Shown piece by piece: positions 1-64,000 of a DNA stretch of 64,000 nt (the first letter of the stretch is position 1; every line of letters starts with the position of its first letter). This DNA is from an uncultured virus (IMG/VR IMGVR_UViG_3300011339_000567) (lineage: Duplodnaviria > Heunggongvirae > Uroviricota > Caudoviricetes), in the IMG/VR virus record IMGVR_UViG_3300011339_000567, one strand, 5' to 3'. The translations under genes were made by a program, and so were the position numbers. The notes beneath the pieces are model-generated. The model did not search any database. It was given only the letters and a program-made list of their open reading frames with translations, and was not told where the DNA came from.

Positions 1-2
1 GG

Positions 3-1913
3 TGTCAACACTTCGGCAAGATCACCAACCCGCTTGCGCTTGGCCGTGAGATCGCGGTAGACGTAGCCGAGAAAGAAATCGAAATCGTTATCCCATCGGA
101 AAGCCCTAGCGTCGCGCCCGAGGTCAAGAAACTGCTGCGTCCTACGCCTCCGCGTGGGTTCGGCTACGGCAGCAAGGGCGGCGTGTTCTCCGAGAAGTCG
201 ATGGAAGATGCTGACGGCAACACAACCAAGAAGCAGGTGATGCTGTTGCCATACGATCTGTTCGTGGTGGATATCCTGAACAGCGGCGGTGAACACACTG
301 TTCACATGCTAGCGCTGCGGCCAGAAGGCCCAGCAACAATCACCATCCCGCAAAGAGCGGTGGTGAGCAAAGACGAGACAGTCAAAGCACTGGCTCAACA
401 AAACATCATCGCCTCCTTTGGCGCTGGTAATGACAAAAACCTTTTTGAATATGTGAGGGCATGCGTGGAACAAGCTAGTACCGGTAAGGCAGCCGTTAAA
501 GTGCCATCGAACTATGGCTGGCAAGAAGACGACACCTACGTCTTCGCTGGCAAGATTTACAGCAAGGCAGCAGCGCCCATCTCCGTGCCTATGGCCGGAC
601 TTGAGAACATCGTGGCGAATACCAAACCAACCGGCACCATCGAGGCGTGGCGTGCGTTCATCAACTTACTTATCCACAAGAAGATGTATGCCCACTTGGC
701 CGTCATGCTTGCCGGGGCTGGAGCACCCCTGATGCGCTTCACGGGTATCTATGGCATGACCTACCACTGCGGCTCAACCGAGTCAGGCACGGGCAAGACG
801 CTGGCGCTGGAAGCAGCCGCATCCGTCTGGGGGCACCCCACCCACTACCGCACAGGTAAGGGCACATCCCCCGTAGCCATGCAGCAGCGCTTGGGCCTGC
901 TCAACAGCAACCCGCTGATTACGGACGAGATCACCAGCAAGAACCGCAACAACTTCGAGTGGTTCCCCGAGTTCCTGCTGGACATGACCGAGGGCCGTGG
1001 CAAGGAGCGTATGGAGTCTGGCTCCAACAAAGAGCGCTTGAACCTGTCCACATGGATGACCGTGGCGATCATGTCGTCTAACACCCACGCCGTTGATATG
1101 CTCACGGGGGGCCGCAACCATGCGTCTGAGGGCGAGCTGCGCCGCCTGCTGGAGTTCATCATGGATCAGCCGCTGACATGGGAGCCGCACGAGATCGAGA
1201 TCGTTAAGTCCTTGCAGCACAACTATGCGGTAGCTGGCCACATGCTGGTTGAGTACATGGCCAAGAACGTCGATCTGCTCAAGACAATGGTGCCCGAGAT
1301 CGTGTCGAACATGTACAAGGAGTTCAACGCTACCAATGACGAGCGCTTCTGGATGGCGGGTATTGCCGAGCTGGTCGGCGCGGGCATCCTCATGTCGAGC
1401 ACCCATGCCGGTATCATTGACATACCGATGGGCAAGATCATCGAGTTCCTGCACGGGATTGTCACCGGCATGCGCAACAACATTAAGGGCAACGCCCGTA
1501 GCGCCGAAGATGTCCTAAACGCTTATACCCGCGAGCACTACGGCCAGTTCATCGTGATCCGCCACATCGAGGGCAACCGCGTACTGGCAGAGCTTGGCAA
1601 CGGCAAGGAGGTCGATGACTCGACCACCAGATCACGCATCATGGGGCGCATCGAGCACGGCGCTACACCGGGGTACATTGACTACTTCATCGAGCAGAGT
1701 ATGCTCAAGGCTTGCTGCGCCAACATGAGCTTCGGCTACGCGGACTTCAAGCGCCAGCTTGGGGCGATGTTCAAGGTGTCGGAAATCTCCAAGAAGGACA
1801 TGACCGCCAAGACCCGTGGCCCCCAGATGCGGGTGGCTGTTCTGAAGATTTCACGCCTTATTACTGAGAAGGACAATGAGCTACTCAATTCGGTTTCCGT
1901 GGGAAAAGACTGA
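3..1913 (+). CDS. Primase-associated helicase, DUF927/SF3-like C-terminal part (5'-truncated at window edge)
   Basis: Frame is open from position 3 (CQHFGKITNPLALG...). It has a Walker A-like ESGTGKT, Walker B-like LITDE, and GRGKER motif typical of DUF927 proteins. Confidence 0.85.
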   Translation, partial: CQHFGKITNPLALGREIAVDVAEKEIEIVIPSESPSVAPEVKKLLRPTPPRGFGYGSKGGVFSEKSMEDADGNTTKKQVMLLPYDLFVVDILNSGGEHTVHMLALRPEGPATITIPQRAVVSKDETVKALAQQNIIASFGAGNDKNLFEYVRACVEQASTGKAAVKVPSNYGWQEDDTYVFAGKIYSKAAAPISVPMAGLENIVANTKPTGTIEAWRAFINLLIHKKMYAHLAVMLAGAGAPLMRFTGIYGMTYHCGSTESGTGKTLALEAAASVWGHPTHYRTGKGTSPVAMQQRLGLLNSNPLITDEITSKNRNNFEWFPEFLLDMTEGRGKERMESGSNKERLNLSTWMTVAIMSSNTHAVDMLTGGRNHASEGELRRLLEFIMDQPLTWEPHEIEIVKSLQHNYAVAGHMLVEYMAKNVDLLKTMVPEIVSNMYKEFNATNDERFWMAGIAELVGAGILMSSTHAGIIDIPMGKIIEFLHGIVTGMRNNIKGNARSAEDVLNAYTREHYGQFIVIRHIEGNRVLAELGNGKEVDDSTTRSRIMGRIEHGATPGYIDYFIEQSMLKACCANMSFGYADFKRQLGAMFKVSEISKKDMTAKTRGPQMRVAVLKISRLITEKDNELLNSVSVGKD

Positions 1914-2061
1914 GCGGGGACAGGGGTTCTTTGTCCCCTGCCTCGACACGGAAGCCGTGCGTGTTAGGGGGCTGAACGCCGCATTGAGATACCGAGATGC
2001 CCGCGCTATTGCGGGCATCCGTGACGGCATCATCGGGGTGTGGTTCTATCGGCTAGGCTGA
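1876..2061 (+). CDS. Small hypothetical protein
   Basis: 61-aa ORF overlapping the helicase end; FPWEK..GQGFFVP motif seen in small phage proteins. Confidence 0.6.
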   Translation: MSYSIRFPWEKTERGQGFFVPCLDTEAVRVRGLNAALRYRDARAIAGIRDGIIGVWFYRLG

Positions 2062-5000
2062 TGAACTGCCGTGCGTAGGCTACCTTCATCTTGTCAAGCC
2101 GCTCCAGCGCCGCGTCTTTCTGTTCCGTGGTCATCTTAGAGTTTCGGATGAACCGCTCCTGCTTAGCCATTTCCCCCAGCGCTTTCTGAACTGAGCCGGA
2201 AGTGGACGCCAGCGCTAACTGGTTTGAATACTGCTGCGCAAACGCCTGTGCTTCCGCACGCTTGCCCTTCTCGATCAGGTCGTTGTACGTGCCCTTAACT
2301 TGCTGAATCTCCAGCATCTTGTCGTAGGCTGAGTCCAACGTGCCGCGTCCTTCTACTGGCTGGAACAACCCACCAATAAACGGAATCTTGCTTGGCTTCA
2401 TGGAGGGCTTCTCGACTCCCGCCTCGGCCTCCGTATTAAGCAGCGGGTTGGCCAGTTGCACCAGCGCAATACCCAGACCGCCCGTGTAGCCACGGATGAG
2501 GTAATCAATCTTGATGGGGCTCAAACCGACATTACCGGTGACTGAGCCAAGCAGCTTGGATACTTCTGTGCTGCTGTCACGATACCTGTCTGTTGCCAGC
2601 ACGTTTTTCTCCCGCTCAGACTCAATGTCGCCACTGAAGAATGAGCTGCCCAGCACCACTTCGGTCAGGGGCTTGACTGCCTGCGGCAACGCAAATGGGT
2701 TGGACTGGCCCAGCAGTTTGCCAATACCTTTGGCCGCATCGCTTGCCTTTTCGTCACCAGCGGCCAAGTTGTAGACCGCTTCCGGCAGCGCCTTGAACAA
2801 GTACCCCAACTCAAACGGAATTGGCACGCGCAAGGGCTCGGACACGCCGGGGACGTATACAAACCAGTTGCCGTAGCGCTCTTCTGGCTTGGCGCGTTTG
2901 TACGCTTCGTCGTCCTGCATTGCCGCAGCGTATGCCATCGTGCCGATTGCCAGCAGCATACCGCGCTGAAAGAGTTTCTCGCGTATTTTGAGCTGCTCGT
3001 TGTAGGACATGTCGCCTTTGAAAGCGCGGTACAACACGTCCAGACCTTGAATCTGTGCGTTGAAGAACGGAATCATCGTAGACAACATCTGGATGCTGGG
3101 CGACAAGCCGCGACGGCTAAAGTTCATTGACTCCACAGAACGGAGCAGCGCCTGCTGATGGCTCATGCCTTTGGCAATCGAATCCCTGTAGATCACCGCA
3201 CGGGTCGCCGTATCGCCTTGCAAAGCAAACGCATCCGCTTTGGCCAGCAGTTTGGTCCAGCCTGCCTTGCCCGAGGTAATCTCACGCAGCACTTTGCTCA
3301 TGTCGCGCTCGTCGCCCGTGAAGACGTTGCTGCTCACCGCGCCTGACTCCATCAGTATGCGCTCGGTTTCGCTGCGACCTGCCACCATGCTGCCCAGCTC
3401 TTTGAAAGAACTCAGCACCGGGAACGCATCCGTTCCGGTAGTCAGCCACGCATTGAGTGGATCGCGGATTGTCTGCCGGATAGCGTATGGCGGAGCGCGA
3501 GTTACAAACTTCCGCAGTAGGTCGGCAGGAATGCCGAGCAGCTTGACCACCGCAGGGATGGTAGTCTTGATACCTTCCATACCCTCAACAATGTATTTGG
3601 CGGGGATGCCATACATGTCGGTGTCAATCACAACGTGCATGTCCTCGCCGTTTTTCTTGAAGCGCACAATGTTGGGGCTGGCAGGGCCGGGGCCTTTACC
3701 AATACGCGAAGCAATACCAATCTTGCGCAGCGTGAACGCTGTTTCTTTAACAGTCTGGTTCCGCAGGCCCAAGTTGGTAAGCATGAACGTGTTCTGAACC
3801 ATGCTGGCAAAAATAGGCATGATCTGCTTGTTGTCGCCCACAAGCTGCTGAAGCTGCGGCTCGTCTTTGATGTTGCCAATACGCACCGGGCGCTCTTTGT
3901 CAATCATCAACTGGACTTCACCGTTAGCGGTCACGCGGTAAAACGGCACGTAGGTGATGGCCTTCAGCTCCGCTGCCTTGGCGGAGGTCAACTCACCGAC
4001 TTGTACAAGAAAGTCCATCAGCCCGTTGTTAAACTTCTGATAGATCGCCATTGCTTCTTTGATGGCGGCTTTCTGCTTGGGGTTTGCCTCAAGATGCGCC
4101 AGAGCGCGTTCGTACTTGGCTTTAGCGGCAGCAGGGTCAGAGTAGTTCAGCTTTTCCCAGCCAACTTGTTTGGCCCGTTCGCCGGATGTAACCAGTCCCA
4201 GCAAGCCTTCAGCTTCGGAGTCGTTGGCAAACCCGCCCTTGCTAAGCGCTTCGGCCATCCCCAACGGGGTGGGGCCTTTGGTGCTCTTGTAAGTGTGCTC
4301 AACGCCTTTGTCTGTTTTGGTCGTGACCAGCGATACGGGGCCGTTGGTAATGAACTGATTTGCATACTGGCTTCGGTGTTCGCCAAAACGCAACAGAAAC
4401 TCGGCGTTACCTGCCTCCACGTCCGTCAGCACGCCTTTGCTCATGCCCGTTTTAAAAGCCTGAGAGACCGCCGCGTATTTGTCCACAAGCTGCATGCGCC
4501 CAGCCAAACCCATGACGTTGCCCAAGAGCGTGTCTACTGCGGACGGTTCGGGATCAGCATCAAACTCACCGGGGGTACGGCGGCTGCGAAACGCAATCTG
4601 CCCTGCCTTGTCGCGATACACGCCAATAGTCTTGTTCTCAAACGCTTTGCGAGACTGCTTGAGCATGTAGAAAACGTCAGATGTAGAAAGCGCTCCAGCG
4701 TTTTGCAAACCCATTGCCCGCAGACCAGCGCGAACCATGCCAACCAGCTCTTTCATCCAGCGACCGGCTTTTTCTCTAAACGCTTCTGTTACGCGTGCTT
4801 CTTCGGTGTGCGCAATGATCTCGCGCAGGGCTTGGAGTTTTTGGACTTCTTCGCTGCGACCCATTGCGGCGTTGGCGCGAACAGTCTGCATGACGTCTGC
4901 AACCAATCCCTTGCCGCCTATTTGTTCCGCCAAAGCAATCACATCTGTCTTCTTGGCGTACGCGTTGAGTTTGTCAAGGCCGATAACGGTATCGACGCCG

Positions 5001-8000
5001 TAGTGACCAATGATCTCGTGGGCAATTGTCTTTTCCAAGTCCGTGACATCTGTGTGCTGATCTCCAACAACCAGTACGGTGCCGTCAGAAAACACAGCGC
5101 CTTGCACCATGCCTTCGTTCGGATCAACGCCTTCAGCGGCCATCATGTTGAGCAGGCGCACGGGAATCTTGCCTGTGGTCGGCGCGTACACAAACTTGAC
5201 GTTCTCTGGCAGCTTCAAGCCGTCAATTACTTTCTGGGCCTCTGCGGGGTCAACGGTCTTGCTGGTGTCGCCTTCACGCAAGCGGTACGCGGTATTGTTC
5301 TTTTCGTCGTTGATGGCCTCTTGGAAATCTCGGAACATCCGGCGCTTCTCGCGCACGCCTTCAGCTTCTGTTTCTTTACGACTTTCGGGCGACGATGTGA
5401 CAAGGCGGTTTGGGGCTGCGGTTTGTTTGCGCGTTACTTGCGTCGAGCGTTTGGTTGAGGCCACCTGCTTACCTGCCGTTGGCAACACTTCTTGGAAGTA
5501 GGCGATTTGCTCTTTCAGCGTGGCTTTGTATTCGGGCGTTGTCTTACCCAACTCCACGGCTTTATCTTGCAGCGTAGTGAACGATGTATTACGAAACTCC
5601 GCCACAGCAGGGTCAGCATTGCCGTACTTAGCCTTGAGGGCCGCGAGCCGCTTAGCTGTGTTGTTTGCAAGTGTCTCGTACTCGGGCATTTGCTGGCCAA
5701 GCTTGAGGGCCAACTCGCGCATGCTTTCCGATGCCTCGGCCTCTTTACGGACATTACCTGCCGCAATACGCGCAACGGTTTTGGCTGCACGCGTGACGGT
5801 CCTGTCCGAAGAAAACTCTTTTATGCCGCGATCTTCTTTAGCTTCATCCAAACGCCCTTTAAGCGCTTTCTGGTACGCAGGCGTTTCTTTACCGAGTTCA
5901 AGCGCCTTGGCCTCAACCGCCTTTGGTGCCATGCTGTACTTTTTAAAATCCTTTACCTGTGAGGAATCCGATCCGTGCTTCTGTACCAGCGTAGCTAAGC
6001 GCTGTTTTAATCCGTCAATAAACGTCTTGTACGCGTCTGTTGCTCGGCCTTGCTTGACGGCAATTTTACGAAGATCGTCTCGTTCATCGGTAGCAAGTGT
6101 TTCTTGTTTTTTTGCTGGGAGCAGCAGTGCCCGTTGGTCCGCCTGCTCTTTAACCACGGTTGTTTTAGGCGCAGTGATGTACAGGCTGGCGTAAGTCCTT
6201 GCCACTTGATCGCGGATCGGGGCGACTTTACCCTCGGCCAATCTATACGCGTTCTCAATGGTAGTAATTCGGCGTTGGAGGTTGTTCCTTTCGGCCGCAT
6301 CCATTTGCCGCGCTGCGGGGACTTCACCTTTACCGAGCTTGGCTTGCAGTGCGGCGACTTTCTCCCCTTTTGTCGGAACCGCAATCCCAGTCTCCATTTG
6401 CGCGGTAAGTTCGGCATGTTGTTCGGCCAAGTCAACGAGCTTCTCATACAAAGACTTTTTAGCATTGCCTTGTTTGGTTGTAACCTTGCTCGACAGCGCT
6501 TCAATGATGCTCATCACGTTTTCGTATTCAACCGCCGCAGGGCCACCCTTGTCGTACAGGTCTTGTAACTCTTTGTCTGGGTACGTTCCGTTCTTAAACA
6601 GCGCTTGCTGCTTGGGTTCGTACTGCTTAGAAAATAGATCGGCGCGTTCGCGTGACTGCCCGGCAAGATCAAGCCGTGTATCGAGCAGCCGCGTTAGTTT
6701 TTCACGCTCACTGGCTTTTTCATCCAGCGTTGTCTTGAGCGTAGTGCTGTCCGTCTGGCGAGCCAGTGCGTTGAGCAGGTTTGTGTCGCCGTTGGCATAC
6801 GCGGTGTTGAACAGGTTAGCCGGACTGAAAATGTCCAGAATCGTCGGCTTGAGTGTTGGGCGACCCACATCCTCGCTGGCACGCAAAGACGCGTTCTGCG
6901 CTTGGTTAAGTTTGTCAAGAAGCGGGTACAACTCGGCAGGAGTTTGTGCAGTTTTGTTTTGAACGGCAGCGTCCAGTTCCTCTTGTGCAGCGGCTACTTT
7001 TTGCTGCGCCGTTACCAACGACGTAAGCTGCTTAGATTTAATTGGCTCTTCCGCAGGAGCCGCAGCCGTGATAGGCGCGGTGAACGTCAGTCCTTCTTGT
7101 GGCGGCTGCGCCGGTTCGTCAAGCCCCAGCTCGCGGGTCTGCCCACGCTGCTCCAAGCTTTGTTGTTTTTCTTGCATAGCCTGCATCTGCTGCGAGGTCT
7201 TGTCAGTAAACGCGGTGCGCTCTTGGCGCAGGGCCAGCAACTCGTCTTTGGCTTTTGCAGCGGCGTCGTAGTCCTTGGCTTCCAGTGCAGCGGTATAAGT
7301 CGCAGTCAGTTTCTCCATGCGGGAGTCGATACCCTGCATTTTGGCGGAGGTAGCCTGTTCAAACTCCGCTTGCGCCAACGGAGAACCCCCCGCCTCTTCA
7401 ATAAGCGTTGCTCGGGCATCAATGCGACGTTGCAGTTCTTGGCGCTGGGCATTCAAGGTGTCGAACTGTTCTGGAGCGGCTTGCCCAAGTTGTCCTTCGA
7501 GTGCTTCCAGTTGCCTGCGCAACGTGTCCTGCTCCAGCATGAGCTTTTGTACATCGCGCTTGGGTTCTTCTACGGATACCGGGGCTGCGGCAGTGGGCTG
7601 TCCTACGGCGGCTTTCTGTTCAATATCGGCAAGCTGCGCGTCTTGCATTGCGCTGATGGCGTCTTTGCGCTTGGCGTACTCGGTACTCAGAGGGGCAAAG
7701 TCTTCTTTTTGAAACCGCGTTAACTCTTGCTTAGCGTCGGTATAGGCTTGTTTTTCTTCGGGAGTTGACGCTTTTGTTGGTTTTTTAGCCACAGCAGCTT
7801 GCAGTTCCGCCATTCGACGCTTAGCGTCTTGGTACTGGGTATCCAGTCGAGTCAGCGCTTCAGGCGTGGTTCGGGCCGCTTCTTCTGCGGCAGCAGCTTC
7901 TGCGGCGGCTTTGGCTGCGATCTGCTTGTCTTCTTGCTCGACTGTAGTCCGAGCACCTGAACGTCCGGCTACCCCTACGCCTGCACCAATCGGGGCGGCA

Positions 8001-8950
8001 AGAACGGTCAGCAGCGCCGTAGACCGATAGCTCTTCATGGCCTCGTCGTCTGTCAGGGATTTGCCTACAGCAGCACGATCAAGGACCTCTTGCAAAACTT
8101 CGGTCGGCAACTCGCCCAGAGCAAAGCCGCCTGTGCCGCGCAAGATAGTTTCAAAAGTTCCACGTCCGGCTACCTTGCGGGCGTCAGCAATCAATGCGCT
8201 TCGTGCTGCCGCTGCTGCTGCATCGGCGGTTTCTTCGGCTACTTTCTGTCCGCCCATCTTCTTGAAGAAGCTCGGCATGGCAACTTTTGCACCAATCAAA
8301 TCCAGCGCAGCGCTGCCTGCTGCGTATGGGGCAAGCGCCAGTGCATCCACATCAGGCTTTTCGCCTGCTTCTTTTTGCGTTTGGACTTTTTCTTGGGCTT
8401 GTCCGCCCAGTGCTTGAATAAAACCAACAACAGCAGGGAGTGCGTACTGTCCAATTTGTGCGCCAGCCACAGTGCCAACTGGGCCAAGTAAAGAACCCAG
8501 AGCGCCGCCGCCCAGACGTCCCGCAGCCGCAAGACCTGCGGTCTGCAATACAGACGGCGCAACAGTGGCTACGGCACTTGGGACTTGTTTAAGCGCTTCG
8601 CCAGCAGCGGTGCCGTATTGGCCTTGCTCAAACGGGGCGGTTATCTTCTCGGGGTCAAACCCAGATTTGTACTTTTTCTGGAGTTCTTCTTGGCGGGCAA
8701 CGCCTGCTTGGGCCGCTTGGGTAGTGTCACCCGTCAGGGCCGCAATACCTGTACGCCCAATGTTTAACAGGTTGGCACCAGCGCCCATGACATCGGCCAT
8801 GAGACCTTCTTTGGGAGCGGCAGCAGGAGCTGTCCCCGACATCAAGTACTGGCGACGAACAGCGCTAATAATTTCTGCTTCAGAAGCGCCAGCGGGTCCT
8901 TCCAGCTCATAAATACGTCCGTCTGGACCCTGTACGCTGTAAATGGGCAT
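2030..8950 (-). CDS. Large polyvalent / internal virion (ejection) protein with zincin-like HExxGH motif and LPD38-like C-terminus
   Basis: 2306 aa. Contains IAHEIIGHYG, C-terminal IPFFNAQIQG...VPIPFELG...IDYLIRGYTGGLG, and coiled-coil middle; last gene of the virion operon. Confidence 0.75.
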   Translation of the reverse strand: MPIYSVQGPDGRIYELEGPAGASEAEIISAVRRQYLMSGTAPAAAPKEGLMADVMGAGANLLNIGRTGIAALTGDTTQAAQAGVARQEELQKKYKSGFDPEKITAPFEQGQYGTAAGEALKQVPSAVATVAPSVLQTAGLAAAGRLGGGALGSLLGPVGTVAGAQIGQYALPAVVGFIQALGGQAQEKVQTQKEAGEKPDVDALALAPYAAGSAALDLIGAKVAMPSFFKKMGGQKVAEETADAAAAAARSALIADARKVAGRGTFETILRGTGGFALGELPTEVLQEVLDRAAVGKSLTDDEAMKSYRSTALLTVLAAPIGAGVGVAGRSGARTTVEQEDKQIAAKAAAEAAAAEEAARTTPEALTRLDTQYQDAKRRMAELQAAVAKKPTKASTPEEKQAYTDAKQELTRFQKEDFAPLSTEYAKRKDAISAMQDAQLADIEQKAAVGQPTAAAPVSVEEPKRDVQKLMLEQDTLRRQLEALEGQLGQAAPEQFDTLNAQRQELQRRIDARATLIEEAGGSPLAQAEFEQATSAKMQGIDSRMEKLTATYTAALEAKDYDAAAKAKDELLALRQERTAFTDKTSQQMQAMQEKQQSLEQRGQTRELGLDEPAQPPQEGLTFTAPITAAAPAEEPIKSKQLTSLVTAQQKVAAAQEELDAAVQNKTAQTPAELYPLLDKLNQAQNASLRASEDVGRPTLKPTILDIFSPANLFNTAYANGDTNLLNALARQTDSTTLKTTLDEKASEREKLTRLLDTRLDLAGQSRERADLFSKQYEPKQQALFKNGTYPDKELQDLYDKGGPAAVEYENVMSIIEALSSKVTTKQGNAKKSLYEKLVDLAEQHAELTAQMETGIAVPTKGEKVAALQAKLGKGEVPAARQMDAAERNNLQRRITTIENAYRLAEGKVAPIRDQVARTYASLYITAPKTTVVKEQADQRALLLPAKKQETLATDERDDLRKIAVKQGRATDAYKTFIDGLKQRLATLVQKHGSDSSQVKDFKKYSMAPKAVEAKALELGKETPAYQKALKGRLDEAKEDRGIKEFSSDRTVTRAAKTVARIAAGNVRKEAEASESMRELALKLGQQMPEYETLANNTAKRLAALKAKYGNADPAVAEFRNTSFTTLQDKAVELGKTTPEYKATLKEQIAYFQEVLPTAGKQVASTKRSTQVTRKQTAAPNRLVTSSPESRKETEAEGVREKRRMFRDFQEAINDEKNNTAYRLREGDTSKTVDPAEAQKVIDGLKLPENVKFVYAPTTGKIPVRLLNMMAAEGVDPNEGMVQGAVFSDGTVLVVGDQHTDVTDLEKTIAHEIIGHYGVDTVIGLDKLNAYAKKTDVIALAEQIGGKGLVADVMQTVRANAAMGRSEEVQKLQALREIIAHTEEARVTEAFREKAGRWMKELVGMVRAGLRAMGLQNAGALSTSDVFYMLKQSRKAFENKTIGVYRDKAGQIAFRSRRTPGEFDADPEPSAVDTLLGNVMGLAGRMQLVDKYAAVSQAFKTGMSKGVLTDVEAGNAEFLLRFGEHRSQYANQFITNGPVSLVTTKTDKGVEHTYKSTKGPTPLGMAEALSKGGFANDSEAEGLLGLVTSGERAKQVGWEKLNYSDPAAAKAKYERALAHLEANPKQKAAIKEAMAIYQKFNNGLMDFLVQVGELTSAKAAELKAITYVPFYRVTANGEVQLMIDKERPVRIGNIKDEPQLQQLVGDNKQIMPIFASMVQNTFMLTNLGLRNQTVKETAFTLRKIGIASRIGKGPGPASPNIVRFKKNGEDMHVVIDTDMYGIPAKYIVEGMEGIKTTIPAVVKLLGIPADLLRKFVTRAPPYAIRQTIRDPLNAWLTTGTDAFPVLSSFKELGSMVAGRSETERILMESGAVSSNVFTGDERDMSKVLREITSGKAGWTKLLAKADAFALQGDTATRAVIYRDSIAKGMSHQQALLRSVESMNFSRRGLSPSIQMLSTMIPFFNAQIQGLDVLYRAFKGDMSYNEQLKIREKLFQRGMLLAIGTMAYAAAMQDDEAYKRAKPEERYGNWFVYVPGVSEPLRVPIPFELGYLFKALPEAVYNLAAGDEKASDAAKGIGKLLGQSNPFALPQAVKPLTEVVLGSSFFSGDIESEREKNVLATDRYRDSSTEVSKLLGSVTGNVGLSPIKIDYLIRGYTGGLGIALVQLANPLLNTEAEAGVEKPSMKPSKIPFIGGLFQPVEGRGTLDSAYDKMLEIQQVKGTYNDLIEKGKRAEAQAFAQQYSNQLALASTSGSVQKALGEMAKQERFIRNSKMTTEQKDAALERLDKMKVAYARQFISLADRTTPR

Positions 8951-9007
8951 GGCTTGCTTCCTGAATTGTGTATGCGCCTACACGGCGCTGGAGGTATTCT
9001 ACGGCGT

Positions 9008-10690
9008 TTATTTTACGCCGACAAGTTTGAATCCGCCTCCAGCTCCGCCTCCGCCCGCCCCCATGACAAGCATGTAGTCTTCAAACGTCTTTACATTCGG
9101 GTAGTCGGTGCTAATTTGCTGCCGTTTCATCGGGTCTAGCCATTCTGCCCTCATTTTTTCAACGGTCATCGGCTCACGTTTCATCTCCATAAGCTTTTGG
9201 TAAGCCGCTACCGGGTCGCCACTCGGTTTTTCTTTGGTGATTGTCGATTGCAATGCCGCGTTAAATGCCATGCGGTCAGGTGTGTTAATCGTGGCCGCAA
9301 TTTGCGCAGCAGACCGTGAGCTTTGTCCTTTTTCTTGCATCTCGGCAATGTTTTGCGCGGACGCCATTCGTTCGCGGTTGACGCCTACGTCCACAGTAGC
9401 CTTAAACATGTCCGCCGCTGTTCTGCGGTTCACGTCAGCAGCCATACGAAGGCCATCGATACCGCGCTTCTCTGCGTCGATGCCCACATTGCGGATGTCT
9501 TTTTCGGCATCGCGGATTTGCTTGGCGGACATCTCAGCACGGTTGAGCTTCAAGTCCTCCATCTTGTCTCTGGCATCGTCTAAGCGCTCTTGTGCGGAAC
9601 GAATCTTGTCCAAACCGGCAGCAAACTGCGCGGTGCCAACCTGCGCACCCTTGCCAATAGCCGTAGCCAATCCGCCCGGAGTGGACATAATGGCCAGACC
9701 CGCGTTCAAAAACGCCAAACCTGTGTTGGTGTCTTTCTGCTTACCAATGTCCAATTCGCGGTCAGACAAGCGTTTCTCACGCCCCTTGTACGCGTCGTCA
9801 AATTTTGCTTGATCGCGCAAAAGTGCTGCTTTGTTTTCTTCGGCAGCAGCCCGTTCCTTCGCTTCCAAAGCGCCCAGCCTTGCTTCGGCAGGGTCTTTAA
9901 AATCCTGCTTTTTAAGGATTTCCGAATACGTTGTGGCAAGATCGCCAAGCCCTGCTTGAGCGGCGGGAGCAACAGGCGCAACGGGGGGCTTATTGCTGGC
10001 AGCAGAAGCCGGACGAGGACCACCAGCACCGGGAGCAGGGCGAACTTTGTCCGTGGGCGCAGGAGGAGCGACAGGCGGATTGACACTTGGAATTACAACA
10101 GCGGGAGCAACAGCGGGAGGGGTAAGTTGCGCCATTACTGCTGGAGCGGCATTGCCAAACTGTGTGGTTGTTTTTTCGGCAAGCTGTGCTTTTAAATCAC
10201 TCAGCGCTTTGCCATAAAGACTAATAGCGGCGGGGTCTCCCGACTTAGCCGCAGCTACGTACATCTGTTCAGCCTGATTAACTTGATCTTGCAGGGGCCG
10301 TAAAGCGGCCACACCCTGTGCTTGCATCCTGTCAATAAGCGATCCGCCAGTTTGAAAGCGCTGAACCTCGCCACCATCACCAAAAGCCACGATGCCGCCA
10401 CCGGCCATGCCCTGCATGTTGGGAGCTGGGAGAGCGCCGATACCCACATCTTCTGGCATGGGCTGGGGAGCCGGTGCCGCCATACCGGCAATACCCTGAT
10501 CGACCACTTTGGGCTGCGGTGTCATACCTTGCTGGCCCTGCGCTGAATCGCGCATCTGCTTGCGGCGGTTGGACTCGGACAGCGCCAGCGACACCGTGTA
10601 CGGGTCGTTCTTGTGCATCATGGCGTACTGCTGCAACGCTTGGTCTGGCATCTTGGCCAGTTGCGCTGTGATCTGGTTGACGTTAATCAT
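9008..10690 (-). CDS. Probable internal virion/ejection protein
   Basis: 560 aa, Ala/Gln-rich helical protein with xAxGG motifs, next to the giant virion protein. Confidence 0.6.
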   Translation of the reverse strand: MINVNQITAQLAKMPDQALQQYAMMHKNDPYTVSLALSESNRRKQMRDSAQGQQGMTPQPKVVDQGIAGMAAPAPQPMPEDVGIGALPAPNMQGMAGGGIVAFGDGGEVQRFQTGGSLIDRMQAQGVAALRPLQDQVNQAEQMYVAAAKSGDPAAISLYGKALSDLKAQLAEKTTTQFGNAAPAVMAQLTPPAVAPAVVIPSVNPPVAPPAPTDKVRPAPGAGGPRPASAASNKPPVAPVAPAAQAGLGDLATTYSEILKKQDFKDPAEARLGALEAKERAAAEENKAALLRDQAKFDDAYKGREKRLSDRELDIGKQKDTNTGLAFLNAGLAIMSTPGGLATAIGKGAQVGTAQFAAGLDKIRSAQERLDDARDKMEDLKLNRAEMSAKQIRDAEKDIRNVGIDAEKRGIDGLRMAADVNRRTAADMFKATVDVGVNRERMASAQNIAEMQEKGQSSRSAAQIAATINTPDRMAFNAALQSTITKEKPSGDPVAAYQKLMEMKREPMTVEKMRAEWLDPMKRQQISTDYPNVKTFEDYMLVMGAGGGGAGGGFKLVGVK

Positions 10691-10699
10691 GGTTTACCC

Positions 10700-11719
10700 T
10701 TACGCCATTCTTGAGATTGCCAACTCAGCCAGACCCGCAGGGCGTTGTGTTACCGCGCCGCCGCCAGCAAACAGCCCGAGTTTAGACGCGCCGAGCGCTG
10801 CCGTACCCAGACCCGCTGCGGTAGACAAGGCCGATGGTGGGGCCTGATAAATCTGCGATGACGACTGCGACAGGGGCAGACCGCGCAACATGTCAGACTG
10901 AAAGCCCAACTGTTTGTACGGGTAGTTCTGCTGGTTCAAGAAGTCCTGATACTGCTGCGACAGGATATTTTGTTCTTGCTGCTGCTGTTGCGTGCCGTAA
11001 GACTGCTGGAGCTTGTTGATGTCCATGCCTTGAGCAAACTGCTGACCGCCGAGCTGGCCCATCTGACCCGCACCCTGTAACGCCGTTTGGAGACCCTGAA
11101 GACCAAGCCCTGCGCCGTACTGTTTGGACTGCTCTCCGAGCTGCTGCGCCTGCATGCGGCGTGCTTGGTCAGCGTTGAACTGGGCCTGTGCCTGCTGATA
11201 AGCGGACTGCAAACCTTGCGCTTGGATGTCGCCCTTTTGCATAGCCAGATTCCGGGCAGCTTCGGCACCCATAATGGCTTGACGGCCCCCGCCAAACGCG
11301 CCTGACTTAGTAGCTTGGCTAGATAACTGGGTTCCGGCAATGTCTGCTTGACGCTGGGCTTCCCGCTGCTGAATGTCAACAACACTCTGCATGTACGGGG
11401 ACATGTATTGCTGCGCGTCCTGCTGGCCAAACTGCCCGCCTTGAAACTGGGTAGGGTCGTAGTTTGTACCCAGAGCACCCAGCGTAGCTGCACCCGCATA
11501 CTGCCCGCCGAGGCCACTGAGGCCCGAAGTCTGCATACCCTGAGCGTTCAAAAACGCCTGCTGCTGCATAGGGGTAAACCCTGCAATCCTATTGGCGTCG
11601 TAGGTCTGGTACGGGGTTTCTGTCAGCGCCTCGGTCTTACCCAGCAGTTTCTCAACGTACGGCTTCGCGTAGTCGGGGATGCTTGTCTGCGTAATCTGTT
11701 GTTGTGTTGGTTCGGCCAT
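10700..11719 (-). CDS. Probable ejection (DNA pilot-like) protein
   Basis: 339 aa Gln/Gly-rich; YMSPYMQSVV and GAFGGGRQA motifs; position in the ejection cluster. Confidence 0.6.
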   Translation of the reverse strand: MAEPTQQQITQTSIPDYAKPYVEKLLGKTEALTETPYQTYDANRIAGFTPMQQQAFLNAQGMQTSGLSGLGGQYAGAATLGALGTNYDPTQFQGGQFGQQDAQQYMSPYMQSVVDIQQREAQRQADIAGTQLSSQATKSGAFGGGRQAIMGAEAARNLAMQKGDIQAQGLQSAYQQAQAQFNADQARRMQAQQLGEQSKQYGAGLGLQGLQTALQGAGQMGQLGGQQFAQGMDINKLQQSYGTQQQQQEQNILSQQYQDFLNQQNYPYKQLGFQSDMLRGLPLSQSSSQIYQAPPSALSTAAGLGTAALGASKLGLFAGGGAVTQRPAGLAELAISRMA

Positions 11720-11736
11720 TTTGATTCCTCAAATAT

Positions 11737-13719
11737 TTATGCGGGCAGAAGTTTTGCTGCGCGGGAGTTCGTCGCCACTTTGTCTTTGCCGACTGTTTTC
11801 TTGCGGGCTTTCTGCACCCGGTCCATCATGGCGTACAACTGACGAGCGCCAGCCTCAGTCGAGCCGTTACCCAGCTCAGACACGATCCGTGCGGGGACTA
11901 CAAACTCGCCGTCGGCAAGACGGGCTTGCTGTTTTTGGCCAATCGTTGCAGGGATGCTGTCCGAGACGCCATCGCCGGGGCCACGCAGAAGTCTGCCGCC
12001 ATCAGAGTAGTCGCCAAGATTGGACATGCCGCCTTGGGCCAGAGCAAATAAGCCCCCATGAGCGTAGCCATCGCCGCCGTCCGCAGTGCCTGCTCCGCTT
12101 GGGCCAGCAGCTTCGTTAGCGGCAGATTGTTCAGATGCTCCAACTTGGGCATTATTGGCAGCATCTTGGTCATACGAAAATTGCTGTGCATCGTTCAATT
12201 CGCCGGGAACGCCAGCATAAGTGCCCAACTCGCCATAAGGTGCGGGTGCCTGCGTGCCGCCAAAAAAGTTTGCAATGCCGCCAGCAAGAGTGCCCAACTG
12301 GCCGCTGTTTGCAAGATTAGAAAGCCCCGCAAGAGCCCCGATTGGCCCCGGCACAAACCCCAATAACGCCCCTATAGTGCGATCCACGCTCATCATGCGG
12401 GCATCACGCTCTTGCGGGGTTTCGTTTTCAAGAAACGCGCTGGGCTTGTTGACCGTGTAATCCCCGCCTGCACTGGCCCCAGAAACACCCCCGGTAGGCG
12501 AGACCATTGTGGCCCCCTCCCCGCCGGACTTGGTGTAAATCCCCGTCCTTGGGTCAAAGGTGTAGCCACCAACAGAGCCGCCATCAGCAAACTGCGGTTG
12601 GCCCGGGTAAGAAAGCATATCCCGACTGATTGGTTGTTGGTCTGGCGTTGCGTATGCGCCTGTGCGGATACCAGACTGTGGGTAGCCTGTGTTCATGCCG
12701 ATAGCGTTGGCGTCTGACATTTCCTCAACTGGGCCACCCTCTGCCATGTACTCTGGGCCGGGGGCTTTGTAGGGGGTAAGCGCGGTGTACTGGTCGTTGA
12801 AGTACTGACGCTCTCTGGACGACATCGGGTCGTTTGCGGTACGGTCAAAAGCCCCGGGAACCTTAGTGCGGGTGTATGTGTACGGGCGAATCATGCCCGG
12901 GTCGTTTGGCTTTACAACTTTTTTGTCGTCCGGGGAAAGCGCGGCAATCCCAAGTGCGGCAAGCGGCATTTTGTTGGCTTTGGCAAACTCCAACGCGGCA
13001 CTGGGGCTGGCAGTGACAGCGTTAAATCCCGCGCCAAGTTTGTCCATTTGGCTGGCCCCTAAGCCGGGGCTAAAAGCACGGTCAAAACGCGCAAAATCGC
13101 CGGTCCCACCCAACTCGGCTGGATTAATTGTTGGCGTTGTTGTTGGGATTGCGGGTACTGCTGGGGCGGCTACTGGTGAATACCCGTGTGCGCTGGCAAC
13201 TTCGTTTGCTGTACCGCCATAAAGATTGGGGGTTACGTTTGCCGCAGAAACGGCACTAGTAGGCGCAACACTAGAAGCCGCAGGCACAACCGCTTGGGGA
13301 ACAATTGATTCAGCGGCTGGGGGCACAACTGCGTTAGCTCCAGCGGAAGACAGCGCGTTTGTACCTGCGCCCATTAGACTTTCGCCAAGCCCGGAGCCGC
13401 CGTACGCACCCAGACCGGCCATCAAACCTTTTTCCAAGCTGCCAGAACTGAGGGCGGAAATGCCGCCGACTGTAAGGCCCGCCATAGCGGAAGACATCAA
13501 CCCAAACCCGGCAGGGCCAAGCGCAAAGCCAGCCACCATCGGCAAGATTTTTTTCAGGAAGCCCGCTTCTGCCAGACCCGTCTCTGGGTTGATGGTCAAC
13601 GTGCCACCATGTTTCAGAGCAAGCGCTTGCAGACCCGCGACTTCTTCGGGGGCCATGTGTACCAGCATGGTGTCAGGCCCGCGACCTAGCGCAGCGAGTC
13701 CTTGTGCAGTTTGATTCAT
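11737..13719 (-). CDS. Probable internal virion protein
   Basis: 660 aa; N-terminal GRGPDTMLVHM..INPETGL and C-terminal GPGDGVSDSIPA..ARLADGEFVV; several xAxGG motifs. Confidence 0.6.
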   Translation of the reverse strand: MNQTAQGLAALGRGPDTMLVHMAPEEVAGLQALALKHGGTLTINPETGLAEAGFLKKILPMVAGFALGPAGFGLMSSAMAGLTVGGISALSSGSLEKGLMAGLGAYGGSGLGESLMGAGTNALSSAGANAVVPPAAESIVPQAVVPAASSVAPTSAVSAANVTPNLYGGTANEVASAHGYSPVAAPAVPAIPTTTPTINPAELGGTGDFARFDRAFSPGLGASQMDKLGAGFNAVTASPSAALEFAKANKMPLAALGIAALSPDDKKVVKPNDPGMIRPYTYTRTKVPGAFDRTANDPMSSRERQYFNDQYTALTPYKAPGPEYMAEGGPVEEMSDANAIGMNTGYPQSGIRTGAYATPDQQPISRDMLSYPGQPQFADGGSVGGYTFDPRTGIYTKSGGEGATMVSPTGGVSGASAGGDYTVNKPSAFLENETPQERDARMMSVDRTIGALLGFVPGPIGALAGLSNLANSGQLGTLAGGIANFFGGTQAPAPYGELGTYAGVPGELNDAQQFSYDQDAANNAQVGASEQSAANEAAGPSGAGTADGGDGYAHGGLFALAQGGMSNLGDYSDGGRLLRGPGDGVSDSIPATIGQKQQARLADGEFVVPARIVSELGNGSTEAGARQLYAMMDRVQKARKKTVGKDKVATNSRAAKLLPA

Positions 13720-13753
13720 GGTTGCCTCTGAAATCGGGGGTGGGTCGAGTTTA

Positions 13754-14068
13754 TCATGGGGCTACCTTTAGCACAAACGTGGTTGTGTCGTAGTAAACGT
13801 CCCCGGTTTTAAGCCTGCCTGCTGCTTGGTCTGCCTGTGTTGGAAGACTGATACGCAAAGTCCCGGGAGTTACAGGGTCCGGCTGGCTAAAACTAAGCGC
13901 GGTGACAATTTCGTTGTTTATATTCTTTGTGGCGGCAAGGACTGCGCCGGGGTTGTCCAACTCGTTAAAGTACAACCGCAAGGTGCTAAGAAGCGACGCC
14001 ATATATTGAGCATCGTACTCAACCGGGGCTGTCGGTAGGCGCGGGGCGCGAACTAGGGGGTTGCTCAT
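13754..14068 (-). CDS. Hypothetical virion protein
   Basis: 104-aa ORF in the structural operon. Confidence 0.6.
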   Translation of the reverse strand: MSNPLVRAPRLPTAPVEYDAQYMASLLSTLRLYFNELDNPGAVLAATKNINNEIVTALSFSQPDPVTPGTLRISLPTQADQAAGRLKTGDVYYDTTTFVLKVAP

Positions 14069-14070
14069 GC

Positions 14071-15999
14071 TTACCTTCTGCCGTCTGGTCGGACTTCAAT
14101 ACGAGAAACACCAAGCTGCCACGCTGTGCCAAGCGTGTCGGAACTGACTTTGAATGCCATCTGACGGCCCCGAATCCTGACATAGACCTGTTCAGTAAAC
14201 TGCTGCACGTTGTACGTACGTTGTCCGGCGTAGCTCACGGTACTCACTACTTCGGGGTTGTTTGAGTTGCCGTAGTTGGAACCGGGGAACTGCCGAGGCC
14301 GAACCGTGAAGTCCAGCGTAGGGGCAGTAGCCGTGGAGCCGTTAAAGGTCACGTCAGGGATCAACCTCCAGACAAAGCCAAAGTTGTGTCCGTCCCCGAT
14401 GTCAAAGTCCGAAGACTGTACATACGCAGTAATGGGTGAAGGTGGGTTGGTTGTGCCGTCATCCACACCAGTCTCGTGGTACACAAGCTGGCTTCCATAG
14501 GTAGTCGCCATAGGCTCCACGCGCAGAGGGCTGTCCAGCCAAGCCGAGCGGTTTAACGTGCCGTAGTACCAGACGCGCTCAAGGTAGTTGTACACCACGT
14601 ACTTGTCGATGGTGGTGGAGTTGGCCGAGCAGTAGTACCACCAGACCTCATTGAACCCTTCGTTTGTGCCAGCAAAAAACTGGAACGCCTGCGACATGTT
14701 GATGTCGTTGTAAACATAGGAGCGCAGCGTGCAGGGCAGCGTTTCAACGCGACCGGAGTACATGTAGAACTTGTCCACGCCCATCCAGTAGGTAATGTTG
14801 TTGGCCGTCACCGCTACGTTCGGACTTGCAATAGACAGATTGTCGCCAAGAATCTGGAAGCCCCAGACGTAGGGGGCGCCCAAATACTGCATAGAGTAAA
14901 TAGCGGCGTCTGTCCAAACCAAAATCTCTTGCCGCGCCTGCATGGCCGTAATAATGGAGGAGCCGTGGCTAAGCGTGTAACTGCCCGCTTGATTGGTAAT
15001 AGCAGGTGTCCACTGGGTGTAGTCCTCTTGGTCTGACCAGCGCACCAGCATGGGATTCTGTACGGCTGAGCCGTAGTCGTTTACACCAAAACCAATGACA
15101 AAGCGGGAGGCGTCCGACACCATGACAAAATTGCAAATGTCTGGGGTGTCCCCGGTGGTGAGCAGCGTGCCCCGATCAAAAATGTTTGGGTTGGCGTTGG
15201 TTTCCCAGAGATACAGCCCACCACCACGGGGGTTAAAAATCAAGTCTTCACCGTAGTTAGACTGACTCCACAGGCGAAGCTGCGTACCAAGGCCGACGCC
15301 AGCGGGAGCGGGTGAGCCCCAACCTGTGCTTGTATATCCCGTGGTGATACCGCCCCACCCACCAGCGCCCCAGCCCACACTGACCGTGTAAACATCCGAG
15401 CCAGTTGTGATTTGGTACGCACCCACGGTAGCACTGCCGCCATTACCGACATCCGAAGCGTTTGCTGCAACGGTAGAGGTGATTGTGTAGACGTTATTGC
15501 TGGTGACGGACGCTACGCGATACTCTTTGTTGAGCACAGCGGCGGTGATGGCCCCGCCAAGGCTGACTGCGCCACTGTAAGTAACAAAATCTCCAGCCTG
15601 CGCTCCGTGCGCGGTATCGGTAACCGTCAAGGTAGTTGAGCCGTTGGTGGCGGCAAAGGTTACATCCCCGGCAGCGGTGGTCAGGCGAAGGGGGGTGATG
15701 TCGTAGAAAGTGCCGCCAGTGCCGTTCTGGATATAGAACTTGAGGTTGGTTCCAACGCCCAGCAGGTTGTAGCTAGACAGCGTGATCCAGTTCCACAGCG
15801 ACCGGCAAACGCCCCAGAACGAACCCGTAGGAGGAGCCAGCGTAGCGTTGGAGGTGCCAGTGTCGGCAACCCAGCCGCCGATCTTTTCTGCCGAGCCCGA
15901 GCGAAAGCGCACTTTGTCGCTCTCAAACCAACCGCCCTCATTGGCAAGTGTGGTGGACTCTCGGTTGATCCCCGGACGGAAGACAAGTTTTTGTAACAT
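14071..15999 (-). CDS. Tail nozzle / head-closure protein (P22 gp10-like, beta-rich)
   Basis: 642 aa, beta-rich; VRWSDQED motif; lies upstream of ejection genes; AGGAG RBS upstream. Confidence 0.6.
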   Translation of the reverse strand: MLQKLVFRPGINRESTTLANEGGWFESDKVRFRSGSAEKIGGWVADTGTSNATLAPPTGSFWGVCRSLWNWITLSSYNLLGVGTNLKFYIQNGTGGTFYDITPLRLTTAAGDVTFAATNGSTTLTVTDTAHGAQAGDFVTYSGAVSLGGAITAAVLNKEYRVASVTSNNVYTITSTVAANASDVGNGGSATVGAYQITTGSDVYTVSVGWGAGGWGGITTGYTSTGWGSPAPAGVGLGTQLRLWSQSNYGEDLIFNPRGGGLYLWETNANPNIFDRGTLLTTGDTPDICNFVMVSDASRFVIGFGVNDYGSAVQNPMLVRWSDQEDYTQWTPAITNQAGSYTLSHGSSIITAMQARQEILVWTDAAIYSMQYLGAPYVWGFQILGDNLSIASPNVAVTANNITYWMGVDKFYMYSGRVETLPCTLRSYVYNDINMSQAFQFFAGTNEGFNEVWWYYCSANSTTIDKYVVYNYLERVWYYGTLNRSAWLDSPLRVEPMATTYGSQLVYHETGVDDGTTNPPSPITAYVQSSDFDIGDGHNFGFVWRLIPDVTFNGSTATAPTLDFTVRPRQFPGSNYGNSNNPEVVSTVSYAGQRTYNVQQFTEQVYVRIRGRQMAFKVSSDTLGTAWQLGVSRIEVRPDGRR

Positions 16000-16002
16000 C
16001 TG

Positions 16003-16011
16003 TGTTATACT
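16003..16011 (+). promoter_or_regulatory. Extended -10 promoter for the GIY-YIG gene
   Basis: TG-T-TATACT about 30 nt upstream of the AAGGAG RBS/ATG at 16041. Confidence 0.45.
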
Positions 16012-16040
16012 CCTGCATCGCTATTAACAAGGAGACCACT

Positions 16041-16823
16041 ATGTACGTTTATGTTTGGAAACACAATGAGACTCCTTTCTATGTCGGAATGTCCAAGACT
16101 GCTCATCGAGCTAATCCACTGAACGCAGGAGGCCGAGGGTGGCTATGCAAACAGACGCTAGCGAAAATTGGGCCAAAAAATGTCGTGCTTGAACTTCGTA
16201 TTGTGGACACACTGGAAGAAGCTATCGCACTGGAGCGTAGTTTAATCGAATTGTATGGAAGAATCCAGCACGGCACGGGGCCGCTAACTAACTTGAAACC
16301 GGGGGGCGACGGTTCCGCCACCATGACAGACAAAGGGCGGGCAGCAACAAGCGCTCGTATGACCGCCAATAACCCGATGCACAACCCTGAGACACGCGCA
16401 AAGGCCGCAGCGCGTATCCGCGACCCCGACGTACAAGCAGCGATGCGCGGTAACAATAATCCCTCTAAGCGCCCAGAAGTACGTGAAAAACTGCTGGCTA
16501 AATGGCAAGACCCTGAGTACCAAGCGCGACAAAAAAATGCCCGCACAGGCACCCAAAAACATTCGGCGGAATTTAAGGAAGCGGCAAAACAACGCCTACT
16601 TGACCCTGCAAACCCAATGCGAAACCAGCACAAAATACTAAACACCGACTTAGCTATACGAGAAAAACGTAACGCAGCAATCCGTAGCCCAGAGGTGCGG
16701 GCTAAACACAAAGCAAACGCCAACAACCGCTGGGCCGACCCCGCTGCGCGTGTAGCACTGGGAGAAAAAATGAAAGCTATTTGGGCCAAGCGTAGAGAAG
16801 CCAAGATGTTGTCTCTGGGTTAG
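16041..16823 (+). CDS. GIY-YIG-type homing endonuclease with repeated NUMOD3-like DNA-binding motifs
   Basis: MYVYVW...FYVGMS..R (GIY-YIG variant); repeated NPM/PE.R.K motifs; AAGGAG RBS; opposite strand to neighbours. Confidence 0.75.
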   Translation: MYVYVWKHNETPFYVGMSKTAHRANPLNAGGRGWLCKQTLAKIGPKNVVLELRIVDTLEEAIALERSLIELYGRIQHGTGPLTNLKPGGDGSATMTDKGRAATSARMTANNPMHNPETRAKAAARIRDPDVQAAMRGNNNPSKRPEVREKLLAKWQDPEYQARQKNARTGTQKHSAEFKEAAKQRLLDPANPMRNQHKILNTDLAIREKRNAAIRSPEVRAKHKANANNRWADPAARVALGEKMKAIWAKRREAKMLSLG

Positions 16824-17242
16824 GCGAAAGGTCGAGTGCCTGCTTTGTCAATGATAAGCGCCTGCCTGCGCGGAGTTCCGTCTGGTGTGTTTGTCACGCT
16901 GATGTGTGTCCACGAATCAAACTCACGGATGATTTGGTCAAAGGGTAAACCCGCAGCAATCACTGCACGTACCACAGCATCGGGAGTCATCCCGGGAACA
17001 CGTAAGTCTGCCGCGCAGCCAATTCTATGCTGGCTCGTGTCTTTGGAGCCTACGCTGTCGTTGACTTGTTTTGACCGGAAGGCGCTGTTGACCATGATGG
17101 GTTTGCCATCCAGCGCAGTCTTTACCTGCTCCAAGAACTCGGCCAGCCGTTGCAGGTTGGCTGTCTCGGCTTCGTTTGGCGTGTTGTCAAACTGGCGGTG
17201 GCTGGTAGCGGTCAGTTCCGCAAGGGTGAAGTGCGGTGTCAT
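16820..17242 (-). CDS. Endolysin, peptidase M15A family
   Basis: HFTLAEL, NSAFRS, SQHRIGCAAD, FDQII.E, WTHIS motifs. Confidence 0.9.
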   Translation of the reverse strand: MTPHFTLAELTATSHRQFDNTPNEAETANLQRLAEFLEQVKTALDGKPIMVNSAFRSKQVNDSVGSKDTSQHRIGCAADLRVPGMTPDAVVRAVIAAGLPFDQIIREFDSWTHISVTNTPDGTPRRQALIIDKAGTRPFA

Positions 17243-17736
17243 TTGATTGCCGGAGCCTTAGAAAGAAGGTCTGTCTTGGCCTGTGAGCCAGCAGAGGAGC
17301 CGAAGTAGTAAGCAATGATGCCCGTCCAAGCGGTGGACAAACTGCCCAGCATCATCAAGATCGTTGGGTTGCTACCGTCAACTTTGCCAAACAGCATCAT
17401 GCCTAAAATTCCAAAAAATCCAACAGTGATGATTGCAGCCAGTGCAGGTGGCACGATTGATCTTGTAGCGGCCTGCATGTCACGCGCAGACTTCCTGTCT
17501 TCTACAGACAGCTTTTCAAAGTTGAGGCCAAGCTCCTGCGCTTGTTTCTGCAACTCGATCTCGGCCATTTTGACTTGAGCAATCTGCTCGGCTGACAGCT
17601 TGTTGCTGGAGATCAGGTCGCCAACCTTGTCTGGGTCTACGCCGATTGCCTTGGAGATAGCCGAGACAGCCATCCCCGCCAGTGGACCGCCCATTGCCGT
17701 GGCGATTGTGGGCGCGATTTGTTTAAGCCAATCCAT
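17239..17736 (-). CDS. Holin (GTA/3TM-holin-like)
   Basis: DRKSARDM, two C-terminal hydrophobic helices, YYFGSS; immediately upstream of the endolysin. Confidence 0.7.
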   Translation of the reverse strand: MDWLKQIAPTIATAMGGPLAGMAVSAISKAIGVDPDKVGDLISSNKLSAEQIAQVKMAEIELQKQAQELGLNFEKLSVEDRKSARDMQAATRSIVPPALAAIITVGFFGILGMMLFGKVDGSNPTILMMLGSLSTAWTGIIAYYFGSSAGSQAKTDLLSKAPAIK

Positions 17737-18344
17737 TACTGTTTACTCCTAGATAACATGGTTGCTGCAATTTGAAGCATGGCGCGGGTGCTGTCCATGT
17801 CTTCTGGTTGAGTTGCCCAGCCAACCGTGATCTGTCCAACAAACCTACCCGGCTCTGGCGGGACACTGATACGGCATGTATAGGTAACGCCCTTGGCGAT
17901 GTACCACAAACCCATCTCTGACTGCGCTGATCTGTACTCGCTGCATGGAATCTCGTTTGCCATCAACTTGACCACATCAGAATTGTTAGCTGAGTTCTGT
18001 GTAAACAGCCCAACGTCCAGCCCGTCGTTTGTTTTGTCCCTGCCGTCTTTAGCGTAGGCCCGGTGCAGGATGCGTGTGCCAAACATAGAGTTGACTTTAA
18101 ACACCGCCACGATCTGTGCGCCAGACTGTTTAAACAAATGCGCGGCAGCATCTTCAACGCGGTCTTCAGCGATGCTGGGAATCTTTCTGGACTCCTTGTA
18201 CGCCCCTATCAACAACTCTTGGTTTGTATATACAAAGTAGCCCGCAAACGTGAGCACGGCCATCAGCACCATTGCAAAGAGACGGAACGGGCTGCTGACA
18301 TACGCCAGCACCTTGTCAACTAGGTTTAAACGCTCGTCGCTCAT
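17736..18344 (-). CDS. Single-TM membrane protein with GAF-like soluble domain (possible T4 holin T-like)
   Basis: N-terminal TM (FAMVLMAVLTFAGYFVY); two Cys; C-terminal GQITVGW...AATMLSRSK; in lysis module. Confidence 0.5.
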   Translation of the reverse strand: MSDERLNLVDKVLAYVSSPFRLFAMVLMAVLTFAGYFVYTNQELLIGAYKESRKIPSIAEDRVEDAAAHLFKQSGAQIVAVFKVNSMFGTRILHRAYAKDGRDKTNDGLDVGLFTQNSANNSDVVKLMANEIPCSEYRSAQSEMGLWYIAKGVTYTCRISVPPEPGRFVGQITVGWATQPEDMDSTRAMLQIAATMLSRSKQ

Positions 18345-18811
18345 CTTTGCTGCTCAAGGATGCCAATGGTGAAATACAAGATCACCCCGACCAAGCTGAA
18401 AAAGATGACCGCCAGCAAGGCCAACTCAACAACCTCGTCCATCTCTTGTTTGCGCTTGGCCGCTGCTTCTTTTTCTCTGCGAGCATCATGTGCAGACTCC
18501 ACATCCATCGCCGCCGCTCTGGACTTGATGCGGTTCCACACATCGATTTTTCCCGCCTGCATAAACAGCAGTTGCAACTCATCTTCAAACCGCTTGGCTT
18601 GGTCGAGCGCCATCTCGATCTGGATAGCAGTGCCCATTGAGGACTTGGACTTCTTGGCCTGAACAGCCGCTTTGGTGGCCGTGGACTTCGCATCAAAGTA
18701 TTTGCCCAAAACGGGGCCGAGCGAGGACACATCGTCAACAGTCTTGCTGACCTTCTTGATGAGCGCAACCGCTGCCTGTATACCCGCTAGGGCGCTTATG
18801 GGGTCAATCAT
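18341..18811 (-). CDS. Hypothetical membrane protein (lysis module)
   Basis: Starts MIDPISALA; coiled coil followed by a C-terminal TM helix. Confidence 0.65.
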   Translation of the reverse strand: MIDPISALAGIQAAVALIKKVSKTVDDVSSLGPVLGKYFDAKSTATKAAVQAKKSKSSMGTAIQIEMALDQAKRFEDELQLLFMQAGKIDVWNRIKSRAAAMDVESAHDARREKEAAAKRKQEMDEVVELALLAVIFFSLVGVILYFTIGILEQQR

Positions 18812-18924
18812 TTCTTCCTCCACTGTAAACACCAGACCAGCAGCCGGTCAGGCGTCCACGTCCATTTCACGCACTCAAATACGGGCGATTTTGCCGCTGG
18901 CGGTGGAGGTGGCAGGGAGTCCAT
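18808..18924 (-). CDS. 38-aa Pro/Trp/Cys-rich hypothetical protein
   Basis: MDSLPPPPPAAKSPVFECVKWTWTPDRLLVWCLQWRKK; ATGA-coupled to the next gene; below the ORF-track cutoff. Confidence 0.55.
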   Translation of the reverse strand: MDSLPPPPPAAKSPVFECVKWTWTPDRLLVWCLQWRKK

Positions 18925-18931
18925 ACATTTT

Positions 18932-19810
18932 TTAAGAAATTGTTCCGTACCGAGTGCCAAACACAAGCCACGTTATGTTACTGTTGCCAGAGACGGCATA
19001 CCCGCCAGCTCCGCCTGCCGGTGCAGGATTACCCTGATTACCCGCGCCACCAGAACTGCCAGCAGCCGCATTGGTCCCGCCAGCGCCACCAGCGCCACCA
19101 AAAGTGCCACGATATCCTGCGCCAGCGCCGCCAGCCCCACCACTAAGCTGGCCCCCGGTGCTGCCCGCGCTTGGAGTACCAAGATCGGTGAAAGCTCCCG
19201 CAGCGCCTGCCGCTCCAAAACCATTGCCACCACCACCGCCACCACCTGAAAGGCGGCTTTCTTCAAAATAAGAGACGTTACCGCCGCCGCCACCACCACC
19301 GCCCCCAGAAATAACACTGTTGTTTGTGATTGAGCACGCCACTGAAACAAGCAACGCTCCGCCGCCAGCAAACCCCGGTTGCCCCACGTTAGTTATCGGG
19401 GAGTCAAAAACAGAACCCTGACCCCCAGTGCCGCCTTTTCCAACAATAACTCCGCTATTTATAAGCTCAACACCGTTAGGAAATGACCCATTAACAGTCA
19501 GCGCAGGAGTTCCCGTACTTGTTGAAGAAATCTGTACACCGGAACCAATAGTGGCAACAACTTTGTTTAGCCCGGGCCAACCTGCGGCTAAAGCAAGCGT
19601 ACGTAAATTGACATCAGTCTGGTTACTTGAAATAGTAAAAGCAAACGTATTGGATTTGCCGTAAAAGTTTGACAGGGAAATAGCGCCGGAAGCTACGCCT
19701 GCCAAAGTGCGATAAGACGCCTGCCCAAGACTTGCCTGCGTAGTCCCGGGAACATTAAGTTCTACGTTGATGTTGTTGAATGAAATGGCACCTGATGCTG
19801 GAAGCGTCAT
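18932..19810 (-). CDS. Glycine-rich tail fibre tip adhesin (T-even gp38-like)
   Basis: N-terminal SGAISFNNINVEL..ISLSNFYGKS followed by multiple GGGGGGG/GGAGG segments. Confidence 0.7.
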   Translation of the reverse strand: MTLPASGAISFNNINVELNVPGTTQASLGQASYRTLAGVASGAISLSNFYGKSNTFAFTISSNQTDVNLRTLALAAGWPGLNKVVATIGSGVQISSTSTGTPALTVNGSFPNGVELINSGVIVGKGGTGGQGSVFDSPITNVGQPGFAGGGALLVSVACSITNNSVISGGGGGGGGGNVSYFEESRLSGGGGGGGNGFGAAGAAGAFTDLGTPSAGSTGGQLSGGAGGAGAGYRGTFGGAGGAGGTNAAAGSSGGAGNQGNPAPAGGAGGYAVSGNSNITWLVFGTRYGTIS

Positions 19811-19819
19811 GCTGGCTCC

Positions 19820-20623
19820 TTATGGTATGCCGTAGGCGGTGACGTTTGCCAAAGCGATAAAGTTGCCAGAGGAGTCAAGCGAAGCAATGTTGGTAGCCCC
19901 GTACTTAAAGTACAGCTTCCCCGCCGACTCAACTACAGAGAAGCCTGTTGTGACTAGCGTTGTAGCTGCTGTTGCTGTTGCTGCGTTACCGCCGATGCTC
20001 AGACCTGCGGCTGTGCCCGTGATGTTTGTACCAACCAAAGCAGATGGCGTCCCCAGAGCGGGAGTTACCAGCGTGGGGCTTGTGGCAAATACGTTTGCGC
20101 CCGTACCCGTTTCGTCGGTGAGCGCAGCCAGCAATTGAGCAGATGTAAATGAGCCAAGGGAAGTGACGCTCCCCACCGAAGTTACCGCGCCGGTCAGGTT
20201 AAATATATCTACGCTATAGAAATTGGTTCCGTCACTGAACACCAAGATTTTCTTACCCGCCGGGACAGCGATACCAGTTCCTGCTGCGGTTGTGTTGCCC
20301 AGCACCGTGGAGTTGTAGATCGTCGCTGTGTAGGCAGTGGTGTTGTAGATGATGTATGTCTTCTCCTGCGGCGGAGCGTAGACGGCGAAGTTGGCTGTGG
20401 TTGTGGTGGTCAGTGCAATGACGGCATTTCGCGCTTGGTCAGGAGCGCCGTCCAGCGCAGTGAAGGCTTGGTTGGCCGAGGTGACGGACACCGACACATA
20501 CCCAGCAATAGACGATTCAATGATCGTGCCGAGGCTGGTGTTGGTCGTGGTGTTCCACGTACCGGCTTGTTCGCCAGCGCTAATCAGTTCAATCCGCAGC
20601 GAGGGGGAGTAGGTGCTTGCCAT
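19820..20623 (-). CDS. Tail fibre protein
   Basis: Thr/Ala-rich; DETGTGA..FATSPTLVTP repeat-type segment; ends GNFIALANVTAYG, just upstream of the adhesin. Confidence 0.65.
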   Translation of the reverse strand: MASTYSPSLRIELISAGEQAGTWNTTTNTSLGTIIESSIAGYVSVSVTSANQAFTALDGAPDQARNAVIALTTTTTANFAVYAPPQEKTYIIYNTTAYTATIYNSTVLGNTTAAGTGIAVPAGKKILVFSDGTNFYSVDIFNLTGAVTSVGSVTSLGSFTSAQLLAALTDETGTGANVFATSPTLVTPALGTPSALVGTNITGTAAGLSIGGNAATATAATTLVTTGFSVVESAGKLYFKYGATNIASLDSSGNFIALANVTAYGIP

Positions 20624-20669
20624 AGGAGTCCTTTAGTTCGAGGTATTTTTGCAGGTTTACGGCTTCCCG

Positions 20670-20960
20670 TTATGTTGTTGCCCAAGGCATGCCATTAAGC
20701 ACAGCAGGAGCAGCCAAGGCGGCAAGCTGGGCATCAAGTGCGGCTTCCATCTCTGTCAAGTCCAGAGCAGATGCCAGCCATGCAAGCACATTGGCTTCAG
20801 TGACATTAGCAAATGGGATAACAGTGTCGCCAGCAGTCAGGCCCACAGAGCCATAGCTGGAGGCTGTGTGCTCACCTGATGTCTTGGATGCGCTCCAGTG
20901 GACTGTGGTGATGATGCCGGTTGAGGCTTCGCGGTTCAGTTGGTTAATGGTTATATTCAT
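20670..20960 (-). CDS. Small fibre-associated protein
   Basis: 96 aa; VHW...IPFANVTE..VLAW...GMPW pattern typical of genes following S74 fibres. Confidence 0.6.
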   Translation of the reverse strand: MNITINQLNREASTGIITTVHWSASKTSGEHTASSYGSVGLTAGDTVIPFANVTEANVLAWLASALDLTEMEAALDAQLAALAAPAVLNGMPWATT

Positions 20961-21952
20961 GCTTGCTCCAGTGCTGTGATTCGTGCCGTCAGGGCGGTGA
21001 TGAGGGTCTGCTGCTCTTGGATGGCGGCAGTCAGCGTGGCAATTAAAAAGCTGGTGTCGATGCCCTGATACTGAGGCTTACCTTCAGCATCCACTGCGTC
21101 TTTCTCGCCTGTAACACACCCTGCTTCAACTTCAGCCAGTTCGTGAGCAATGAAGCCTTGACCGTCTGAGCCGTCCACCTTCCACTTGTATGTAACTGGT
21201 TTCAGGAGTGCAACCCTTGCCAGAGCGCCTGTCATTGGGGCGATGGCTTCTTTTAGGCGGTAGTCTGACGATGTGTTGTAAGAAGTTGCCGTAAGCGTTG
21301 TATTGATTGAGCCAACACCTGCACCATTACGGCGCAAACGAAGGGCAGTTTCAGACTGACTCACCGCGCTCGTATTGTTGACCACAATGCCAAAAATTAC
21401 ATTTCCATCATGTGTAACACCCAGTCTGCAAGTCTCTGGGGTAGTTGTAGCCCCCACCAGCAGAGTGCCGCTGGAGTCGATGCGGGCGCGTTCTGTGTTG
21501 CCAGTGCTAAACGCAAGTGTGTTGTCGGCTGCACGATAAATAGCAGCATCTGCGGTTGGAGCAGACCCATTTGCCCTGCCTATCCAAGCATTGCTTCGCG
21601 CATTACCCGCAACATCTAAAGTAGCCCCCGGAGAACTCGTCCCAATACCCACATTGCCGCTAGAGTCGATACGCATAGCCTCCACACCACCCTCAGCAAA
21701 AGCAATGGTGTCAGCCGCAGGGAAGAAGATGCCTGTGTTGGTGTCGCCCGTGGTGGTGATGGCGGGGGCTGCTGCTGAACCAGCGGCAAAAGTGGTTACA
21801 CCTGTCGTGGTTAATGTCCCCGCTATGGTGGTGTTCTGTGAAGCGTCTACGGTGAGCGCGGCAGTGCCGTTTGTCTGAAGTTGCAAAATCCCAGAGGTGT
21901 CAGCAGTCGTGACTACCCCCGCCGATGTCGATGCGTTGATTGTCGCGGTCAT
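20957..21952 (-). CDS. Tail fibre with C-terminal intramolecular chaperone (peptidase S74)
   Basis: EAMRIDSSGNVGIGT repeats; SSDYRLKE...LKPVTYKWK...GFIAHEL. Confidence 0.9.
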   Translation of the reverse strand: MTATINASTSAGVVTTADTSGILQLQTNGTAALTVDASQNTTIAGTLTTTGVTTFAAGSAAAPAITTTGDTNTGIFFPAADTIAFAEGGVEAMRIDSSGNVGIGTSSPGATLDVAGNARSNAWIGRANGSAPTADAAIYRAADNTLAFSTGNTERARIDSSGTLLVGATTTPETCRLGVTHDGNVIFGIVVNNTSAVSQSETALRLRRNGAGVGSINTTLTATSYNTSSDYRLKEAIAPMTGALARVALLKPVTYKWKVDGSDGQGFIAHELAEVEAGCVTGEKDAVDAEGKPQYQGIDTSFLIATLTAAIQEQQTLITALTARITALEQA

Positions 21953-22104
21953 TGTTGTTCTCCTTGGTCAGCAGGTAATGGCGTGTTGCCCTCTGCCAGC
22001 CATGCAAGGTATTGCTGGTAGTCGGTATTGCCTTCTGACAGGGGGATAAACGCATTGTCAGATAGGCGCTTAATACATTCTGATGACTGTGTTAATTGGT
22101 ACAT
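21949..22104 (-). CDS. 51-aa fibre assembly/chaperone-like protein
   Basis: MYQL...DNAFIP...NTDYQQYLAWLAEGNTP; ATGA overlap with next gene; below the ORF-track cutoff. Confidence 0.7.
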   Translation of the reverse strand: MYQLTQSSECIKRLSDNAFIPLSEGNTDYQQYLAWLAEGNTPLPADQGEQQ

Positions 22105-22105
22105 T

Positions 22106-23305
22106 TTATAACTCCGCAATAAGGGCTATTGCACCGCCCAAATAAGTTGAAACTGCACCTGATGTTGTTGTTGAAACAGTGCAAGTTAAGTTGCCACCAT
22201 AAACAGTCGCGCCTTCCCAAGCTGTAATTGCTGTAATATTTCTAAAAGCAACCCCTAAATCGGCAACTTTATTTGTTCCATTAAAAAGAGAAACTGTTGG
22301 AACATCTCTTAGAGTAACTGGACAACCTATAGTGCCAGACATATTAGTCGTAGTTGATGTTTTACCGCAGCCGGGAGTGTTTAAAGCAAAATACCGCTGA
22401 CAAAGCGCCAACTCCGTCCCATAAGGCCGGTAGTCAAACGATGTGGCTGTGCTGCCTTTTTCTAGCTGTACGCCTGTGATGGCCCATGTAGCACCATTCG
22501 TGGCAATAACCTGTACTTGACCTGTTGCGCCCACATTGTTGTTTGCGTTCCAAGCGCCAGCAGTGCCAAGACGATCTGGCCCAGCGCCAAGACTAAACTG
22601 AAGGTTGATGCCAGCGCCGTTTGTTGTAAGCCAAGTTCCAGATGTATCACCGGCAATCGTGACTGTTTTCTGTTCCCATGTGTTTGCTGCGCTGATGGCG
22701 TAAGTAAACGGGTATGCACGATTGGCAGCGCTGTTGCGTAACGCGCCGCCGAATGTCCCAGTCAAACTTGACTTGATCCAGAACGACAATGTAATTGTTG
22801 CGGCGCTTGCTGTACCCCATGCAAAATCTGCAATGTTTAAACCCTCAATGGTTTGGTAGCAGTATGCTGTTTGAGTGGTTGTCAAACTGGAATCAGCCGA
22901 AGTGATCGTGCATTTTAGGCTGTTGATAAAACCCGCTGGTGCGTCCGATACTTGTTGAGCCGTAAACGAACCATCAGTCACATCACCGCAAGCAAAGCGA
23001 TCTGTAACAAAAGACTCGCTGCCGTTCAGCGTAACACTCGCCCCAGCGTTTCTCTGGTCAATCACCATCGCGCCGTTGATGATGCGGTTCTTGAAGCCGT
23101 AATAGCCAGTTGATGTGCCTGTACCGCCGTAAGCCTCTGCAACAGTGCCAGAAGATATTGCGCTACCGCTAATGCCCGTAGAAGATGCTGTGGTCAGCAT
23201 AGTGCCGCTTGCCGCTGGCAAAGTCACAGTCACCGTACCCGCTACCGCAGGGGCAGACAGCGTTACCGCCCCAGATGTGTCGCCTGAAACAACTATTGAA
23301 CTCAT
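22106..23305 (-). CDS. Tail fibre / receptor-binding protein
   Basis: FKNRIINGAMVIDQRNAG ... GVQLEKGSTATSFDYRPYGTELALCQRY; start at MSSIVV with AGAGGA RBS. Confidence 0.8.
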   Translation of the reverse strand: MSSIVVSGDTSGAVTLSAPAVAGTVTVTLPAASGTMLTTASSTGISGSAISSGTVAEAYGGTGTSTGYYGFKNRIINGAMVIDQRNAGASVTLNGSESFVTDRFACGDVTDGSFTAQQVSDAPAGFINSLKCTITSADSSLTTTQTAYCYQTIEGLNIADFAWGTASAATITLSFWIKSSLTGTFGGALRNSAANRAYPFTYAISAANTWEQKTVTIAGDTSGTWLTTNGAGINLQFSLGAGPDRLGTAGAWNANNNVGATGQVQVIATNGATWAITGVQLEKGSTATSFDYRPYGTELALCQRYFALNTPGCGKTSTTTNMSGTIGCPVTLRDVPTVSLFNGTNKVADLGVAFRNITAITAWEGATVYGGNLTCTVSTTTSGAVSTYLGGAIALIAEL

Positions 23306-23315
23306 GTTTTTTCCT

Positions 23316-23804
23316 CTACACAACAACCCAGCGTGAGCCGCTGGAAACAGTAACCGATACACCCGAACTTATTGTTATCGGCCCGGTACTCATGCCGTTG
23401 TAGTTTGTTGGCACGAAAGTGTTTTTGGTAATTGTCTGTGCGTTTAAATAGACGGAGCCGTCAGCTCCTGCGTATATTTCTTGACCTGCGGCCTCGTAGG
23501 TGGCTTTGCTAGACGGGTACGTAACAAACACGTCTTTTGTACCGGCGCTGAAGTTGACCGCCGAGCCGCTGTTAGAAGATGACAGCACCGTTGTTCGGGC
23601 CAGCGTAGTTCCAGAGGCTGTGTATGTGCCGATCCCGACTTCCCACTCAGAACCCGTTTGACCGGCAATGGTGTAGTAGGTGGTGTTGCCGTTGCCAACC
23701 ACCGCAAAAGACTGAAACCCAGTTGATGCGCCGAGGAGCGTTACTGTTCCCGTACCCGTCGTGGTGGTCGTTTCTTTTACCCGGTCTGCAAGTACGAGAG
23801 CCAT
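23316..23804 (-). CDS. Structural (tail/fibre base) protein
   Basis: MALVLADRVKETTTTTGTG...WEVGIGTY...FSAGTKDVFVTYP. Confidence 0.7.
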   Translation of the reverse strand: MALVLADRVKETTTTTGTGTVTLLGASTGFQSFAVVGNGNTTYYTIAGQTGSEWEVGIGTYTASGTTLARTTVLSSSNSGSAVNFSAGTKDVFVTYPSSKATYEAAGQEIYAGADGSVYLNAQTITKNTFVPTNYNGMSTGPITISSGVSVTVSSGSRWVVV

Positions 23805-23812
23805 ATTTATCC

Positions 23813-24658
23813 TTAATCTGTCTCAACTAACGCCCAGTCGGGGGTCTCTGCGGTATTCACCAACGCCCAGCTAGAAGATTGAGCATCGTTTACATTTTGC
23901 CAGTTTGGGGTCTGACTGTCATCTACCAAAATCCAATAGACAGCGATCACATTTCCAACCGCGCCAGAAGCAGACACACCTGACAGCGCAAAAGTCTTTG
24001 AAACTCCAACCGATCCAACCAAACCAGACGCGGAGTCCGTGGTCAAGAACCCAACTTGCGCGTAGTCAACAGCGCTGACTGCCCCAGAAGCCGTGACACT
24101 CGTCAAAGCAACCGAAATCACAGGGGCTACCGAGCCAACTTCGCCTACAGCCACATCGCCGGTTGTTGCGTCCGACTCGTTGTAGATCATCGTCCCAACA
24201 AGCCCCGCCGCCTCAACTCCTGACAGCGCAACTGCTACACCGCCGTTGGTTACTGTGCCAACCGCCCCCGAGGCTGCGACGCCGGACAGAGCAAGCGTTA
24301 GCGCCGCTACCGGTGTTCCAACTTCGCCGTTGGCGTGAACTCCAGCCAATAATGGGAAGTTGGTTTCGTCTACATTGCCAACGTCTGTAAGAGCCGTGAC
24401 CCCGGTCAGGGGAATAGAAATATCGACGCTGACCGACCCAACGCTACCTGTTGCCTCGTCCCCTGTTATTGCTTGCGATCCTTCAGCAACAACAGTCCCT
24501 ACGCTGCCTGCGGCCACAACCCCAGTCAGGGCAACTGCGCTTTCTTCTGCTACAGACCCAACAGCCCCAGACGCGGACACGCCCGTCAGGGCGACGATGA
24601 CTACGTTTTCGCCAAGAGCCGCAAATGGGGCTTGTGCAAATGCGGATATACCAAACAT
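23813..24658 (-). CDS. Repetitive structural protein
   Basis: MFGISAFAQAPFA; about a dozen LTGVxAxGxVGxV repeats. Confidence 0.7.
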   Translation of the reverse strand: MFGISAFAQAPFAALGENVVIVALTGVSASGAVGSVAEESAVALTGVVAAGSVGTVVAEGSQAITGDEATGSVGSVSVDISIPLTGVTALTDVGNVDETNFPLLAGVHANGEVGTPVAALTLALSGVAASGAVGTVTNGGVAVALSGVEAAGLVGTMIYNESDATTGDVAVGEVGSVAPVISVALTSVTASGAVSAVDYAQVGFLTTDSASGLVGSVGVSKTFALSGVSASGAVGNVIAVYWILVDDSQTPNWQNVNDAQSSSWALVNTAETPDWALVETD

Positions 24659-24683
24659 GGTCTACGGCTTGCGCCGCCTCCGC

Positions 24684-25160
24684 TTAGGTTGTAGCCAGAC
24701 GCAACAGTGCCGTGGTGGTGTTATTCACAGGCATCGTCAAGGTGAACGTACCCGCCGTGATGGTCTGTGAACCAAATGTGTGGACACTCACCGCCTTGTT
24801 GCTCTGTGATGCGTTGTAGATCAGGACGGCATCGAATGCTGTTGCCAAAGTCACCGAGGTGTAAGTCAAACTGGCGGAAGGCGTGAAGAACGCCACGCCA
24901 GCAGTCGCTGAAGTGTTGGTGGCAGAAGGAGGTGTTGCGTTTGTTACAACGATGCCTCCAGCAGAATAACCTGAACCTGTCACTTCACCCGTTGACGAAT
25001 ACACAGTGGTTGAAGCATTGATGGTGGCAGAAGCCAAGTACAAAGCGCCCCTGAAGGTGTCAGCCGTAGAAGCCGCACGAATCGGTGCAGTGCCAAAGTT
25101 GTGCGTTGCTGTCAGCAACTCGCCCATGAAAGAGGTGCACATTGATTGGGTGTTAGCGAT
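24684..25160 (-). CDS. Structural protein (paralog of 25864-26310), probable non-canonical ATC start
   Basis: ALY..A..N.STT.Y...GEV.G.GY motif. AAAGGA RBS precedes ATC-GCT-AAC-ACC-CAA-TCA-ATG. Confidence 0.7.
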   Translation of the reverse strand: MANTQSMCTSFMGELLTATHNFGTAPIRAASTADTFRGALYLASATINASTTVYSSTGEVTGSGYSAGGIVVTNATPPSATNTSATAGVAFFTPSASLTYTSVTLATAFDAVLIYNASQSNKAVSVHTFGSQTITAGTFTLTMPVNNTTTALLRLATT

Positions 25161-25195
25161 AATAGTTCCTTTCGTGGGCTTTGCCCAGCTTACGT

Positions 25196-25648
25196 TTACA
25201 CTCTATGCCCACGATTTTCACCGCGAATAAAACTAATGTGCCCTTGTGAGACACCAAGAAAATCCGCAATTTCTCGTTGTAGCCCCGGCGCTGTTTTTGC
25301 AAACTCAACCTGTTTGTTTGTTAACTTTGCTCGACCGTGTGTTTCGCCTACACGCATACGCAATTTTCTTTTTGCGTCTTGCATGTTTTCTTTTCTTGTG
25401 CCAAGACTTAAATGATCTGGGTTTACACACGCTGGAGTATCGCATGAGTGCATAACATCGCACGTATTTAAAACGCCTTTAAAAAGCCTGTACGCTACGC
25501 GATGTGCAAGCTCATTTCTAGCTGGGGTACGAAACAGCCCGTACCCGTTCTTCATACGGTACGCCGTCCACAGCCAACAGCCATTTTCTATTTTGTTCAC
25601 TTTTTCCATAAAGCGCTCAACTTCTGGCATGTGCGATCTTCCAGCCAC
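25196..25648 (-). CDS. HNH homing endonuclease
   Basis: CWLW..GYG..AHRVAY..VMHSCDTPACVNPDHL..GTRKENM; C-terminal HTH. Confidence 0.9.
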   Translation of the reverse strand: MAGRSHMPEVERFMEKVNKIENGCWLWTAYRMKNGYGLFRTPARNELAHRVAYRLFKGVLNTCDVMHSCDTPACVNPDHLSLGTRKENMQDAKRKLRMRVGETHGRAKLTNKQVEFAKTAPGLQREIADFLGVSQGHISFIRGENRGHRV

Positions 25649-25660
25649 GGTATTTATCCT

Positions 25661-25855
25661 TTAAGCAAAAGAAGCTGCTTCGCCACCAGCAAAACTGGGC
25701 ATTTTTTTCAGGGTGACATGGGCAGAACGGTGGACAAGCTCACCATCTAACCAGTACTCAACCCATGTGGTGAGTTCGTTGTCATTATCCACTGTACCTT
25801 CCCGCTTTTCAAGCAGGGAGTCGTCCATGTCGCCTTTGGTTGTGGTTACAAGCAT
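25661..25855 (-). CDS. Hypothetical protein
   Basis: 64 aa with AAGGA RBS in the structural operon. Confidence 0.65.
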   Translation of the reverse strand: MLVTTTKGDMDDSLLEKREGTVDNDNELTTWVEYWLDGELVHRSAHVTLKKMPSFAGGEAASFA

Positions 25856-25863
25856 GTTGGTCC

Positions 25864-26310
25864 TTATGAAATTCGCACAATTGCGCTGGTGGCATTGGCA
25901 GTAGGGAAGACGATCTCAAAAGTAGTGCCAGACGCGGTTTTGTCCGCGCCGAAGTCCAGCACCGCCACAGACTTGTTGCCCTGCGTGCTGTTGTAGATCA
26001 GAGCGCCACGAGCCGTGAACGATGCGGTTGCCCAAGACGAATTGGCAAAGCTGACAAAGGCAGTTGGAACACTTGCGTTGTTGTCGCCCGAGGTTGGGCT
26101 GGTGGAGATGACCAGCGTGTTGCCCCCTGCCGTGTATCCTGTGCCCACAACCTCGTTGGTTGTTGTATATACAGTCGTGGTCGGGCCGATGTTTGAGTCT
26201 GCCGTGTACAGCGCGATCTTGAATGTGTTGGGCGACGTTGGGCCAAAGTTGTGAACCGCCTGAAGCAATTCCACCTTGAAGCTGGTCGTGGACGTCTGGG
26301 CTATGGTCAT
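25864..26310 (-). CDS. Structural protein
   Basis: TTSFKVELL..HNF..FKIALYT...EVVGTGYTAGG...ARGALIYN. Confidence 0.7.
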   Translation of the reverse strand: MTIAQTSTTSFKVELLQAVHNFGPTSPNTFKIALYTADSNIGPTTTVYTTTNEVVGTGYTAGGNTLVISTSPTSGDNNASVPTAFVSFANSSWATASFTARGALIYNSTQGNKSVAVLDFGADKTASGTTFEIVFPTANATSAIVRIS

Positions 26311-27023
26311 GTGACTGCAATCCTGACTTGACCACTACGGTAGGCATCTTGACGCTCCATCCCGTCTCCGAGTCGTTTAGCCAGCGCCAGCGCTTCGTTG
26401 TACTTGGTGTTGTACAAAGTAACCAAGTCTGCTTCGCCCTTCATGTACGTCATGGCCTCAACCAAGCTGCCGTACAGCAGCACGGAGTCAAAGTTGTCGC
26501 CCAGCCACGAAGTTCCCGCTGTGGTAATTGACTCGGGGTAGTAGAAGTAGTGAAGCTCTACGTAGTACGCAGCATCAGGCGTTGGGCCAAGGATGATTGA
26601 CAACTCGTTTGTAATTGCTGAACTGACGATTGTTGGCCCGAACAGCGCGTAGTATTTTGGAACCCCTGTGGAATTTGGAGTGGGGTACGCCTGCCGGATG
26701 AAGTTTGCGTCCTTGTTGAGCAGGTACTCGTACGCGCCCGTGTCTAAATTTGCGCCAGTAACACCTGTCACCAAAGCCAACGAGTACACCGCCAAAAAGT
26801 CGTTGGGTAGCGACACGTACTTGTTGTTTGCCGTTATTGCCGAGTACTGGTTTTTGCGAAGCGATGGGAACTGAACCGAGTTGTAGATGCGCTGCTCAGC
26901 CTGCTCAATCAGAGTGTTAATCTGAGTTGTGCTGGACACGGTTGAGCCGTTCGCCAAATACGTGGTTGGGAACTGATTCTCCGTGTACGACTGGATAGCC
27001 GCTACAAGCTCGGTGTACGTCAT
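26307..27023 (-). CDS. Head-tail adaptor-like protein
   Basis: 238 aa; IEQAEQRI, PKYYA, GPTPD..Y.VELHY, LLYGSLVEA. Confidence 0.6.
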   Translation of the reverse strand: MTYTELVAAIQSYTENQFPTTYLANGSTVSSTTQINTLIEQAEQRIYNSVQFPSLRKNQYSAITANNKYVSLPNDFLAVYSLALVTGVTGANLDTGAYEYLLNKDANFIRQAYPTPNSTGVPKYYALFGPTIVSSAITNELSIILGPTPDAAYYVELHYFYYPESITTAGTSWLGDNFDSVLLYGSLVEAMTYMKGEADLVTLYNTKYNEALALAKRLGDGMERQDAYRSGQVRIAVT

Positions 27024-27026
27024 GCT

Positions 27027-27275
27027 TTACGCCATTGGGCCACGGGCGGTGATGCCCTTGGTGGCGCAGCCGTTACCGCGAGTTACAGTGCCCGCAGTTT
27101 TGGTTGTTTCGTTGCCAGCGGACTTGCTGATGTTGCCAACAGTCGCATCCACAGTGTCGAGCTTGCTGCGGTTTGGCATCTTGCCCGGGTTGGCTTCCAC
27201 AGTCACGGGTTTGCCGGACATGGTGTGGGGCTTGGCGTACGCCGCAGCGGAGAGATTATTTACTTTGGTAGCCAT
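27027..27275 (-). CDS. Small basic virion protein
   Basis: 82 aa ending RGNGCATKGITARGPMA. Confidence 0.65.
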   Translation of the reverse strand: MATKVNNLSAAAYAKPHTMSGKPVTVEANPGKMPNRSKLDTVDATVGNISKSAGNETTKTAGTVTRGNGCATKGITARGPMA

Positions 27276-27277
27276 GA

Positions 27278-27409
27278 TTAGCCTCGCTTTTGGTTTGCGA
27301 CCTTGGCCAGACCACGGCCCAGTTTGAGCATGTCTTCGTTGGTTTTGCCACCGGGAGCGCTGGGAGAGCCGCCTTTTTGGACGGGAACGGTTTTGTCTGG
27401 ATTTGCCAT
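27278..27409 (-). CDS. 43-aa basic hypothetical protein
   Basis: MANPDK...GGKTNEDMLKLGRGLAKVANQKRG; AAGGA RBS. Confidence 0.6.
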   Translation of the reverse strand: MANPDKTVPVQKGGSPSAPGGKTNEDMLKLGRGLAKVANQKRG

Positions 27410-27419
27410 GATAGATTCC

Positions 27420-27809
27420 TTACGTCGTTTGAACTGTCACTGTACCAATTATCACACCTAAAGCCAATAAATTGGGTGTCAGTGCGTCATCAAAAACTCT
27501 AGAGCCGCCAACAGGTGCCCAGCCCCACTGAATATTCCGGCTACCTTCCCCTTGGTACCCGTTCGCCAAGGTCCCAGAGGACACATAGCTGCGGTCTGGG
27601 CGGGGATCACGCACTGCCTGCGGGTCATCTACCGGATACATGCCCAACAGCAACTGCGGCTGATCTGGGTCGTAGCAGATGCTACACACCATGATGTTGC
27701 GAATCTTCGTCTTGACAGTCTCTTTGCGCAGGGACGTCAGCTTGAACCGAAACCCACAGCGGTCACACTCGGCAATCGAGTTCTTGCCGGAGGAGAAACG
27801 GTTGCCCAC
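27420..27809 (-). CDS. Zn-finger-containing structural/assembly protein
   Basis: CDRCG...VCSICYDPDQPQ...DPQAVRDPRPD. Confidence 0.65.
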   Translation of the reverse strand: MGNRFSSGKNSIAECDRCGFRFKLTSLRKETVKTKIRNIMVCSICYDPDQPQLLLGMYPVDDPQAVRDPRPDRSYVSSGTLANGYQGEGSRNIQWGWAPVGGSRVFDDALTPNLLALGVIIGTVTVQTT

Positions 27810-28511
27810 TTACGTACCACTTCCAATAAACTGCTGGCGCGGTACGAACCGTACAGACGCCTTCTCGCGGTCTTCGTCCGAAGCCAGTTGCCAAGCCTCG
27901 TCATACTGCTGTTTGAGCACGCCCAGACGCTCCACGCCACCGGGAATCTTCATGGCCAAGTAGTAGGCCAGCCCCGCCACCATGCAGGGGATAAACCGGA
28001 ACGGCACATCCATCGTGTTCACGCCGCCACCAGCGTCATCAATGCGGCGCATGCGCCAGTACACGAACGTGTAGGTCTGGCTGGCATCTGGCACCGGCCA
28101 TACGGTGATGCGCGGGGCCTCCTGAAGACGCTCAATCCAGACTTGAATCGGACGGGCTTGGGCCAGCTTGTTGGGGATGGTGGCGTACGTAGAAACACTG
28201 ATACGCGTGATGGTCAGGTCTGCCTGTGTGGCCGAGTTGCCTGCGCCCGTGCGGATGACGTGCTCCAAGAGGTCTACCGTGTCTGCTGGTAGGTTGTATG
28301 TGGCCGTGCCCGGAACCATCGTGATGGAGCCCTGCTCAAACGTCCACATGTTCACGCCACGGTTGGCCCAGTCAGCAAACAGTAAGTTTAGCGACCGGCG
28401 GGCAGTCCGCAAGTCGTAGCCCGTACGCATCTCGCTACCGACGCGCTCGAACGCCTCCTCGACCAGTTCGGTCAAGTCAAGGTTGAATGCTGCGGTGCCG
28501 GAGGTTGCCAT
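27810..28511 (-). CDS. Head-tail connector / tail tubular-like protein
   Basis: EEAFER.G, TARRSLNLLFADWANRG, WPVPD, GLAYYLAMK. Confidence 0.6.
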   Translation of the reverse strand: MATSGTAAFNLDLTELVEEAFERVGSEMRTGYDLRTARRSLNLLFADWANRGVNMWTFEQGSITMVPGTATYNLPADTVDLLEHVIRTGAGNSATQADLTITRISVSTYATIPNKLAQARPIQVWIERLQEAPRITVWPVPDASQTYTFVYWRMRRIDDAGGGVNTMDVPFRFIPCMVAGLAYYLAMKIPGGVERLGVLKQQYDEAWQLASDEDREKASVRFVPRQQFIGSGT

Positions 28512-28744
28512 TATCTAAACCCTGCTGTTTTCTTTGCAATACGTTTTGGCTGAGCTACGAACTGTTTCCCGGCGGCTTTTCCTGCTCTTTTGGCTTTGGT
28601 CGTTGCAGCGTACTCAGCAGGGCTGAGACTTTTGATCGCAGCGCTTGGAAGGTATCTTTCGCCTGTTTCAGAAGATTTTTTACCACTTTTCGTCCCCCAT
28701 TTTTGGTCGCCCCAGTCCTTGAGGGATTTCTGCGGTGCCTTCAT
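28511..28744 (-). CDS. Small basic protein
   Basis: MKAPQKSLKDW..QKW..KSGK..GERYLP. Confidence 0.7.
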   Translation of the reverse strand: MKAPQKSLKDWGDQKWGTKSGKKSSETGERYLPSAAIKSLSPAEYAATTKAKRAGKAAGKQFVAQPKRIAKKTAGFR

Positions 28745-28745
28745 G

Positions 28746-29024
28746 TCAGTCTCGATATCCACCGCCGGCGGCTCTGTACTTCTTGGCCACAAGCTGCGCT
28801 TTTCTCGCGCTCCAGAGCCCTGCCCCCGTGCCCTGCGTTGCAGCGGCTTTGACTTGGCTCACGATCTTCTTGCGAAGACCGGGCTTTGTGTAATTGCCAG
28901 CCGCGTTGACCTTACCACCCTTGGCAAACAAGTCAACCTTGTTCGGATCATCCTTGCGGGTGATCTTTTTGCCCTTGGGCATTTTGCTGGGGTTGATGTC
29001 CCCCATGCCACGGCTCGGCATCAT
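28746..29024 (-). CDS. Small basic protein
   Basis: NYTKPGLRKKI...WSARKAQL..KKY...GGGY; FAKGG motif. Confidence 0.7.
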   Translation of the reverse strand: MMPSRGMGDINPSKMPKGKKITRKDDPNKVDLFAKGGKVNAAGNYTKPGLRKKIVSQVKAAATQGTGAGLWSARKAQLVAKKYRAAGGGYRD

Positions 29025-29032
29025 GTTGGGTC

Positions 29033-29488
29033 TCAGCAGGTTCTGCCGCCGGACTTCATGACGACCATCTTGCCCTTGGTTTTACCCTTGGACTCGATGC
29101 CGCCACCCTTGGCCATCTTGGTCATGCCACCGGCTTTGAGACCAGCGTGGGCTTGAGAAGCGGGTTTACCGGCGTGTTTGGCCAATGCGGATGTCATACC
29201 ACCAGAAGCCATCTTTTTCATGCCGTCTTTGGCCATGTCCATGCCTTTTTTCATAACCGGCTTACCCACTGCGGAGGGGCCCTCGCCTTTTTTCTTAGCC
29301 ATCATTGCCATGAAGCCAGCGTTCATTTTGGAAGCCACAGTATCACCCCCTTTTGAAAATTTGCGGCCCTTATCGGCCTTGTTGAAGTCCTGTCCCACGG
29401 ACTGTGGAACTCCTACCTTCTTGGCAAACGATGGGTTATTGGCCACCGCCGCCATGAAATTGTGTTGCTTCTTGCTTGTGCTCGGCAT
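29033..29488 (-). CDS. Small Lys/Met/Gly-rich protein
   Basis: MPSTSKKQHNFMAAVA...; five xxxGG motifs. Confidence 0.7.
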   Translation of the reverse strand: MPSTSKKQHNFMAAVANNPSFAKKVGVPQSVGQDFNKADKGRKFSKGGDTVASKMNAGFMAMMAKKKGEGPSAVGKPVMKKGMDMAKDGMKKMASGGMTSALAKHAGKPASQAHAGLKAGGMTKMAKGGGIESKGKTKGKMVVMKSGGRTC

Positions 29489-29669
29489 CAATCTTCTTTC
29501 GGCGCGTCCAACCCCGTACGGTGTCCGTTTCCCAAATACGGATTGCCGTCCAGCAGATAGTAAAAAGGGCCGCAATTGAAGGCAACATGTCCGAAAGTGT
29601 AGCCAAAACAGTTGCAATTGACAACGTGTCTATGACCTGTTTAACAGAGGATGTTAGTTCGTGTTTCAT
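29436..29669 (-). CDS. Small membrane protein (holin-like)
   Basis: Hydrophobic LPSIAALFTICWTAIRIWET segment. Confidence 0.55.
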   Translation of the reverse strand: MKHELTSSVKQVIDTLSIATVLATLSDMLPSIAALFTICWTAIRIWETDTVRGWTRRKKIDAEHKQEATQFHGGGGQ

Positions 29670-29670
29670 A

Positions 29671-29928
29671 TTAGCACTTCCACCTGTTTAGCGCAGCCGC
29701 CTTGCGCGTCGGCTTGCCCTTTTCGTCTTTCATCGGCCCCGGCACACCGCTCATGCGGGCGCAGAAAGAATCTTTACGTTTGCCTCCCTGTGGTTGGGGG
29801 GCCTTGAGGTTGCTGCCGGTTTTTGCGTTGTATGCTTTTCGGCCGGCAGCGGTCATACCCGCGCCTTCTTTTGCGCTAAGGTAGTTGCGACCTTTACCTT
29901 TGGTGGTTTTCGGGATTGCGTTTGCCAT
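29671..29928 (-). CDS. Small basic protein
   Basis: GMTAAGRKAYN..GSNLKAP..RKDSFCARMSG...RWKC. Confidence 0.7.
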   Translation of the reverse strand: MANAIPKTTKGKGRNYLSAKEGAGMTAAGRKAYNAKTGSNLKAPQPQGGKRKDSFCARMSGVPGPMKDEKGKPTRKAAALNRWKC

Positions 29929-29953
29929 GCGATTCCTGTGTTTTGGTAGTGTA

Positions 29954-30673
29954 CTACGGATTTTGAAGTGCAATAAATTCAGCAATTTTTAACGCGGCAT
30001 TTGTTTTTTCGCCCATTGTGCCCGCATCGTTATACTGCGCTGCTAGGGCGTTCCAAACAGCAGAGGCCAAGCTTTCCGGCGACAAAACAGACTGCCCTGT
30101 GATGTCCGCTGCTAACTCGCCCGTGGCGTATTTCACACCCGACAACGACCCTGCGCCTGCCAAGTCGGCCTGCACCGAGGCGAATGCCGTAAGAGTAGCA
30201 GCCACCGCACCGTTGCCGGTAAGCTGGTCGCTGAACATGTACAGCGTGCCCAGCAACGTCGGCGGTGGCGCAACACCGCCCGCGCCCGTGATCGCCGCGA
30301 TCAGGTCGGCAATCAGCGTCAAATTGCCGTTCGTGATTTCACCGAAACCTTCCAGAGTAGCGTCAGTCGGCAGCCCGCCAGCTAAGTTTGCGTCTGATGC
30401 AACCCCGTTGCCGTAGATTTGATTGCTGGAGCCGATCTGCCCGGCCTTTTGCGCGATGAACCAAGTCAAGCTGGGATAGCTACCGTTGGGTAAAGAGTAA
30501 AGCTGCAAAGCCTCAGTCGTTTCGGCCTGCAGCATGCGGCTACGCACTCTGCCCGACTGGTTGAAGTTGCTCTGGTTGCCAGCGTGGATCGTGCCGGTTT
30601 GTCCTTGCAAAAAACTGCCGGTGAACTTGAGCGGCAGCTTGTTGAAGTTGCTGTAATTGCCGACCAGTGCCAT
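29954..30673 (-). CDS. Hypothetical structural protein
   Basis: Ala/Gly-rich with LxGxG repeats; C-terminal LASAVWNA..GTMG. Confidence 0.6.
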   Translation of the reverse strand: MALVGNYSNFNKLPLKFTGSFLQGQTGTIHAGNQSNFNQSGRVRSRMLQAETTEALQLYSLPNGSYPSLTWFIAQKAGQIGSSNQIYGNGVASDANLAGGLPTDATLEGFGEITNGNLTLIADLIAAITGAGGVAPPPTLLGTLYMFSDQLTGNGAVAATLTAFASVQADLAGAGSLSGVKYATGELAADITGQSVLSPESLASAVWNALAAQYNDAGTMGEKTNAALKIAEFIALQNP

Positions 30674-30674
30674 A

Positions 30675-31796
30675 TCAGCCCCAGGCCACATCAAGCGAGC
30701 CGTAAAAGGCACTGTTAGCCGGCGTCAATGCACCTGCGTACATCAACCACTGCAAGTTGGCCCCGTCAAAAATTCTAGGCATGGATGGCAGTTGGTTGAC
30801 CAAATCGCGCTCACTTGCCACGCCGACCGTTGTGATGGGCATCGTAAAAATGGGTTTGGCAAGAATGACGCTGAGACAGCCCGAGGTCATTGTCGCCGAC
30901 AGGTTGATAGACTGCACAGACCGAATGCCTGCGTCACCCGATGCCAGTGGCATAAAGGGGCCGTACTTGCCCGCGCCGGTACCGCTGTACACCACTGCGC
31001 CGACAGGCGCTGCCGTGTTGGCCGTTGGAAGTAAAGGGCTTGCAGGAGTCAGTCGGCCCGACGTGCCGTCCGCATTGGTGTAGCTCATCTGAATTGTTGG
31101 CGTACCTGCACCCATAGCGACAGTTGGCACAATAAATGCCTGCACGCCAGCGCCCGTGTTGTACCGAGGCAGGTTCTGTGTGCCGGTGAAAGACTGCGCA
31201 CCGGTTGTAGTGACCGACGAAACAGTAAACATCGCCACTTGGTCAACCAGCATCAACACGGCAGGAGCGGTGGTTACGGCGCTTGAAAAGATTGATGCGT
31301 TAAGCACGTTTTTAATGTTGGGCGCGACATTGCCGCCTGTGTAAATGCCGTTTGCTGCCGCGCTGCCGCTGATTGTTTGCGCAGTGACAGTCTGAGAGAC
31401 CGAGACGTTGTACGTGCCGCCGTTGTTTGCCCCGGTGCCGGTGCCCAAGCTGGTGATAAAAGTGCCCGCAGCCACGCCTGTACCGCTGAGCAGCATGCCG
31501 ACGGTAAAGCGGTTGACGCCGTGAACGGTGTCCGTGAACACAGTGCCTGTAATTGAACCGCCCAAAGCCGCGGTGTTTGCTGTGATGCTGGTGGTATCAG
31601 ACAGCGCCTGAAAGGACAGATTGGCCGTGGCCCCTACTAATGAGTTTTGAAACGGGTTACCCGCGCCAGTGCTCAGGTCATACCACTGGCCAGCCACATG
31701 CGCAAAGCCGGGCAGCGTGTTTTTGTTCCAGTCGGTGCGGTTGAATTGCCCGCCAGTAATGGCCGCGATGATTTGATCCATTGATTGCAAGGCCAT
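30675..31796 (-). CDS. Beta-rich structural protein (paralog A)
   Basis: 373 aa; shares LPRY..G.GV, PF..LA.GD.G.R...S and KP[IL] motifs with the next gene. Confidence 0.7.
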   Translation of the reverse strand: MALQSMDQIIAAITGGQFNRTDWNKNTLPGFAHVAGQWYDLSTGAGNPFQNSLVGATANLSFQALSDTTSITANTAALGGSITGTVFTDTVHGVNRFTVGMLLSGTGVAAGTFITSLGTGTGANNGGTYNVSVSQTVTAQTISGSAAANGIYTGGNVAPNIKNVLNASIFSSAVTTAPAVLMLVDQVAMFTVSSVTTTGAQSFTGTQNLPRYNTGAGVQAFIVPTVAMGAGTPTIQMSYTNADGTSGRLTPASPLLPTANTAAPVGAVVYSGTGAGKYGPFMPLASGDAGIRSVQSINLSATMTSGCLSVILAKPIFTMPITTVGVASERDLVNQLPSMPRIFDGANLQWLMYAGALTPANSAFYGSLDVAWG

Positions 31797-31799
31797 GAT

Positions 31800-32672
31800 T
31801 TATCCCCAAACAGTTTGAATTGTTCCGATGAACGACGACTGGTTTGTTTGAGAAGAGCCGGAGTTCATCAAAATCGAAAGATACGCGTCGTCCTCAATGA
31901 CGGGCAGGTCAAAAAAGTCGGTCACAGGGGTGCGCTCCCCTGTCGTGTTTTCGCGCAAAATGATCTGCTCTAAAGGCTTGACCAGCACAAAGGCCAGCAA
32001 CCCAATGTCGGCACTGTCAAAAGTAACTGACTCAATTGTCCGAACACCCGTGTCGCCACGCGCTAATGTCAAGAAAGGATAGTTGCTGTTTGGCATGGCG
32101 ATGTTGTTGGTGTTGCCGGTCGCCAATTGACCGGTCAAATTTGCCGAGCCGCAGGTCTGCGTGGGGCTCGTTCTCAGCAGCTCATCTTGGTTAATGTAGG
32201 TAAAGCGAAAAGTCGGGCTGCCACTGCCCAGCAAGCCCGCCATCTGCACAGCCATGACGCTGACCCCTTTGCCGCTTGTGTAACGTGGCAAACCCTCCCC
32301 TTGATTCATAAACTGCTCGTCTGTGTTGCCTGCGTCAATGAAGGGGTAGTAGTATAAATAGTCCATCAGAATCATTGGCCCGGCGCAAAACTGCTGAATC
32401 GAAGGCGTGACGGTGAGCGTTTTCAAGTACGTTTTATAGCCAAGCCCGGCTACGGGTTGATTGTGCGGAATGCCGCCATGCACTGACTGGCGAAGCTGTG
32501 CTCCGCTAAGGGCCGATGATGCATAGTAAAAAGGCAGCGGGTTGCCGGGGCTCAGCGTTACGTCGAACCAACTGTTGTTTGCTGTAGGGATGAGCTGCTT
32601 ACGAAAGCCACCAATAAAGGTTTGCCCCGCCTCCTCTGCGTCAACCAAGTCTTTGTACGAACGGATGGCCAC
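31800..32672 (-). CDS. Beta-rich structural protein (paralog B)
   Basis: Probable GTG start (VAIRSYKDL, aligning to MALQSMDQI) overlapping the upstream TAG. Confidence 0.7.
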   Translation of the reverse strand: MAIRSYKDLVDAEEAGQTFIGGFRKQLIPTANNSWFDVTLSPGNPLPFYYASSALSGAQLRQSVHGGIPHNQPVAGLGYKTYLKTLTVTPSIQQFCAGPMILMDYLYYYPFIDAGNTDEQFMNQGEGLPRYTSGKGVSVMAVQMAGLLGSGSPTFRFTYINQDELLRTSPTQTCGSANLTGQLATGNTNNIAMPNSNYPFLTLARGDTGVRTIESVTFDSADIGLLAFVLVKPLEQIILRENTTGERTPVTDFFDLPVIEDDAYLSILMNSGSSQTNQSSFIGTIQTVWG

Positions 32673-32842
32673 TACTTGACCTCTGATGTCCCGCGCACGA
32701 TTGCCGTCATGTTTGCCAAGACTGCCGCATCCGTGTGACCACAAGGCTTGTAAATAACACCCCCGACCAAGAATACAGGTTCACCGCATTTAGCGCATTC
32801 GTATAAAGGCGGATCACCTTTGGCAAGGTTGGGCTGCTGCAT
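32672..32842 (-). CDS. 56-aa Zn-ribbon-like protein
   Basis: MQQPN...YECAKCGEPV...KPCGH; fills the gap between structural genes. Confidence 0.6.
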   Translation of the reverse strand: MQQPNLAKGDPPLYECAKCGEPVFLVGGVIYKPCGHTDAAVLANMTAIVRGTSEVK

Positions 32843-33274
32843 TTAGGTCTCCGTGACGGTCAGTGCCGAAGCGTTGAATTGCGGCTGGATGCCGGAGGCA
32901 ACGGCCAGCGAGGAGTTGAGCGGACCCGAATAAAGCACATTACCCACACCTGTTAAGGCGGTTCCAATAGCAACGTACGTCAGCGTAGCGCCCGTAGCGC
33001 CGCACTGAGCAAACTGAACCAAAGCCGCATTAACTGCCGTGTTGGTTGAAACCGTCCATCCTGATGTTGTGCGTACAACTGCAACACGCGCATAGTTGGT
33101 GTACCCCGTTTCATTGGTTAACTGGCTGTTGCCCACTCCGGGGTCAGCCGTGTGCAAACTCAAATACAGACTCGTGTAGGGCGATGCCGCGGCGTTATCC
33201 GCCATATTTGCCCAAGCCGTTCCATTAAAAATTAACTTGAGCAAGTTGTTGCATGTGCTGGTTGACTTTGCCAT
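32843..33274 (-). CDS. Structural protein (distant relative of the 24684/25864 family)
   Basis: LYLSLHTADPG...NETGYTNYARVAV. Confidence 0.65.
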   Translation of the reverse strand: MAKSTSTCNNLLKLIFNGTAWANMADNAAASPYTSLYLSLHTADPGVGNSQLTNETGYTNYARVAVVRTTSGWTVSTNTAVNAALVQFAQCGATGATLTYVAIGTALTGVGNVLYSGPLNSSLAVASGIQPQFNASALTVTET

Positions 33275-33283
33275 TTTTAGTCC

Positions 33284-33541
33284 TCAAAAGCCTTGTATTT
33301 TCTGAAACTCGGCGTAGTTCAAAGTTGCCCGGTTTTCCCAAGCTGTGCCATACGTGCTGTAGCTGGCGTTGTTGCTGATGTTTGCATAGAGCATAGCGCC
33401 CGTAGAGGCGTTGTATTTTTGAACCAACCAAATGCCGTTCTCTAGCGTTTTCCCTATGTAGTAAACCGTTCCTGACTGATCAAAGTTATTGAGATAGTAG
33501 GTGTTCCCCGGATTAATGTGAACAACGCCACTGACGCCCAT
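33284..33541 (-). CDS. Hypothetical protein
   Basis: 85 aa, YYIGK...W..QK...AWENRATLNY. Confidence 0.6.
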   Translation of the reverse strand: MGVSGVVHINPGNTYYLNNFDQSGTVYYIGKTLENGIWLVQKYNASTGAMLYANISNNASYSTYGTAWENRATLNYAEFQKIQGF

Positions 33542-33542
33542 T

Positions 33543-34079
33543 TCACCCTACCAGCGAGGCTGCAAACTTCTGGGCCTGTTCGCGCAGTGCCGCCAGCTTG
33601 GCTTCGAGCGCGGCGACGTCGGACTTCAAGCGCTCTTCGTACTCTTCCTGACCTTTTAGCGTAGCGTCAAAGCGGGTGTTAGCCGCGTCTGCCGCAGCGG
33701 CGACTTCCGCAATCTTGGCCTCAGAATCTGCCACGGCTTTCTTGGTACGGTCGGCAACGGCTGCTTTGATGGCCTTCACTTCCGCGTCGGCCTGTGCTTT
33801 TGCGTCGGCAATGTCTGCCAGTACTTTTGCCTTGGCTTGCGCGGCGGCTGCGTCGTTTTCAGTGATCGCGGCTTTACTGGTCTCTACCGCTGCTTTCAAC
33901 GGCTCCAGAGCGGCTTTAAGCGCTTCCACTTCTTTCTCGATGTGGTCTTTAAACTTGAGGGCGTTGCTCAGCACATCAAACACCTCGCCTGCTTGGTTCA
34001 GCGCAACAACCGCTGGAGAAAAGAAGTTAATGGCCCCGGTCAGCGCGGCGGAGGCTTTGTCAATGTCTTGTTTGTTCAT
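33543..34079 (-). CDS. Coiled-coil protein
   Basis: 178 aa Ala/Lys-rich heptads. Confidence 0.65.
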   Translation of the reverse strand: MNKQDIDKASAALTGAINFFSPAVVALNQAGEVFDVLSNALKFKDHIEKEVEALKAALEPLKAAVETSKAAITENDAAAAQAKAKVLADIADAKAQADAEVKAIKAAVADRTKKAVADSEAKIAEVAAAADAANTRFDATLKGQEEYEERLKSDVAALEAKLAALREQAQKFAASLVG

Positions 34080-34080
34080 T

Positions 34081-34410
34081 TTAAAACCCCGCTTGAATTA
34101 CGGTCATGGTCACAGAACCCGAAGTCCACGCCGTCACCGTCAGGCGAACCGCAGTGACAGGGTACGCGTAGTTGCCGTCTTTGTCGGCTGTCTGCGCCAC
34201 AATTGTCGAGTTTGAAAACCACGTTGCCGTGGCCGCGCTAAAAGTCGGGCTTTGGACATCATCAAACGTGTGTTGAACCGTGTAGGTTAATGTGCCCCCC
34301 GCAGACACATCGCAGCCAATCCCCACATTAAAGGGAACGCCGTAGGTATTGAGCGGGATTACGGAAGACGAGGCAACCGAACCAACAGTGACCTTTACTG
34401 GACGTGCCAT
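34081..34410 (-). CDS. Small beta-rich virion protein
   Basis: 109 aa, YTVQHTFDD...PVTAVRL; AGGAG RBS. Confidence 0.65.
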   Translation of the reverse strand: MARPVKVTVGSVASSSVIPLNTYGVPFNVGIGCDVSAGGTLTYTVQHTFDDVQSPTFSAATATWFSNSTIVAQTADKDGNYAYPVTAVRLTVTAWTSGSVTMTVIQAGF

Positions 34411-34422
34411 ACATGGCTCCTA

Positions 34423-34887
34423 TCAAGCAGAAACAGGAATGTAGGAACCGTCAGGGTTGCGCACAACGTACATGATAAGCACGGTTGCTGCGCCGGTGGT
34501 CAAAGATGTGCCCGTCATGGCGTATGTCACTTGCGCATCCGTTGCACCCACGTTGAGCCAACCGCCGGGGGTAGTTGCATTAGCGTTCAGGTTGACGCTA
34601 CCAACACTGGTGATCGTGCCCGTGGTTGTGAAATCTACGCCGCCGATGCTCAGCTTGAGTGTGGTCGCTGCGCTGAAAACCGTTGTGGTCACAATCGTGA
34701 CGTGTGTCACTTGCGCTCCGGCAGGCAGTACAAACGCATTGCCCGTCAGCGTGCCGAATACGACGTTTACAGACTGATTGACGACGGTAGCACCCAGATT
34801 GCGAACTTGGCCTAGTGCAGCGTTAGTACCTGTGGTGTCTTTAACTGTGCCCAACAGCCAAGGACCGAGACGTGTTGCTAAACCCAT
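34423..34887 (-). CDS. Probable capsid-associated/decoration protein
   Basis: 154 aa, LPAGAQV..V...TVF motif; follows the major capsid gene; AAGGAG RBS. Confidence 0.6.
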   Translation of the reverse strand: MGLATRLGPWLLGTVKDTTGTNAALGQVRNLGATVVNQSVNVVFGTLTGNAFVLPAGAQVTHVTIVTTTVFSAATTLKLSIGGVDFTTTGTITSVGSVNLNANATTPGGWLNVGATDAQVTYAMTGTSLTTGAATVLIMYVVRNPDGSYIPVSA

Positions 34888-34976
34888 AATGTGCTCCTTA
34901 CATACAAGACAGGCGCATCAATCGGTATGTCATCTGCCGGGACAGTTTGATGCACCGGAAGACCCGGAATGTCTGC

Positions 34977-35004
34977 AATATACACCTTTTTTGCGGCTTG
35001 TCAA
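34977..35004 (-). promoter_or_regulatory. Sigma70-like promoter
   Basis: TTGACA-16 nt-TATATT on the minus strand, just after the capsid terminator. Confidence 0.65.
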
Positions 35005-35008
35005 CAAT

Positions 35009-35030
35009 AAAAAAGGGGGCCGAAGCCCCC
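35009..35030 (-). terminator. Intrinsic terminator after major capsid gene
   Basis: GGGGGC-TTCG-GCCCCC followed by T6 on the minus strand. Confidence 0.85.
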
Positions 35031-35068
35031 ACTCGCATAGCCCGCTTGTGGCGAGCTACTGGTCCAAC

Positions 35069-36001
35069 TTAGGACGAACCGGACGAGCCCCATGCGCCCA
35101 GCGGATCGCTCCAGCCGAAGCTGTAACGCTCGCGGGACTTGTAACGGACGTTGCCCGTGTCAAAGTCGCCGTCCATCGAGTTGGTCAGAGCAGTACGCTC
35201 GAAGTGCTTCAGGCCATTTGGCACATCAGTCATCAAGAACCAAGCATTGGTGTCGGTCAAGAAGTGGTTGATGGCATAGCCTTCAGGGATCGAACCGTTG
35301 TTCTTGATCGCGTTGATGTCGTTGTCAGCAGTGCCAACGCGGAGGTTGGTTTCCAACAGACGAGTCGCAACGAATTGCAGAGCAGGCGGAACAATCATCT
35401 TGCGTGGTTTGGCTGCGATCAGCAGGCCGCGCTCATCAGTCCATGCAGCGATCTGGATCACAGCATTTTCCAACGAGGTCTCGTTCAGATCAACACCAGT
35501 GGTTGGGCTGTTGAAGTTAACGCCGCCGTTGACGAGTGGGTGACCCACGCGTGCGCTGGAAGAGTTGACGCCAAACAGTGACACACCGTCACCGCCGAGG
35601 TACGAACCGCTGAAGCCATTGTTGATGACGCCAGCAGCTTTAACCTGCTTGGTGTAGGCCATAGCGCGAGCCAGACCTTTGGTGTAACGAGCCGACAAAG
35701 AGTCGTACAAGTTATCTTCGACCGCTTCTTCAGTGATCGAGAAGCCCAGAGCGATGGTCTCGTGGCTGTAACGTGCAGTGAAGGCTTCTTGCGCATTGTC
35801 ATAAGCAATGGCTTGGCCCTCGTTCTTCACTGGTGCAGCACCGAAGCCGGACAGCTTGGTTTCTTCTTCAAACGAGCGCTCTGATTTCTCAGTCTCGTAG
35901 ATTTCCTTGTGCTCTTCGCCGTAGCGAGCGTATTCCAGACCAAACAGTGCGTTCAGGCCGGGGAGCAGTTCTTTAAGTAGTTGTGCGCGTGAAATAGCCA
36001 T
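35069..36001 (-). CDS. Major capsid protein (Mu gpT-like family)
   Basis: MAISRAQLLKELLPGLNALFG...SERSFEEE...DFDTGNVRYKSRERYSFGWSDP; follows scaffold. Confidence 0.9.
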   Translation of the reverse strand: MAISRAQLLKELLPGLNALFGLEYARYGEEHKEIYETEKSERSFEEETKLSGFGAAPVKNEGQAIAYDNAQEAFTARYSHETIALGFSITEEAVEDNLYDSLSARYTKGLARAMAYTKQVKAAGVINNGFSGSYLGGDGVSLFGVNSSSARVGHPLVNGGVNFNSPTTGVDLNETSLENAVIQIAAWTDERGLLIAAKPRKMIVPPALQFVATRLLETNLRVGTADNDINAIKNNGSIPEGYAINHFLTDTNAWFLMTDVPNGLKHFERTALTNSMDGDFDTGNVRYKSRERYSFGWSDPLGAWGSSGSS

Positions 36002-36013
36002 GATTTAGCTCCT

Positions 36014-36655
36014 TTACAGACCAACAGCGTTGCTGTAAGAATGGTATCCGGGGTTGAACTTCACCAGAATGTCAGTAAATGCGTCACCCACGGTCGAGAA
36101 GCCCTGCATGTTTACGAAGCCAACGACGCGGAAAGCGGCAGTGGTAGTGACAGCAGAAGAACCAGCTACAACAGCCGTATTCGAGTTACCAGTGGTAGTC
36201 GAACCAGTCGAAGTGCTTTGCACCGCGTTCAGGAACACGTTTGCACCCAGAGCAGCTTGCGTGACAGAGCCAGCAGACTGAACTTGGAACACAGCACGGT
36301 CGTCGTCAATAACGTAAGCAGTGATGGCAGTGCCAGCAGGAGCAACGTAGTTGGCGGGGTAGTACTGAGCGTAGATTACCTGACCTTGCGAGTTCACGTA
36401 GGAGCAGCCGACGAAAACGCCGACGCAACCAGTGTTAGCTGTACCAGTGGGAAAACCATTGGTTGTAGCATCTGCACCAGTCGAGGTAGCAATGTTGATA
36501 AAACCAGAAGTGTTTACGAAGACCAGCGATCCGTTAAAGATGTTGGTGTTGTAACCCGCTGGGTCGATCAGAAACTGACGCGTGCTACCAGCATAAGGTA
36601 GACCGCCCAGTTCGTTTACGGCTCGAAAGCCGTAGGGGGTAGCAGTTGATGCCAT
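36014..36655 (-). CDS. Capsid cement/decoration protein
   Basis: 213 aa; PYGFR, GVFVGCSY, DD..VFQVQ; immediately upstream of the capsid gene. Confidence 0.65.
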   Translation of the reverse strand: MASTATPYGFRAVNELGGLPYAGSTRQFLIDPAGYNTNIFNGSLVFVNTSGFINIATSTGADATTNGFPTGTANTGCVGVFVGCSYVNSQGQVIYAQYYPANYVAPAGTAITAYVIDDDRAVFQVQSAGSVTQAALGANVFLNAVQSTSTGSTTTGNSNTAVVAGSSAVTTTAAFRVVGFVNMQGFSTVGDAFTDILVKFNPGYHSYSNAVGL

Positions 36656-36666
36656 GAGGCACTCCT

Positions 36667-37119
36667 TTATTTAGAACCTGAACCAAATCCTTGTCCGCGA
36701 CTGGATGTTGACTTGCGGTCAGCAAACAGCGGCATTCGAGGGTCATTATTTCGCATAAAGTGGTTGTCCACGGAGTCCATCTGGTTCTGAGCCTGCTGGT
36801 TGAAGTATTCATCACGGGACCGAGCCATTTCGGCGGACATCTTGCAGAGCATGAGGCCACCAATTTCGACGTTCCCAGTTTTGTCACTGCCTACCAGCAT
36901 CAGTTCTGGATGGTCTACCGCTTTGACCGGCACCCAGCCTTCGCGCATCTTGCGAGACACGTTAGTTGGGTTTGCTTCACCGAGCAGATGCGTCATGATC
37001 CAGCGGTACACATAACCCGGCTCTGGAGTCGGATCAGGCAGCGCCGAAGGTGGCACATATACAGGACGAGCGGTTTTGTCGCGTGACACGAGATCACGAG
37101 GGGTACGATTTTCAGCCAT
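36667..37119 (-). CDS. Conserved head-module protein
   Basis: PPSALP.P.PEPGY.YRWI...REGWVPV...GGLMLCKM. Confidence 0.7.
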   Translation of the reverse strand: MAENRTPRDLVSRDKTARPVYVPPSALPDPTPEPGYVYRWIMTHLLGEANPTNVSRKMREGWVPVKAVDHPELMLVGSDKTGNVEIGGLMLCKMSAEMARSRDEYFNQQAQNQMDSVDNHFMRNNDPRMPLFADRKSTSSRGQGFGSGSK

Positions 37120-38056
37120 TATTTCTCTCCAATTTTGCAACTTCAGCAGCATACTGCTGCGGGGTTAATCCGTACTTTTTTGCCAGCGCAATTTGCGTAG
37201 GCGTAAGTTGAATTTTCTTTGCGCCCGAAGAACGAGCTGCGGGAGCAACAACCGAGGTTGGCCGTTTTGGGGAGTCAGCCGCCTTTCGATCTTCGACATC
37301 GCCAAAGACTTCAGGAAACGTAGACTTCACGCGAGCATCAATCCGCTCGAAATATTCACTGCTGCGGGGATCGACCCCGTTGTTGACTAGCTTCTGGTGC
37401 AGCCCTAGTGCAAAGCTGGTAACTTCTTCGAACCCCTCGGCCCCGAACCACTGGTTTTTGGCCTGCCAGCGCAGGGTTTTTTCGTCGGGTTGCACCGGTT
37501 GGGGTGCGGGTTGCCTAGTTTGTACAGCAGTTTCTTCCTGTTGTAAAGCGGTTGGCCGAAAGTTTTTTACTGACGCCATCTTCATCTTGGCTTCGGTCAG
37601 TGCTTCCTGCGCCGCAATGATGCCATCCGTGTCAAACGCTTCCTGCGCCACTTTGTAATCGCGGCGGGCTTTGTCCAACTCGGCTTCGGCGGCTTGTTTG
37701 GCCATCTCCCCATACTGCTGGGAGCCGTTGTCCACATACTGTTTGAGCTTTTGGTTCTCCGAGTGCATGTGTTGTGCAATGCGCTCAAGCTCCTGCTTTT
37801 CCCGCTGAAGGGCTTCTTTGGCTCGGCGCTCGTCGTGACGGGCGTGGGTCAGCTCCTTGATGCGCTCCTGAGCACCTTTGGTGTAGGTCTCAATCTCCGC
37901 ATCTGTGGGGTCGGCCACCTCCCGGTCCAAGGGTTTTCGTCCCTTGTCGCGCTCGGGCGTGTCATCGACGATCTCGATTTCGACATCGCCGTCTTCTTGT
38001 TGCGAAACTACAACAGTTTCGTCCTGTTCGTCAGGAAATTTAAATTCACCTGCCAT
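37112..38056 (-). CDS. Capsid scaffolding protein
   Basis: Acidic N-terminus, coiled coil, W..KN.WFG, C-terminal LTPTQIALAKKYGLTPQQYA. Confidence 0.7.
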   Translation of the reverse strand: MAGEFKFPDEQDETVVVSQQEDGDVEIEIVDDTPERDKGRKPLDREVADPTDAEIETYTKGAQERIKELTHARHDERRAKEALQREKQELERIAQHMHSENQKLKQYVDNGSQQYGEMAKQAAEAELDKARRDYKVAQEAFDTDGIIAAQEALTEAKMKMASVKNFRPTALQQEETAVQTRQPAPQPVQPDEKTLRWQAKNQWFGAEGFEEVTSFALGLHQKLVNNGVDPRSSEYFERIDARVKSTFPEVFGDVEDRKAADSPKRPTSVVAPAARSSGAKKIQLTPTQIALAKKYGLTPQQYAAEVAKLERNNG

Positions 38057-38067
38057 TTACTGCTCCT

Positions 38068-38499
38068 TCAAGCGCGGGTAAGTCCGCGAGGGTCTTGCAC
38101 AACTGCTTCGATCATGTCGTCGTTTATGACTCGAAACTCTTTTCCGTAGATTTTGAATCGCGTACCGGAATACGTACGCACGAGTACAAAGTCGCCTTTC
38201 TTGCACCACGGGCCACCGGGGAACTTGGCTGCGTCTTTGTACGCGTCAGGTCCGATCTTCATGACAAACAGCACGGTTGTGGCGTGCTCTTCTTGTTTCA
38301 TGAACTGACCGGCTTTGACAATTGAGGAGTTCTCAAATGTCTCAACAACGTCGGGCACCGCGCAGAGTATCTTCCAACCTGTAGGGTCGGGAAGCTGTCG
38401 GGCCTTTTCTCCATCTGTTGCTTCCGGGGCCGGGGCCTCAGTCGGTTGGATGGCTTCTGGTAGGGCAAATGTGCCCGGCTCAAGACTAAGTTCACTCAT
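38068..38499 (-). CDS. groES: GroES-like co-chaperonin
   Basis: LPDPTGWKIL...VMKIGPDAY...WCKKGDFVL..YSGTRFKI.GKEFRVINDDMIEAVV. Confidence 0.85.
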   Translation of the reverse strand: MSELSLEPGTFALPEAIQPTEAPAPEATDGEKARQLPDPTGWKILCAVPDVVETFENSSIVKAGQFMKQEEHATTVLFVMKIGPDAYKDAAKFPGGPWCKKGDFVLVRTYSGTRFKIYGKEFRVINDDMIEAVVQDPRGLTRA

Positions 38500-38686
38500 C
38501 TGATTGTTCAACTTTCTGTGCAAGGTCAATTACATAGCGCTCTGCGATAGCCAGACCCTGAATGGTTCCGCAGAGTTTTTGATATTCCTCAAATGAGCGA
38601 CATGCTCCGCTGGCGGCGTCGTCAGCGTAGTTGTTCATGTCTTTGCGTATTTGTTCGCGCAATACGCGTGCGAAGTCTTGAATCAT
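38492..38686 (-). CDS. Hypothetical protein
   Basis: 64 aa between portal and GroES; EEYQKLCGTIQGL. Confidence 0.7.
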   Translation of the reverse strand: MIQDFARVLREQIRKDMNNYADDAASGACRSFEEYQKLCGTIQGLAIAERYVIDLAQKVEQSDE

Positions 38687-41154
38687 TATTTAGCCGGACC
38701 TTTCCTTTGCTGGTTGTTCTGCATCGCCTGTTGGCGACTCTTTGCGATGTCGATGCCCATGCGGACACCCTCTCGTTCTTGGTCGGACTGCAACTTCTTC
38801 TCAGTTTGCGTAGCCTGCTGGCCCGCCTTGAAGCCGTCCAACGCCAGTTTGCCTTCCAGCGCTCTTTCTTTGAGGTCCAACTCGTCCGCCCGGGCGGCGG
38901 CATCGGCGGCAATCTTTTTCTCTTTGAGCGCAACTTCTTGTTGCTTGATCTGCATGTCCTGCTGCTGGAGCTGGAGCACGGGGTCTTGGGCTTGCTGCTG
39001 AGCCTGTTGCTGTGCTTGCTGCGCTTGGCTCTGTTGGAGAACCTGCTGCGCGGCCTGCGCCATCATGGCGGACAGTGCAACCTCGATCTGCGGCGGGAGC
39101 TTCTCGTCTTCCGGTGGCAGGGGGATGCCAAGCTGCTGCTCAATTTTCTGACGGTACGCAAAGCCAACGTGCTCGGCAATGTGCGCCATCATGGCCCCTT
39201 GGATCATCGGTGCCTTGGGGTTCTGGCCGATCAACTGCATGATGATCGGGTCCTGCATCGCGGACATGTGAACCTTGATGTGGGCTTCGTGGTCTTGGTA
39301 CATGAACGCTTTGACCGGCTCGCTCTTGAGCACCATCATGTTCTCGGACACAGGGTCTCTTGGCTTCTGGTCGTCTGGCAGCGGCACGAGCTTGTCGGCG
39401 TTCTTGATGCCCAACACCTCCAGCATGTTGCGGTGCAACAAGGGCAGGTCATAAATCTCAGGGGCCATCTGCGCCATCTGGATGACGGCTTGGTACTGCA
39501 CCACGCGCTGGCTCATGGTTGCCGCGTTGGGGTCCGACACAGGGATGATGTCTACGTGGCGGTAGTCCTCGGCCTTGGCTCTGCGGCCACCACGGTCAGG
39601 CTCGTAGTCGTACGCGGGGTCTGTGTAGTCCCGGATGAGTATGGCCAACAGGTGCAGCTCTTGTTTGAACGCGTAGTGCATACGCGCCTGCACAGCCGAC
39701 ATCACCTTGAGCTGGCGCTCCAGCAGAGCCAGAGTTGTGCCCACCGGGGCGTTGGCCGACATGTCGGCAACCTTCATGTCCGCAGTAGCTGCGAAGCGGC
39801 GACCTTCTTCAACGATGGTGCCCAGCAACTGGAACAAGACCAGCGACGGCTCTTTATATGGCAGCGGCAGGATGTTGTCCCGCAGTGCGCCTGAGCCGAT
39901 GTCTACGTCCCGGAACTCGCCGGGGGCAATCGGAGTGTCATCACCCTTGATCCGAAGTCCGCGAGACTTGAGGCCCCCGGGTAGATTCGATAGTGTCCCG
40001 GCGTCCACGAGCTGGCGCATGATGCTAGTTGCTGACTTGGCAAAGCCCCCGATGAGGTGGAAGAGGCCGAAGCCATACGCACCGAAGCCGGGAATGTATT
40101 GGTAGTGAACGAAGTGCTGGCGCTTGAGCCGCAGGTCATCATCCTCACGCCAGTTGCGTCGAATGGACAGAACATCGTTGGTCCCCTTGATGAGTGTTAC
40201 TACGTACGGCAGCGCGATGCCTGTGGGTTCGCCTTCGTCGTCCTCGTCTTCAAAGCCCTTGAGGTCCAAGTCAACGTGGCACTCCATCAGGATGTAACGG
40301 TCGTCGTTCAGATCACTGAAGCCGGTCTCTTTGTCCTTGGCCTTCTCAATGTTGGTCTGCTCGCGTGTGGGGTCTCCCAGCTCGATGTCACGGTAAAAGC
40401 CCGCCTTCTGGAGCTTGATGATGTCGTTCTTGGTCTTGCGCATGATGTGTGTCAGGCGGTAGCAAGTGTCCATGTCCGTCGTGCCGTACGGCAGGATGAT
40501 GTCTTCTGCGGGCACAAACATCGACACCTGACGCCCCAGATTGGGGTCGTAGTACACCTTCTTGAACGCAGAGCCTGTGGCTGGCAGCGACCACAACATG
40601 CGCTCGTGCTCTGGCCGGAACTCTTTCATCACGTCTGTCAGCTCGTAGTTCATGTCAGCTTCGACACGCTGCGCAGCTTGCTGCTTCTCAGGGGTCTCTT
40701 TGCCCAGAATCTTCGTGCGCACCGGCCCTTGGGCGGGGAACGACTCCGTGATCGCCTCTGACTGGAACCGGACCACGGCCTCGGTAATCATCGGGTGGAA
40801 CACACCAGACGCGCCGTTCCACGGCTCTGTGCGCTCCTCGACCTGCAAGCCCAGCAGCTTCAGCCCTTCCGTGTACGCCTTCTCCCACTCCTTGCGCGAC
40901 TGGCGGTCATTGTCGATGTCTCCCGCCAAGTCCCCGGCCATCGACTCAATGGCACCGGCGTCCATCTCTTCGGCCAGATTGACATCAAAGTCGTTCTCGG
41001 CCTCAACCTTGGCCAACTCGACGGCAAACCCCGGGCCTTCGATGCTCACCGCTTCGGGATCAACAATCTCAATTTCAATGCCCTGCTCGTCCTCGGCCAG
41101 TGCGTCGATGCCCTGTGGTTGCTGAAAGAGTGCTTTGTCGATGTTCGTTGCCAT
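38686..41154 (-). CDS. Portal protein
   Basis: 822 aa directly after TerL; EPW.GA.GV.HP, GSAFKKVYYD, YGFGL.HL.GG, Gln-rich barrel-like C-terminus. Confidence 0.85.
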   Translation of the reverse strand: MATNIDKALFQQPQGIDALAEDEQGIEIEIVDPEAVSIEGPGFAVELAKVEAENDFDVNLAEEMDAGAIESMAGDLAGDIDNDRQSRKEWEKAYTEGLKLLGLQVEERTEPWNGASGVFHPMITEAVVRFQSEAITESFPAQGPVRTKILGKETPEKQQAAQRVEADMNYELTDVMKEFRPEHERMLWSLPATGSAFKKVYYDPNLGRQVSMFVPAEDIILPYGTTDMDTCYRLTHIMRKTKNDIIKLQKAGFYRDIELGDPTREQTNIEKAKDKETGFSDLNDDRYILMECHVDLDLKGFEDEDDEGEPTGIALPYVVTLIKGTNDVLSIRRNWREDDDLRLKRQHFVHYQYIPGFGAYGFGLFHLIGGFAKSATSIMRQLVDAGTLSNLPGGLKSRGLRIKGDDTPIAPGEFRDVDIGSGALRDNILPLPYKEPSLVLFQLLGTIVEEGRRFAATADMKVADMSANAPVGTTLALLERQLKVMSAVQARMHYAFKQELHLLAILIRDYTDPAYDYEPDRGGRRAKAEDYRHVDIIPVSDPNAATMSQRVVQYQAVIQMAQMAPEIYDLPLLHRNMLEVLGIKNADKLVPLPDDQKPRDPVSENMMVLKSEPVKAFMYQDHEAHIKVHMSAMQDPIIMQLIGQNPKAPMIQGAMMAHIAEHVGFAYRQKIEQQLGIPLPPEDEKLPPQIEVALSAMMAQAAQQVLQQSQAQQAQQQAQQQAQDPVLQLQQQDMQIKQQEVALKEKKIAADAAARADELDLKERALEGKLALDGFKAGQQATQTEKKLQSDQEREGVRMGIDIAKSRQQAMQNNQQRKGPAK

Positions 41155-41162
41155 GTTGATCC

Positions 41163-42698
41163 TTAATAGTAGGCGGCTACGCGCCCACGGTAAATCTTGT
41201 CGTCTTTCTCATCCGAGTCCAGTGAGATAAACCCGCCCTGCCTGAAACGCAGCAGCGCCTGACTGGTCGTATCCACATAGTCGTCATTCTCGCCGTTGGG
41301 GAACGACGCCACTTCCTCGATGACTTCGCGTGCCCAGCGGGTATCCGGTGCCCAGATAATGCCAGAGGTAAACAAGTCTGCAATTGCGTTGACCCGCACC
41401 ATCTTATCGTTTCCCCGGCTCGGCGTAAACTCTTGCACGGGTATGCCCATCGCCCGCAGCTCCTGTATCAGAGGCCCACCAGCGGCTTTCTTCTCCACGA
41501 GGAACGCGTCTGGCTCCCACTCCTTGTAGTGTTTCAAGGCGGACTGCTTCAACTCGGGAAACGGCATCCTGTCCTTGAACGCGTCCAGCAAGATTACTTG
41601 CGCCGCGTTGTTCTCTTCCTCGTTGTAAAACACGCCCCACGTTGTACACGCACTGTAGTCAGATGTGCTCTTGGTCTCGTGCGCCGTGTCCCAGCTCTGG
41701 ATGATGTACTCACAAGGCGGCGGCTCGTCTGCCTCCCAGATACGCCAGCTCTTCCGGCTGATGATGGCCGACACGTCCGAGGTGGGCTGCTGCATGTACT
41801 GCGCGTTCCAATACCTCGGGTCCATCGATGACTTGGCAGACAGCAGCGAAGTGAGCGGCCACTGCTCCGGCCAGAGCGACTTCTCGTTGTCCGTGCCTTC
41901 GTTGAGGATGGCGGGCAGCTCCACGATCTCCCAGCGCGGGGAGTCCGGGTTCTTGACTTGGTAGTCGATCAGCCGCCCGGTCAGGTCCAGCGGCCCCCAG
42001 CGGGTCATCACCACAATGATCGCGCCATTGGGCATCAGGCGCTGCAACGGGCCTGTCTGGAACCACGACCACGCCGTGTCAAACGCTAGACGGCTGTTGG
42101 CTTTAACGTCCTGCTCAGAGTGCGGGTCGTCGATCAGGAACAGGTCAGCACCCCGTCCGGCCAAGGCTCCCCCCACACCGGCTGCGTAGTATTGTCCCCC
42201 TGCGTCAGTGCTCCATTTGCCTGAAGCCTTCTGATCTTGCGCCAACTTGGTGCCCGGGAACACCGTGTTGTAGTCCTCGTCTTCGAGCAGATTCCTGACC
42301 CTGCGGCCAAAGTCTTCGGACAGGGACGCCGTGTGCGTGCCCATGATGATCTTCTTATTAGGGTAATTACCTAGGAAGTACGCCGGGAACAGGTAGCTCG
42401 AAAACTCAGACTTACCCATACGAGGGGCGATGTTGATGATGACCCGCTTCTTTTTGCCGTCGATCACGTCTTGGAAAATCTTGGACAGCTTGCGGTGGTG
42501 AGGCCCGACCTTGAAGCCGGGGTATACCCGCTTGGAAAAGTCGATCATGTTAAGGCGCGAGTTCTGTAGGGACCGCCTGCGTTCGCGCTCTTCTAACATC
42601 TCCACCAACTCAATCTTGGCCGCTTTGGTCATCGTCGGCAACGCTGCGCGTATGGCCTTGACCTCTTCCGGTTTCAAGTTGAGCGCGTTAAGATTCAT
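41163..42698 (-). CDS. terL: Terminase large subunit
   Basis: Walker A APRMGKS, Walker B LIDDPH, VMTRW, nuclease SWDTA...FPNGENDDYVD. Confidence 0.95.
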   Translation of the reverse strand: MNLNALNLKPEEVKAIRAALPTMTKAAKIELVEMLEERERRRSLQNSRLNMIDFSKRVYPGFKVGPHHRKLSKIFQDVIDGKKKRVIINIAPRMGKSEFSSYLFPAYFLGNYPNKKIIMGTHTASLSEDFGRRVRNLLEDEDYNTVFPGTKLAQDQKASGKWSTDAGGQYYAAGVGGALAGRGADLFLIDDPHSEQDVKANSRLAFDTAWSWFQTGPLQRLMPNGAIIVVMTRWGPLDLTGRLIDYQVKNPDSPRWEIVELPAILNEGTDNEKSLWPEQWPLTSLLSAKSSMDPRYWNAQYMQQPTSDVSAIISRKSWRIWEADEPPPCEYIIQSWDTAHETKSTSDYSACTTWGVFYNEEENNAAQVILLDAFKDRMPFPELKQSALKHYKEWEPDAFLVEKKAAGGPLIQELRAMGIPVQEFTPSRGNDKMVRVNAIADLFTSGIIWAPDTRWAREVIEEVASFPNGENDDYVDTTSQALLRFRQGGFISLDSDEKDDKIYRGRVAAYY

Positions 42699-43359
42699 CG
42701 TCGGTGGGGGCTGGAGGTTCTTCAGAAGTCAGTGAGTGCTCACTTTGATCTGACTGGTCTGGCGTGCTTGGCTCGACGTCCGTGATGTCCGCAGTGGTCT
42801 CTGCGCTGGTGGCGTCCACGTCGATGGTATTCAGGAGGAGGTCGAGCTTGTCTTGGAGCTTCTTGTCGATCTCGGCGTCCGTCAGATCGGTCTTCTTGAC
42901 CTCCAGCCTGTCCGTGAACAGCGCCACTTCCGTCACGCGCCCGAGCATCTCGATGGCTTTGAGCCTGATCCGAGCGTCGGGGTGGTTGGTTTCCTCAATG
43001 ATCTTGGCGACCGCCATGCCGCGCATCTGCTTGGCCTGCTCCACAAACTCCCAGTCGTATGCAGACAGCAGTGTCACCAGATGCCTGACGGACTCCGGCG
43101 TTTTGAGCAGTGTCAACTGGGTTTTGGTCTCGGCTGGGGTCGCATTGTTGGCCAGCGCTGCAAAAACGGTGCGTGCTGCCTTGGCCTCGGCCTCTTGCAG
43201 AATCTTTTGGTCGTCTTCGACGCCAAGTTTTTCCAACCACTTGGTCGTATTGACCTGTGCGTTGAGTATTTGGTCGGGCGTTGCCCTGTCCAGCCCGGAC
43301 ACGTCCTTGCCGGTGGCTTCAACCACTGGCGGCTCAAATTCTAACAAGTGATCTAACAT
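42688..43359 (-). CDS. Probable terminase small subunit
   Basis: Directly upstream of TerL; RIRLKAIEMLGRVTEVALFTDR. Confidence 0.65.
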   Translation of the reverse strand: MLDHLLEFEPPVVEATGKDVSGLDRATPDQILNAQVNTTKWLEKLGVEDDQKILQEAEAKAARTVFAALANNATPAETKTQLTLLKTPESVRHLVTLLSAYDWEFVEQAKQMRGMAVAKIIEETNHPDARIRLKAIEMLGRVTEVALFTDRLEVKKTDLTDAEIDKKLQDKLDLLLNTIDVDATSAETTADITDVEPSTPDQSDQSEHSLTSEEPPAPTDDES

Positions 43360-43371
43360 GCGCGTAGTACC

Positions 43372-43400
43372 TTGCGGACTCGGAGCCTTTAATGTACACT
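43372..43400 (+). promoter_or_regulatory. Sigma70-like promoter driving a short non-coding transcript
   Basis: TTGCGG-17 nt-TACACT. Confidence 0.6.
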
Positions 43401-43405
43401 ACTTT

Positions 43406-43491
43406 TTGAGTGGTGTCTGCGTTTTCGTAGTCATTGCTTCTCCTTGATGTACGCAAATACATTTTTACCCGGCTTGTCCGGGTATTTTTTT
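43406..43491 (+). ncRNA. Candidate antisense sRNA with anti-Shine-Dalgarno/anti-start seed
   Basis: Lies between promoter and terminator; contains GTAGTCATTGCTTCTCCTTGATGT, complementary to plus-arm RBS/ATG regions. Confidence 0.55.
43466..43491 (+). terminator. Intrinsic terminator
   Basis: TACCCGG-CTTGT-CCGGGTA followed by T7; no U-tract on the minus strand. Confidence 0.8.
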
Positions 43492-43500
43492 GGCTGTGTA

Positions 43501-43516
43501 TGTCTAACATTAGACA
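43501..43516. promoter_or_regulatory. Palindromic operator type B, copy 1
   Basis: TGTCTA-ACAT-TAGACA; related copies at 50544 and 61199. Confidence 0.55.
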
Positions 43517-43762
43517 AGGTTTCTTGGAATTTTTGCAAAATTTTGTGGTGGATTTTGCGTTTGACAAAAATGAGGATTATCGGAGGGGAATAGTGTTCAT
43601 GTGGGACGGCCACGCTGCCCCATATATGGCTTGGTGGGGGGTGGGTGGGGGTCAAAGTAACCCAAAATGCCCCATATTCTGCCCCTCAGAGGCCGATCAA
43701 ACAGGGGTTTCCACACAATAGGTTTAGCAGTAGGGGATTCGCTCTTACTGCTACATCAACCA

Positions 43763-43779
43763 CGGGTCACAGTGACCCG
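43763..43779. repeat. 17-bp palindrome type A, copy 1
   Basis: CGGGTCAC-A-GTGACCCG. Confidence 0.9.
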
Positions 43780-43798
43780 AACCTAAGAGGTATTTCAA

Positions 43799-44182
43799 AT
43801 GACTACAGTAAACAAAGCCGCCGCCTTTACAGCCCTGAACAAGTTCGCCACTGCACGGGTGCAACTCATAGCGGGGCTACGGGATGCAGGCTACACGCTT
43901 GAGACGGCACGAGGTGTCGTTATCGAATGGGCATGCGACAAGGTGGGCTCAGGCAGTAAGGGCTTCAAGGTCAATGATGAGACGGGCAAGGTCACGCTGG
44001 TGTCCGGCCATGCCAAGTACGAGACGGCCAAGACAGTGGTGCGTGATGTGATGCTGATGCTGGCCGGAACGACACGGCGTCAGGTGAGCGCTCGCACGGA
44101 AGTTGACCCTGTGGCTCAGGCGCTCAAGGCGCTGTCTAAGTTGACCCCTGCACAGCTTCGCAAAGTGCTGGCGGCTTTCTGA
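43799..44182 (+). CDS. First early gene, hypothetical
   Basis: 127 aa with AGAGGT RBS; bracketed by type A palindromes. Confidence 0.75.
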   Translation: MTTVNKAAAFTALNKFATARVQLIAGLRDAGYTLETARGVVIEWACDKVGSGSKGFKVNDETGKVTLVSGHAKYETAKTVVRDVMLMLAGTTRRQVSARTEVDPVAQALKALSKLTPAQLRKVLAAF

Positions 44183-44184
44183 TT

Positions 44185-44201
44185 CGGGTCACAGTGACCC
44201 G
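44185..44201. repeat. 17-bp palindrome type A, copy 2
   Basis: CGGGTCACAGTGACCCG followed by T5. Confidence 0.9.
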
Positions 44202-44290
44202 TTTTTCTGTCAACCGGTGCAGGCGCGGGGCTTGGCCGGTGTTTCTTTTCGTGTCAATCGCCGCCACCGAGCGGCATTTTTATTGGAGAT

Positions 44291-44536
44291 ATGACTGTGC
44301 CTAAATTCAAAACCCCTAGCGGCGAACTAACCGCCTATGCACTTGCCTGCGGCTATATCGAGCGCAAAGAAACCCCCACCCTACGCCTTGACCTCTGGCA
44401 CGAGGGCGCGCTCTACCATGTCCGAGCGCACGACTTCGCAGAGCACACCCGCCTTTTCTGGGAGAGCTTCGACACCCTCCGCGCTGCCCGCGCTTTCTAC
44501 GCCAAGCAAATCCCCACCCTTTTCCCTGCCGCCTAA
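44291..44536 (+). CDS. Hypothetical protein
   Basis: 81 aa, FKT.SGELTAYALACGYIE; GGAG RBS. Confidence 0.7.
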   Translation: MTVPKFKTPSGELTAYALACGYIERKETPTLRLDLWHEGALYHVRAHDFAEHTRLFWESFDTLRAARAFYAKQIPTLFPAA

Positions 44537-44553
44537 CCCCACGAAAGCACCCC

Positions 44554-44694
44554 ATGACCCAAAACGAATTCCTAGCCTTGTGCCTTGAGCACTGCGTAGA
44601 CCCGAGCCTTGCGCTTGAAAACCCTGCCATTGTCGAGGCGCTCAAAGCCAGAGACGCCCAAGCCGTAGCAAACATCCTCACCAACGAATTCTGA
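44554..44694 (+). CDS. 46-aa hypothetical protein
   Basis: MTQNEFLALCLEHCVDPSLALEN...LTNEF; below the ORF-track cutoff. Confidence 0.6.
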   Translation: MTQNEFLALCLEHCVDPSLALENPAIVEALKARDAQAVANILTNEF

Positions 44695-44703
44695 AAACAC
44701 ACC

Positions 44704-44925
44704 ATGAAACAGCACATCAAACATGTCGGCGTCTTGTCTCTGCCCTGCGGGGACTTTGATTTGTTCGAGCACTACTTCAACAACAGTCGCAACTACAAGA
44801 TCACATCGGTCGTCCCCGTGGGCAGACCGACCTGCGGCATCTCGTTCACATGCGAGGCCGCATTCGAACGCTGGCTGGAGCGCAACATGACTCCCGTGCA
44901 GTTGGGTCTTTTCGGGTCACAGTGA
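44704..44925 (+). CDS. Hypothetical protein
   Basis: 73 aa; ends QLGLF (clamp-binding-like); stop lies inside palindrome copy 3. Confidence 0.55.
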   Translation: MKQHIKHVGVLSLPCGDFDLFEHYFNNSRNYKITSVVPVGRPTCGISFTCEAAFERWLERNMTPVQLGLFGSQ

Positions 44926-44929
44926 CCCG
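44913..44929. repeat. 17-bp palindrome type A, copy 3
   Basis: CGGGTCACAGTGACCCG. Confidence 0.9.
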
Positions 44930-44940
44930 CAGACAACAAG

Positions 44941-45287
44941 GTGCGATAAGACTCGGTACGGATTTGAGATAAGACTCGTACAAAATTGAGATAAGACTAA
45001 GTGTCCAGACCGTCCCTTCTTATCGCACTTTGTGCTAAGCACCCAGTACAGCCGCAACCCGCATGGATGCTGGGTTCTTGGGGGTAAGTGTCCGCGCCCT
45101 CTATCTAAATCTTTATATATAATATATATTAGAGAGTGTGTATATGCGTGTGCTCGGGCTTTTGTTTTTACTTAAAGGCTTTGGCTATGGCTAGTTGTCT
45201 GTTGGATAGTGAGCTGGACACTTTTTCAAGAAACCTAGCATTCATGCGGCCTGCGAGGTGTCCAGACGCTTAGCACAACATGCGATA
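44941..45287. other. Origin-like non-coding region: iterons, AT-rich core, long imperfect inverted repeat
   Basis: GATAAGACT x3 at 44945/44968/44990; nested inverted repeats 45021-45105 vs 45205-45287; TATATATAATATATAT core. Confidence 0.55.
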
Positions 45288-45327
45288 CAATTCCCACTCT
45301 GTCCAAAACTCGGTATGAAAAGGAGAT

Positions 45328-46086
45328 ATGACTATGGATTTCCCCAAATCCTACCTGCGAATGAGCGAACGCACCCTACGCAAACACCTTGCAAAACGCA
45401 AACTTCCCTTGGGCTACGCTGAAAACCTCATATCTCAGGTGATGTCCGAGAGGCACAAGAAGTTCGCGCATCTCGCCCGAGATACGCAACACGCCCGATT
45501 GTGGGGCGACCTCATAGCCCCTGCCAAGGCCGAACGCCGCATCGTGCAGAGGATGTTGAGTTTAGATTTAGCCAATAACAGCCCCGAACGCACCCTTGCA
45601 CTGGAGGCTTATCTCATGGTGCTTGACGCCATCATCGGGCGGCTCACGCTCAAGGCCAACACAGCAGAAGCAACGCCGAGGCAAGTGGCCGAGGAGACAA
45701 ATGTCCCCAACAAAGGCGAGCACTGGGTGGACTGGATGCCGCCCAAGAAGATAGCGCTCATCAAGGAGTACTTCGCCCAGATACCCTACATCAAGGGCGT
45801 GAGGCAGAAGACCCCGTTCGAGCGCCGGTGGCCCACGACACAACACGCCATACACAAGAAGCGCCTGATTGAGCGCACCGACAAGGAGCTTGCCATCCTT
45901 GAGCGCCGCATGGCCGTGGAGCTTGCCGATGCTAAGTTGACCGACACGCACATCTTCAAACAGCAGGAGATCAACGACATGCGTATCCAGATCAGCAAGA
46001 TGCAAGCGGCCATGCACACCATCAAACTACTGCGCCCGACTGACCTCGTGCCGGTGACATGGCACGGCATCGACCTGCCGGACTGA
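45328..46086 (+). CDS. Hypothetical protein
   Basis: 252 aa, AAGGAG RBS; PNKGEHWVDWMP motif. Confidence 0.75.
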   Translation: MTMDFPKSYLRMSERTLRKHLAKRKLPLGYAENLISQVMSERHKKFAHLARDTQHARLWGDLIAPAKAERRIVQRMLSLDLANNSPERTLALEAYLMVLDAIIGRLTLKANTAEATPRQVAEETNVPNKGEHWVDWMPPKKIALIKEYFAQIPYIKGVRQKTPFERRWPTTQHAIHKKRLIERTDKELAILERRMAVELADAKLTDTHIFKQQEINDMRIQISKMQAAMHTIKLLRPTDLVPVTWHGIDLPD

Positions 46087-46103
46087 CGAATGTCAATTTG
46101 TTT

Positions 46104-46120
46104 CGGGTCACTGTGACCCG
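46104..46120. repeat. 17-bp palindrome type A, copy 4
   Basis: CGGGTCAC-T-GTGACCCG followed by T6. Confidence 0.9.
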
Positions 46121-46134
46121 TTTTTTATCGGTTA

Positions 46135-46156
46135 GCGGTCTGCCGTCTCAGACCGC
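46135..46156 (+). promoter_or_regulatory. Conserved-loop hairpin, copy 1
   Basis: GCGGTCTG-CCGTCT-CAGACCGC just before the AAGGAG RBS. Confidence 0.65.
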
Positions 46157-46173
46157 ATTTTAAGGAGAAAGCA

Positions 46174-46848
46174 ATGAAAACCACACTGAACAAAATCCGG
46201 GCGCAGCACCCTTGCGAAGACGGCTGGAAGAAGCTGCTTGCTTATTTAGGTAAGACCAAGCCAGACGACGAGCCGCTAGCCATCGTAACTATTCTTGACA
46301 GTAACGGACTGGATGACGCGCTCTGGTGCCTGCGGGCAGTCGAGGGTTACGATAAAGAAATGCGCTTGTTCGCGGTGCGGTGCGCCCGACGTGTACAGTA
46401 CTTAATGACTGACCCGCGCAGCATCGCAGGGGTAGACGTTGCCGAACGCTTCGCAAACGGTGAAGCCACTACGGAGGAGTTGACTGCGGCGGGGGATGCC
46501 GCGTGGGCTGCGGCGTGGGCTGCGGCGGGGGATGCTGCGTTGGCTGCTGCGTGGGCTGCTGCGAGGGTTGCGGCGGGGGCTGCTGCGAGGGTTGCGGCGG
46601 GGGCTGCTGCGAGGGATGCTGCGAGGGTTGCCGCGTGGGCTGCGGCGTGGGCTGCGGCGGGGGATGCTGCGTTGGCTGCTGCGTGGGCTGCTGCGAGGGT
46701 TGCGGCGGGGGCTGCTGCGAGGGATGCTGCGTGGGCTGCTGCGTGGGCTGCTGCGAGGGTTGCTGCGAGGGCTGCTGCGAGGGCTTCTGCGTTGGCTGTA
46801 CAAGAAGCAGACTTGCGTCAAATGTGTAACAAAGGAGAAGTGAAATGA
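46174..46848 (+). CDS. Hypothetical protein with Ala-rich AAxx tetrapeptide repeats
   Basis: MKTTLNKIR..PC.DGWKKLL...SNGLDDALWCLR; AAWA/AARV/AAGD repeats. Confidence 0.8.
   Translation: MKTTLNKIRAQHPCEDGWKKLLAYLGKTKPDDEPLAIVTILDSNGLDDALWCLRAVEGYDKEMRLFAVRCARRVQYLMTDPRSIAGVDVAERFANGEATTEELTAAGDAAWAAAWAAAGDAALAAAWAAARVAAGAAARVAAGAAARDAARVAAWAAAWAAAGDAALAAAWAAARVAAGAAARDAAWAAAWAAARVAARAAARASALAVQEADLRQMCNKGEVK
46487..46790 (+). repeat. 12-nt tandem coding repeat
   Basis: GCTGCG-NNNGNT units with a higher-order ~120-nt duplication. Confidence 0.85.
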
Positions 46849-47060
46849 CAGCAATGCACTTAGACCACGACATGCGGCTACAAGCCGCCCGATGTATGGA
46901 GCGTGAGGGAGGCAGTTTCGCAGGGCATATCGCCCGAGCGTACTATGTGGCCGACACGCAGAACGCAGAGGCACTACTGACTGCGTTCGATATGTTGTTC
47001 CTCAAGTTCTACGCGGAGCACTGCCGCAATGAGCGCATGAAAGAAAGGGAAACGCAATGA
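46845..47060 (+). CDS. Hypothetical protein
   Basis: 71 aa, GGSFA..IA.A...AD..N; ATGA-coupled. Confidence 0.7.
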   Translation: MTAMHLDHDMRLQAARCMEREGGSFAGHIARAYYVADTQNAEALLTAFDMLFLKFYAEHCRNERMKERETQ

Positions 47061-47263
47061 CCATGCTAAGCCTACCAAAACAAATCGAGGCAGCACGCCT
47101 ACTCACGCTGCGCCAGATGCTCAAGCTAGAGATGAAGGGGATGCACAGGAGCAGAGGCCACACGGCATACAACACGCTCAAACAGATGGGGTTCAAAGGC
47201 ACTCGTGAGCAGGTGCTCGCACAGATGGATGAGATTCGCAATGAACTCATAGGTAAGGAGTAG
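47057..47263 (+). CDS. Hypothetical protein
   Basis: 68 aa, LKLEMKGM..SRG; ATGA-coupled. Confidence 0.7.
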   Translation: MTMLSLPKQIEAARLLTLRQMLKLEMKGMHRSRGHTAYNTLKQMGFKGTREQVLAQMDEIRNELIGKE

Positions 47264-47289
47264 ACGGGGACATTTGTCCCCAACAGTAT

Positions 47290-47309
47290 GAGGGTGCTGT
47301 CTCACCCTC
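47290..47309 (+). promoter_or_regulatory. Conserved-loop hairpin, copy 2
   Basis: GAGGGTG-CTGTCT-CACCCTC upstream of the 47342 RBS. Confidence 0.6.
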
Positions 47310-47341
47310 GCTTTCAGTAAGTAAAACATCAAGGAGTTTTT

Positions 47342-48799
47342 ATGTTCTTAGGATATTCCCCCAAGGCCAAGTGCTTTATGTACGCCGCCGATGTTGTGCG
47401 CTACTCGCGCCAGTGGCATCAGAGTTTGCAAAACAGATTCGAACTGCACCCCGCAGTGGCCGATGCGTTCCAGATGCACGACCCAGAGGACTGGCAACAG
47501 TTACTGCTTGAGTGGCCGCATGTGGCAACGACCGATGCGACCCGCTTGGCCTATACCCGTGACGAGCGAGCAGGCGAGGCCGACAGGCAGACGCTGACAT
47601 CATTGGGCAAGTACCTGAAGCAGCACTGGCCGAACCTAGCAGACCATCACATCAGGGATTATGTGGCCAAGTACGCTACAGCGGCTAGCTTTCACATTGA
47701 GCGCACCACCGAGGCCATCGTCAACGCAGTGCAGAAAGGCCCTGCCTCGTGTATGAAGTTCAACGAGGACGATGAGGACGAGCGGAGCCAGCTTGATGAT
47801 CTCGGTGCTCACCCTTACGAGGTGTACGACCCGCAGTATGGCTGGCATGTGGCAACGCGCCGCTTGGGTCATCAGATCGTAGGTCGTGCGCTACTCATGC
47901 AACGGGACAATGCCGAGAGCAACCCCAAGTACTTCGTGCGTACCTACAAGCACCAGGACGGCGAGCGTTACTCACAGCCCGATGACGAGCTGCATCAGTG
48001 GCTACATTCGCAGGGGTACGAGAAGCGCAACGAATGGAAGGGCGAGCGTCTGGCGTACATCCCTAGCGGGCGGTACAACAGCGACTTCATCGCCCCGTAC
48101 ATCGACGGCGGTGCTCAGGAGGTAGATGTCGAGCGCGAGCGCACAGATGATGGCACATACAAGCAGTACTTACGCATCACGCGCAGTGGTGAGTGGGAGT
48201 GCTGCAACCAAAACGGCACTGCGACTGAGCAGGGCGCATGCAGTTGTGCGGACTGCGGCGAGCGCATCAGTGAGGACGAGCAGTGCGGCATAGGGGTGTA
48301 TGGAGATCACATCGTTGGTGAGTGCTGCATCGATGAGTACACACATGTCACTGGGCGCAGGGGCAACGACTACTATGTGCCCAACGATGAGGCCGTGGAG
48401 GTTGATGGCACTTACTACGACCGCGACTACCTCAGTGACAACAACATCGTGGAGCTTGCGAACGGCGACTACTGCTCGATGGACGATGCGGTCTATGTTG
48501 ACGATGAGTGGTATCACACCGATGACGATGCGATTGTGTGCGATTACACTGGCGGCTACCAAATGCGCGATGACTGCGTAGAACTGCATGACGGCGAGTG
48601 GGCGCTGCTTGACGAGACATGGGAGTGCCAAGGGTCGGGCAACTTCTACTTGTACGATGACGATGCACCTGTCGAGATTGACGGCAACATGTACCACGAG
48701 GACTATGTACCCGAGCCAGAAGAAGTCGAGCCATGCCCCGTACGGGATGTGTGCCTGTCCATTGAACCAACCACAGTAACAATCAAGGAATCAACATGA
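47342..48799 (+). CDS. Hypothetical protein with Cys/Asp-rich repeated C-terminal region
   Basis: 485 aa; SCM..HPYEVY, GRAL, APYIDG, CADCG, then acidic repeats. Confidence 0.8.
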   Translation: MFLGYSPKAKCFMYAADVVRYSRQWHQSLQNRFELHPAVADAFQMHDPEDWQQLLLEWPHVATTDATRLAYTRDERAGEADRQTLTSLGKYLKQHWPNLADHHIRDYVAKYATAASFHIERTTEAIVNAVQKGPASCMKFNEDDEDERSQLDDLGAHPYEVYDPQYGWHVATRRLGHQIVGRALLMQRDNAESNPKYFVRTYKHQDGERYSQPDDELHQWLHSQGYEKRNEWKGERLAYIPSGRYNSDFIAPYIDGGAQEVDVERERTDDGTYKQYLRITRSGEWECCNQNGTATEQGACSCADCGERISEDEQCGIGVYGDHIVGECCIDEYTHVTGRRGNDYYVPNDEAVEVDGTYYDRDYLSDNNIVELANGDYCSMDDAVYVDDEWYHTDDDAIVCDYTGGYQMRDDCVELHDGEWALLDETWECQGSGNFYLYDDDAPVEIDGNMYHEDYVPEPEEVEPCPVRDVCLSIEPTTVTIKEST

Positions 48800-49902
48800 A
48801 CAAGAAATCAATACTCTGCAAGACGCTATCACGCGCCCTGTCAATGAAGCGGCCACATGGCACACGCGCAGTCATCGAGTTCACGGACTGGCTGCACTCA
48901 AACCTACCCAAGCGCAAGCACATCGCTGTCAGCTATGACAAGGTGGGCAACCTGCATGTGGACGCACGACTTGACGACACCAACCGCACGCTATTCGTAG
49001 CCCATGTGGACACAGTGCATCGTGAGACAGGTGCTAACAAGATCAGGAAGACTCAAGGCAAGTGGTACGCCGATGGTGCGCCCCTTGGCGCAGATGATGG
49101 GGCTGGATGCGCGATCCTTATGCACATGCTGCATGCTGGTGTACCGGCGTACTACATCTTCACGCAGGGCGAGGAGCGCGGGGGTATCGGTGCTAAGTAC
49201 CTTGCCGACCACAGCCCCGAGTTGTTGGCCTGCTTTGATCGTGCCATTGCGTTCGACAGGCGCGGCATCGACAGCGTTATCACGCATCAGGGGTGGGGCA
49301 GGTGCTGCTCTGATGAGTTCGCTGACGCACTGTCCGGTGAGCTGTGTGCTGACGGCGTGCTGATGTATCTGGGCGATGACACAGGTGTGTACACCGACAC
49401 TGCCGAGTTCGTTGACATCATCCCCGAGTGCACCAACATCAGCGTGGGCTACGACAACGAGCACTCAGACCGCGAGACTCTGGACATCTTCCACTTCACG
49501 GCGCTGGCTGCTGCGGCCGTCAAGATCAAGTGGGATGCCCTGCCCGTGGGGCGTGACCCGACAGTCATCGAGAAGCTGCCCCTGACTGACTGGCGCAGTT
49601 ACTACAGCACGACAAGCCTGACCTCATGGGACGGCAAGTGGTCTGACGCCAGCGCCTACGGGTACACGGACAACGACATGCTGGAGGACGCACTGCGCGA
49701 TGCCATGCGTGGGATGTATCACGACCTGCTCGACATGATCGCAGAGGCAGCGTATCCAGAAGACCCCATGATGGCGCTCAAGTTCCTCAACAAGCGCATG
49801 CTCACTGACGAGGTGTTGCAGCGTGCGATGTCTGACTGCGCTGTCTACGATGCCGATACTGTGTTGCTGTCCCTGTTCGACACAGTTCACTGCGAAGTCT
49901 GA
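48796..49902 (+). CDS. Zn-dependent exopeptidase, M28/M20-like
   Basis: AHVDTVH, LGADDGAG, GEERGGIG, AFDRRG, NISVGY..EH. Confidence 0.85.
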   Translation: MNKKSILCKTLSRALSMKRPHGTRAVIEFTDWLHSNLPKRKHIAVSYDKVGNLHVDARLDDTNRTLFVAHVDTVHRETGANKIRKTQGKWYADGAPLGADDGAGCAILMHMLHAGVPAYYIFTQGEERGGIGAKYLADHSPELLACFDRAIAFDRRGIDSVITHQGWGRCCSDEFADALSGELCADGVLMYLGDDTGVYTDTAEFVDIIPECTNISVGYDNEHSDRETLDIFHFTALAAAAVKIKWDALPVGRDPTVIEKLPLTDWRSYYSTTSLTSWDGKWSDASAYGYTDNDMLEDALRDAMRGMYHDLLDMIAEAAYPEDPMMALKFLNKRMLTDEVLQRAMSDCAVYDADTVLLSLFDTVHCEV

Positions 49903-49918
49903 CGGGTGTCATCGGTTT

Positions 49919-49940
49919 GCAGCCTGCCGTCTCAGGCTGC
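49919..49940 (+). promoter_or_regulatory. Conserved-loop hairpin, copy 3
   Basis: GCAGCCTG-CCGTCT-CAGGCTGC just before the AAGGAG RBS. Confidence 0.65.
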
Positions 49941-49958
49941 GCTTTAAGGAGAAGACGA

Positions 49959-50129
49959 ATGATCAAGATAACCATATCCAAGAGCGTGATTCAAAACCAC
50001 ATAAATGACCTACTCCACCAAGTTCAGTCACTTATGAAAGGAAAAACTCTGGACAACCGTGAACTAAATGACATGCAAGAACTACTCTGGCGCGTCGAGC
50101 ACTACATCAACCAAGGAGAAGACAAATGA
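49959..50129 (+). CDS. Hypothetical protein
   Basis: MIKITISK...; strong RBS. Confidence 0.6.
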   Translation: MIKITISKSVIQNHINDLLHQVQSLMKGKTLDNRELNDMQELLWRVEHYINQGEDK

Positions 50130-50419
50130 AAACAGATGAACTGACAGGTGCCGCCCTTGATTGGGCGGTGGCGAAGTGTGAGGGTGTAGAGATCATCGTG
50201 CGACAAGAAAATTGGGACTGGTACTCAACCGATTGGGCACAAGGCGGGCCGATCATTGAGCGGGAGAAGATCGCAACCGCTTGGCACATCACGCGCTGGG
50301 TTGCATGGCGTGGCGTGATCGAACACCCCGGCCCCACACCCCTGATCGCAGCCATGCGCTGTTATGTGGCAAGCCGACTTGGCAATGACATTGAGATACC
50401 GGAGGAGCTAAATGTTTGA
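50126..50419 (+). CDS. NinX/DUF2591-like protein
   Basis: LTGAALDWAVAKCEG...STDWAQGGPIIERE...GPTPLIAAMRCYV. Confidence 0.75.
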   Translation: MKTDELTGAALDWAVAKCEGVEIIVRQENWDWYSTDWAQGGPIIEREKIATAWHITRWVAWRGVIEHPGPTPLIAAMRCYVASRLGNDIEIPEELNV

Positions 50420-50504
50420 CAGAGAAGACACCATCACGCGGGTAGTGTTCCTACTCGCGCTTATCGTAGTAGCGCTTGACCTTTTATATTGGAGACCGTT
50501 ATGA
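50412..50504 (+). CDS. 30-aa single-TM peptide
   Basis: MFDREDTITRVVFLLALIVVALDLLYWRPL; GGAGGAG RBS. Confidence 0.55.
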   Translation: MFDREDTITRVVFLLALIVVALDLLYWRPL

Positions 50505-50543
50505 GGGTGGGAAACCCCTTACAAAAAAGAGTGAACACTAACA

Positions 50544-50559
50544 TGTCTAATAGTGGACA
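50544..50559. promoter_or_regulatory. Palindromic operator type B, copy 2
   Basis: TGTCTA-ATAG-TGGACA in the intergenic region before 50588. Confidence 0.5.
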
Positions 50560-50587
50560 ATACCCGATTTCAATCAAGGAGAAAACA

Positions 50588-51187
50588 ATGCCAGATATGA
50601 AGACCGCACTGCATGCCGTGCTGAACGAGTGGGAAAAAGCCGAGACTCCCCTATCAACATCTTCTCAGGAGCAACCTGCATCCGCCAAGCAAAAGCAGTA
50701 CTTCAAAGTCACAGTAGGTGTGTCGCAAGCATCGTTCAACTATGTCAGGGACAACCCCTACACAACAGCCGCGCAAGCCACAGCCGCGCTGGCGAAACAA
50801 GGGTTCAAGAAGACTTCGCTGACCTCGCTGTACACGCAGATGATTCGCCAAGGACACTTGAGCAGAGACAAGGACGGCAAGCTGACGGCGCTCATTCCAG
50901 AGTTCCGTCCACTGAAGGCGACAGCTACCATACGCAACTTAGAAATCGCGCTGAGAAAGAAAGCTGCCAAAGCAGAACCACCACGCCAACCAGCGAAGGT
51001 GAACATCGACATCGCGGCCATCAAGAAGCAAAACGGGATACGCGCAGGGATAGCTACGCTCAACGCGTCCCATGCCCAAGCTGCCCCCGCGCCGACACTT
51101 CTCACGGCCAAGCAGGTGTTGGAGACGCTCAGCATCAAGGAAGCGCACATGCTGTACCGCGAATTGCAAACAATGTTTGGAGGTTGA
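50588..51187 (+). CDS. Hypothetical protein (possible winged-helix)
   Basis: Start MPDMKT with AAGGAG RBS; FNYVRDNP...GFKKTSLTSLYTQMIRQG. Confidence 0.7.
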   Translation: MPDMKTALHAVLNEWEKAETPLSTSSQEQPASAKQKQYFKVTVGVSQASFNYVRDNPYTTAAQATAALAKQGFKKTSLTSLYTQMIRQGHLSRDKDGKLTALIPEFRPLKATATIRNLEIALRKKAAKAEPPRQPAKVNIDIAAIKKQNGIRAGIATLNASHAQAAPAPTLLTAKQVLETLSIKEAHMLYRELQTMFGG

Positions 51188-51188
51188 T

Positions 51189-51401
51189 ATGTGGAAATAC
51201 ATTTGGACTGAATTGAGGTTGATGCTGAAAACCGTGACGCCGATACAGGCCGTTACGCACGAGTTGATGCACGCCGAGCATGCCCTGCTGCAAGCCGAGA
51301 GTGGGGTTGAGTACGCACAGGCGCTGGTGACTTACAACAAGCAACGAGTCAAGCGCTTGAAGGCGTATCTGGCAGTAGACGAAGTGAAGGAGCCGACATG
51401 A
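51189..51401 (+). CDS. Hypothetical protein
   Basis: MWKYIW..., GGAGG RBS. Confidence 0.65.
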   Translation: MWKYIWTELRLMLKTVTPIQAVTHELMHAEHALLQAESGVEYAQALVTYNKQRVKRLKAYLAVDEVKEPT

Positions 51402-51637
51402 AATACCGCGAAACAGGTGGATCAGCGTTTCCGCATACGGTTGAGTACAAAGGTGCGGATTGTGGCGGGGTAGTGCCTCATGGCGGCATGACCCTGCTTG
51501 ACTACGCTGCGATCAAAGCGATGCAAGCCCTTTTGTCAGACCCCGACTGGCGGCAAGACATGAGCTTTGCAGTCACCGCCGCTACCGCATACAAACAAGC
51601 AGCAGAAATGATTGCAGAGAAAGCGAGGTACGCATGA
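51398..51637 (+). CDS. Hypothetical protein (GMTLRDYFAAKAMQ family), paralog 1
   Basis: GGSAFP...GMTLLDYAAIKAMQ...AYKQAAEMI. Confidence 0.75.
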   Translation: MKYRETGGSAFPHTVEYKGADCGGVVPHGGMTLLDYAAIKAMQALLSDPDWRQDMSFAVTAATAYKQAAEMIAEKARYA

Positions 51638-51840
51638 CTAAAGATACAAGTGGACCAGCGTTTCCATGCCACCCGGGCATTGAGAACCCAATCTATGACG
51701 GCATGACCTTGCGCGATTACTTTGCTGCCAAAGCGATGCAGGGCGATCTTATTGGCGGCGTTCACCATGACATTTTTGACATAACTGCAAAACGCGCATA
51801 CGCATTGGCAGACGAAATGCTGAAAGCGAGGAAAGCATGA
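51634..51840 (+). CDS. Hypothetical protein (GMTLRDYFAAKAMQ family), paralog 2
   Basis: GPAFP...GMTLRDYFAAKAMQG...AYALADEMLKAR. Confidence 0.8.
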   Translation: MTKDTSGPAFPCHPGIENPIYDGMTLRDYFAAKAMQGDLIGGVHHDIFDITAKRAYALADEMLKARKA

Positions 51841-52016
51841 ACGAAGAAACCCGCAAGGTCAAGCCATATCCGTCAGTACCTGATGACATCGACCCAGTGC
51901 CGGAAACATGGCACAGGATTGGAGCGTTCATGCTTTGGTCTATTTTTACAGTGCTGGCAGTGATCTGCCTTGGACTGTTCTTTACCGGTCTTTGGATATG
52001 GAGCTTGTTGATATGA
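51837..52016 (+). CDS. 59-aa membrane protein
   Basis: MNEETRKVKPYP...long hydrophobic C-terminus; ATGA-coupled at both ends. Confidence 0.6.
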   Translation: MNEETRKVKPYPSVPDDIDPVPETWHRIGAFMLWSIFTVLAVICLGLFFTGLWIWSLLI

Positions 52017-52150
52017 AAAAAAGCCTACACCTGAAGACTGAGTTCTTGCCGCGCAAGTGGCCCTGCTTTGCCATTGGGTTTTTTAGCAGTGGTGACGAGT
52101 TCATAGTGCACCTGTACCTTGTGTGTTTCCGTATTCGATGGGGGTATTGA
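52013..52150 (+). CDS. 45-aa aromatic-rich mini-protein flanked by 17-bp direct repeats
   Basis: MKKSLH...KWPCFAIG...DEFIVHLYLVCFRIRWGY. Confidence 0.6.
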   Translation: MKKSLHLKTEFLPRKWPCFAIGFFSSGDEFIVHLYLVCFRIRWGY

Positions 52151-52151
52151 T

Positions 52152-52418
52152 ATGAAAAAAAGCTATATCACAGGAAGAAACCACGACTTCTACGATAAGG
52201 GCAAGGCAATGTTTGACCGGATACGGGTGCTGCCTGAGCATCAAGCCATTACCCAAGCCATTCCTCAGATTCCTCAAGAGCATTCCTCAAACCGGCAGTG
52301 GGTGGGCCTGACCGAGTGGGAGCGCGAGGCTATTGCGCTTGAGTGCGGGGCCATGTCTGCCGACTGGCTGGTGTTTATGGAGGCTGTGGAAAAGGCTTTG
52401 AGGGAGAAGAACGCATGA
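52152..52418 (+). CDS. Hypothetical protein with WVGLT...EKN C-terminal module
   Basis: QWVGLTEWE...VEKALREKNA. Confidence 0.7.
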   Translation: MKKSYITGRNHDFYDKGKAMFDRIRVLPEHQAITQAIPQIPQEHSSNRQWVGLTEWEREAIALECGAMSADWLVFMEAVEKALREKNA

Positions 52419-52606
52419 CACAAGAAGACATAGGAAGCTACACCTTTACAGAACAGTCCTCCAAGATTTTCTTGATGGCTGCGCCACCCACATCTGTTGG
52501 CGGCTACCGTGTGGGCGAAATTATCTTTAACCTAAATAAGAAACCCCTCTGGATTCACCGCATGGGTGTGCGTCTGGTGCTGGGTTGGAAGTGGGAGGAC
52601 GCATGA
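52415..52606 (+). CDS. Hypothetical protein
   Basis: MTQEDIG...KKPLWIHRMGVRLVLGWKWED; ATGA-coupled. Confidence 0.65.
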   Translation: MTQEDIGSYTFTEQSSKIFLMAAPPTSVGGYRVGEIIFNLNKKPLWIHRMGVRLVLGWKWEDA

Positions 52607-52812
52607 AACAAGAAGACATCATCCGCATGGCGCGGGAGGCCGGGTTTGCCGATGGTGTGGCAGAAATCGTGGGGCTTGAGGGTTTTGCCCGCTTCGCCGC
52701 CCTTGTCGCCGCCGCAGAGCGTGAGGCGTGTGCGAAGGTGTGTGATGAGTTGCATCCCGGTTTGGCAACTAAACGGGCCGCTGAAATCATCAGAGCAAGG
52801 GGACAAGCATGA
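52603..52812 (+). CDS. Hypothetical protein
   Basis: DIIRMAREAG...FAALVAAAEREACAKVC...IRARG. Confidence 0.75.
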   Translation: MKQEDIIRMAREAGFADGVAEIVGLEGFARFAALVAAAEREACAKVCDELHPGLATKRAAEIIRARGQA

Positions 52813-53111
52813 CCAAAGACGAAGCACTAAAACTGGCGCTGGAGGCGCTGGAACAATTGGACGGTATAGACACTGAAACAGAGTGCGTAACGATTGATGT
52901 TGGTGATGTTATGAACACCATCAAACAAGCCTTGGCACAGCCAGCACAGGCAACTAGCGGATGGAGTTTGCGTTATGTGTATTTTGATGAAAACGGAATA
53001 CCACTGATGCACAGAGAGCCAGAGGAACGCAACTTCTGCCCAAGGTGCGGCAAGCGCACTGCTGACCCGACCACGATTCACACATGCACACCGCCACAGG
53101 AGAACACATGA
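52809..53111 (+). CDS. Hypothetical protein with C-terminal Zn-ribbon
   Basis: MTKDEALKLALEALE...ERNFCPRCGKR...IHTCTPP. Confidence 0.75.
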   Translation: MTKDEALKLALEALEQLDGIDTETECVTIDVGDVMNTIKQALAQPAQATSGWSLRYVYFDENGIPLMHREPEERNFCPRCGKRTADPTTIHTCTPPQENT

Positions 53112-53338
53112 CTGAAGAAGATGAAGAATTTCAGCGCCTTGAGCGCGAAGCCAAGATGCGAGCCTTGGAGGACGATGACATCCAAGACTACAAGAAGCCG
53201 TGGGTAAACCTGACGGACACACAGATACAAAACATCTACTACAAGATTGTGGATGAACACCGAGGCGCTCCGATGCCGTGGGGTCAAGTGCAGTTTGGCA
53301 GAGCATTGCAAGCCAAACTTAAGGAGAAGAACACATGA
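53108..53338 (+). CDS. Hypothetical protein with WVxLT...AKLKEKNT module
   Basis: KPWVNLTD...FGRALQAKLKEKNT. Confidence 0.7.
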   Translation: MTEEDEEFQRLEREAKMRALEDDDIQDYKKPWVNLTDTQIQNIYYKIVDEHRGAPMPWGQVQFGRALQAKLKEKNT

Positions 53339-53505
53339 TTTATTTTGAATACGATCAACCACATTACCTTGTGTGGCCTGCGCTTGCAGTTGGAATTGAT
53401 GATGAGTTTTGGATTGGTATAGGCTGGCTGAATTTTGAAATTGGCTGGCGAAATGGTGATGGCGGCGGGGGCAATGAAGCCAAACTTAAGGAGAAGAACA
53501 CATGA
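53335..53505 (+). CDS. 56-aa aromatic-rich mini-protein flanked by 29-bp direct repeats
   Basis: MIYFEYD...VWPALAVGIDDEFWIGIGWLNFEIGW...EAKLKEKNT. Confidence 0.65.
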   Translation: MIYFEYDQPHYLVWPALAVGIDDEFWIGIGWLNFEIGWRNGDGGGGNEAKLKEKNT

Positions 53506-53660
53506 CCAAGTTTGGAGACGCACCGATAAAAATGGAAGGCGGCATTGCTGACCCTGATGAATTTACATGGGAGTGCAATTGCAAAGCATGCAAGGTCAAA
53601 TATCAAAAGTGGAAAGCAGCGTTTGACGCTCAACAAAAACAACTCAAGGAGGAGTCATGA
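53502..53660 (+). CDS. 52-aa Cys-containing hypothetical protein
   Basis: MTKFGDAP...WECNCKAC...QLKEES; ATGA-coupled. Confidence 0.6.
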   Translation: MTKFGDAPIKMEGGIADPDEFTWECNCKACKVKYQKWKAAFDAQQKQLKEES

Positions 53661-54022
53661 TACGAGCACCGAACGGCAAACCCATACTCAACGAGCCGGA
53701 CGCTGAAGGGTTGTACACCTGCCAGTACACGGGGCTGAGAGTGTCGCGTGAAGAGGCCATCTTCTTGGGGGCATGCGTACCACAGGTCAACGGTACATAC
53801 GTGTGCCACCCGACTGCACTGCCATTCTTTAAGAAGTCCAAGCGCAATTTTGACGAGAGCGAGGCCAACTGCAATACCTGCAAACATCTTGTTCGCGTAA
53901 AGCATGAGCCAAGAAAAGATGGCATGTTACGGGGCGAGTGCCAAACGATGCCCAATTTGCTGTTCCACCCCGATGACTTTATGGGGATGAGTTGCTACGA
54001 ACAAAGACCGGAGAAGACATGA
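53657..54022 (+). CDS. Cys-rich hypothetical protein
   Basis: 121 aa, CNTCKHL...FHPDDFMGMSC. Confidence 0.7.
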   Translation: MIRAPNGKPILNEPDAEGLYTCQYTGLRVSREEAIFLGACVPQVNGTYVCHPTALPFFKKSKRNFDESEANCNTCKHLVRVKHEPRKDGMLRGECQTMPNLLFHPDDFMGMSCYEQRPEKT

Positions 54023-54201
54023 TTCACCCGTTTTTTGAACACATAGCAGCACTGCCTGAGAAAGAACGAGACTCATTTTGGCGCAGCATCATGGCAATGG
54101 TTGATGCAGGGGTTGAGACAAAAACGCCGCCCAAAGAAATGGCGGCGTATATGGGCGCTTATTTCAAAGAGGTTGGCCAACAACTCAAGGAGAAGACATG
54201 A
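54019..54201 (+). CDS. Hypothetical protein
   Basis: MIHPFFE...QQLKEKT; ATGA-coupled. Confidence 0.65.
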   Translation: MIHPFFEHIAALPEKERDSFWRSIMAMVDAGVETKTPPKEMAAYMGAYFKEVGQQLKEKT

Positions 54202-54401
54202 GCAAACTGACAGGAGCCGCACTTGACCGAGCCGTAGCCAACGCGATGGGGCTTAAAAGCGTACACAACTGCGAGAAGTGGGTAGGGCTGACGGAAGATG
54301 AGATTGACAAAATATTTTTAGATGTAGCAGGCCCAAATAAAGGGACAAAACAGCGGTTTGCCCGTGCCATCGAAGCCAAACTCAGGGAGAAGAACACATG
54401 A
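54198..54401 (+). CDS. Chimeric hypothetical protein (NinX-like N-terminus plus WVGLT...EKNT module)
   Basis: LTGAALDRAVA...KWVGLTEDEI...FARAIEAKLREKNT. Confidence 0.7.
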   Translation: MSKLTGAALDRAVANAMGLKSVHNCEKWVGLTEDEIDKIFLDVAGPNKGTKQRFARAIEAKLREKNT

Positions 54402-54604
54402 GCACAGACATGACTAAGACATGGTTTGATGGAAAGAACATCATCACGCAGGAAATACCCGAGACTGAAATCTACAAGAAGCCGTGGAAAAAGCTGACGG
54501 AGGAGGAGAGGGCAAGTTTTGAGGCGGCACTTCCGAAGACTCAAGAAGAATGGGATGAGTTATTTAACGGCATAGAGGCCAAACTCAAGGAGAAGAACAC
54601 ATGA
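54398..54604 (+). CDS. Hypothetical protein with W..LT...AKLKEKNT module
   Basis: KPWKKLTEEE...FNGIEAKLKEKNT. Confidence 0.7.
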   Translation: MSTDMTKTWFDGKNIITQEIPETEIYKKPWKKLTEEERASFEAALPKTQEEWDELFNGIEAKLKEKNT

Positions 54605-54798
54605 TCGACCCAAAGAAATTGCAGTGTTACACGATGGCCCACCGCCTGCGCGGTTACGCTGACGGTATTGTTGATAAAGACAGCCACAACTCGCTGACCC
54701 ACATGCTCAGAAAGGCTGCGGAGATGTTGGAAGCCGTGTGGGCTGAGTACGAGCTAACGCTGCCTGAAGACAAACGAGTAGGGGGGCTGAACCAGTGA
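54601..54798 (+). CDS. Hypothetical protein
   Basis: 65 aa, ATGA-coupled. Confidence 0.65.
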   Translation: MIDPKKLQCYTMAHRLRGYADGIVDKDSHNSLTHMLRKAAEMLEAVWAEYELTLPEDKRVGGLNQ

Positions 54799-54992
54799 AA
54801 TGCCCAACCTGTAACGAGTGGACGACAGTCGAACAGACAAAGAACTTGGGCGGCTTTGTAGAGCGCAGACGCAGATGCGCTAACGACCACACATTCACAA
54901 CCGAAGAGCGGGTAATCCCCGACAAGAAGCGCGGACGCCCAAAGAAAACCAAGGAGAAAGTAGATGACAATAGCCACCCTGTCCCGTTATGA
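54795..54992 (+). CDS. NrdR-N-like Zn-ribbon protein
   Basis: KCPTC...T...RRRRCANDHTFTTEE. Confidence 0.75.
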   Translation: MKCPTCNEWTTVEQTKNLGGFVERRRRCANDHTFTTEERVIPDKKRGRPKKTKEKVDDNSHPVPL

Positions 54993-55290
54993 CCCCATCA
55001 AAGGATGTTTTGTTTTGAAAGATTTAAACCCCAAGCCCCCCGCCAATGCGTTCGAGTGGAAGCGCTATGTTGTAGAAGAAGCCAGCAGGCGCGGCGACAA
55101 GCCCGTCACACAGGACATGACTTACAAACGCAGCACAATGTCCACCAAGACTGTCGAAAGAGTGCGCGAGACTAACCCGAACTACGGCACCGTGCCGTTC
55201 ACCACCAAGACAGAAGCCCTGATCGCGCTGAAGCCCAAGCAGTTCACCATTTACAGCAAAGCACAACGAGCTAAAGGAGTAGCCCAATGA
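54964..55290 (+). CDS. Hypothetical protein
   Basis: 108 aa, AAGGAG RBS. Confidence 0.65.
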   Translation: MTIATLSRYDPIKGCFVLKDLNPKPPANAFEWKRYVVEEASRRGDKPVTQDMTYKRSTMSTKTVERVRETNPNYGTVPFTTKTEALIALKPKQFTIYSKAQRAKGVAQ

Positions 55291-55502
55291 AAGCAGACGA
55301 AGTACAGGTCAGCGGCAGTCACTACAAGGACATGCCCATCCAGCCTTGGGCGCTGATGGAAGCGGTGCTTACCCCAGAGGAGTTCCAAGGATTTCTCAAG
55401 GGCAACATCATTAAGTACGCCATGCGTGCTGGCCGTAAAGATGGCAGCGATGACGCAGGCAAGGCCAAGCACTACATGCAGAAACTCAAAGAGGTTATCT
55501 AA
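55287..55502 (+). CDS. DUF3310 / SaV-like protein
   Basis: QVSGSHYK..IQPW...GFLKGNIIKY..RAG.K...D..KA.HY. Confidence 0.85.
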   Translation: MKADEVQVSGSHYKDMPIQPWALMEAVLTPEEFQGFLKGNIIKYAMRAGRKDGSDDAGKAKHYMQKLKEVI

Positions 55503-55795
55503 TGGCCCAAACCCCCGAAGGCAAAGTCAAAGCAGCAGTGCGTAAGCTGCTGGTTGAGTTCGGTGTCTACTACTTCTCACCTGCGGCCAATGGCTTCGGG
55601 CGTGCTGGGATACCGGACATCATCTGCTGCTTCGGGGGGCGCTTCATTGCCATCGAGTGCAAGGCAGGTAAGGGAGTCACCACTGCCCTGCAAGACAGGG
55701 AGCTAGCCGCCATCCGTACAGCAGGGGGCATGACGATGGTGGTCAACGAAACAAACATACAGGAACTAAGGGAGAAGCTGCAATGGATGAGATGA
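55502..55795 (+). CDS. VRR-NUC nuclease (Holliday junction resolvase-like)
   Basis: TPEGKVK...GIPDII...FIAIECKAG...TALQ. Confidence 0.85.
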   Translation: MAQTPEGKVKAAVRKLLVEFGVYYFSPAANGFGRAGIPDIICCFGGRFIAIECKAGKGVTTALQDRELAAIRTAGGMTMVVNETNIQELREKLQWMR

Positions 55796-56061
55796 CACGA
55801 GAAGAAATTGACAAAGCAATCGGGGAGTTGGACGAGGCCGAGCGGGACTACCTCAAGCTCCTCATCAGCCGCATAGTGCGCTGCTTTGTAGACGACGACC
55901 ACGAGGCGGTGCTGCTGTTCGGCAGGTACAACACCAATCAGATCGCAATGTGTACCGTTAACTGTGACGAGATACCCGCTGCCAACATGATTAACTACGC
56001 ACACAACCTGACGTCGTTCATGGCCACAGTAGGCGCACCACCCAAGGAGAAATTTAATTGA
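55783..56061 (+). CDS. Hypothetical protein
   Basis: 92 aa upstream of the DNA polymerase. Confidence 0.65.
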   Translation: MDEMTREEIDKAIGELDEAERDYLKLLISRIVRCFVDDDHEAVLLFGRYNTNQIAMCTVNCDEIPAANMINYAHNLTSFMATVGAPPKEKFN

Positions 56062-58028
56062 GCGCCCCCTACGACCAGATAGTAAGCATTGACTTTGAGA
56101 CAGTGTGGGACCGCAAGACCGGCTACTCACTGTCCATGATGACAACCGAGGAGTACATACGCCATGAGAGATTCCACGCGTTCGGAGCTTGCGTCCATGT
56201 ATACGGAAGCGACGAGCCAATTGAGTGGGTACGAGGACGAGACCTATCTGAGTACCTTCAGCAGTACGACTGGGGACGAACCGCCATCCTTGCTCATAAC
56301 GCACAGTTCGACGTATCCATCCTTGGATGGGAATACGACATCCACCCCTGTTTCATCTTCGATACCCTGTCAATGGCGCGAGCTTTGCGTGGCGTTGAGG
56401 TTGGCAACAGTCTCGCCCGACTTGCAGCAGCTTTTGGTCTTCCCGCCAAAGGGACAGCCGTATACAGTACCGATGGTCTGGCCGAGCTGGACGCGAACAT
56501 GGAACATGAACTTGCAGAGTATTGCAAACACGACGTATATCTATGCGAACAAATCTTCCAACGGCTATCACGAGGCTACCCAGCGAAGGAACTTAGGCTT
56601 ATAGACATGACGCTCAAGATGTACACGAACCCGGTGCTACAACTTGACAGTGCTATGTTGGTCGATGCACTACATGAAGAAAAGGAAAAACGTGAAGCAC
56701 TACTACATCGGCTCGGCGTGGACGAGGCTGTACTGGCATCGAACCCTAAATTTGCAGAAGCACTGGAAGCGCTCGGCATACCGCCGCCGCGCAAAATCAG
56801 TAAGACAACCGGCAAGAGCACGCTTGCTCTCGCTAAGAATGACGCTATGTTCCAAGCCCTCCTCAACGGAGCCAATGAAGACGTGGCGCATCTATGCGAA
56901 GCGAGACTGGCGGTCAAATCAACTACTGAACGTACGCGTGCTCAAAGATTTCTTGACATCAGCAAGCGCGGAGCGCTGCCGGTCCCGCTCAGCTATTACG
57001 GGGCCAGCACGGGTAGGTGGACGGCCAGCAAAGGCAGCGCCATCAATATGCAGAACCTCAAACGAGGCTCGTTCCTACGCAAAGCAATTATGGCTCCCGA
57101 GGGGCACCAGCTGGTCGTTGGGGACTTATCTCAGATTGAACCGCGAGTTCTTGCATGGCTTTCGGATTACGAAGGTATGCTCAACATCTTCAAGGGAGGT
57201 GGTGACCCTTACGCGGCCTTCGGGGCGCAGATGTTCAATATCCCGGGCCTTACGAAAGAGTCTCATCCCGACCTTCGCCAGTCTGCGAAGTCAGCTTTAC
57301 TTGGATGCGGGTACGGTCTCGGTTGGGCTTCGTTTGCCGCTCAGCTACTCGTCGGTTTCCTCGGTGCTCCACCCGTGCGCTACACCAAGGAGTTTGCCAA
57401 GACGCTGGGAGTGACTGCCAATACCGCTGAGAAGTTCTTAGACTGGGATGACAACGTAAAGAAGCTCGAAGAGATTCCGCACATCTGCACCATGACGGAG
57501 CTGGTCATCCACTGTCTCGCAGCCAAGGCCATCATCGACAAGTACCGCCTGACTGCCGAGCCTGTGGTGGCGCTGTGGAACATGTTCGGGCACCTGATCC
57601 AGTACAGCCTGTACGAAGGCAAGGAGTACACCCACAAGTGCGTGACCTTCAAGAAGGGCGAGATCGTGCTGCCTTCTGGCATGAGCCTGCTATATCCTGA
57701 CCTGAAACCGGGGAAAGATGAAAAAGGCAGGTTGCAGTGGACATACGGCGCAGATGAGACTAAACTGTATGCAGGAAAAATAACCAACAATGTCACGCAG
57801 GGCGTAGCGAGATGCGTGATGACTGATGGGATGCTGAGAACCGCGAAGAGGTACTTCGTGGCTGGAACCGTGCATGACGAGCAGATTGCTGTTGTGCCTG
57901 ATGAGGACGTTGCTGACGCTAAGACATGGGTTTTGGCGCAGATGACTATGGAGCCGAAGTACATGCCGGGCATACCACTGGCCGCTGACGGAGGCGCACA
58001 CAAGCGTTATGGCTTGGCTAAAAATTAA
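56058..58028 (+). CDS. DNA polymerase, family A, with 3'-5' exonuclease
   Basis: IDFET, AHNAQFD, YCKHDV; TGRW..NMQNL, DLSQIEPR, R..AK...LG.GYG, TVHDE; TTG start after AAGGAG. Confidence 0.93.
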   Translation: MSAPYDQIVSIDFETVWDRKTGYSLSMMTTEEYIRHERFHAFGACVHVYGSDEPIEWVRGRDLSEYLQQYDWGRTAILAHNAQFDVSILGWEYDIHPCFIFDTLSMARALRGVEVGNSLARLAAAFGLPAKGTAVYSTDGLAELDANMEHELAEYCKHDVYLCEQIFQRLSRGYPAKELRLIDMTLKMYTNPVLQLDSAMLVDALHEEKEKREALLHRLGVDEAVLASNPKFAEALEALGIPPPRKISKTTGKSTLALAKNDAMFQALLNGANEDVAHLCEARLAVKSTTERTRAQRFLDISKRGALPVPLSYYGASTGRWTASKGSAINMQNLKRGSFLRKAIMAPEGHQLVVGDLSQIEPRVLAWLSDYEGMLNIFKGGGDPYAAFGAQMFNIPGLTKESHPDLRQSAKSALLGCGYGLGWASFAAQLLVGFLGAPPVRYTKEFAKTLGVTANTAEKFLDWDDNVKKLEEIPHICTMTELVIHCLAAKAIIDKYRLTAEPVVALWNMFGHLIQYSLYEGKEYTHKCVTFKKGEIVLPSGMSLLYPDLKPGKDEKGRLQWTYGADETKLYAGKITNNVTQGVARCVMTDGMLRTAKRYFVAGTVHDEQIAVVPDEDVADAKTWVLAQMTMEPKYMPGIPLAADGGAHKRYGLAKN

Positions 58029-58039
58029 AGGAGAAGTAA

Positions 58040-58357
58040 ATGGCAACAGTTAGAGCACCGATACCGCGCAAGGTGCGCGTGGGTAACAAGCAGTATTCAA
58101 TCGAGATCGTGGAGGCCATGCTGGAGAAGCGAGTCATGGGACGCATCAGTTACACGGCGCAGACAATCAAGCTGGGCAGGCGCAGCAATGTGACGCAGAA
58201 AGTCTTTCCGCCCGAGCAAGTACAGGAGTCGTTCTGGCATGAAGTCACTCACGCCATCCTGCACGACATGGGGCGTGACACGCTGAACCGAGACGAGAAG
58301 TTTGTTACCGAGTTTGCACACCGGCTTACCAAGGCCATCAACTCAGCGAGATTTTGA
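58040..58357 (+). CDS. Small HExxH metallopeptidase-like protein
   Basis: FWHEVTHAIL...DEKFV. Confidence 0.7.
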   Translation: MATVRAPIPRKVRVGNKQYSIEIVEAMLEKRVMGRISYTAQTIKLGRRSNVTQKVFPPEQVQESFWHEVTHAILHDMGRDTLNRDEKFVTEFAHRLTKAINSARF

Positions 58358-59026
58358 ATGACCAAGCCAGTAACGTGGAGCCACAGCTCCCTCAAGGACT
58401 ACGAAGGCTGCGCCCGCCGCTACCACGAAGTCAAGATTCTCAAGAAGTACCCGTTCGTTGAGACTGAGGCAACGCGCTACGGAACGATACTGCACAAGGC
58501 CGCAGAAGAGTACGTGGCTGACGGCACGCCCATCCCCCCTGAGTTCGAGTACGTCAAGGACACGCTCGATGCGCTGCTCGCCAAGCCCGGGCGCAAGATA
58601 GCCGAGCTTCAGATGGCGCTGACTCAGGACTTACGAGTGTGCGATTGGAAGTCCAAAGACGCATGGGCGCGGGGTATTGCCGACTTGCTCATCATCGACG
58701 ACGAGAACATGACAGCGTGGGTCGTGGACTACAAGACGGGCAACGACAAGTACCCAGACCGCGACCAGCTACGCCTCATGTCATTGATGGTGTTCAAGCA
58801 CTTCCCGCACATACGCAAGGTTAACTCTGCGCTTTTGTTCGTGGTCAAGAACTCGATGGTCAAGCACAGCATGACGGTTGACGAAGCCGATGCTGAGTGG
58901 TGGCGCTATCGGGAGCGAGTCGCTAAGATTGAGGCGTCAGTAGCAAACAATGTGTGGAACCCCACACGAACCCCGCTCTGCGGCTGGTGCCCCTGCGCTG
59001 GCTGCGAGTTCAACACTAAGAGGTGA
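58358..59026 (+). CDS. PD-(D/E)xK exonuclease (RecB/Cas4-like)
   Basis: WSHSSL..C..., GIADL, VDYKTG, QL..., LCGWCP...C. Confidence 0.88.
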   Translation: MTKPVTWSHSSLKDYEGCARRYHEVKILKKYPFVETEATRYGTILHKAAEEYVADGTPIPPEFEYVKDTLDALLAKPGRKIAELQMALTQDLRVCDWKSKDAWARGIADLLIIDDENMTAWVVDYKTGNDKYPDRDQLRLMSLMVFKHFPHIRKVNSALLFVVKNSMVKHSMTVDEADAEWWRYRERVAKIEASVANNVWNPTRTPLCGWCPCAGCEFNTKR

Positions 59027-59029
59027 AGC

Positions 59030-59341
59030 GTGAAAGATGCAGACTACGCCGCACTAAGAAGGACACTGGAAAAATACTCTGCGACACAGGGAGAGATTGA
59101 GTGTGAACATTGCGGCACGCAGGCTAAGAAGCTGTATTTAGTTAGCCCTCACAGGGACGAGGCGTTTGAACTTATTGTGGATGAGGGGTACGACATGGGC
59201 TTTGATCCTCAACAGGAAAAAGCCATTTTTTATGAAGTCACCCAAGCCGCAATTATTAAAAAAATGTTTGAGTTAGGAGACACCGCAACGCTTTGTAAAG
59301 GGTGCGGTTCAAGACTGTTGAAAATTTTTAGAAACCTTTAA
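59030..59341 (+). CDS. Zn-binding hypothetical protein (lower GC)
   Basis: CEHC...LCKGC; GAGGTG RBS; AT-richer than flanks. Confidence 0.55.
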   Translation: MKDADYAALRRTLEKYSATQGEIECEHCGTQAKKLYLVSPHRDEAFELIVDEGYDMGFDPQQEKAIFYEVTQAAIIKKMFELGDTATLCKGCGSRLLKIFRNL

Positions 59342-59354
59342 CCGGAGCATTAGC

Positions 59355-59588
59355 ATGGCAACCAGAGACTACAAGAAAGAGTACAAGCGCGATTTAGAAA
59401 CCGGCAAGTCCGGCCCTAGTTCAGACCAACACGAACGCCAGAAGGCACGGCGGGCGTACGACAAGAAGGGCGTAGACCGCGCAGGCAAGGACATCGACCA
59501 CATCAAGCCCCTGCGCAAAGGTGGCAAGACCGTACCGGGCAACACGCGACTACGCAGCAAGAGCGCCAATCAAGGCGACAACAAATAA
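59355..59588 (+). CDS. Small HNH-family protein
   Basis: RDYKKEY...GKDIDHIKPL.KGG...N.R...AN. Confidence 0.8.
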   Translation: MATRDYKKEYKRDLETGKSGPSSDQHERQKARRAYDKKGVDRAGKDIDHIKPLRKGGKTVPGNTRLRSKSANQGDNK

Positions 59589-59603
59589 GAACATGGAGAA
59601 GCA

Positions 59604-61166
59604 ATGGAAATCATCGAGAACAAGGCGCTGCTCTTGCGTACGCGCAGCCCTGAGAAGTATCAGGTAATTCCGAGAAGTAAGATAGTTGAAGAGCACGATG
59701 ACGGATCAAGTTCTGTAGCAGTGTTCTGGGGGTTGGATGAAGTCAGAGTTCTCAAGAACCTCGGCGTCAAGAACTTGCCATCGCCGATCACACGCAACTA
59801 CGACTGGCCCGGACGCTACACGCCGATGGAGCACCAGATCGAGACGGCATCGTTCCTGACGCTTAACCGCAAGGCGTTTGTGTTCAGTGAACCCGGCACA
59901 GGCAAGACGCTCAGTGCGCTGTGGGCTGCTGACTATCTGATGCAGCGTGGGGAGATCAGGCGCGTGCTTATCCTGTGCCCGTTGTCGATCATGCAGTCCG
60001 CTTGGATGGGGGACATCAGCAACAGCGTCATCCACCGCTCGGCCATCATTGCCCACCACCCGCAAGCATCGCGCCGCATCGAGATGATCCAGAAGAACTA
60101 CGATATCGTCATCACCAACTACGAGGGCTTGAATCTGATCGCCAGTGAGATCGTGGCCAACGGCAAGTTTGATCTGGTCATCGTTGATGAGGCCAATGCG
60201 TACAAGACCATGAGCACCAAGCGCTGGAAGTCCCTATCAACAATCATCAAGCCCCAAACTTTTTTGTGGATGATGACAGGCACGCCAGCGTCTCAGTCTC
60301 CGGTCGATGCGTATGGCTTGGCCAAGCTGGTGAACCCGGACGGCGTGCCAAAGTTTTTTACCGCATGGCGCGACAAAGTGATGAACAAGATCACCATGTT
60401 CAAGTGGGCACCGAAGCCTGACGCAAAGAACCTCGTGCATGAAGCGCTGCAACCGGCCATCAGGTTCACCAAGGCGCAGTGTCTGGACTTGCCGCCGGTC
60501 GTTACAGTAACGCGTGAAGTGGCGCTCACACCGCAGCAGGCCAAGTACTACAACTTGCTCAAGGACAGCATGATGATCCATGCGGCGGGGGAGACAATCA
60601 GCGCGGTCAATGCCGCAGCTAGCGTGTCCAAGCTGCTCCAGATCAGTTGTGGTGCGGCCTACACGGACGACCATGAGGTAGTAGAGTTTGATGCCAGCCC
60701 AAGGCTTAGCGTCATTGAAGAAATCCTTGAGGAGACTGACCGCAAGGTTCTGATCTTCGCGCTGTTCCGCTCCAGCATTGACGCGCTGCACACGCACCTG
60801 CTCAAGAAGGGCATCAGCGCGGAGTGCATACACGGCGGCGTTACAGCGCCCAAGCGTGCTGACATCATCAAGCGCTTTCAAACCGAAGCCAACCCACGAG
60901 TCCTTGTGATGCAACCGCAAGCATCGGCACACGGGATTACCCTAACTGCTGCGGACACTGTGGTGTTCTACGGGCCGTTGATGTCTGTTGAGCAGTACGT
61001 GCAGTGCATTGCACGCGCTGACAGGAAGGGTCAGAACTCTGACAAGGTAACGGTCATTCACATCGAGGGTAGCCCCATCGAGAAGAAAATGTTCAAAGCC
61101 CTGCAAAGTAATGTAAGCAGTCACTCACTTTTGACTGAAATGTTCAACATGGAAATTAAAAAATAA
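59604..61166 (+). CDS. SNF2-like SF2 helicase
   Basis: EPGTGKT, IVDEA, MTGTP, KLLQIS, HGITLT, Q..AR.DRKGQ. Confidence 0.9.
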   Translation: MEIIENKALLLRTRSPEKYQVIPRSKIVEEHDDGSSSVAVFWGLDEVRVLKNLGVKNLPSPITRNYDWPGRYTPMEHQIETASFLTLNRKAFVFSEPGTGKTLSALWAADYLMQRGEIRRVLILCPLSIMQSAWMGDISNSVIHRSAIIAHHPQASRRIEMIQKNYDIVITNYEGLNLIASEIVANGKFDLVIVDEANAYKTMSTKRWKSLSTIIKPQTFLWMMTGTPASQSPVDAYGLAKLVNPDGVPKFFTAWRDKVMNKITMFKWAPKPDAKNLVHEALQPAIRFTKAQCLDLPPVVTVTREVALTPQQAKYYNLLKDSMMIHAAGETISAVNAAASVSKLLQISCGAAYTDDHEVVEFDASPRLSVIEEILEETDRKVLIFALFRSSIDALHTHLLKKGISAECIHGGVTAPKRADIIKRFQTEANPRVLVMQPQASAHGITLTAADTVVFYGPLMSVEQYVQCIARADRKGQNSDKVTVIHIEGSPIEKKMFKALQSNVSSHSLLTEMFNMEIKK

Positions 61167-61171
61167 AGGAG

Positions 61172-61214
61172 TTGCAAAGACCAGAAACCTGTGTACACTG
61201 TCCAACCTTAGACA
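61172..61214 (+). promoter_or_regulatory. Sigma70-like promoter overlapped by type B operator copy 3
   Basis: TTGCAA-16 nt-TACACT; TGTCCA-ACCT-TAGACA at 61199-61214. Confidence 0.6.
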
Positions 61215-61234
61215 AACAAAAACAGGAGAAGCCC

Positions 61235-61639
61235 ATGACTACAACAGTCATACCACTCGACAAGTTAGCGAAGGTCTACCGAAAGATTCGCAGCGAAATC
61301 GAAACCCTGACCAGAGAGTACGACACGAAAGTGGAGTTGCTCAAGGCCACGCAAGACGACATCAAGCATGCAATGAAAGACCAGATGCAAGCGCTTGGTG
61401 TCACATCCGTCAACACGCCGCAAGGCACTGTTGTCATGTCGATCAAGACACGCTACTCAACATCGGACTGGGATTCGTTCAAGACCTTTGTGACGCAGCA
61501 TGACGCGCTCGACCTGTTCGAGAAACGAATTGCTCAGACCAACATGAAACAGTTCCTCGAAGAAAACCCCGGCGTTCTGCCACCCGGACTCAACTCCAAC
61601 GCAGAATACGACATCAGTGTAAGAAAGCCGTCCAAATGA
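61235..61639 (+). CDS. Conserved replication-module protein (Gam/gp157-like coiled coil)
   Basis: KLAKVYRKIR...SVNTPQGTV...DWDSF...LFEKRIAQ; AGGAG RBS. Confidence 0.7.
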   Translation: MTTTVIPLDKLAKVYRKIRSEIETLTREYDTKVELLKATQDDIKHAMKDQMQALGVTSVNTPQGTVVMSIKTRYSTSDWDSFKTFVTQHDALDLFEKRIAQTNMKQFLEENPGVLPPGLNSNAEYDISVRKPSK

Positions 61640-62202
61640 CCTACGCACCTGCGCAAACAAAAACTGTTCCGCTTGACTGGATTGACTCACGTTGTGTGGT
61701 CACTGATCTGGGCACTGTCTACAGCTACGCCAACAGTCACGGGGGTTGGAAACAACACGGCCCTCGGCTACTCAAGACACAAGTTACAAACAGCGGTTAT
61801 GCACAGGTGCGTCTTCCCGTCAATGGAAAATACAAGTGGGTGTTAGTGTCGCGGTTAGTCTTGCGTGCTTTTACGGGCATACAGGGAGAGCAGTGCAACC
61901 ATAAAAACGGCATCCGTCTTGACAACAGATTAGAAAACCTTGAGTGGTGCTCTATGTCTGAGAACATGCTGCACTCGTACCGAGTACTTGGCCGAAAGCA
62001 CCCGCGACCCCACCAAGGGAAGCAAGGCGCACTATGCAAATTAAGTAAACGAGTGTCGCAGTACCGACTGGATGGCAGCTACGTAAAGACGTGGAATGCC
62101 ATACAGGAAATCGCCCGCGCTGGGTTTAGCGCAGGTAACGTGAGCGCTGTGTGCCGAGGCGTTCGTAGCAGTCACAAGAACTTCCTCTGGAAGTTTGTTT
62201 AA
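61636..62202 (+). CDS. HNH homing endonuclease (NUMOD4-HNH-NUMOD1-like)
   Basis: GYAQVRL..VSRLVLRAF..NHKNGIRLDNRLENLEW....EN..H; VSQY.LDG...W. Confidence 0.88.
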   Translation: MTYAPAQTKTVPLDWIDSRCVVTDLGTVYSYANSHGGWKQHGPRLLKTQVTNSGYAQVRLPVNGKYKWVLVSRLVLRAFTGIQGEQCNHKNGIRLDNRLENLEWCSMSENMLHSYRVLGRKHPRPHQGKQGALCKLSKRVSQYRLDGSYVKTWNAIQEIARAGFSAGNVSAVCRGVRSSHKNFLWKFV

Positions 62203-62221
62203 CCAAGTAAGAAAGAAGACC

Positions 62222-63199
62222 ATGAGTAACGTAGCCCTTTTTAACCCCGCCCAAGTACCCGCCTTCGCACGCAAGGCCGAGATGTCTGACATTGCCAAAG
62301 CCCTTGCGGGTGGTGGTGCTGCCAGTGGCAAACGCGTGTCGATCAAAGGTGGCGTGTTCCGTCTGATCTCTGACGGCAAAGAAATCGCAGCAGTCGATGA
62401 GCGCTTCCTCGATGTGGTGATCGTTAAGGCCGCACCGAAAGTAGCCCGTGTGTTCTACGCAGCCAAGTACGACAAGGACGCAACCGCAACCGCGCCTGAC
62501 TGCCAGTCCAACGATGGCGACACGCCAGACCCCAAGAGCAAGAACAAGCAGTCCGACACCTGCGCCTCCTGCCCACAGAACGTAGCCGGTTCCGGTACTG
62601 GCAATACCCGCGCTTGCCGTTACCAGCAGCGCTTGGCAGTCGTCTTGGCCAACAACATTGAAGGCGATGTGATGCAGTTGTCCCTGCCAGCCACCTCGAT
62701 CTTCGGTAAGGACGAAGGCGACAACCGCCCACTGCAAGCCTACGCACGCTGGCTCGTGGCCCAAGGCGTTGACCCCAGCACGGTAGTGACCCGCATGAAG
62801 TTCGACACCGCCAGTGAGTCCCCCAAGCTGTTCTTTAAGGCAATGCGCTGGTTGACTGATGACGAGTTCGCTGAAGCCACCAAGCAGGGCGCAACCTCCG
62901 AAGCCAAGAAGGCCATCACGATGGACGCCGCTGGTATGGACATGGGCAAGCCTACTGACGCACTCAAGGGTGCCGCACCCAAGGCCAAGGCCGCACCCGC
63001 GCCAGAAGCCGAGGAAGAAGACGAAGCTCCCGCACCAGCCCCCAAGCCTAAAGCCAAGGCCAAAGGAGCGCCCCCTCCCGAGCAAGAAGCCGAAGATGAC
63101 GAAGAGCCAGTCGTGAAGAAGGCAGCAGCGGCAAAGCCCACGGCTGTGCCCGGCAAGAAAGCGCTGGCCGATGTCGTTGCCGACTGGGATGACGAGTAA
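62222..63199 (+). CDS. Single-stranded DNA-binding/annealing protein
   Basis: RVSIKGGVFR, PDC.S.DG..P, CASCPQN..GSG...RAC, flexible linker, acidic tail DWDDE. Confidence 0.7.
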   Translation: MSNVALFNPAQVPAFARKAEMSDIAKALAGGGAASGKRVSIKGGVFRLISDGKEIAAVDERFLDVVIVKAAPKVARVFYAAKYDKDATATAPDCQSNDGDTPDPKSKNKQSDTCASCPQNVAGSGTGNTRACRYQQRLAVVLANNIEGDVMQLSLPATSIFGKDEGDNRPLQAYARWLVAQGVDPSTVVTRMKFDTASESPKLFFKAMRWLTDDEFAEATKQGATSEAKKAITMDAAGMDMGKPTDALKGAAPKAKAAPAPEAEEEDEAPAPAPKPKAKAKGAPPPEQEAEDDEEPVVKKAAAAKPTAVPGKKALADVVADWDDE

Positions 63200-63207
63200 T
63201 TAGTTTC

Positions 63208-63300
63208 GGGGGGAAAGCGGATGCTGTAGTTGAAGTCGCCTCGACTAGTACGCATGTCGTGCCGCCAAAGCTAGTCCGCTACAGTGCAGCGAGTACCCCC
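63208..63300 (+). ncRNA. Candidate structured RNA with loop-E/bulged-G motif
   Basis: GGGGG/CCCCC, GAA/AGUA internal loop, GCUGUAG/CUACAGU and GACUAG/CUAGUC nested stems. Confidence 0.55.
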
Positions 63301-63315
63301 ACCTTTAAGACCACT

Positions 63316-63594
63316 ATGGCTTACTCACAAAAAACAATCGACATGGTTATGCGTGCGCCGAAGACTCCGGGCAATCAGCTCGGACGTTGGGCTGTTCACC
63401 ACGACTTCTCTGTCGTTCGCATCTCCAAGGCGCTGGGCGTTACACGCCAGACCGCATACAACTGGTTCGCAGGTGGAGACATCTTCCCTGCGTACGAGCA
63501 CCGCGTAGAAACGCTGCTCAAGTTCCTTCAAAATTCACGCTCTGCCGATGAGGCATGGAAAAAAATATGTCATCACTACAACCTTCAAGCCTGA
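63316..63594 (+). CDS. HTH DNA-binding protein
   Basis: VVRISKALGVTRQTAYNWFAG. Confidence 0.75.
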   Translation: MAYSQKTIDMVMRAPKTPGNQLGRWAVHHDFSVVRISKALGVTRQTAYNWFAGGDIFPAYEHRVETLLKFLQNSRSADEAWKKICHHYNLQA

Positions 63595-63749
63595 GCAACC
63601 GCGAGTTGATCTTGCACTGCGACAACATCTGGACAGCAGAGGGCTTCCCGCTCGACATTCAGTTTGAGTTGTATGCCCGTTTTTGCCGCCTCGCCGTTAT
63701 CAACGAATACCCCGTCCGCGACGAAAAGCAACTCGACCTGTTCGCGTAA
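63567..63749 (+). CDS. Hypothetical protein
   Basis: LQPSSLSNRELI...DEKQLDLFA (QLDLF clamp-binding-like tail). Confidence 0.6.
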   Translation: MSSLQPSSLSNRELILHCDNIWTAEGFPLDIQFELYARFCRLAVINEYPVRDEKQLDLFA

Positions 63750-63764
63750 ACCCCAAGGACTTTA

Positions 63765-64000
63765 ATGAACCCGCTTGAATTCCTTGCGGTGGTTTTGCCG
63801 TCCCCAGATAACGGGTTGTACTGCGCGGCGGGACTGAGCACAAAAAAGAAAGAGCATCGGTATGTCGAGAATCTGGAAGACATTTACCCTGCCGTAGACA
63901 ACTGGGTCGAGGCACAGCAGGACGTTTACTTCGCGCTGGCTACGTTCGAGACATCGGGCAAGCGCACTGCGGAGAACTCCCGCTTCATCAGGTCACTGTT
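63765..64000 (+). CDS. Primase N-terminus (3'-truncated at window edge)
   Basis: MNPLEFLAVVLPS..G.YC...DVYFALATF...R...N; AAGGA RBS; frame open to the end. Confidence 0.65.
   Translation, partial: MNPLEFLAVVLPSPDNGLYCAAGLSTKKKEHRYVENLEDIYPAVDNWVEAQQDVYFALATFETSGKRTAENSRFIRSL

What the first reader, a model, noticed from the sequence alone, without database searches (positions are those of the whole stretch)
43372..43491. Candidate phage sRNA antisense to the shared RBS/start signature of its own early/middle genes
Seen in sequence: a sigma70-like promoter (TTGCGG-17-TACACT, 43372-43400) and a plus-strand-only intrinsic terminator (43466-43491) bracket ~85 nt with no plus-strand ORF, at the switch point of the two arms. 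The core GTAGTCATTGCTTCTCCTTGATGT (43427-43450) is the reverse complement of ACATCAAGGAGAAGCAATGACTAC. That matches several plus-arm initiation regions: GGAGAAGCAATG (59595-59606, helicase, 12/12); ACATCAAGGAG (47326-47336, 11/11); AGGAGAAGC-cc-ATGACTAC (61224-61242); AAGGAGAA-a-GCAATGA (from 46162); ATCAAGGAGAA (50573-50583); TCAAGGAGAAG (54185, 54585); AATGACTAC (43798-43806). Inference: one trans-acting sRNA could translationally shut off much of the early/replication arm, and possibly host mRNAs. Alternative: on the minus strand the same bases form an RBS plus an 11-aa mini-ORF (MTTKTQTPLKK, 43399-43434) upstream of terS.
Basis: partly seen in the sequence, partly recalled or inferred. Interest (0 to 1): 0.85.

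Follow-up and report, generated by a model that had tools for sequence, protein, structure and literature searches.

The report
Conserved phage small RNA mirroring early-gene start sites
Between the packaging genes and the replication genes of this uncultivated water phage lies a likely gene for a short non-coding RNA, kept in about a hundred related phages, whose exposed core is the mirror image of the ribosome-landing sites of the phage's own early genes and so probably switches their translation off.

Summary
Window 43372-43491 (+) holds a -35/-10 pair (TTGCGG-17-TACACT), a predicted 84-nt RNA (43408-43491) and an intrinsic terminator.

The same unit sits next to the terS-position gene in every relative that could be examined, down to about 42% terS identity. 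Kept features are the promoter hexamers and their spacing, three stem-loops, the block CAUUGCUUCUCC and a GC hairpin plus U-run. On 70 distinct sequences 94.4% of cells pair and the covariation score is 0.568 against 0.151 in shuffles (0 of 500). All 52 sequences tested fold better on this strand.

The minus-strand mini-ORF is not a conserved gene: 7 of 52 lack any start codon and the peptides are unrelated.

In 6 of 6 near-complete genomes the cognate seed pairs better with start regions of the replication arm than of the structural arm (significant in 5; p=0.069 in G003). The SNF2 helicase start region matches its own phage's seed variant in 19 of 20 genomes.

Weak points: no expression data, a weak promoter by consensus, an underpowered phylogeny-corrected test, and only three conserved targets.

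Verdict: a new phage sRNA family, most likely a trans-acting anti-start-site repressor.

The parts
43372..43377 (+). -35 hexamer TTGCGG of the sRNA promoter
   Evidence: A TTGnnn hexamer lies 16-18 nt upstream of the -10 in about 48 of 52 distinct relatives (TTGCGG 14, TTGCGT 12, TTGTGA 7, TTGAAC 6 and others). Spacer is 17 nt in 38, 18 in 13, 16 in 1.
43395..43400 (+). -10 hexamer TACACT, inside the near-palindrome AATGTACACT (43391-43400)
   Evidence: In 52 of 52 distinct relatives the hexamer is TACACT (28), TATACT (15), TATATT (6) or TATAGT (3), so T1, A2 and T6 are always kept. The opposite strand also keeps TACACT/TACATT in 48 of 52, so the promoter may be bidirectional and also serve the terS-position gene.
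43408..43491 (+). Predicted 84-nt sRNA, from the G located 8 nt after the -10 to the end of the U-run
   Evidence: MFE -27.4 kcal/mol, z -4.48, 0 of 200 shuffles as stable; the opposite strand gives -18.6, z -3.13. G at the assumed +1 in 45 of 52. All 52 fold better in this orientation, by 8.5 kcal/mol on average. Start and ends are inferred, not measured.
43408..43439 (+). Stem-loop 1: the 5' end pairs, with several G.U pairs, with CAUUGCUU
   Evidence: In 50 of 52 relatives the first 9 nt pair (5 or more bp) with the block just 5' of CUCC. Where the block changes, the 5' arm changes with it: CAUGCUUU with GGCAUG in the L073 clade and CGUUUAC with GUAGAUG in L084 (read output).
43432..43445 (+). 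Anti-start-site seed: the conserved block CAUUGCUUCUCC (43432-43443) and the unpaired stretch CUCCUU (43440-43445)
   Evidence: These are the best conserved columns of the 52-sequence alignment. It is the reverse complement of SD + spacer + AUG (GGAGAAGCAAUG). CUCCUU is unpaired in the MFE and centroid structures.
43446..43463 (+). Stem-loop 2
   Evidence: All 6 of 6 modelled pairs show changes on both sides across 70 distinct sequences; 89.4% of cells are paired.
43466..43491 (+). Intrinsic terminator: 7-bp GC-rich hairpin plus U7
   Evidence: One search lists it on the + strand only. 99.0% of cells are paired and 3 of 6 pairs show double-sided changes. A hairpin plus T-run of at least 5 was found in all 67 relatives screened.
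59595..59606 (+). Start region of the SNF2-family helicase gene (59604-61166): best conserved candidate target
   Evidence: 12 of 12 complementarity. Full-length cofold interaction -14.8 kcal/mol. The class of this start region matches the cognate seed class in 19 of 20 genomes. Pfam SNF2-rel_dom and Helicase_C.
58027..58042 (+). Start region of a conserved 105-aa gene after the DNA polymerase gene: candidate target
   Evidence: Mean duplex energy -18.8 kcal/mol over 6 genomes, the best of 41 ortholog groups.
61223..61242 (+). Start region of a conserved 134-aa gene after the helicase gene: candidate target
   Evidence: Mean duplex energy -18.7 kcal/mol over 6 genomes. Weak Pfam DUF7307 / Sipho_Gp157 matches, below cut-off.
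46160..46176 (+). Start region of gene 46174-46848: strongest predicted target in the window
   Evidence: Duplex -23.2 kcal/mol; cofold -18.0 kcal/mol.
43399..43434 (-). 11-codon mini-ORF MTTKTQTPLKK on the strand opposite the sRNA; not a conserved coding gene
   Evidence: ATG in 43 of 52, no start codon in 7, GTG in 1, TTG in 1. Lengths are 2-32 aa and the peptides are unrelated between clades.
42688..43359 (-). Gene in the small-terminase position, always next to the sRNA gene and divergent from it
   Evidence: It lies upstream of the TerL gene (PHROG 38). It has no PHROG or Pfam hit of its own, so 'terS' rests on position only. It was the bait that brought in the relatives.

Best explanation
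Window 43372-43491 (+) is a self-contained gene for a small non-coding RNA of about 84 nt, belonging to an uncultivated aquatic tailed phage.

How it is built. Host sigma70-type RNA polymerase would start at about G43408 from TTGCGG-17-TACACT and stop at the hairpin plus U7 at 43466-43491. The RNA folds into stem-loop 1, an unpaired CUCCUU, stem-loop 2 and the terminator.

How it likely works. The conserved block CAUUGCUUCUCC(UU) is the exact antisense of a Shine-Dalgarno sequence, spacer and AUG. The RNA would pair in trans with the start regions of the phage's own replication-arm (early/middle) mRNAs. The most conserved candidates are the SNF2-family helicase gene and the two small genes at 58040 and 61235. 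Many small early genes sharing the signature AAGGAGAAG/GGAGAAAGCA-AUG are further candidates. Covering both SD and start codon would block ribosome entry. That would make it an RNA counterpart of the protein-based early-gene shut-off by T4 RegA and RegB. The structural (late) arm lacks the signature and would be spared.

Shown here: the conserved gene anatomy, the strand, structural covariation, the arm-specific complementarity, and seed/start-region variants that go together.

Inferred: transcription, the exact ends, pairing in vivo, the direction of the effect (repression), its timing, and any need for Hfq.
For: (1) Gene anatomy is conserved. 80 IMG/VR loci with terS relatives of 99-48% identity were fetched. 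69 had at least 320 nt upstream. 2 were dropped by my seed regex (L065, L069; the covariance model found both). The remaining 67 all carry promoter, seed, stem-loop 2 and terminator, giving 52 distinct sequences.

(2) Promoter. The -10 is TACACT, TATACT, TATATT or TATAGT in 52 of 52. The spacer is 17 or 18 nt in 51 of 52 and varies in sequence.

(3) Structure. Covariance model R1 finds one hit per genome, always beside terS. On 70 distinct hits 94.4% of cells pair against 69.7% in shuffles. 173 cells changed on both sides against 54.7 +/- 5.0 (0 of 500). The covariation score is 0.568 against 0.151 (0 of 500), and 0.068 or less when partners are slid.

(4) Strand. 52 of 52 fold better on this strand, by 8.5 kcal/mol on average. 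For the window, z is -4.48 against -3.13.

(5) Reach. An independent pattern scan brought in 80 loci. The 31 convincing model hits (26.4 bits or more, GC about 0.5) are exactly the 31 loci with a terS homologue (42-88% identity) beside the hit.

(6) The module stays with terS. It does so even where tRNA genes separate it from the early promoter.

(7) Targets.
- Cognate seed against start regions: the replication arm pairs better than the structural arm in 6 of 6 genomes (p=1.5e-6, 0.0054, 0.069, 0.0024, 0.0061, 0.0017). A 16S-tail control differs significantly in only two of the six (p=0.029 and 0.002; 0.06-0.37 in the other four).
- Seeds with shuffled flanks (CUCC kept) reach the observed mean energy in 0-2 of 300.
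- A structure-aware cofold gives the same result.

(8) Seed and helicase start region go together. There are four classes: GGAGAAGCAATG, GAGAAGCAAATG, GGAGAAAGCATG and GAGAGCAATGC. They coincide in 19 of 20 genomes. Cognate mean energy is -23.14 against -17.75 +/- 0.94 for permuted pairings, 0 of 20000.

(9) Loss of the mini-ORF start. In 6 of the 7 sequences without a start codon (four clades: L017/L019/L024, L064, L076, L084) the change is CAU to CGU; the seventh, L079, has CCU. L270 shows the same CGU change. It keeps a G.U wobble with a target AUG but destroys the minus-strand ATG.
Against: - No RNA-level evidence of any kind was obtained.
- The promoter is weak by consensus (7 of 12 positions) and the simple scan did not list it.
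- Half of the conserved block is sequestered in stem-loop 1. CUUCUCC is fully unpaired in the MFE of only 5 of 52 sequences, and its mean unpaired probability is 0.43-1.0.
- Among ortholog groups present in at least 4 genomes the arms do not differ significantly (-11.87 against -10.89 kcal/mol, p=0.136). The arm effect therefore comes mostly from small, poorly conserved early genes, some of them tandem paralogues.
- The cross-cognate test on whole arms is mixed: ranks 1, 2, 1, 2, 6, 1 of 6.
- Covariation of the 5' flank appears in the window and G003/G004 only.
- L311 is a counter-example: its helicase start region changed while the seed did not.
- The permutation test ignores relatedness. On strongly supported branches of the terS tree only 2 independent contrasts exist. 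Both are concordant, but p=0.5.
- The minus-strand ATG is present in 43 of 52. That is also what a translated upstream start site would predict.
- My gene calls and start choices are crude.
Confidence: 0.55

Rival explanations
1. The RNA gene is real, but its main job is not shutting off the phage's own early genes. It might act on host mRNAs with strong SD sequences (host shut-off), stabilise or activate its targets, or titrate an RNA-binding protein. On this reading the match to early start regions is secondary.
For: The gene anatomy is well supported, but every functional step is inferred. An anti-SD core pairs with any strong SD. The conserved-ortholog test is not significant. If the promoter fires early, repressing early genes seems counter-productive.
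Against: The conserved part reaches beyond the SD into spacer and AUG. It follows phage-specific start-region variants in 19 of 20 genomes and matches the G006 early stereotype GGAGAAAGC in 11 of 24 GGAG-bearing start regions. A 16S-like anti-SD control separates the arms much less: p=0.06-0.37 in four genomes, 0.029 and 0.002 in two. The host is unknown, so host targets could not be examined.
Confidence: 0.2
2. The functional element is on the minus strand. A stereotyped start site (AAGGAGAAGCAAUG) with a short upstream ORF would head the late (terS) operon, or serve as an operator for a RegA-like translational repressor protein. The + strand promoter and terminator would then be incidental.
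For: ATG sits 4-6 nt after GGAG in 43 of 52 sequences. In the L073 clade the ORF is in frame with terS (output). In some relatives tRNA genes on that strand could send transcripts through the region. A shared protein operator would also make start regions and this site change together.
Against: - 7 of 52 have no start codon, and the peptides are unrelated and 2-32 aa long.
- The conserved terS-direction promoter candidate lies downstream of this start site, so the terS mRNA would not contain it.
- The U-run and the G.U-dependent stems make sense only on the + strand.
- This reading leaves the conserved -35/-10, their spacing and the G at +1 unexplained.
Confidence: 0.1
3. The transcript is a by-product. 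A symmetric (bidirectional) -10 element that serves terS also fires the other way, and the terminator merely insulates the early promoter. On this reading the RNA has no function in trans.
For: The -10 lies in a near-palindrome, and both strands keep TAnnnT hexamers with TTGnnn at 17-18 nt. Bidirectional bacterial promoters that produce non-coding divergent RNAs are common (PMC10268837, passages read).
Against: A by-product would not keep a near-invariant 12-nt block, three stem-loops with compensatory changes and a length of 72-130 nt across terS divergence down to about 42%. It would also not track helicase start-region variants.
Confidence: 0.1
4. The RNA acts in cis as a leader or antitermination element of the put type for transcription running on into the early arm.
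For: Two stem-loops lie directly after a promoter and point toward the early genes. The architecture recalls HK022 put; this comparison is recalled, not tested.
Against: A strong terminator follows at once, and a separate, better early promoter with a palindromic operator comes after it. In several relatives tRNA genes on the opposite strand lie between the terminator and the early genes. The single-stranded CU block and its match to start regions would have no role.
Confidence: 0.05

Closest known systems
c4 antisense RNA of phages P1/P7, with P22 sar and lambda OOP
   Same: These are small phage-encoded RNAs that block translation of a phage mRNA by pairing around its ribosome binding site. 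They are structure-dependent, with the complementary bases exposed (PMC12197685, passages read).
   Different: Those RNAs control one gene (ant, cII) in temperate phages as part of immunity or the lysis-lysogeny decision, and sar and OOP are cis-antisense. Here the phage shows no integrase or repressor among the 30 + arm proteins scanned. The targets are distant, 3-18 kb away, and apparently many. There is no sequence or Rfam relation.
CU-rich anti-RBS sRNAs of Betaproteobacteria: Burkholderia double-hairpin 'toxic' sRNAs (Rfam RF02278) and Neisseria NmsR
   Same: They are short, terminator-ended sRNAs with unpaired CU-rich stretches complementary to ribosome binding sites of many mRNAs. 55-80% of their predicted interactions fall at gene starts (PMC5688073, passages read).
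   Different: Those are chromosomal, occur in several copies and target metabolic genes. This one is phage-borne and single-copy. Its complementarity runs on through spacer and AUG. The RF02278 match is 20.2 bits against a gathering score of 50, so it is not a member.
T4 RegA (translational repressor) and RegB (endoribonuclease cutting GGAG)
   Same: Both give post-transcriptional shut-off of a set of early mRNAs through their start regions while late mRNAs are spared. RegA competes with ribosomes on about 30 mRNAs. RegB cuts GGAG in early Shine-Dalgarno sequences (PMC3014915, passages read).
   Different: Those are proteins. Here the proposed effector is an RNA and recognition is by base pairing. 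The likeness is in function only, with no homology.
Lambda LPR1/PreS and other recently described phage-encoded trans sRNAs
   Same: It is a phage-encoded base-pairing sRNA acting in trans during the lytic cycle (bioRxiv 10.1101/2024.10.31.621285, abstract and outline only).
   Different: According to its abstract that RNA regulates host genes such as dnaN. The present RNA matches the phage's own genes best.

Membership tests
Any Rfam 15 family (best: RF02837 anti-hemB, RF00110 RybB, RF00057 RyhB, RF02278 Betaproteobacteria toxic sRNA, RF02236 asX2) | Score at or above the family's gathering threshold | tested here: not met
   20.2-22 bits against thresholds of 40-70. The matches cover the terminator end.
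Stand-alone trans-encoded base-pairing sRNA | Own promoter | tested here: met
   The -35/-10 hexamers, a 17/18-nt spacer and G at +1 are conserved in 52 distinct relatives while the spacer sequence varies. This is sequence evidence only; the promoter is weak by consensus.
Stand-alone trans-encoded base-pairing sRNA | Rho-independent terminator defining a short transcript | tested here: met
   GC hairpin plus a U-run of at least 5 in all 67 screened; 99.0% of cells paired, with compensatory changes.
Stand-alone trans-encoded base-pairing sRNA | Conserved, accessible seed complementary to targets elsewhere in the genome | tested here: met
   The block CAUUGCUUCUCC is the most conserved part and CUCCUU is unpaired. 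Its 5' half lies in a G.U-rich stem. Complementarity to replication-arm start regions exceeds the controls.
Stand-alone trans-encoded base-pairing sRNA | The RNA is expressed | not testable with these tools
Stand-alone trans-encoded base-pairing sRNA | Hfq or ProQ dependence | not testable with these tools
   The host is unknown. A U-tail and the UU(C)A linker before the terminator resemble Hfq modules, but this is a recalled likeness only.
Cis-antisense RNA (sar/OOP type) | A functional transcript or gene on the opposite strand overlaps the RNA | tested here: inconclusive
   The only opposite-strand feature is the non-conserved mini-ORF. The candidate terS promoter would start downstream of it. 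Whether any minus-strand transcript crosses 43400-43490 is unknown; tRNA genes in some relatives could supply one.
Leader peptide / upstream ORF | Conserved start codon and conserved peptide or length | tested here: not met
   no start codon in 7 of 52, lengths of 2-32 aa, peptides unrelated.
Bidirectional sigma70 promoter (Warman et al. type) | Overlapping -10 elements on both strands giving divergent starts 7-25 bp apart | tested here: inconclusive
   Both strands keep TAnnnT hexamers that overlap by 2 bp, which would put the starts about 23 bp apart, and both have TTGnnn at 17-18 nt. The common geometry is 18 bp (PMC10268837). No start sites were measured.

The most novel reading that the evidence does not exclude
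A whole family of uncultivated aquatic phages runs an RNA-based temporal switch. One sRNA, transcribed back-to-back with the late (packaging) operon, recognises a stereotyped SD-spacer-AUG 'address label' carried by the helicase gene and dozens of early genes, and silences them together. Label and sRNA co-evolve (variants GGAGAAGCAAUG, GAGAAGCAAAUG, GGAGAAAGCAUG, GAGAGCAAUGC). Each phage lineage would thus have its own private translational code for 'early', an RNA analogue of T4 RegA/RegB and a possible basis for cross-interference between co-infecting relatives.
Probability: 0.35. Interest if true: 0.85.

Novelty: new variant of a known kind. Interest (0 to 1): 0.72.

Why it matters
Few trans-acting sRNAs are known from lytic phages, and I know of none (from recall and the four searches below) that addresses a regulon of the phage's own early genes through a shared start-site signature.

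If true, three things follow:
- It shows a compact way for a phage without its own RNA polymerase to shut off early and replication genes after transcription.
- It explains why early genes of these phages carry unusually uniform ribosome binding regions.
- It gives a sequence rule (the seed) that predicts the regulon in each related phage.

The family is large: more than 100 IMG/VR contigs carry it, many of them short fragments. Its nearest cultured TerL relatives (about 50% identity) are aquatic phages. It would therefore add a regulatory RNA class to environmental phage genomics, where non-coding genes are almost never annotated.

My literature searches listed no description of such an RNA in this group. 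That is not proof that none exists.

Tried and rejected
- RNA evidence: the look-up of sequencing runs for window 41200-46200, kind rna. No RNA holder was listed.
- blastn of 42600-44300 against cultured phage records: no match.
- The window's own assembly is not held. The nearest record is a 14.5-kb IMG/VR fragment, identical over the region.
- Earlier findings of the scan: none on record.
- RNAalifold on a plain MAFFT alignment gave no structure, because stems of different length were misaligned. This was solved with a covariance model.
- Alignment A3 still held about 9 spurious rows. It was replaced by A4, which holds 70 true hits.
- The pattern scan of IMG/VR also returned chance matches. 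49 of 80 loci had no terS beside them, and those I read were AT-rich antisenses of ordinary gene starts. They were not counted as family members.
- The mini-ORF as a conserved peptide: rejected.
- Second copies of the sRNA: none in the window or in five near-complete relatives.
- Temperate lifestyle as the context (immunity RNA): no integrase or repressor among 30 + arm proteins in Pfam. The structural arm was not scanned for these.
- L268 (helicase 69% identity): a weak model hit of 16 bits with a different seed. It was left out as uncertain. G027 (L296) gave no hit.
- The first gene caller, without arm constraint, lost many small genes and was replaced. My caller mis-set the helicase start in the window and chose the upstream in-frame start for terS in G002 and G006, which produced artefactual energies of -35 and -86 kcal/mol. 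These were ignored.
Full report
WHAT IS THERE

The window is a tailed-phage genome with two divergent arms. The minus arm (2030-43359) holds structural and packaging genes: TerL 41163-42698 and portal 38686-41154 (PHROGs). The plus arm starts at 43799. It holds many small genes and replication genes: DNA polymerase 56058-58028, an SNF2-family helicase 59604-61166, a PD-(D/E)XK nuclease and NinX. No integrase or repressor was seen among 30 plus-arm proteins. The nearest cultured relatives by TerL, at about 50% identity, are Phage DSL-LC04 and Pelagibacter phages HTVC027P and HTVC023P. There is no DNA-level match among cultured phage records.

The finding lies in the 439-nt gap between the gene in the terS position (42688-43359, minus) and the first plus-arm gene (43799).

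CHECK OF THE OBSERVATION

Every sequence statement is correct:
- TTGCGG at 43372-43377, a 17-nt spacer, TACACT at 43395-43400.
- A 7-bp GC-rich hairpin at 43466-43484 followed by T7. It qualifies as a terminator only on the + strand.
- The core 43427-43450 as the reverse complement of an SD-spacer-ATG.

The listed matches at plus-arm gene starts are all real. GGAGAAGCAATG occurs only at 43432-43443 (-) and at the helicase start, 59595-59606 (+). CAAGGAGAAG occurs 4 times against 0.05 expected.

By consensus alone the promoter is weak, and the simple scan did not list it.

RELATIVES DECIDE THE QUESTION

The terS-position protein brought in 80 IMG/VR loci of 99-48% identity. Of these, 69 had a complete N-terminus and at least 320 nt upstream. 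2 were dropped by my seed pattern and later recovered by the covariance model. The remaining 67 gave 52 distinct sequences. Read on the strand of the proposed RNA, all of them show the same order of parts.

- Promoter. A -35 of the form TTGnnn in about 48 of 52. A spacer of 17 nt (38), 18 (13) or 16 (1), variable in sequence. A -10 of TACACT, TATACT, TATATT or TATAGT in 52 of 52.
- Start. A G located 8 nt after the -10 in 45 of 52.
- Stem-loop 1. It is variable in size, and the 5' end pairs with the conserved block in 50 of 52.
- Seed. The block CAUUGCUUCUCC, holding the best conserved columns.
- Stem-loop 2. A short second stem-loop with many different sequences.
- Linker. A UU(C)A linker.
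- Terminator. A GC-rich hairpin with a U-run.

RNA lengths are 72-130 nt.

A covariance model of seed, stem-loop 2 and terminator (R1) finds exactly one convincing hit per record, always beside terS. On 70 distinct hits:
- 94.4% of cells pair, against 69.7% in shuffles.
- 173 cells changed on both sides, against 54.7 +/- 5.0 (0 of 500).
- The covariation score is 0.568 against 0.151 (0 of 500), and at most 0.068 with slid partners.
- All six pairs of stem-loop 2 show double changes.

The alignment was fitted to the model, which favours the structure. The slid-partner control keeps that bias, and the structure still stands out.

The strand is clear. All 52 sequences fold more stably in this orientation, by 8.5 kcal/mol on average, helped by G.U pairs. 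The window RNA has z -4.48 against -3.13 for its complement.

A separate pattern scan of IMG/VR added 31 further members with terS identity down to about 42%. These were exactly the loci that have terS next to the hit. The other 49 of the 80 loci fetched had no terS beside them, and the ones I read were chance antisenses of ordinary gene starts.

In several relatives tRNA genes on the opposite strand are inserted between the terminator and the early promoter, while the RNA module stays with terS. It is therefore a self-contained unit, not a leader of the early operon.

THE MINI-ORF ALTERNATIVE

On the minus strand an ATG follows GGAG in 43 of 52 sequences. 7 have no start codon, 1 has GTG and 1 has TTG. 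ORF lengths range from 2 to 32 codons and the peptides are unrelated between clades.

In 6 of the 7 sequences without a start codon (four clades: L017/L019/L024, L064, L076, L084), and also in L270, the change is CAU to CGU in the RNA; the seventh, L079, has CCU. This keeps a G.U wobble with a target AUG but turns the minus-strand ATG into ACG. That asymmetry favours RNA pairing over coding.

The candidate terS-direction promoter shares the near-palindromic -10 region. It keeps TACACT/TACATT in 48 of 52, mostly with a TTGCAC-like -35. It would start downstream of the mini-ORF, so terS mRNA would not contain it. No start sites were measured.

WHAT THE RNA MATCHES

With crude gene calls, plus-arm start regions in the window carry GGAGAA in 17 of 46 and GGAGAAG in 12 of 46. 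The minus arm has 0 of 52 for both. Ten or more contiguous WC/GU pairs with 43425-43452 occur in 14 of 47 plus-arm and 0 of 51 minus-arm start regions.

I fetched five near-complete relatives. In all six genomes the cognate seed (9 nt + CUCC + 6 nt) pairs better with the replication arm than with the structural arm (p=1.5e-6, 0.0054, 0.069, 0.0024, 0.0061, 0.0017). A probe resembling the 16S tail separates the arms significantly in only two of the six (p=0.029 and 0.002; 0.06-0.37 in the others). Seeds with shuffled flanks reach the observed mean energy in 0-2 of 300. The extension beyond the canonical SD is therefore what matters.

Full-length cofolding, which charges for opening stem-loop 1, gives the same result: window -8.03 against -4.38 kcal/mol, p=4.2e-6; G003 p=0.001; G006 p=0.027.

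Early start regions are stereotyped within a genome. In G006, 11 of 24 GGAG-bearing start regions read GGAGAAAGC, the exact complement of that phage's GCUUUCUCC.

THE HELICASE

The helicase start region is the best conserved match. I paired seed and helicase start region in 20 genomes. Four seed classes occur, and the helicase start region belongs to the same class in 19 of 20:
- A: GGAGAAGCAATG
- B: GAGAAGCAAATG, with one extra A/U
- C: GGAGAAAGCATG
- D: GAGAGCAATGC

L311 is the exception. G002 pairs with one mismatch and two wobbles.

For 14 distinct pairs the cognate mean is -23.14 kcal/mol against -17.75 +/- 0.94 for permuted pairings, 0 of 20000. That test ignores relatedness.

On a terS tree of the 20 genomes the seed class changes 6 times and the start-region class 7 times. 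Only 2 independent contrasts lie on strongly supported branches. Both are concordant, but p=0.5; there are 6 contrasts on all branches. The co-variation is suggestive, not proven.

Two further conserved candidates are the small genes at 58040 and 61235, with mean energies of -18.8 and -18.7 kcal/mol over six genomes.

RESULTS AGAINST THE READING

- There are no RNA data.
- Among 41 ortholog groups the arms do not differ significantly (p=0.136). 'Much of the arm' therefore rests on small, fast-evolving genes, some of them tandem paralogues whose junctions repeat the motif.
- The whole-arm cross-cognate ranks are 1, 2, 1, 2, 6, 1.
- Flank co-variation appears only in the window and G003/G004.
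- Part of the seed is held in stem-loop 1.
- The minus-strand ATG is usually present.

MECHANISM PROPOSED

Host polymerase makes a short, stable RNA. Its CU-rich core pairs with SD, spacer and AUG of the helicase and other early mRNAs and blocks initiation. Late genes lack the signature.

The shared -10 region could couple the RNA's synthesis to late-operon transcription, which would give it the timing of a shut-off factor. This last step is speculation.

COMPARISON WITH WHAT IS KNOWN

The RNA works like the RBS-blocking phage RNAs c4 and sar (PMC12197685, passages). It also works like the CU-rich anti-RBS sRNAs of Burkholderia and Neisseria (PMC5688073, passages). In effect it would resemble T4 RegA and RegB (PMC3014915, passages).

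It belongs to no Rfam family: the best score is 22 bits against thresholds of 40-70. Four literature searches listed nothing on such an RNA in this phage group.

VERDICT

This is a real, conserved, previously undescribed phage sRNA gene (about 0.85). Its action as an anti-start-site repressor of the phage's own early genes is the best-supported reading (0.55 for the whole chain) and is open to simple reporter tests.

Noticed in passing
window 43501-43516 and downstream to about 43545: A perfect palindrome TGTCTAACATTAGACA lies directly after the sRNA terminator. GTCTA-N5-TAGACA (or GTCAA-N5-TTGACA) is kept in most relatives and is followed about 18 nt later by TATAAT-like sequence. It is probably the early promoter, with an operator over its -35. 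The binding protein is unknown.
   Followed up: partly
window 43560-43600 and 43628-43653: Two further blocks are conserved across distant relatives: TTTGACAAAAATGAGGATTATCGGAGGGGAATAGTGTTCAT and the G-rich GGCTTGGTGGGGGGTGGGTGGGGGTC. Both lie upstream of the first early gene. Their function is unknown; it could be an origin, a packaging site, a structured RNA or a G-quadruplex.
   Followed up: no
window 43391-43400: The near-palindrome AATGTACACT (AGTGTACACT or AGTGTATACT in relatives) offers -10 hexamers on both strands, each with TTGnnn at 17-18 nt. This may be a bidirectional promoter that drives the sRNA and the terS/late operon back to back.
   Followed up: partly
L036 2647-2816, L042 2782-2857, L047 2571-2644, L060 2765-2839: In some relatives tRNA genes (Pro and His; Asn; Met) lie on the terS strand between the early promoter and the sRNA terminator. 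They end within a few bases of the terminator hairpin, so tRNA and sRNA genes converge. The window itself has no tRNA gene.
   Followed up: partly
window 53335-54798: A run of small tandem genes (52-121 aa) has nearly identical junctions of the form ...AAACT(C/T)AAGGAGAAGA(A)CACATGA. Each stop overlaps the next start, and the upstream protein ends in ...KLKEKNT. These look like paralogues that multiply the sRNA-complementary motif.
   Followed up: no
record G007 (locus L042), helicase at C1:41370-43793: The helicase homologue is matched in two pieces (residues 1-201 and 193-519) about 840 nt apart, inside one 812-aa open frame. This looks like an in-frame insertion, possibly an intein.
   Followed up: no
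loci L073, L074, L077, L078, L082, L083: In this clade the upstream ATG of the mini-ORF is in frame with terS, 25 codons upstream. terS might therefore start there in these phages, and the sRNA would then be antisense to its start region.
   Followed up: no
window 46174-46848: The strongest predicted target encodes a 224-aa protein whose C-terminal half is an Ala/Trp-rich repeat of the form AAWAAAGDAALAAAWAAARVAAGAAAR. It matches PHROG 18326, of unknown function.
   Followed up: no
window 61210-61222 and orthologous sites in G002-G006: TTAGACA, the same as the operator half-site and -35 of the early promoter, is conserved about 20 nt upstream of the start of the gene after the helicase gene in all six genomes. 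This may be an internal promoter or operator.
   Followed up: no
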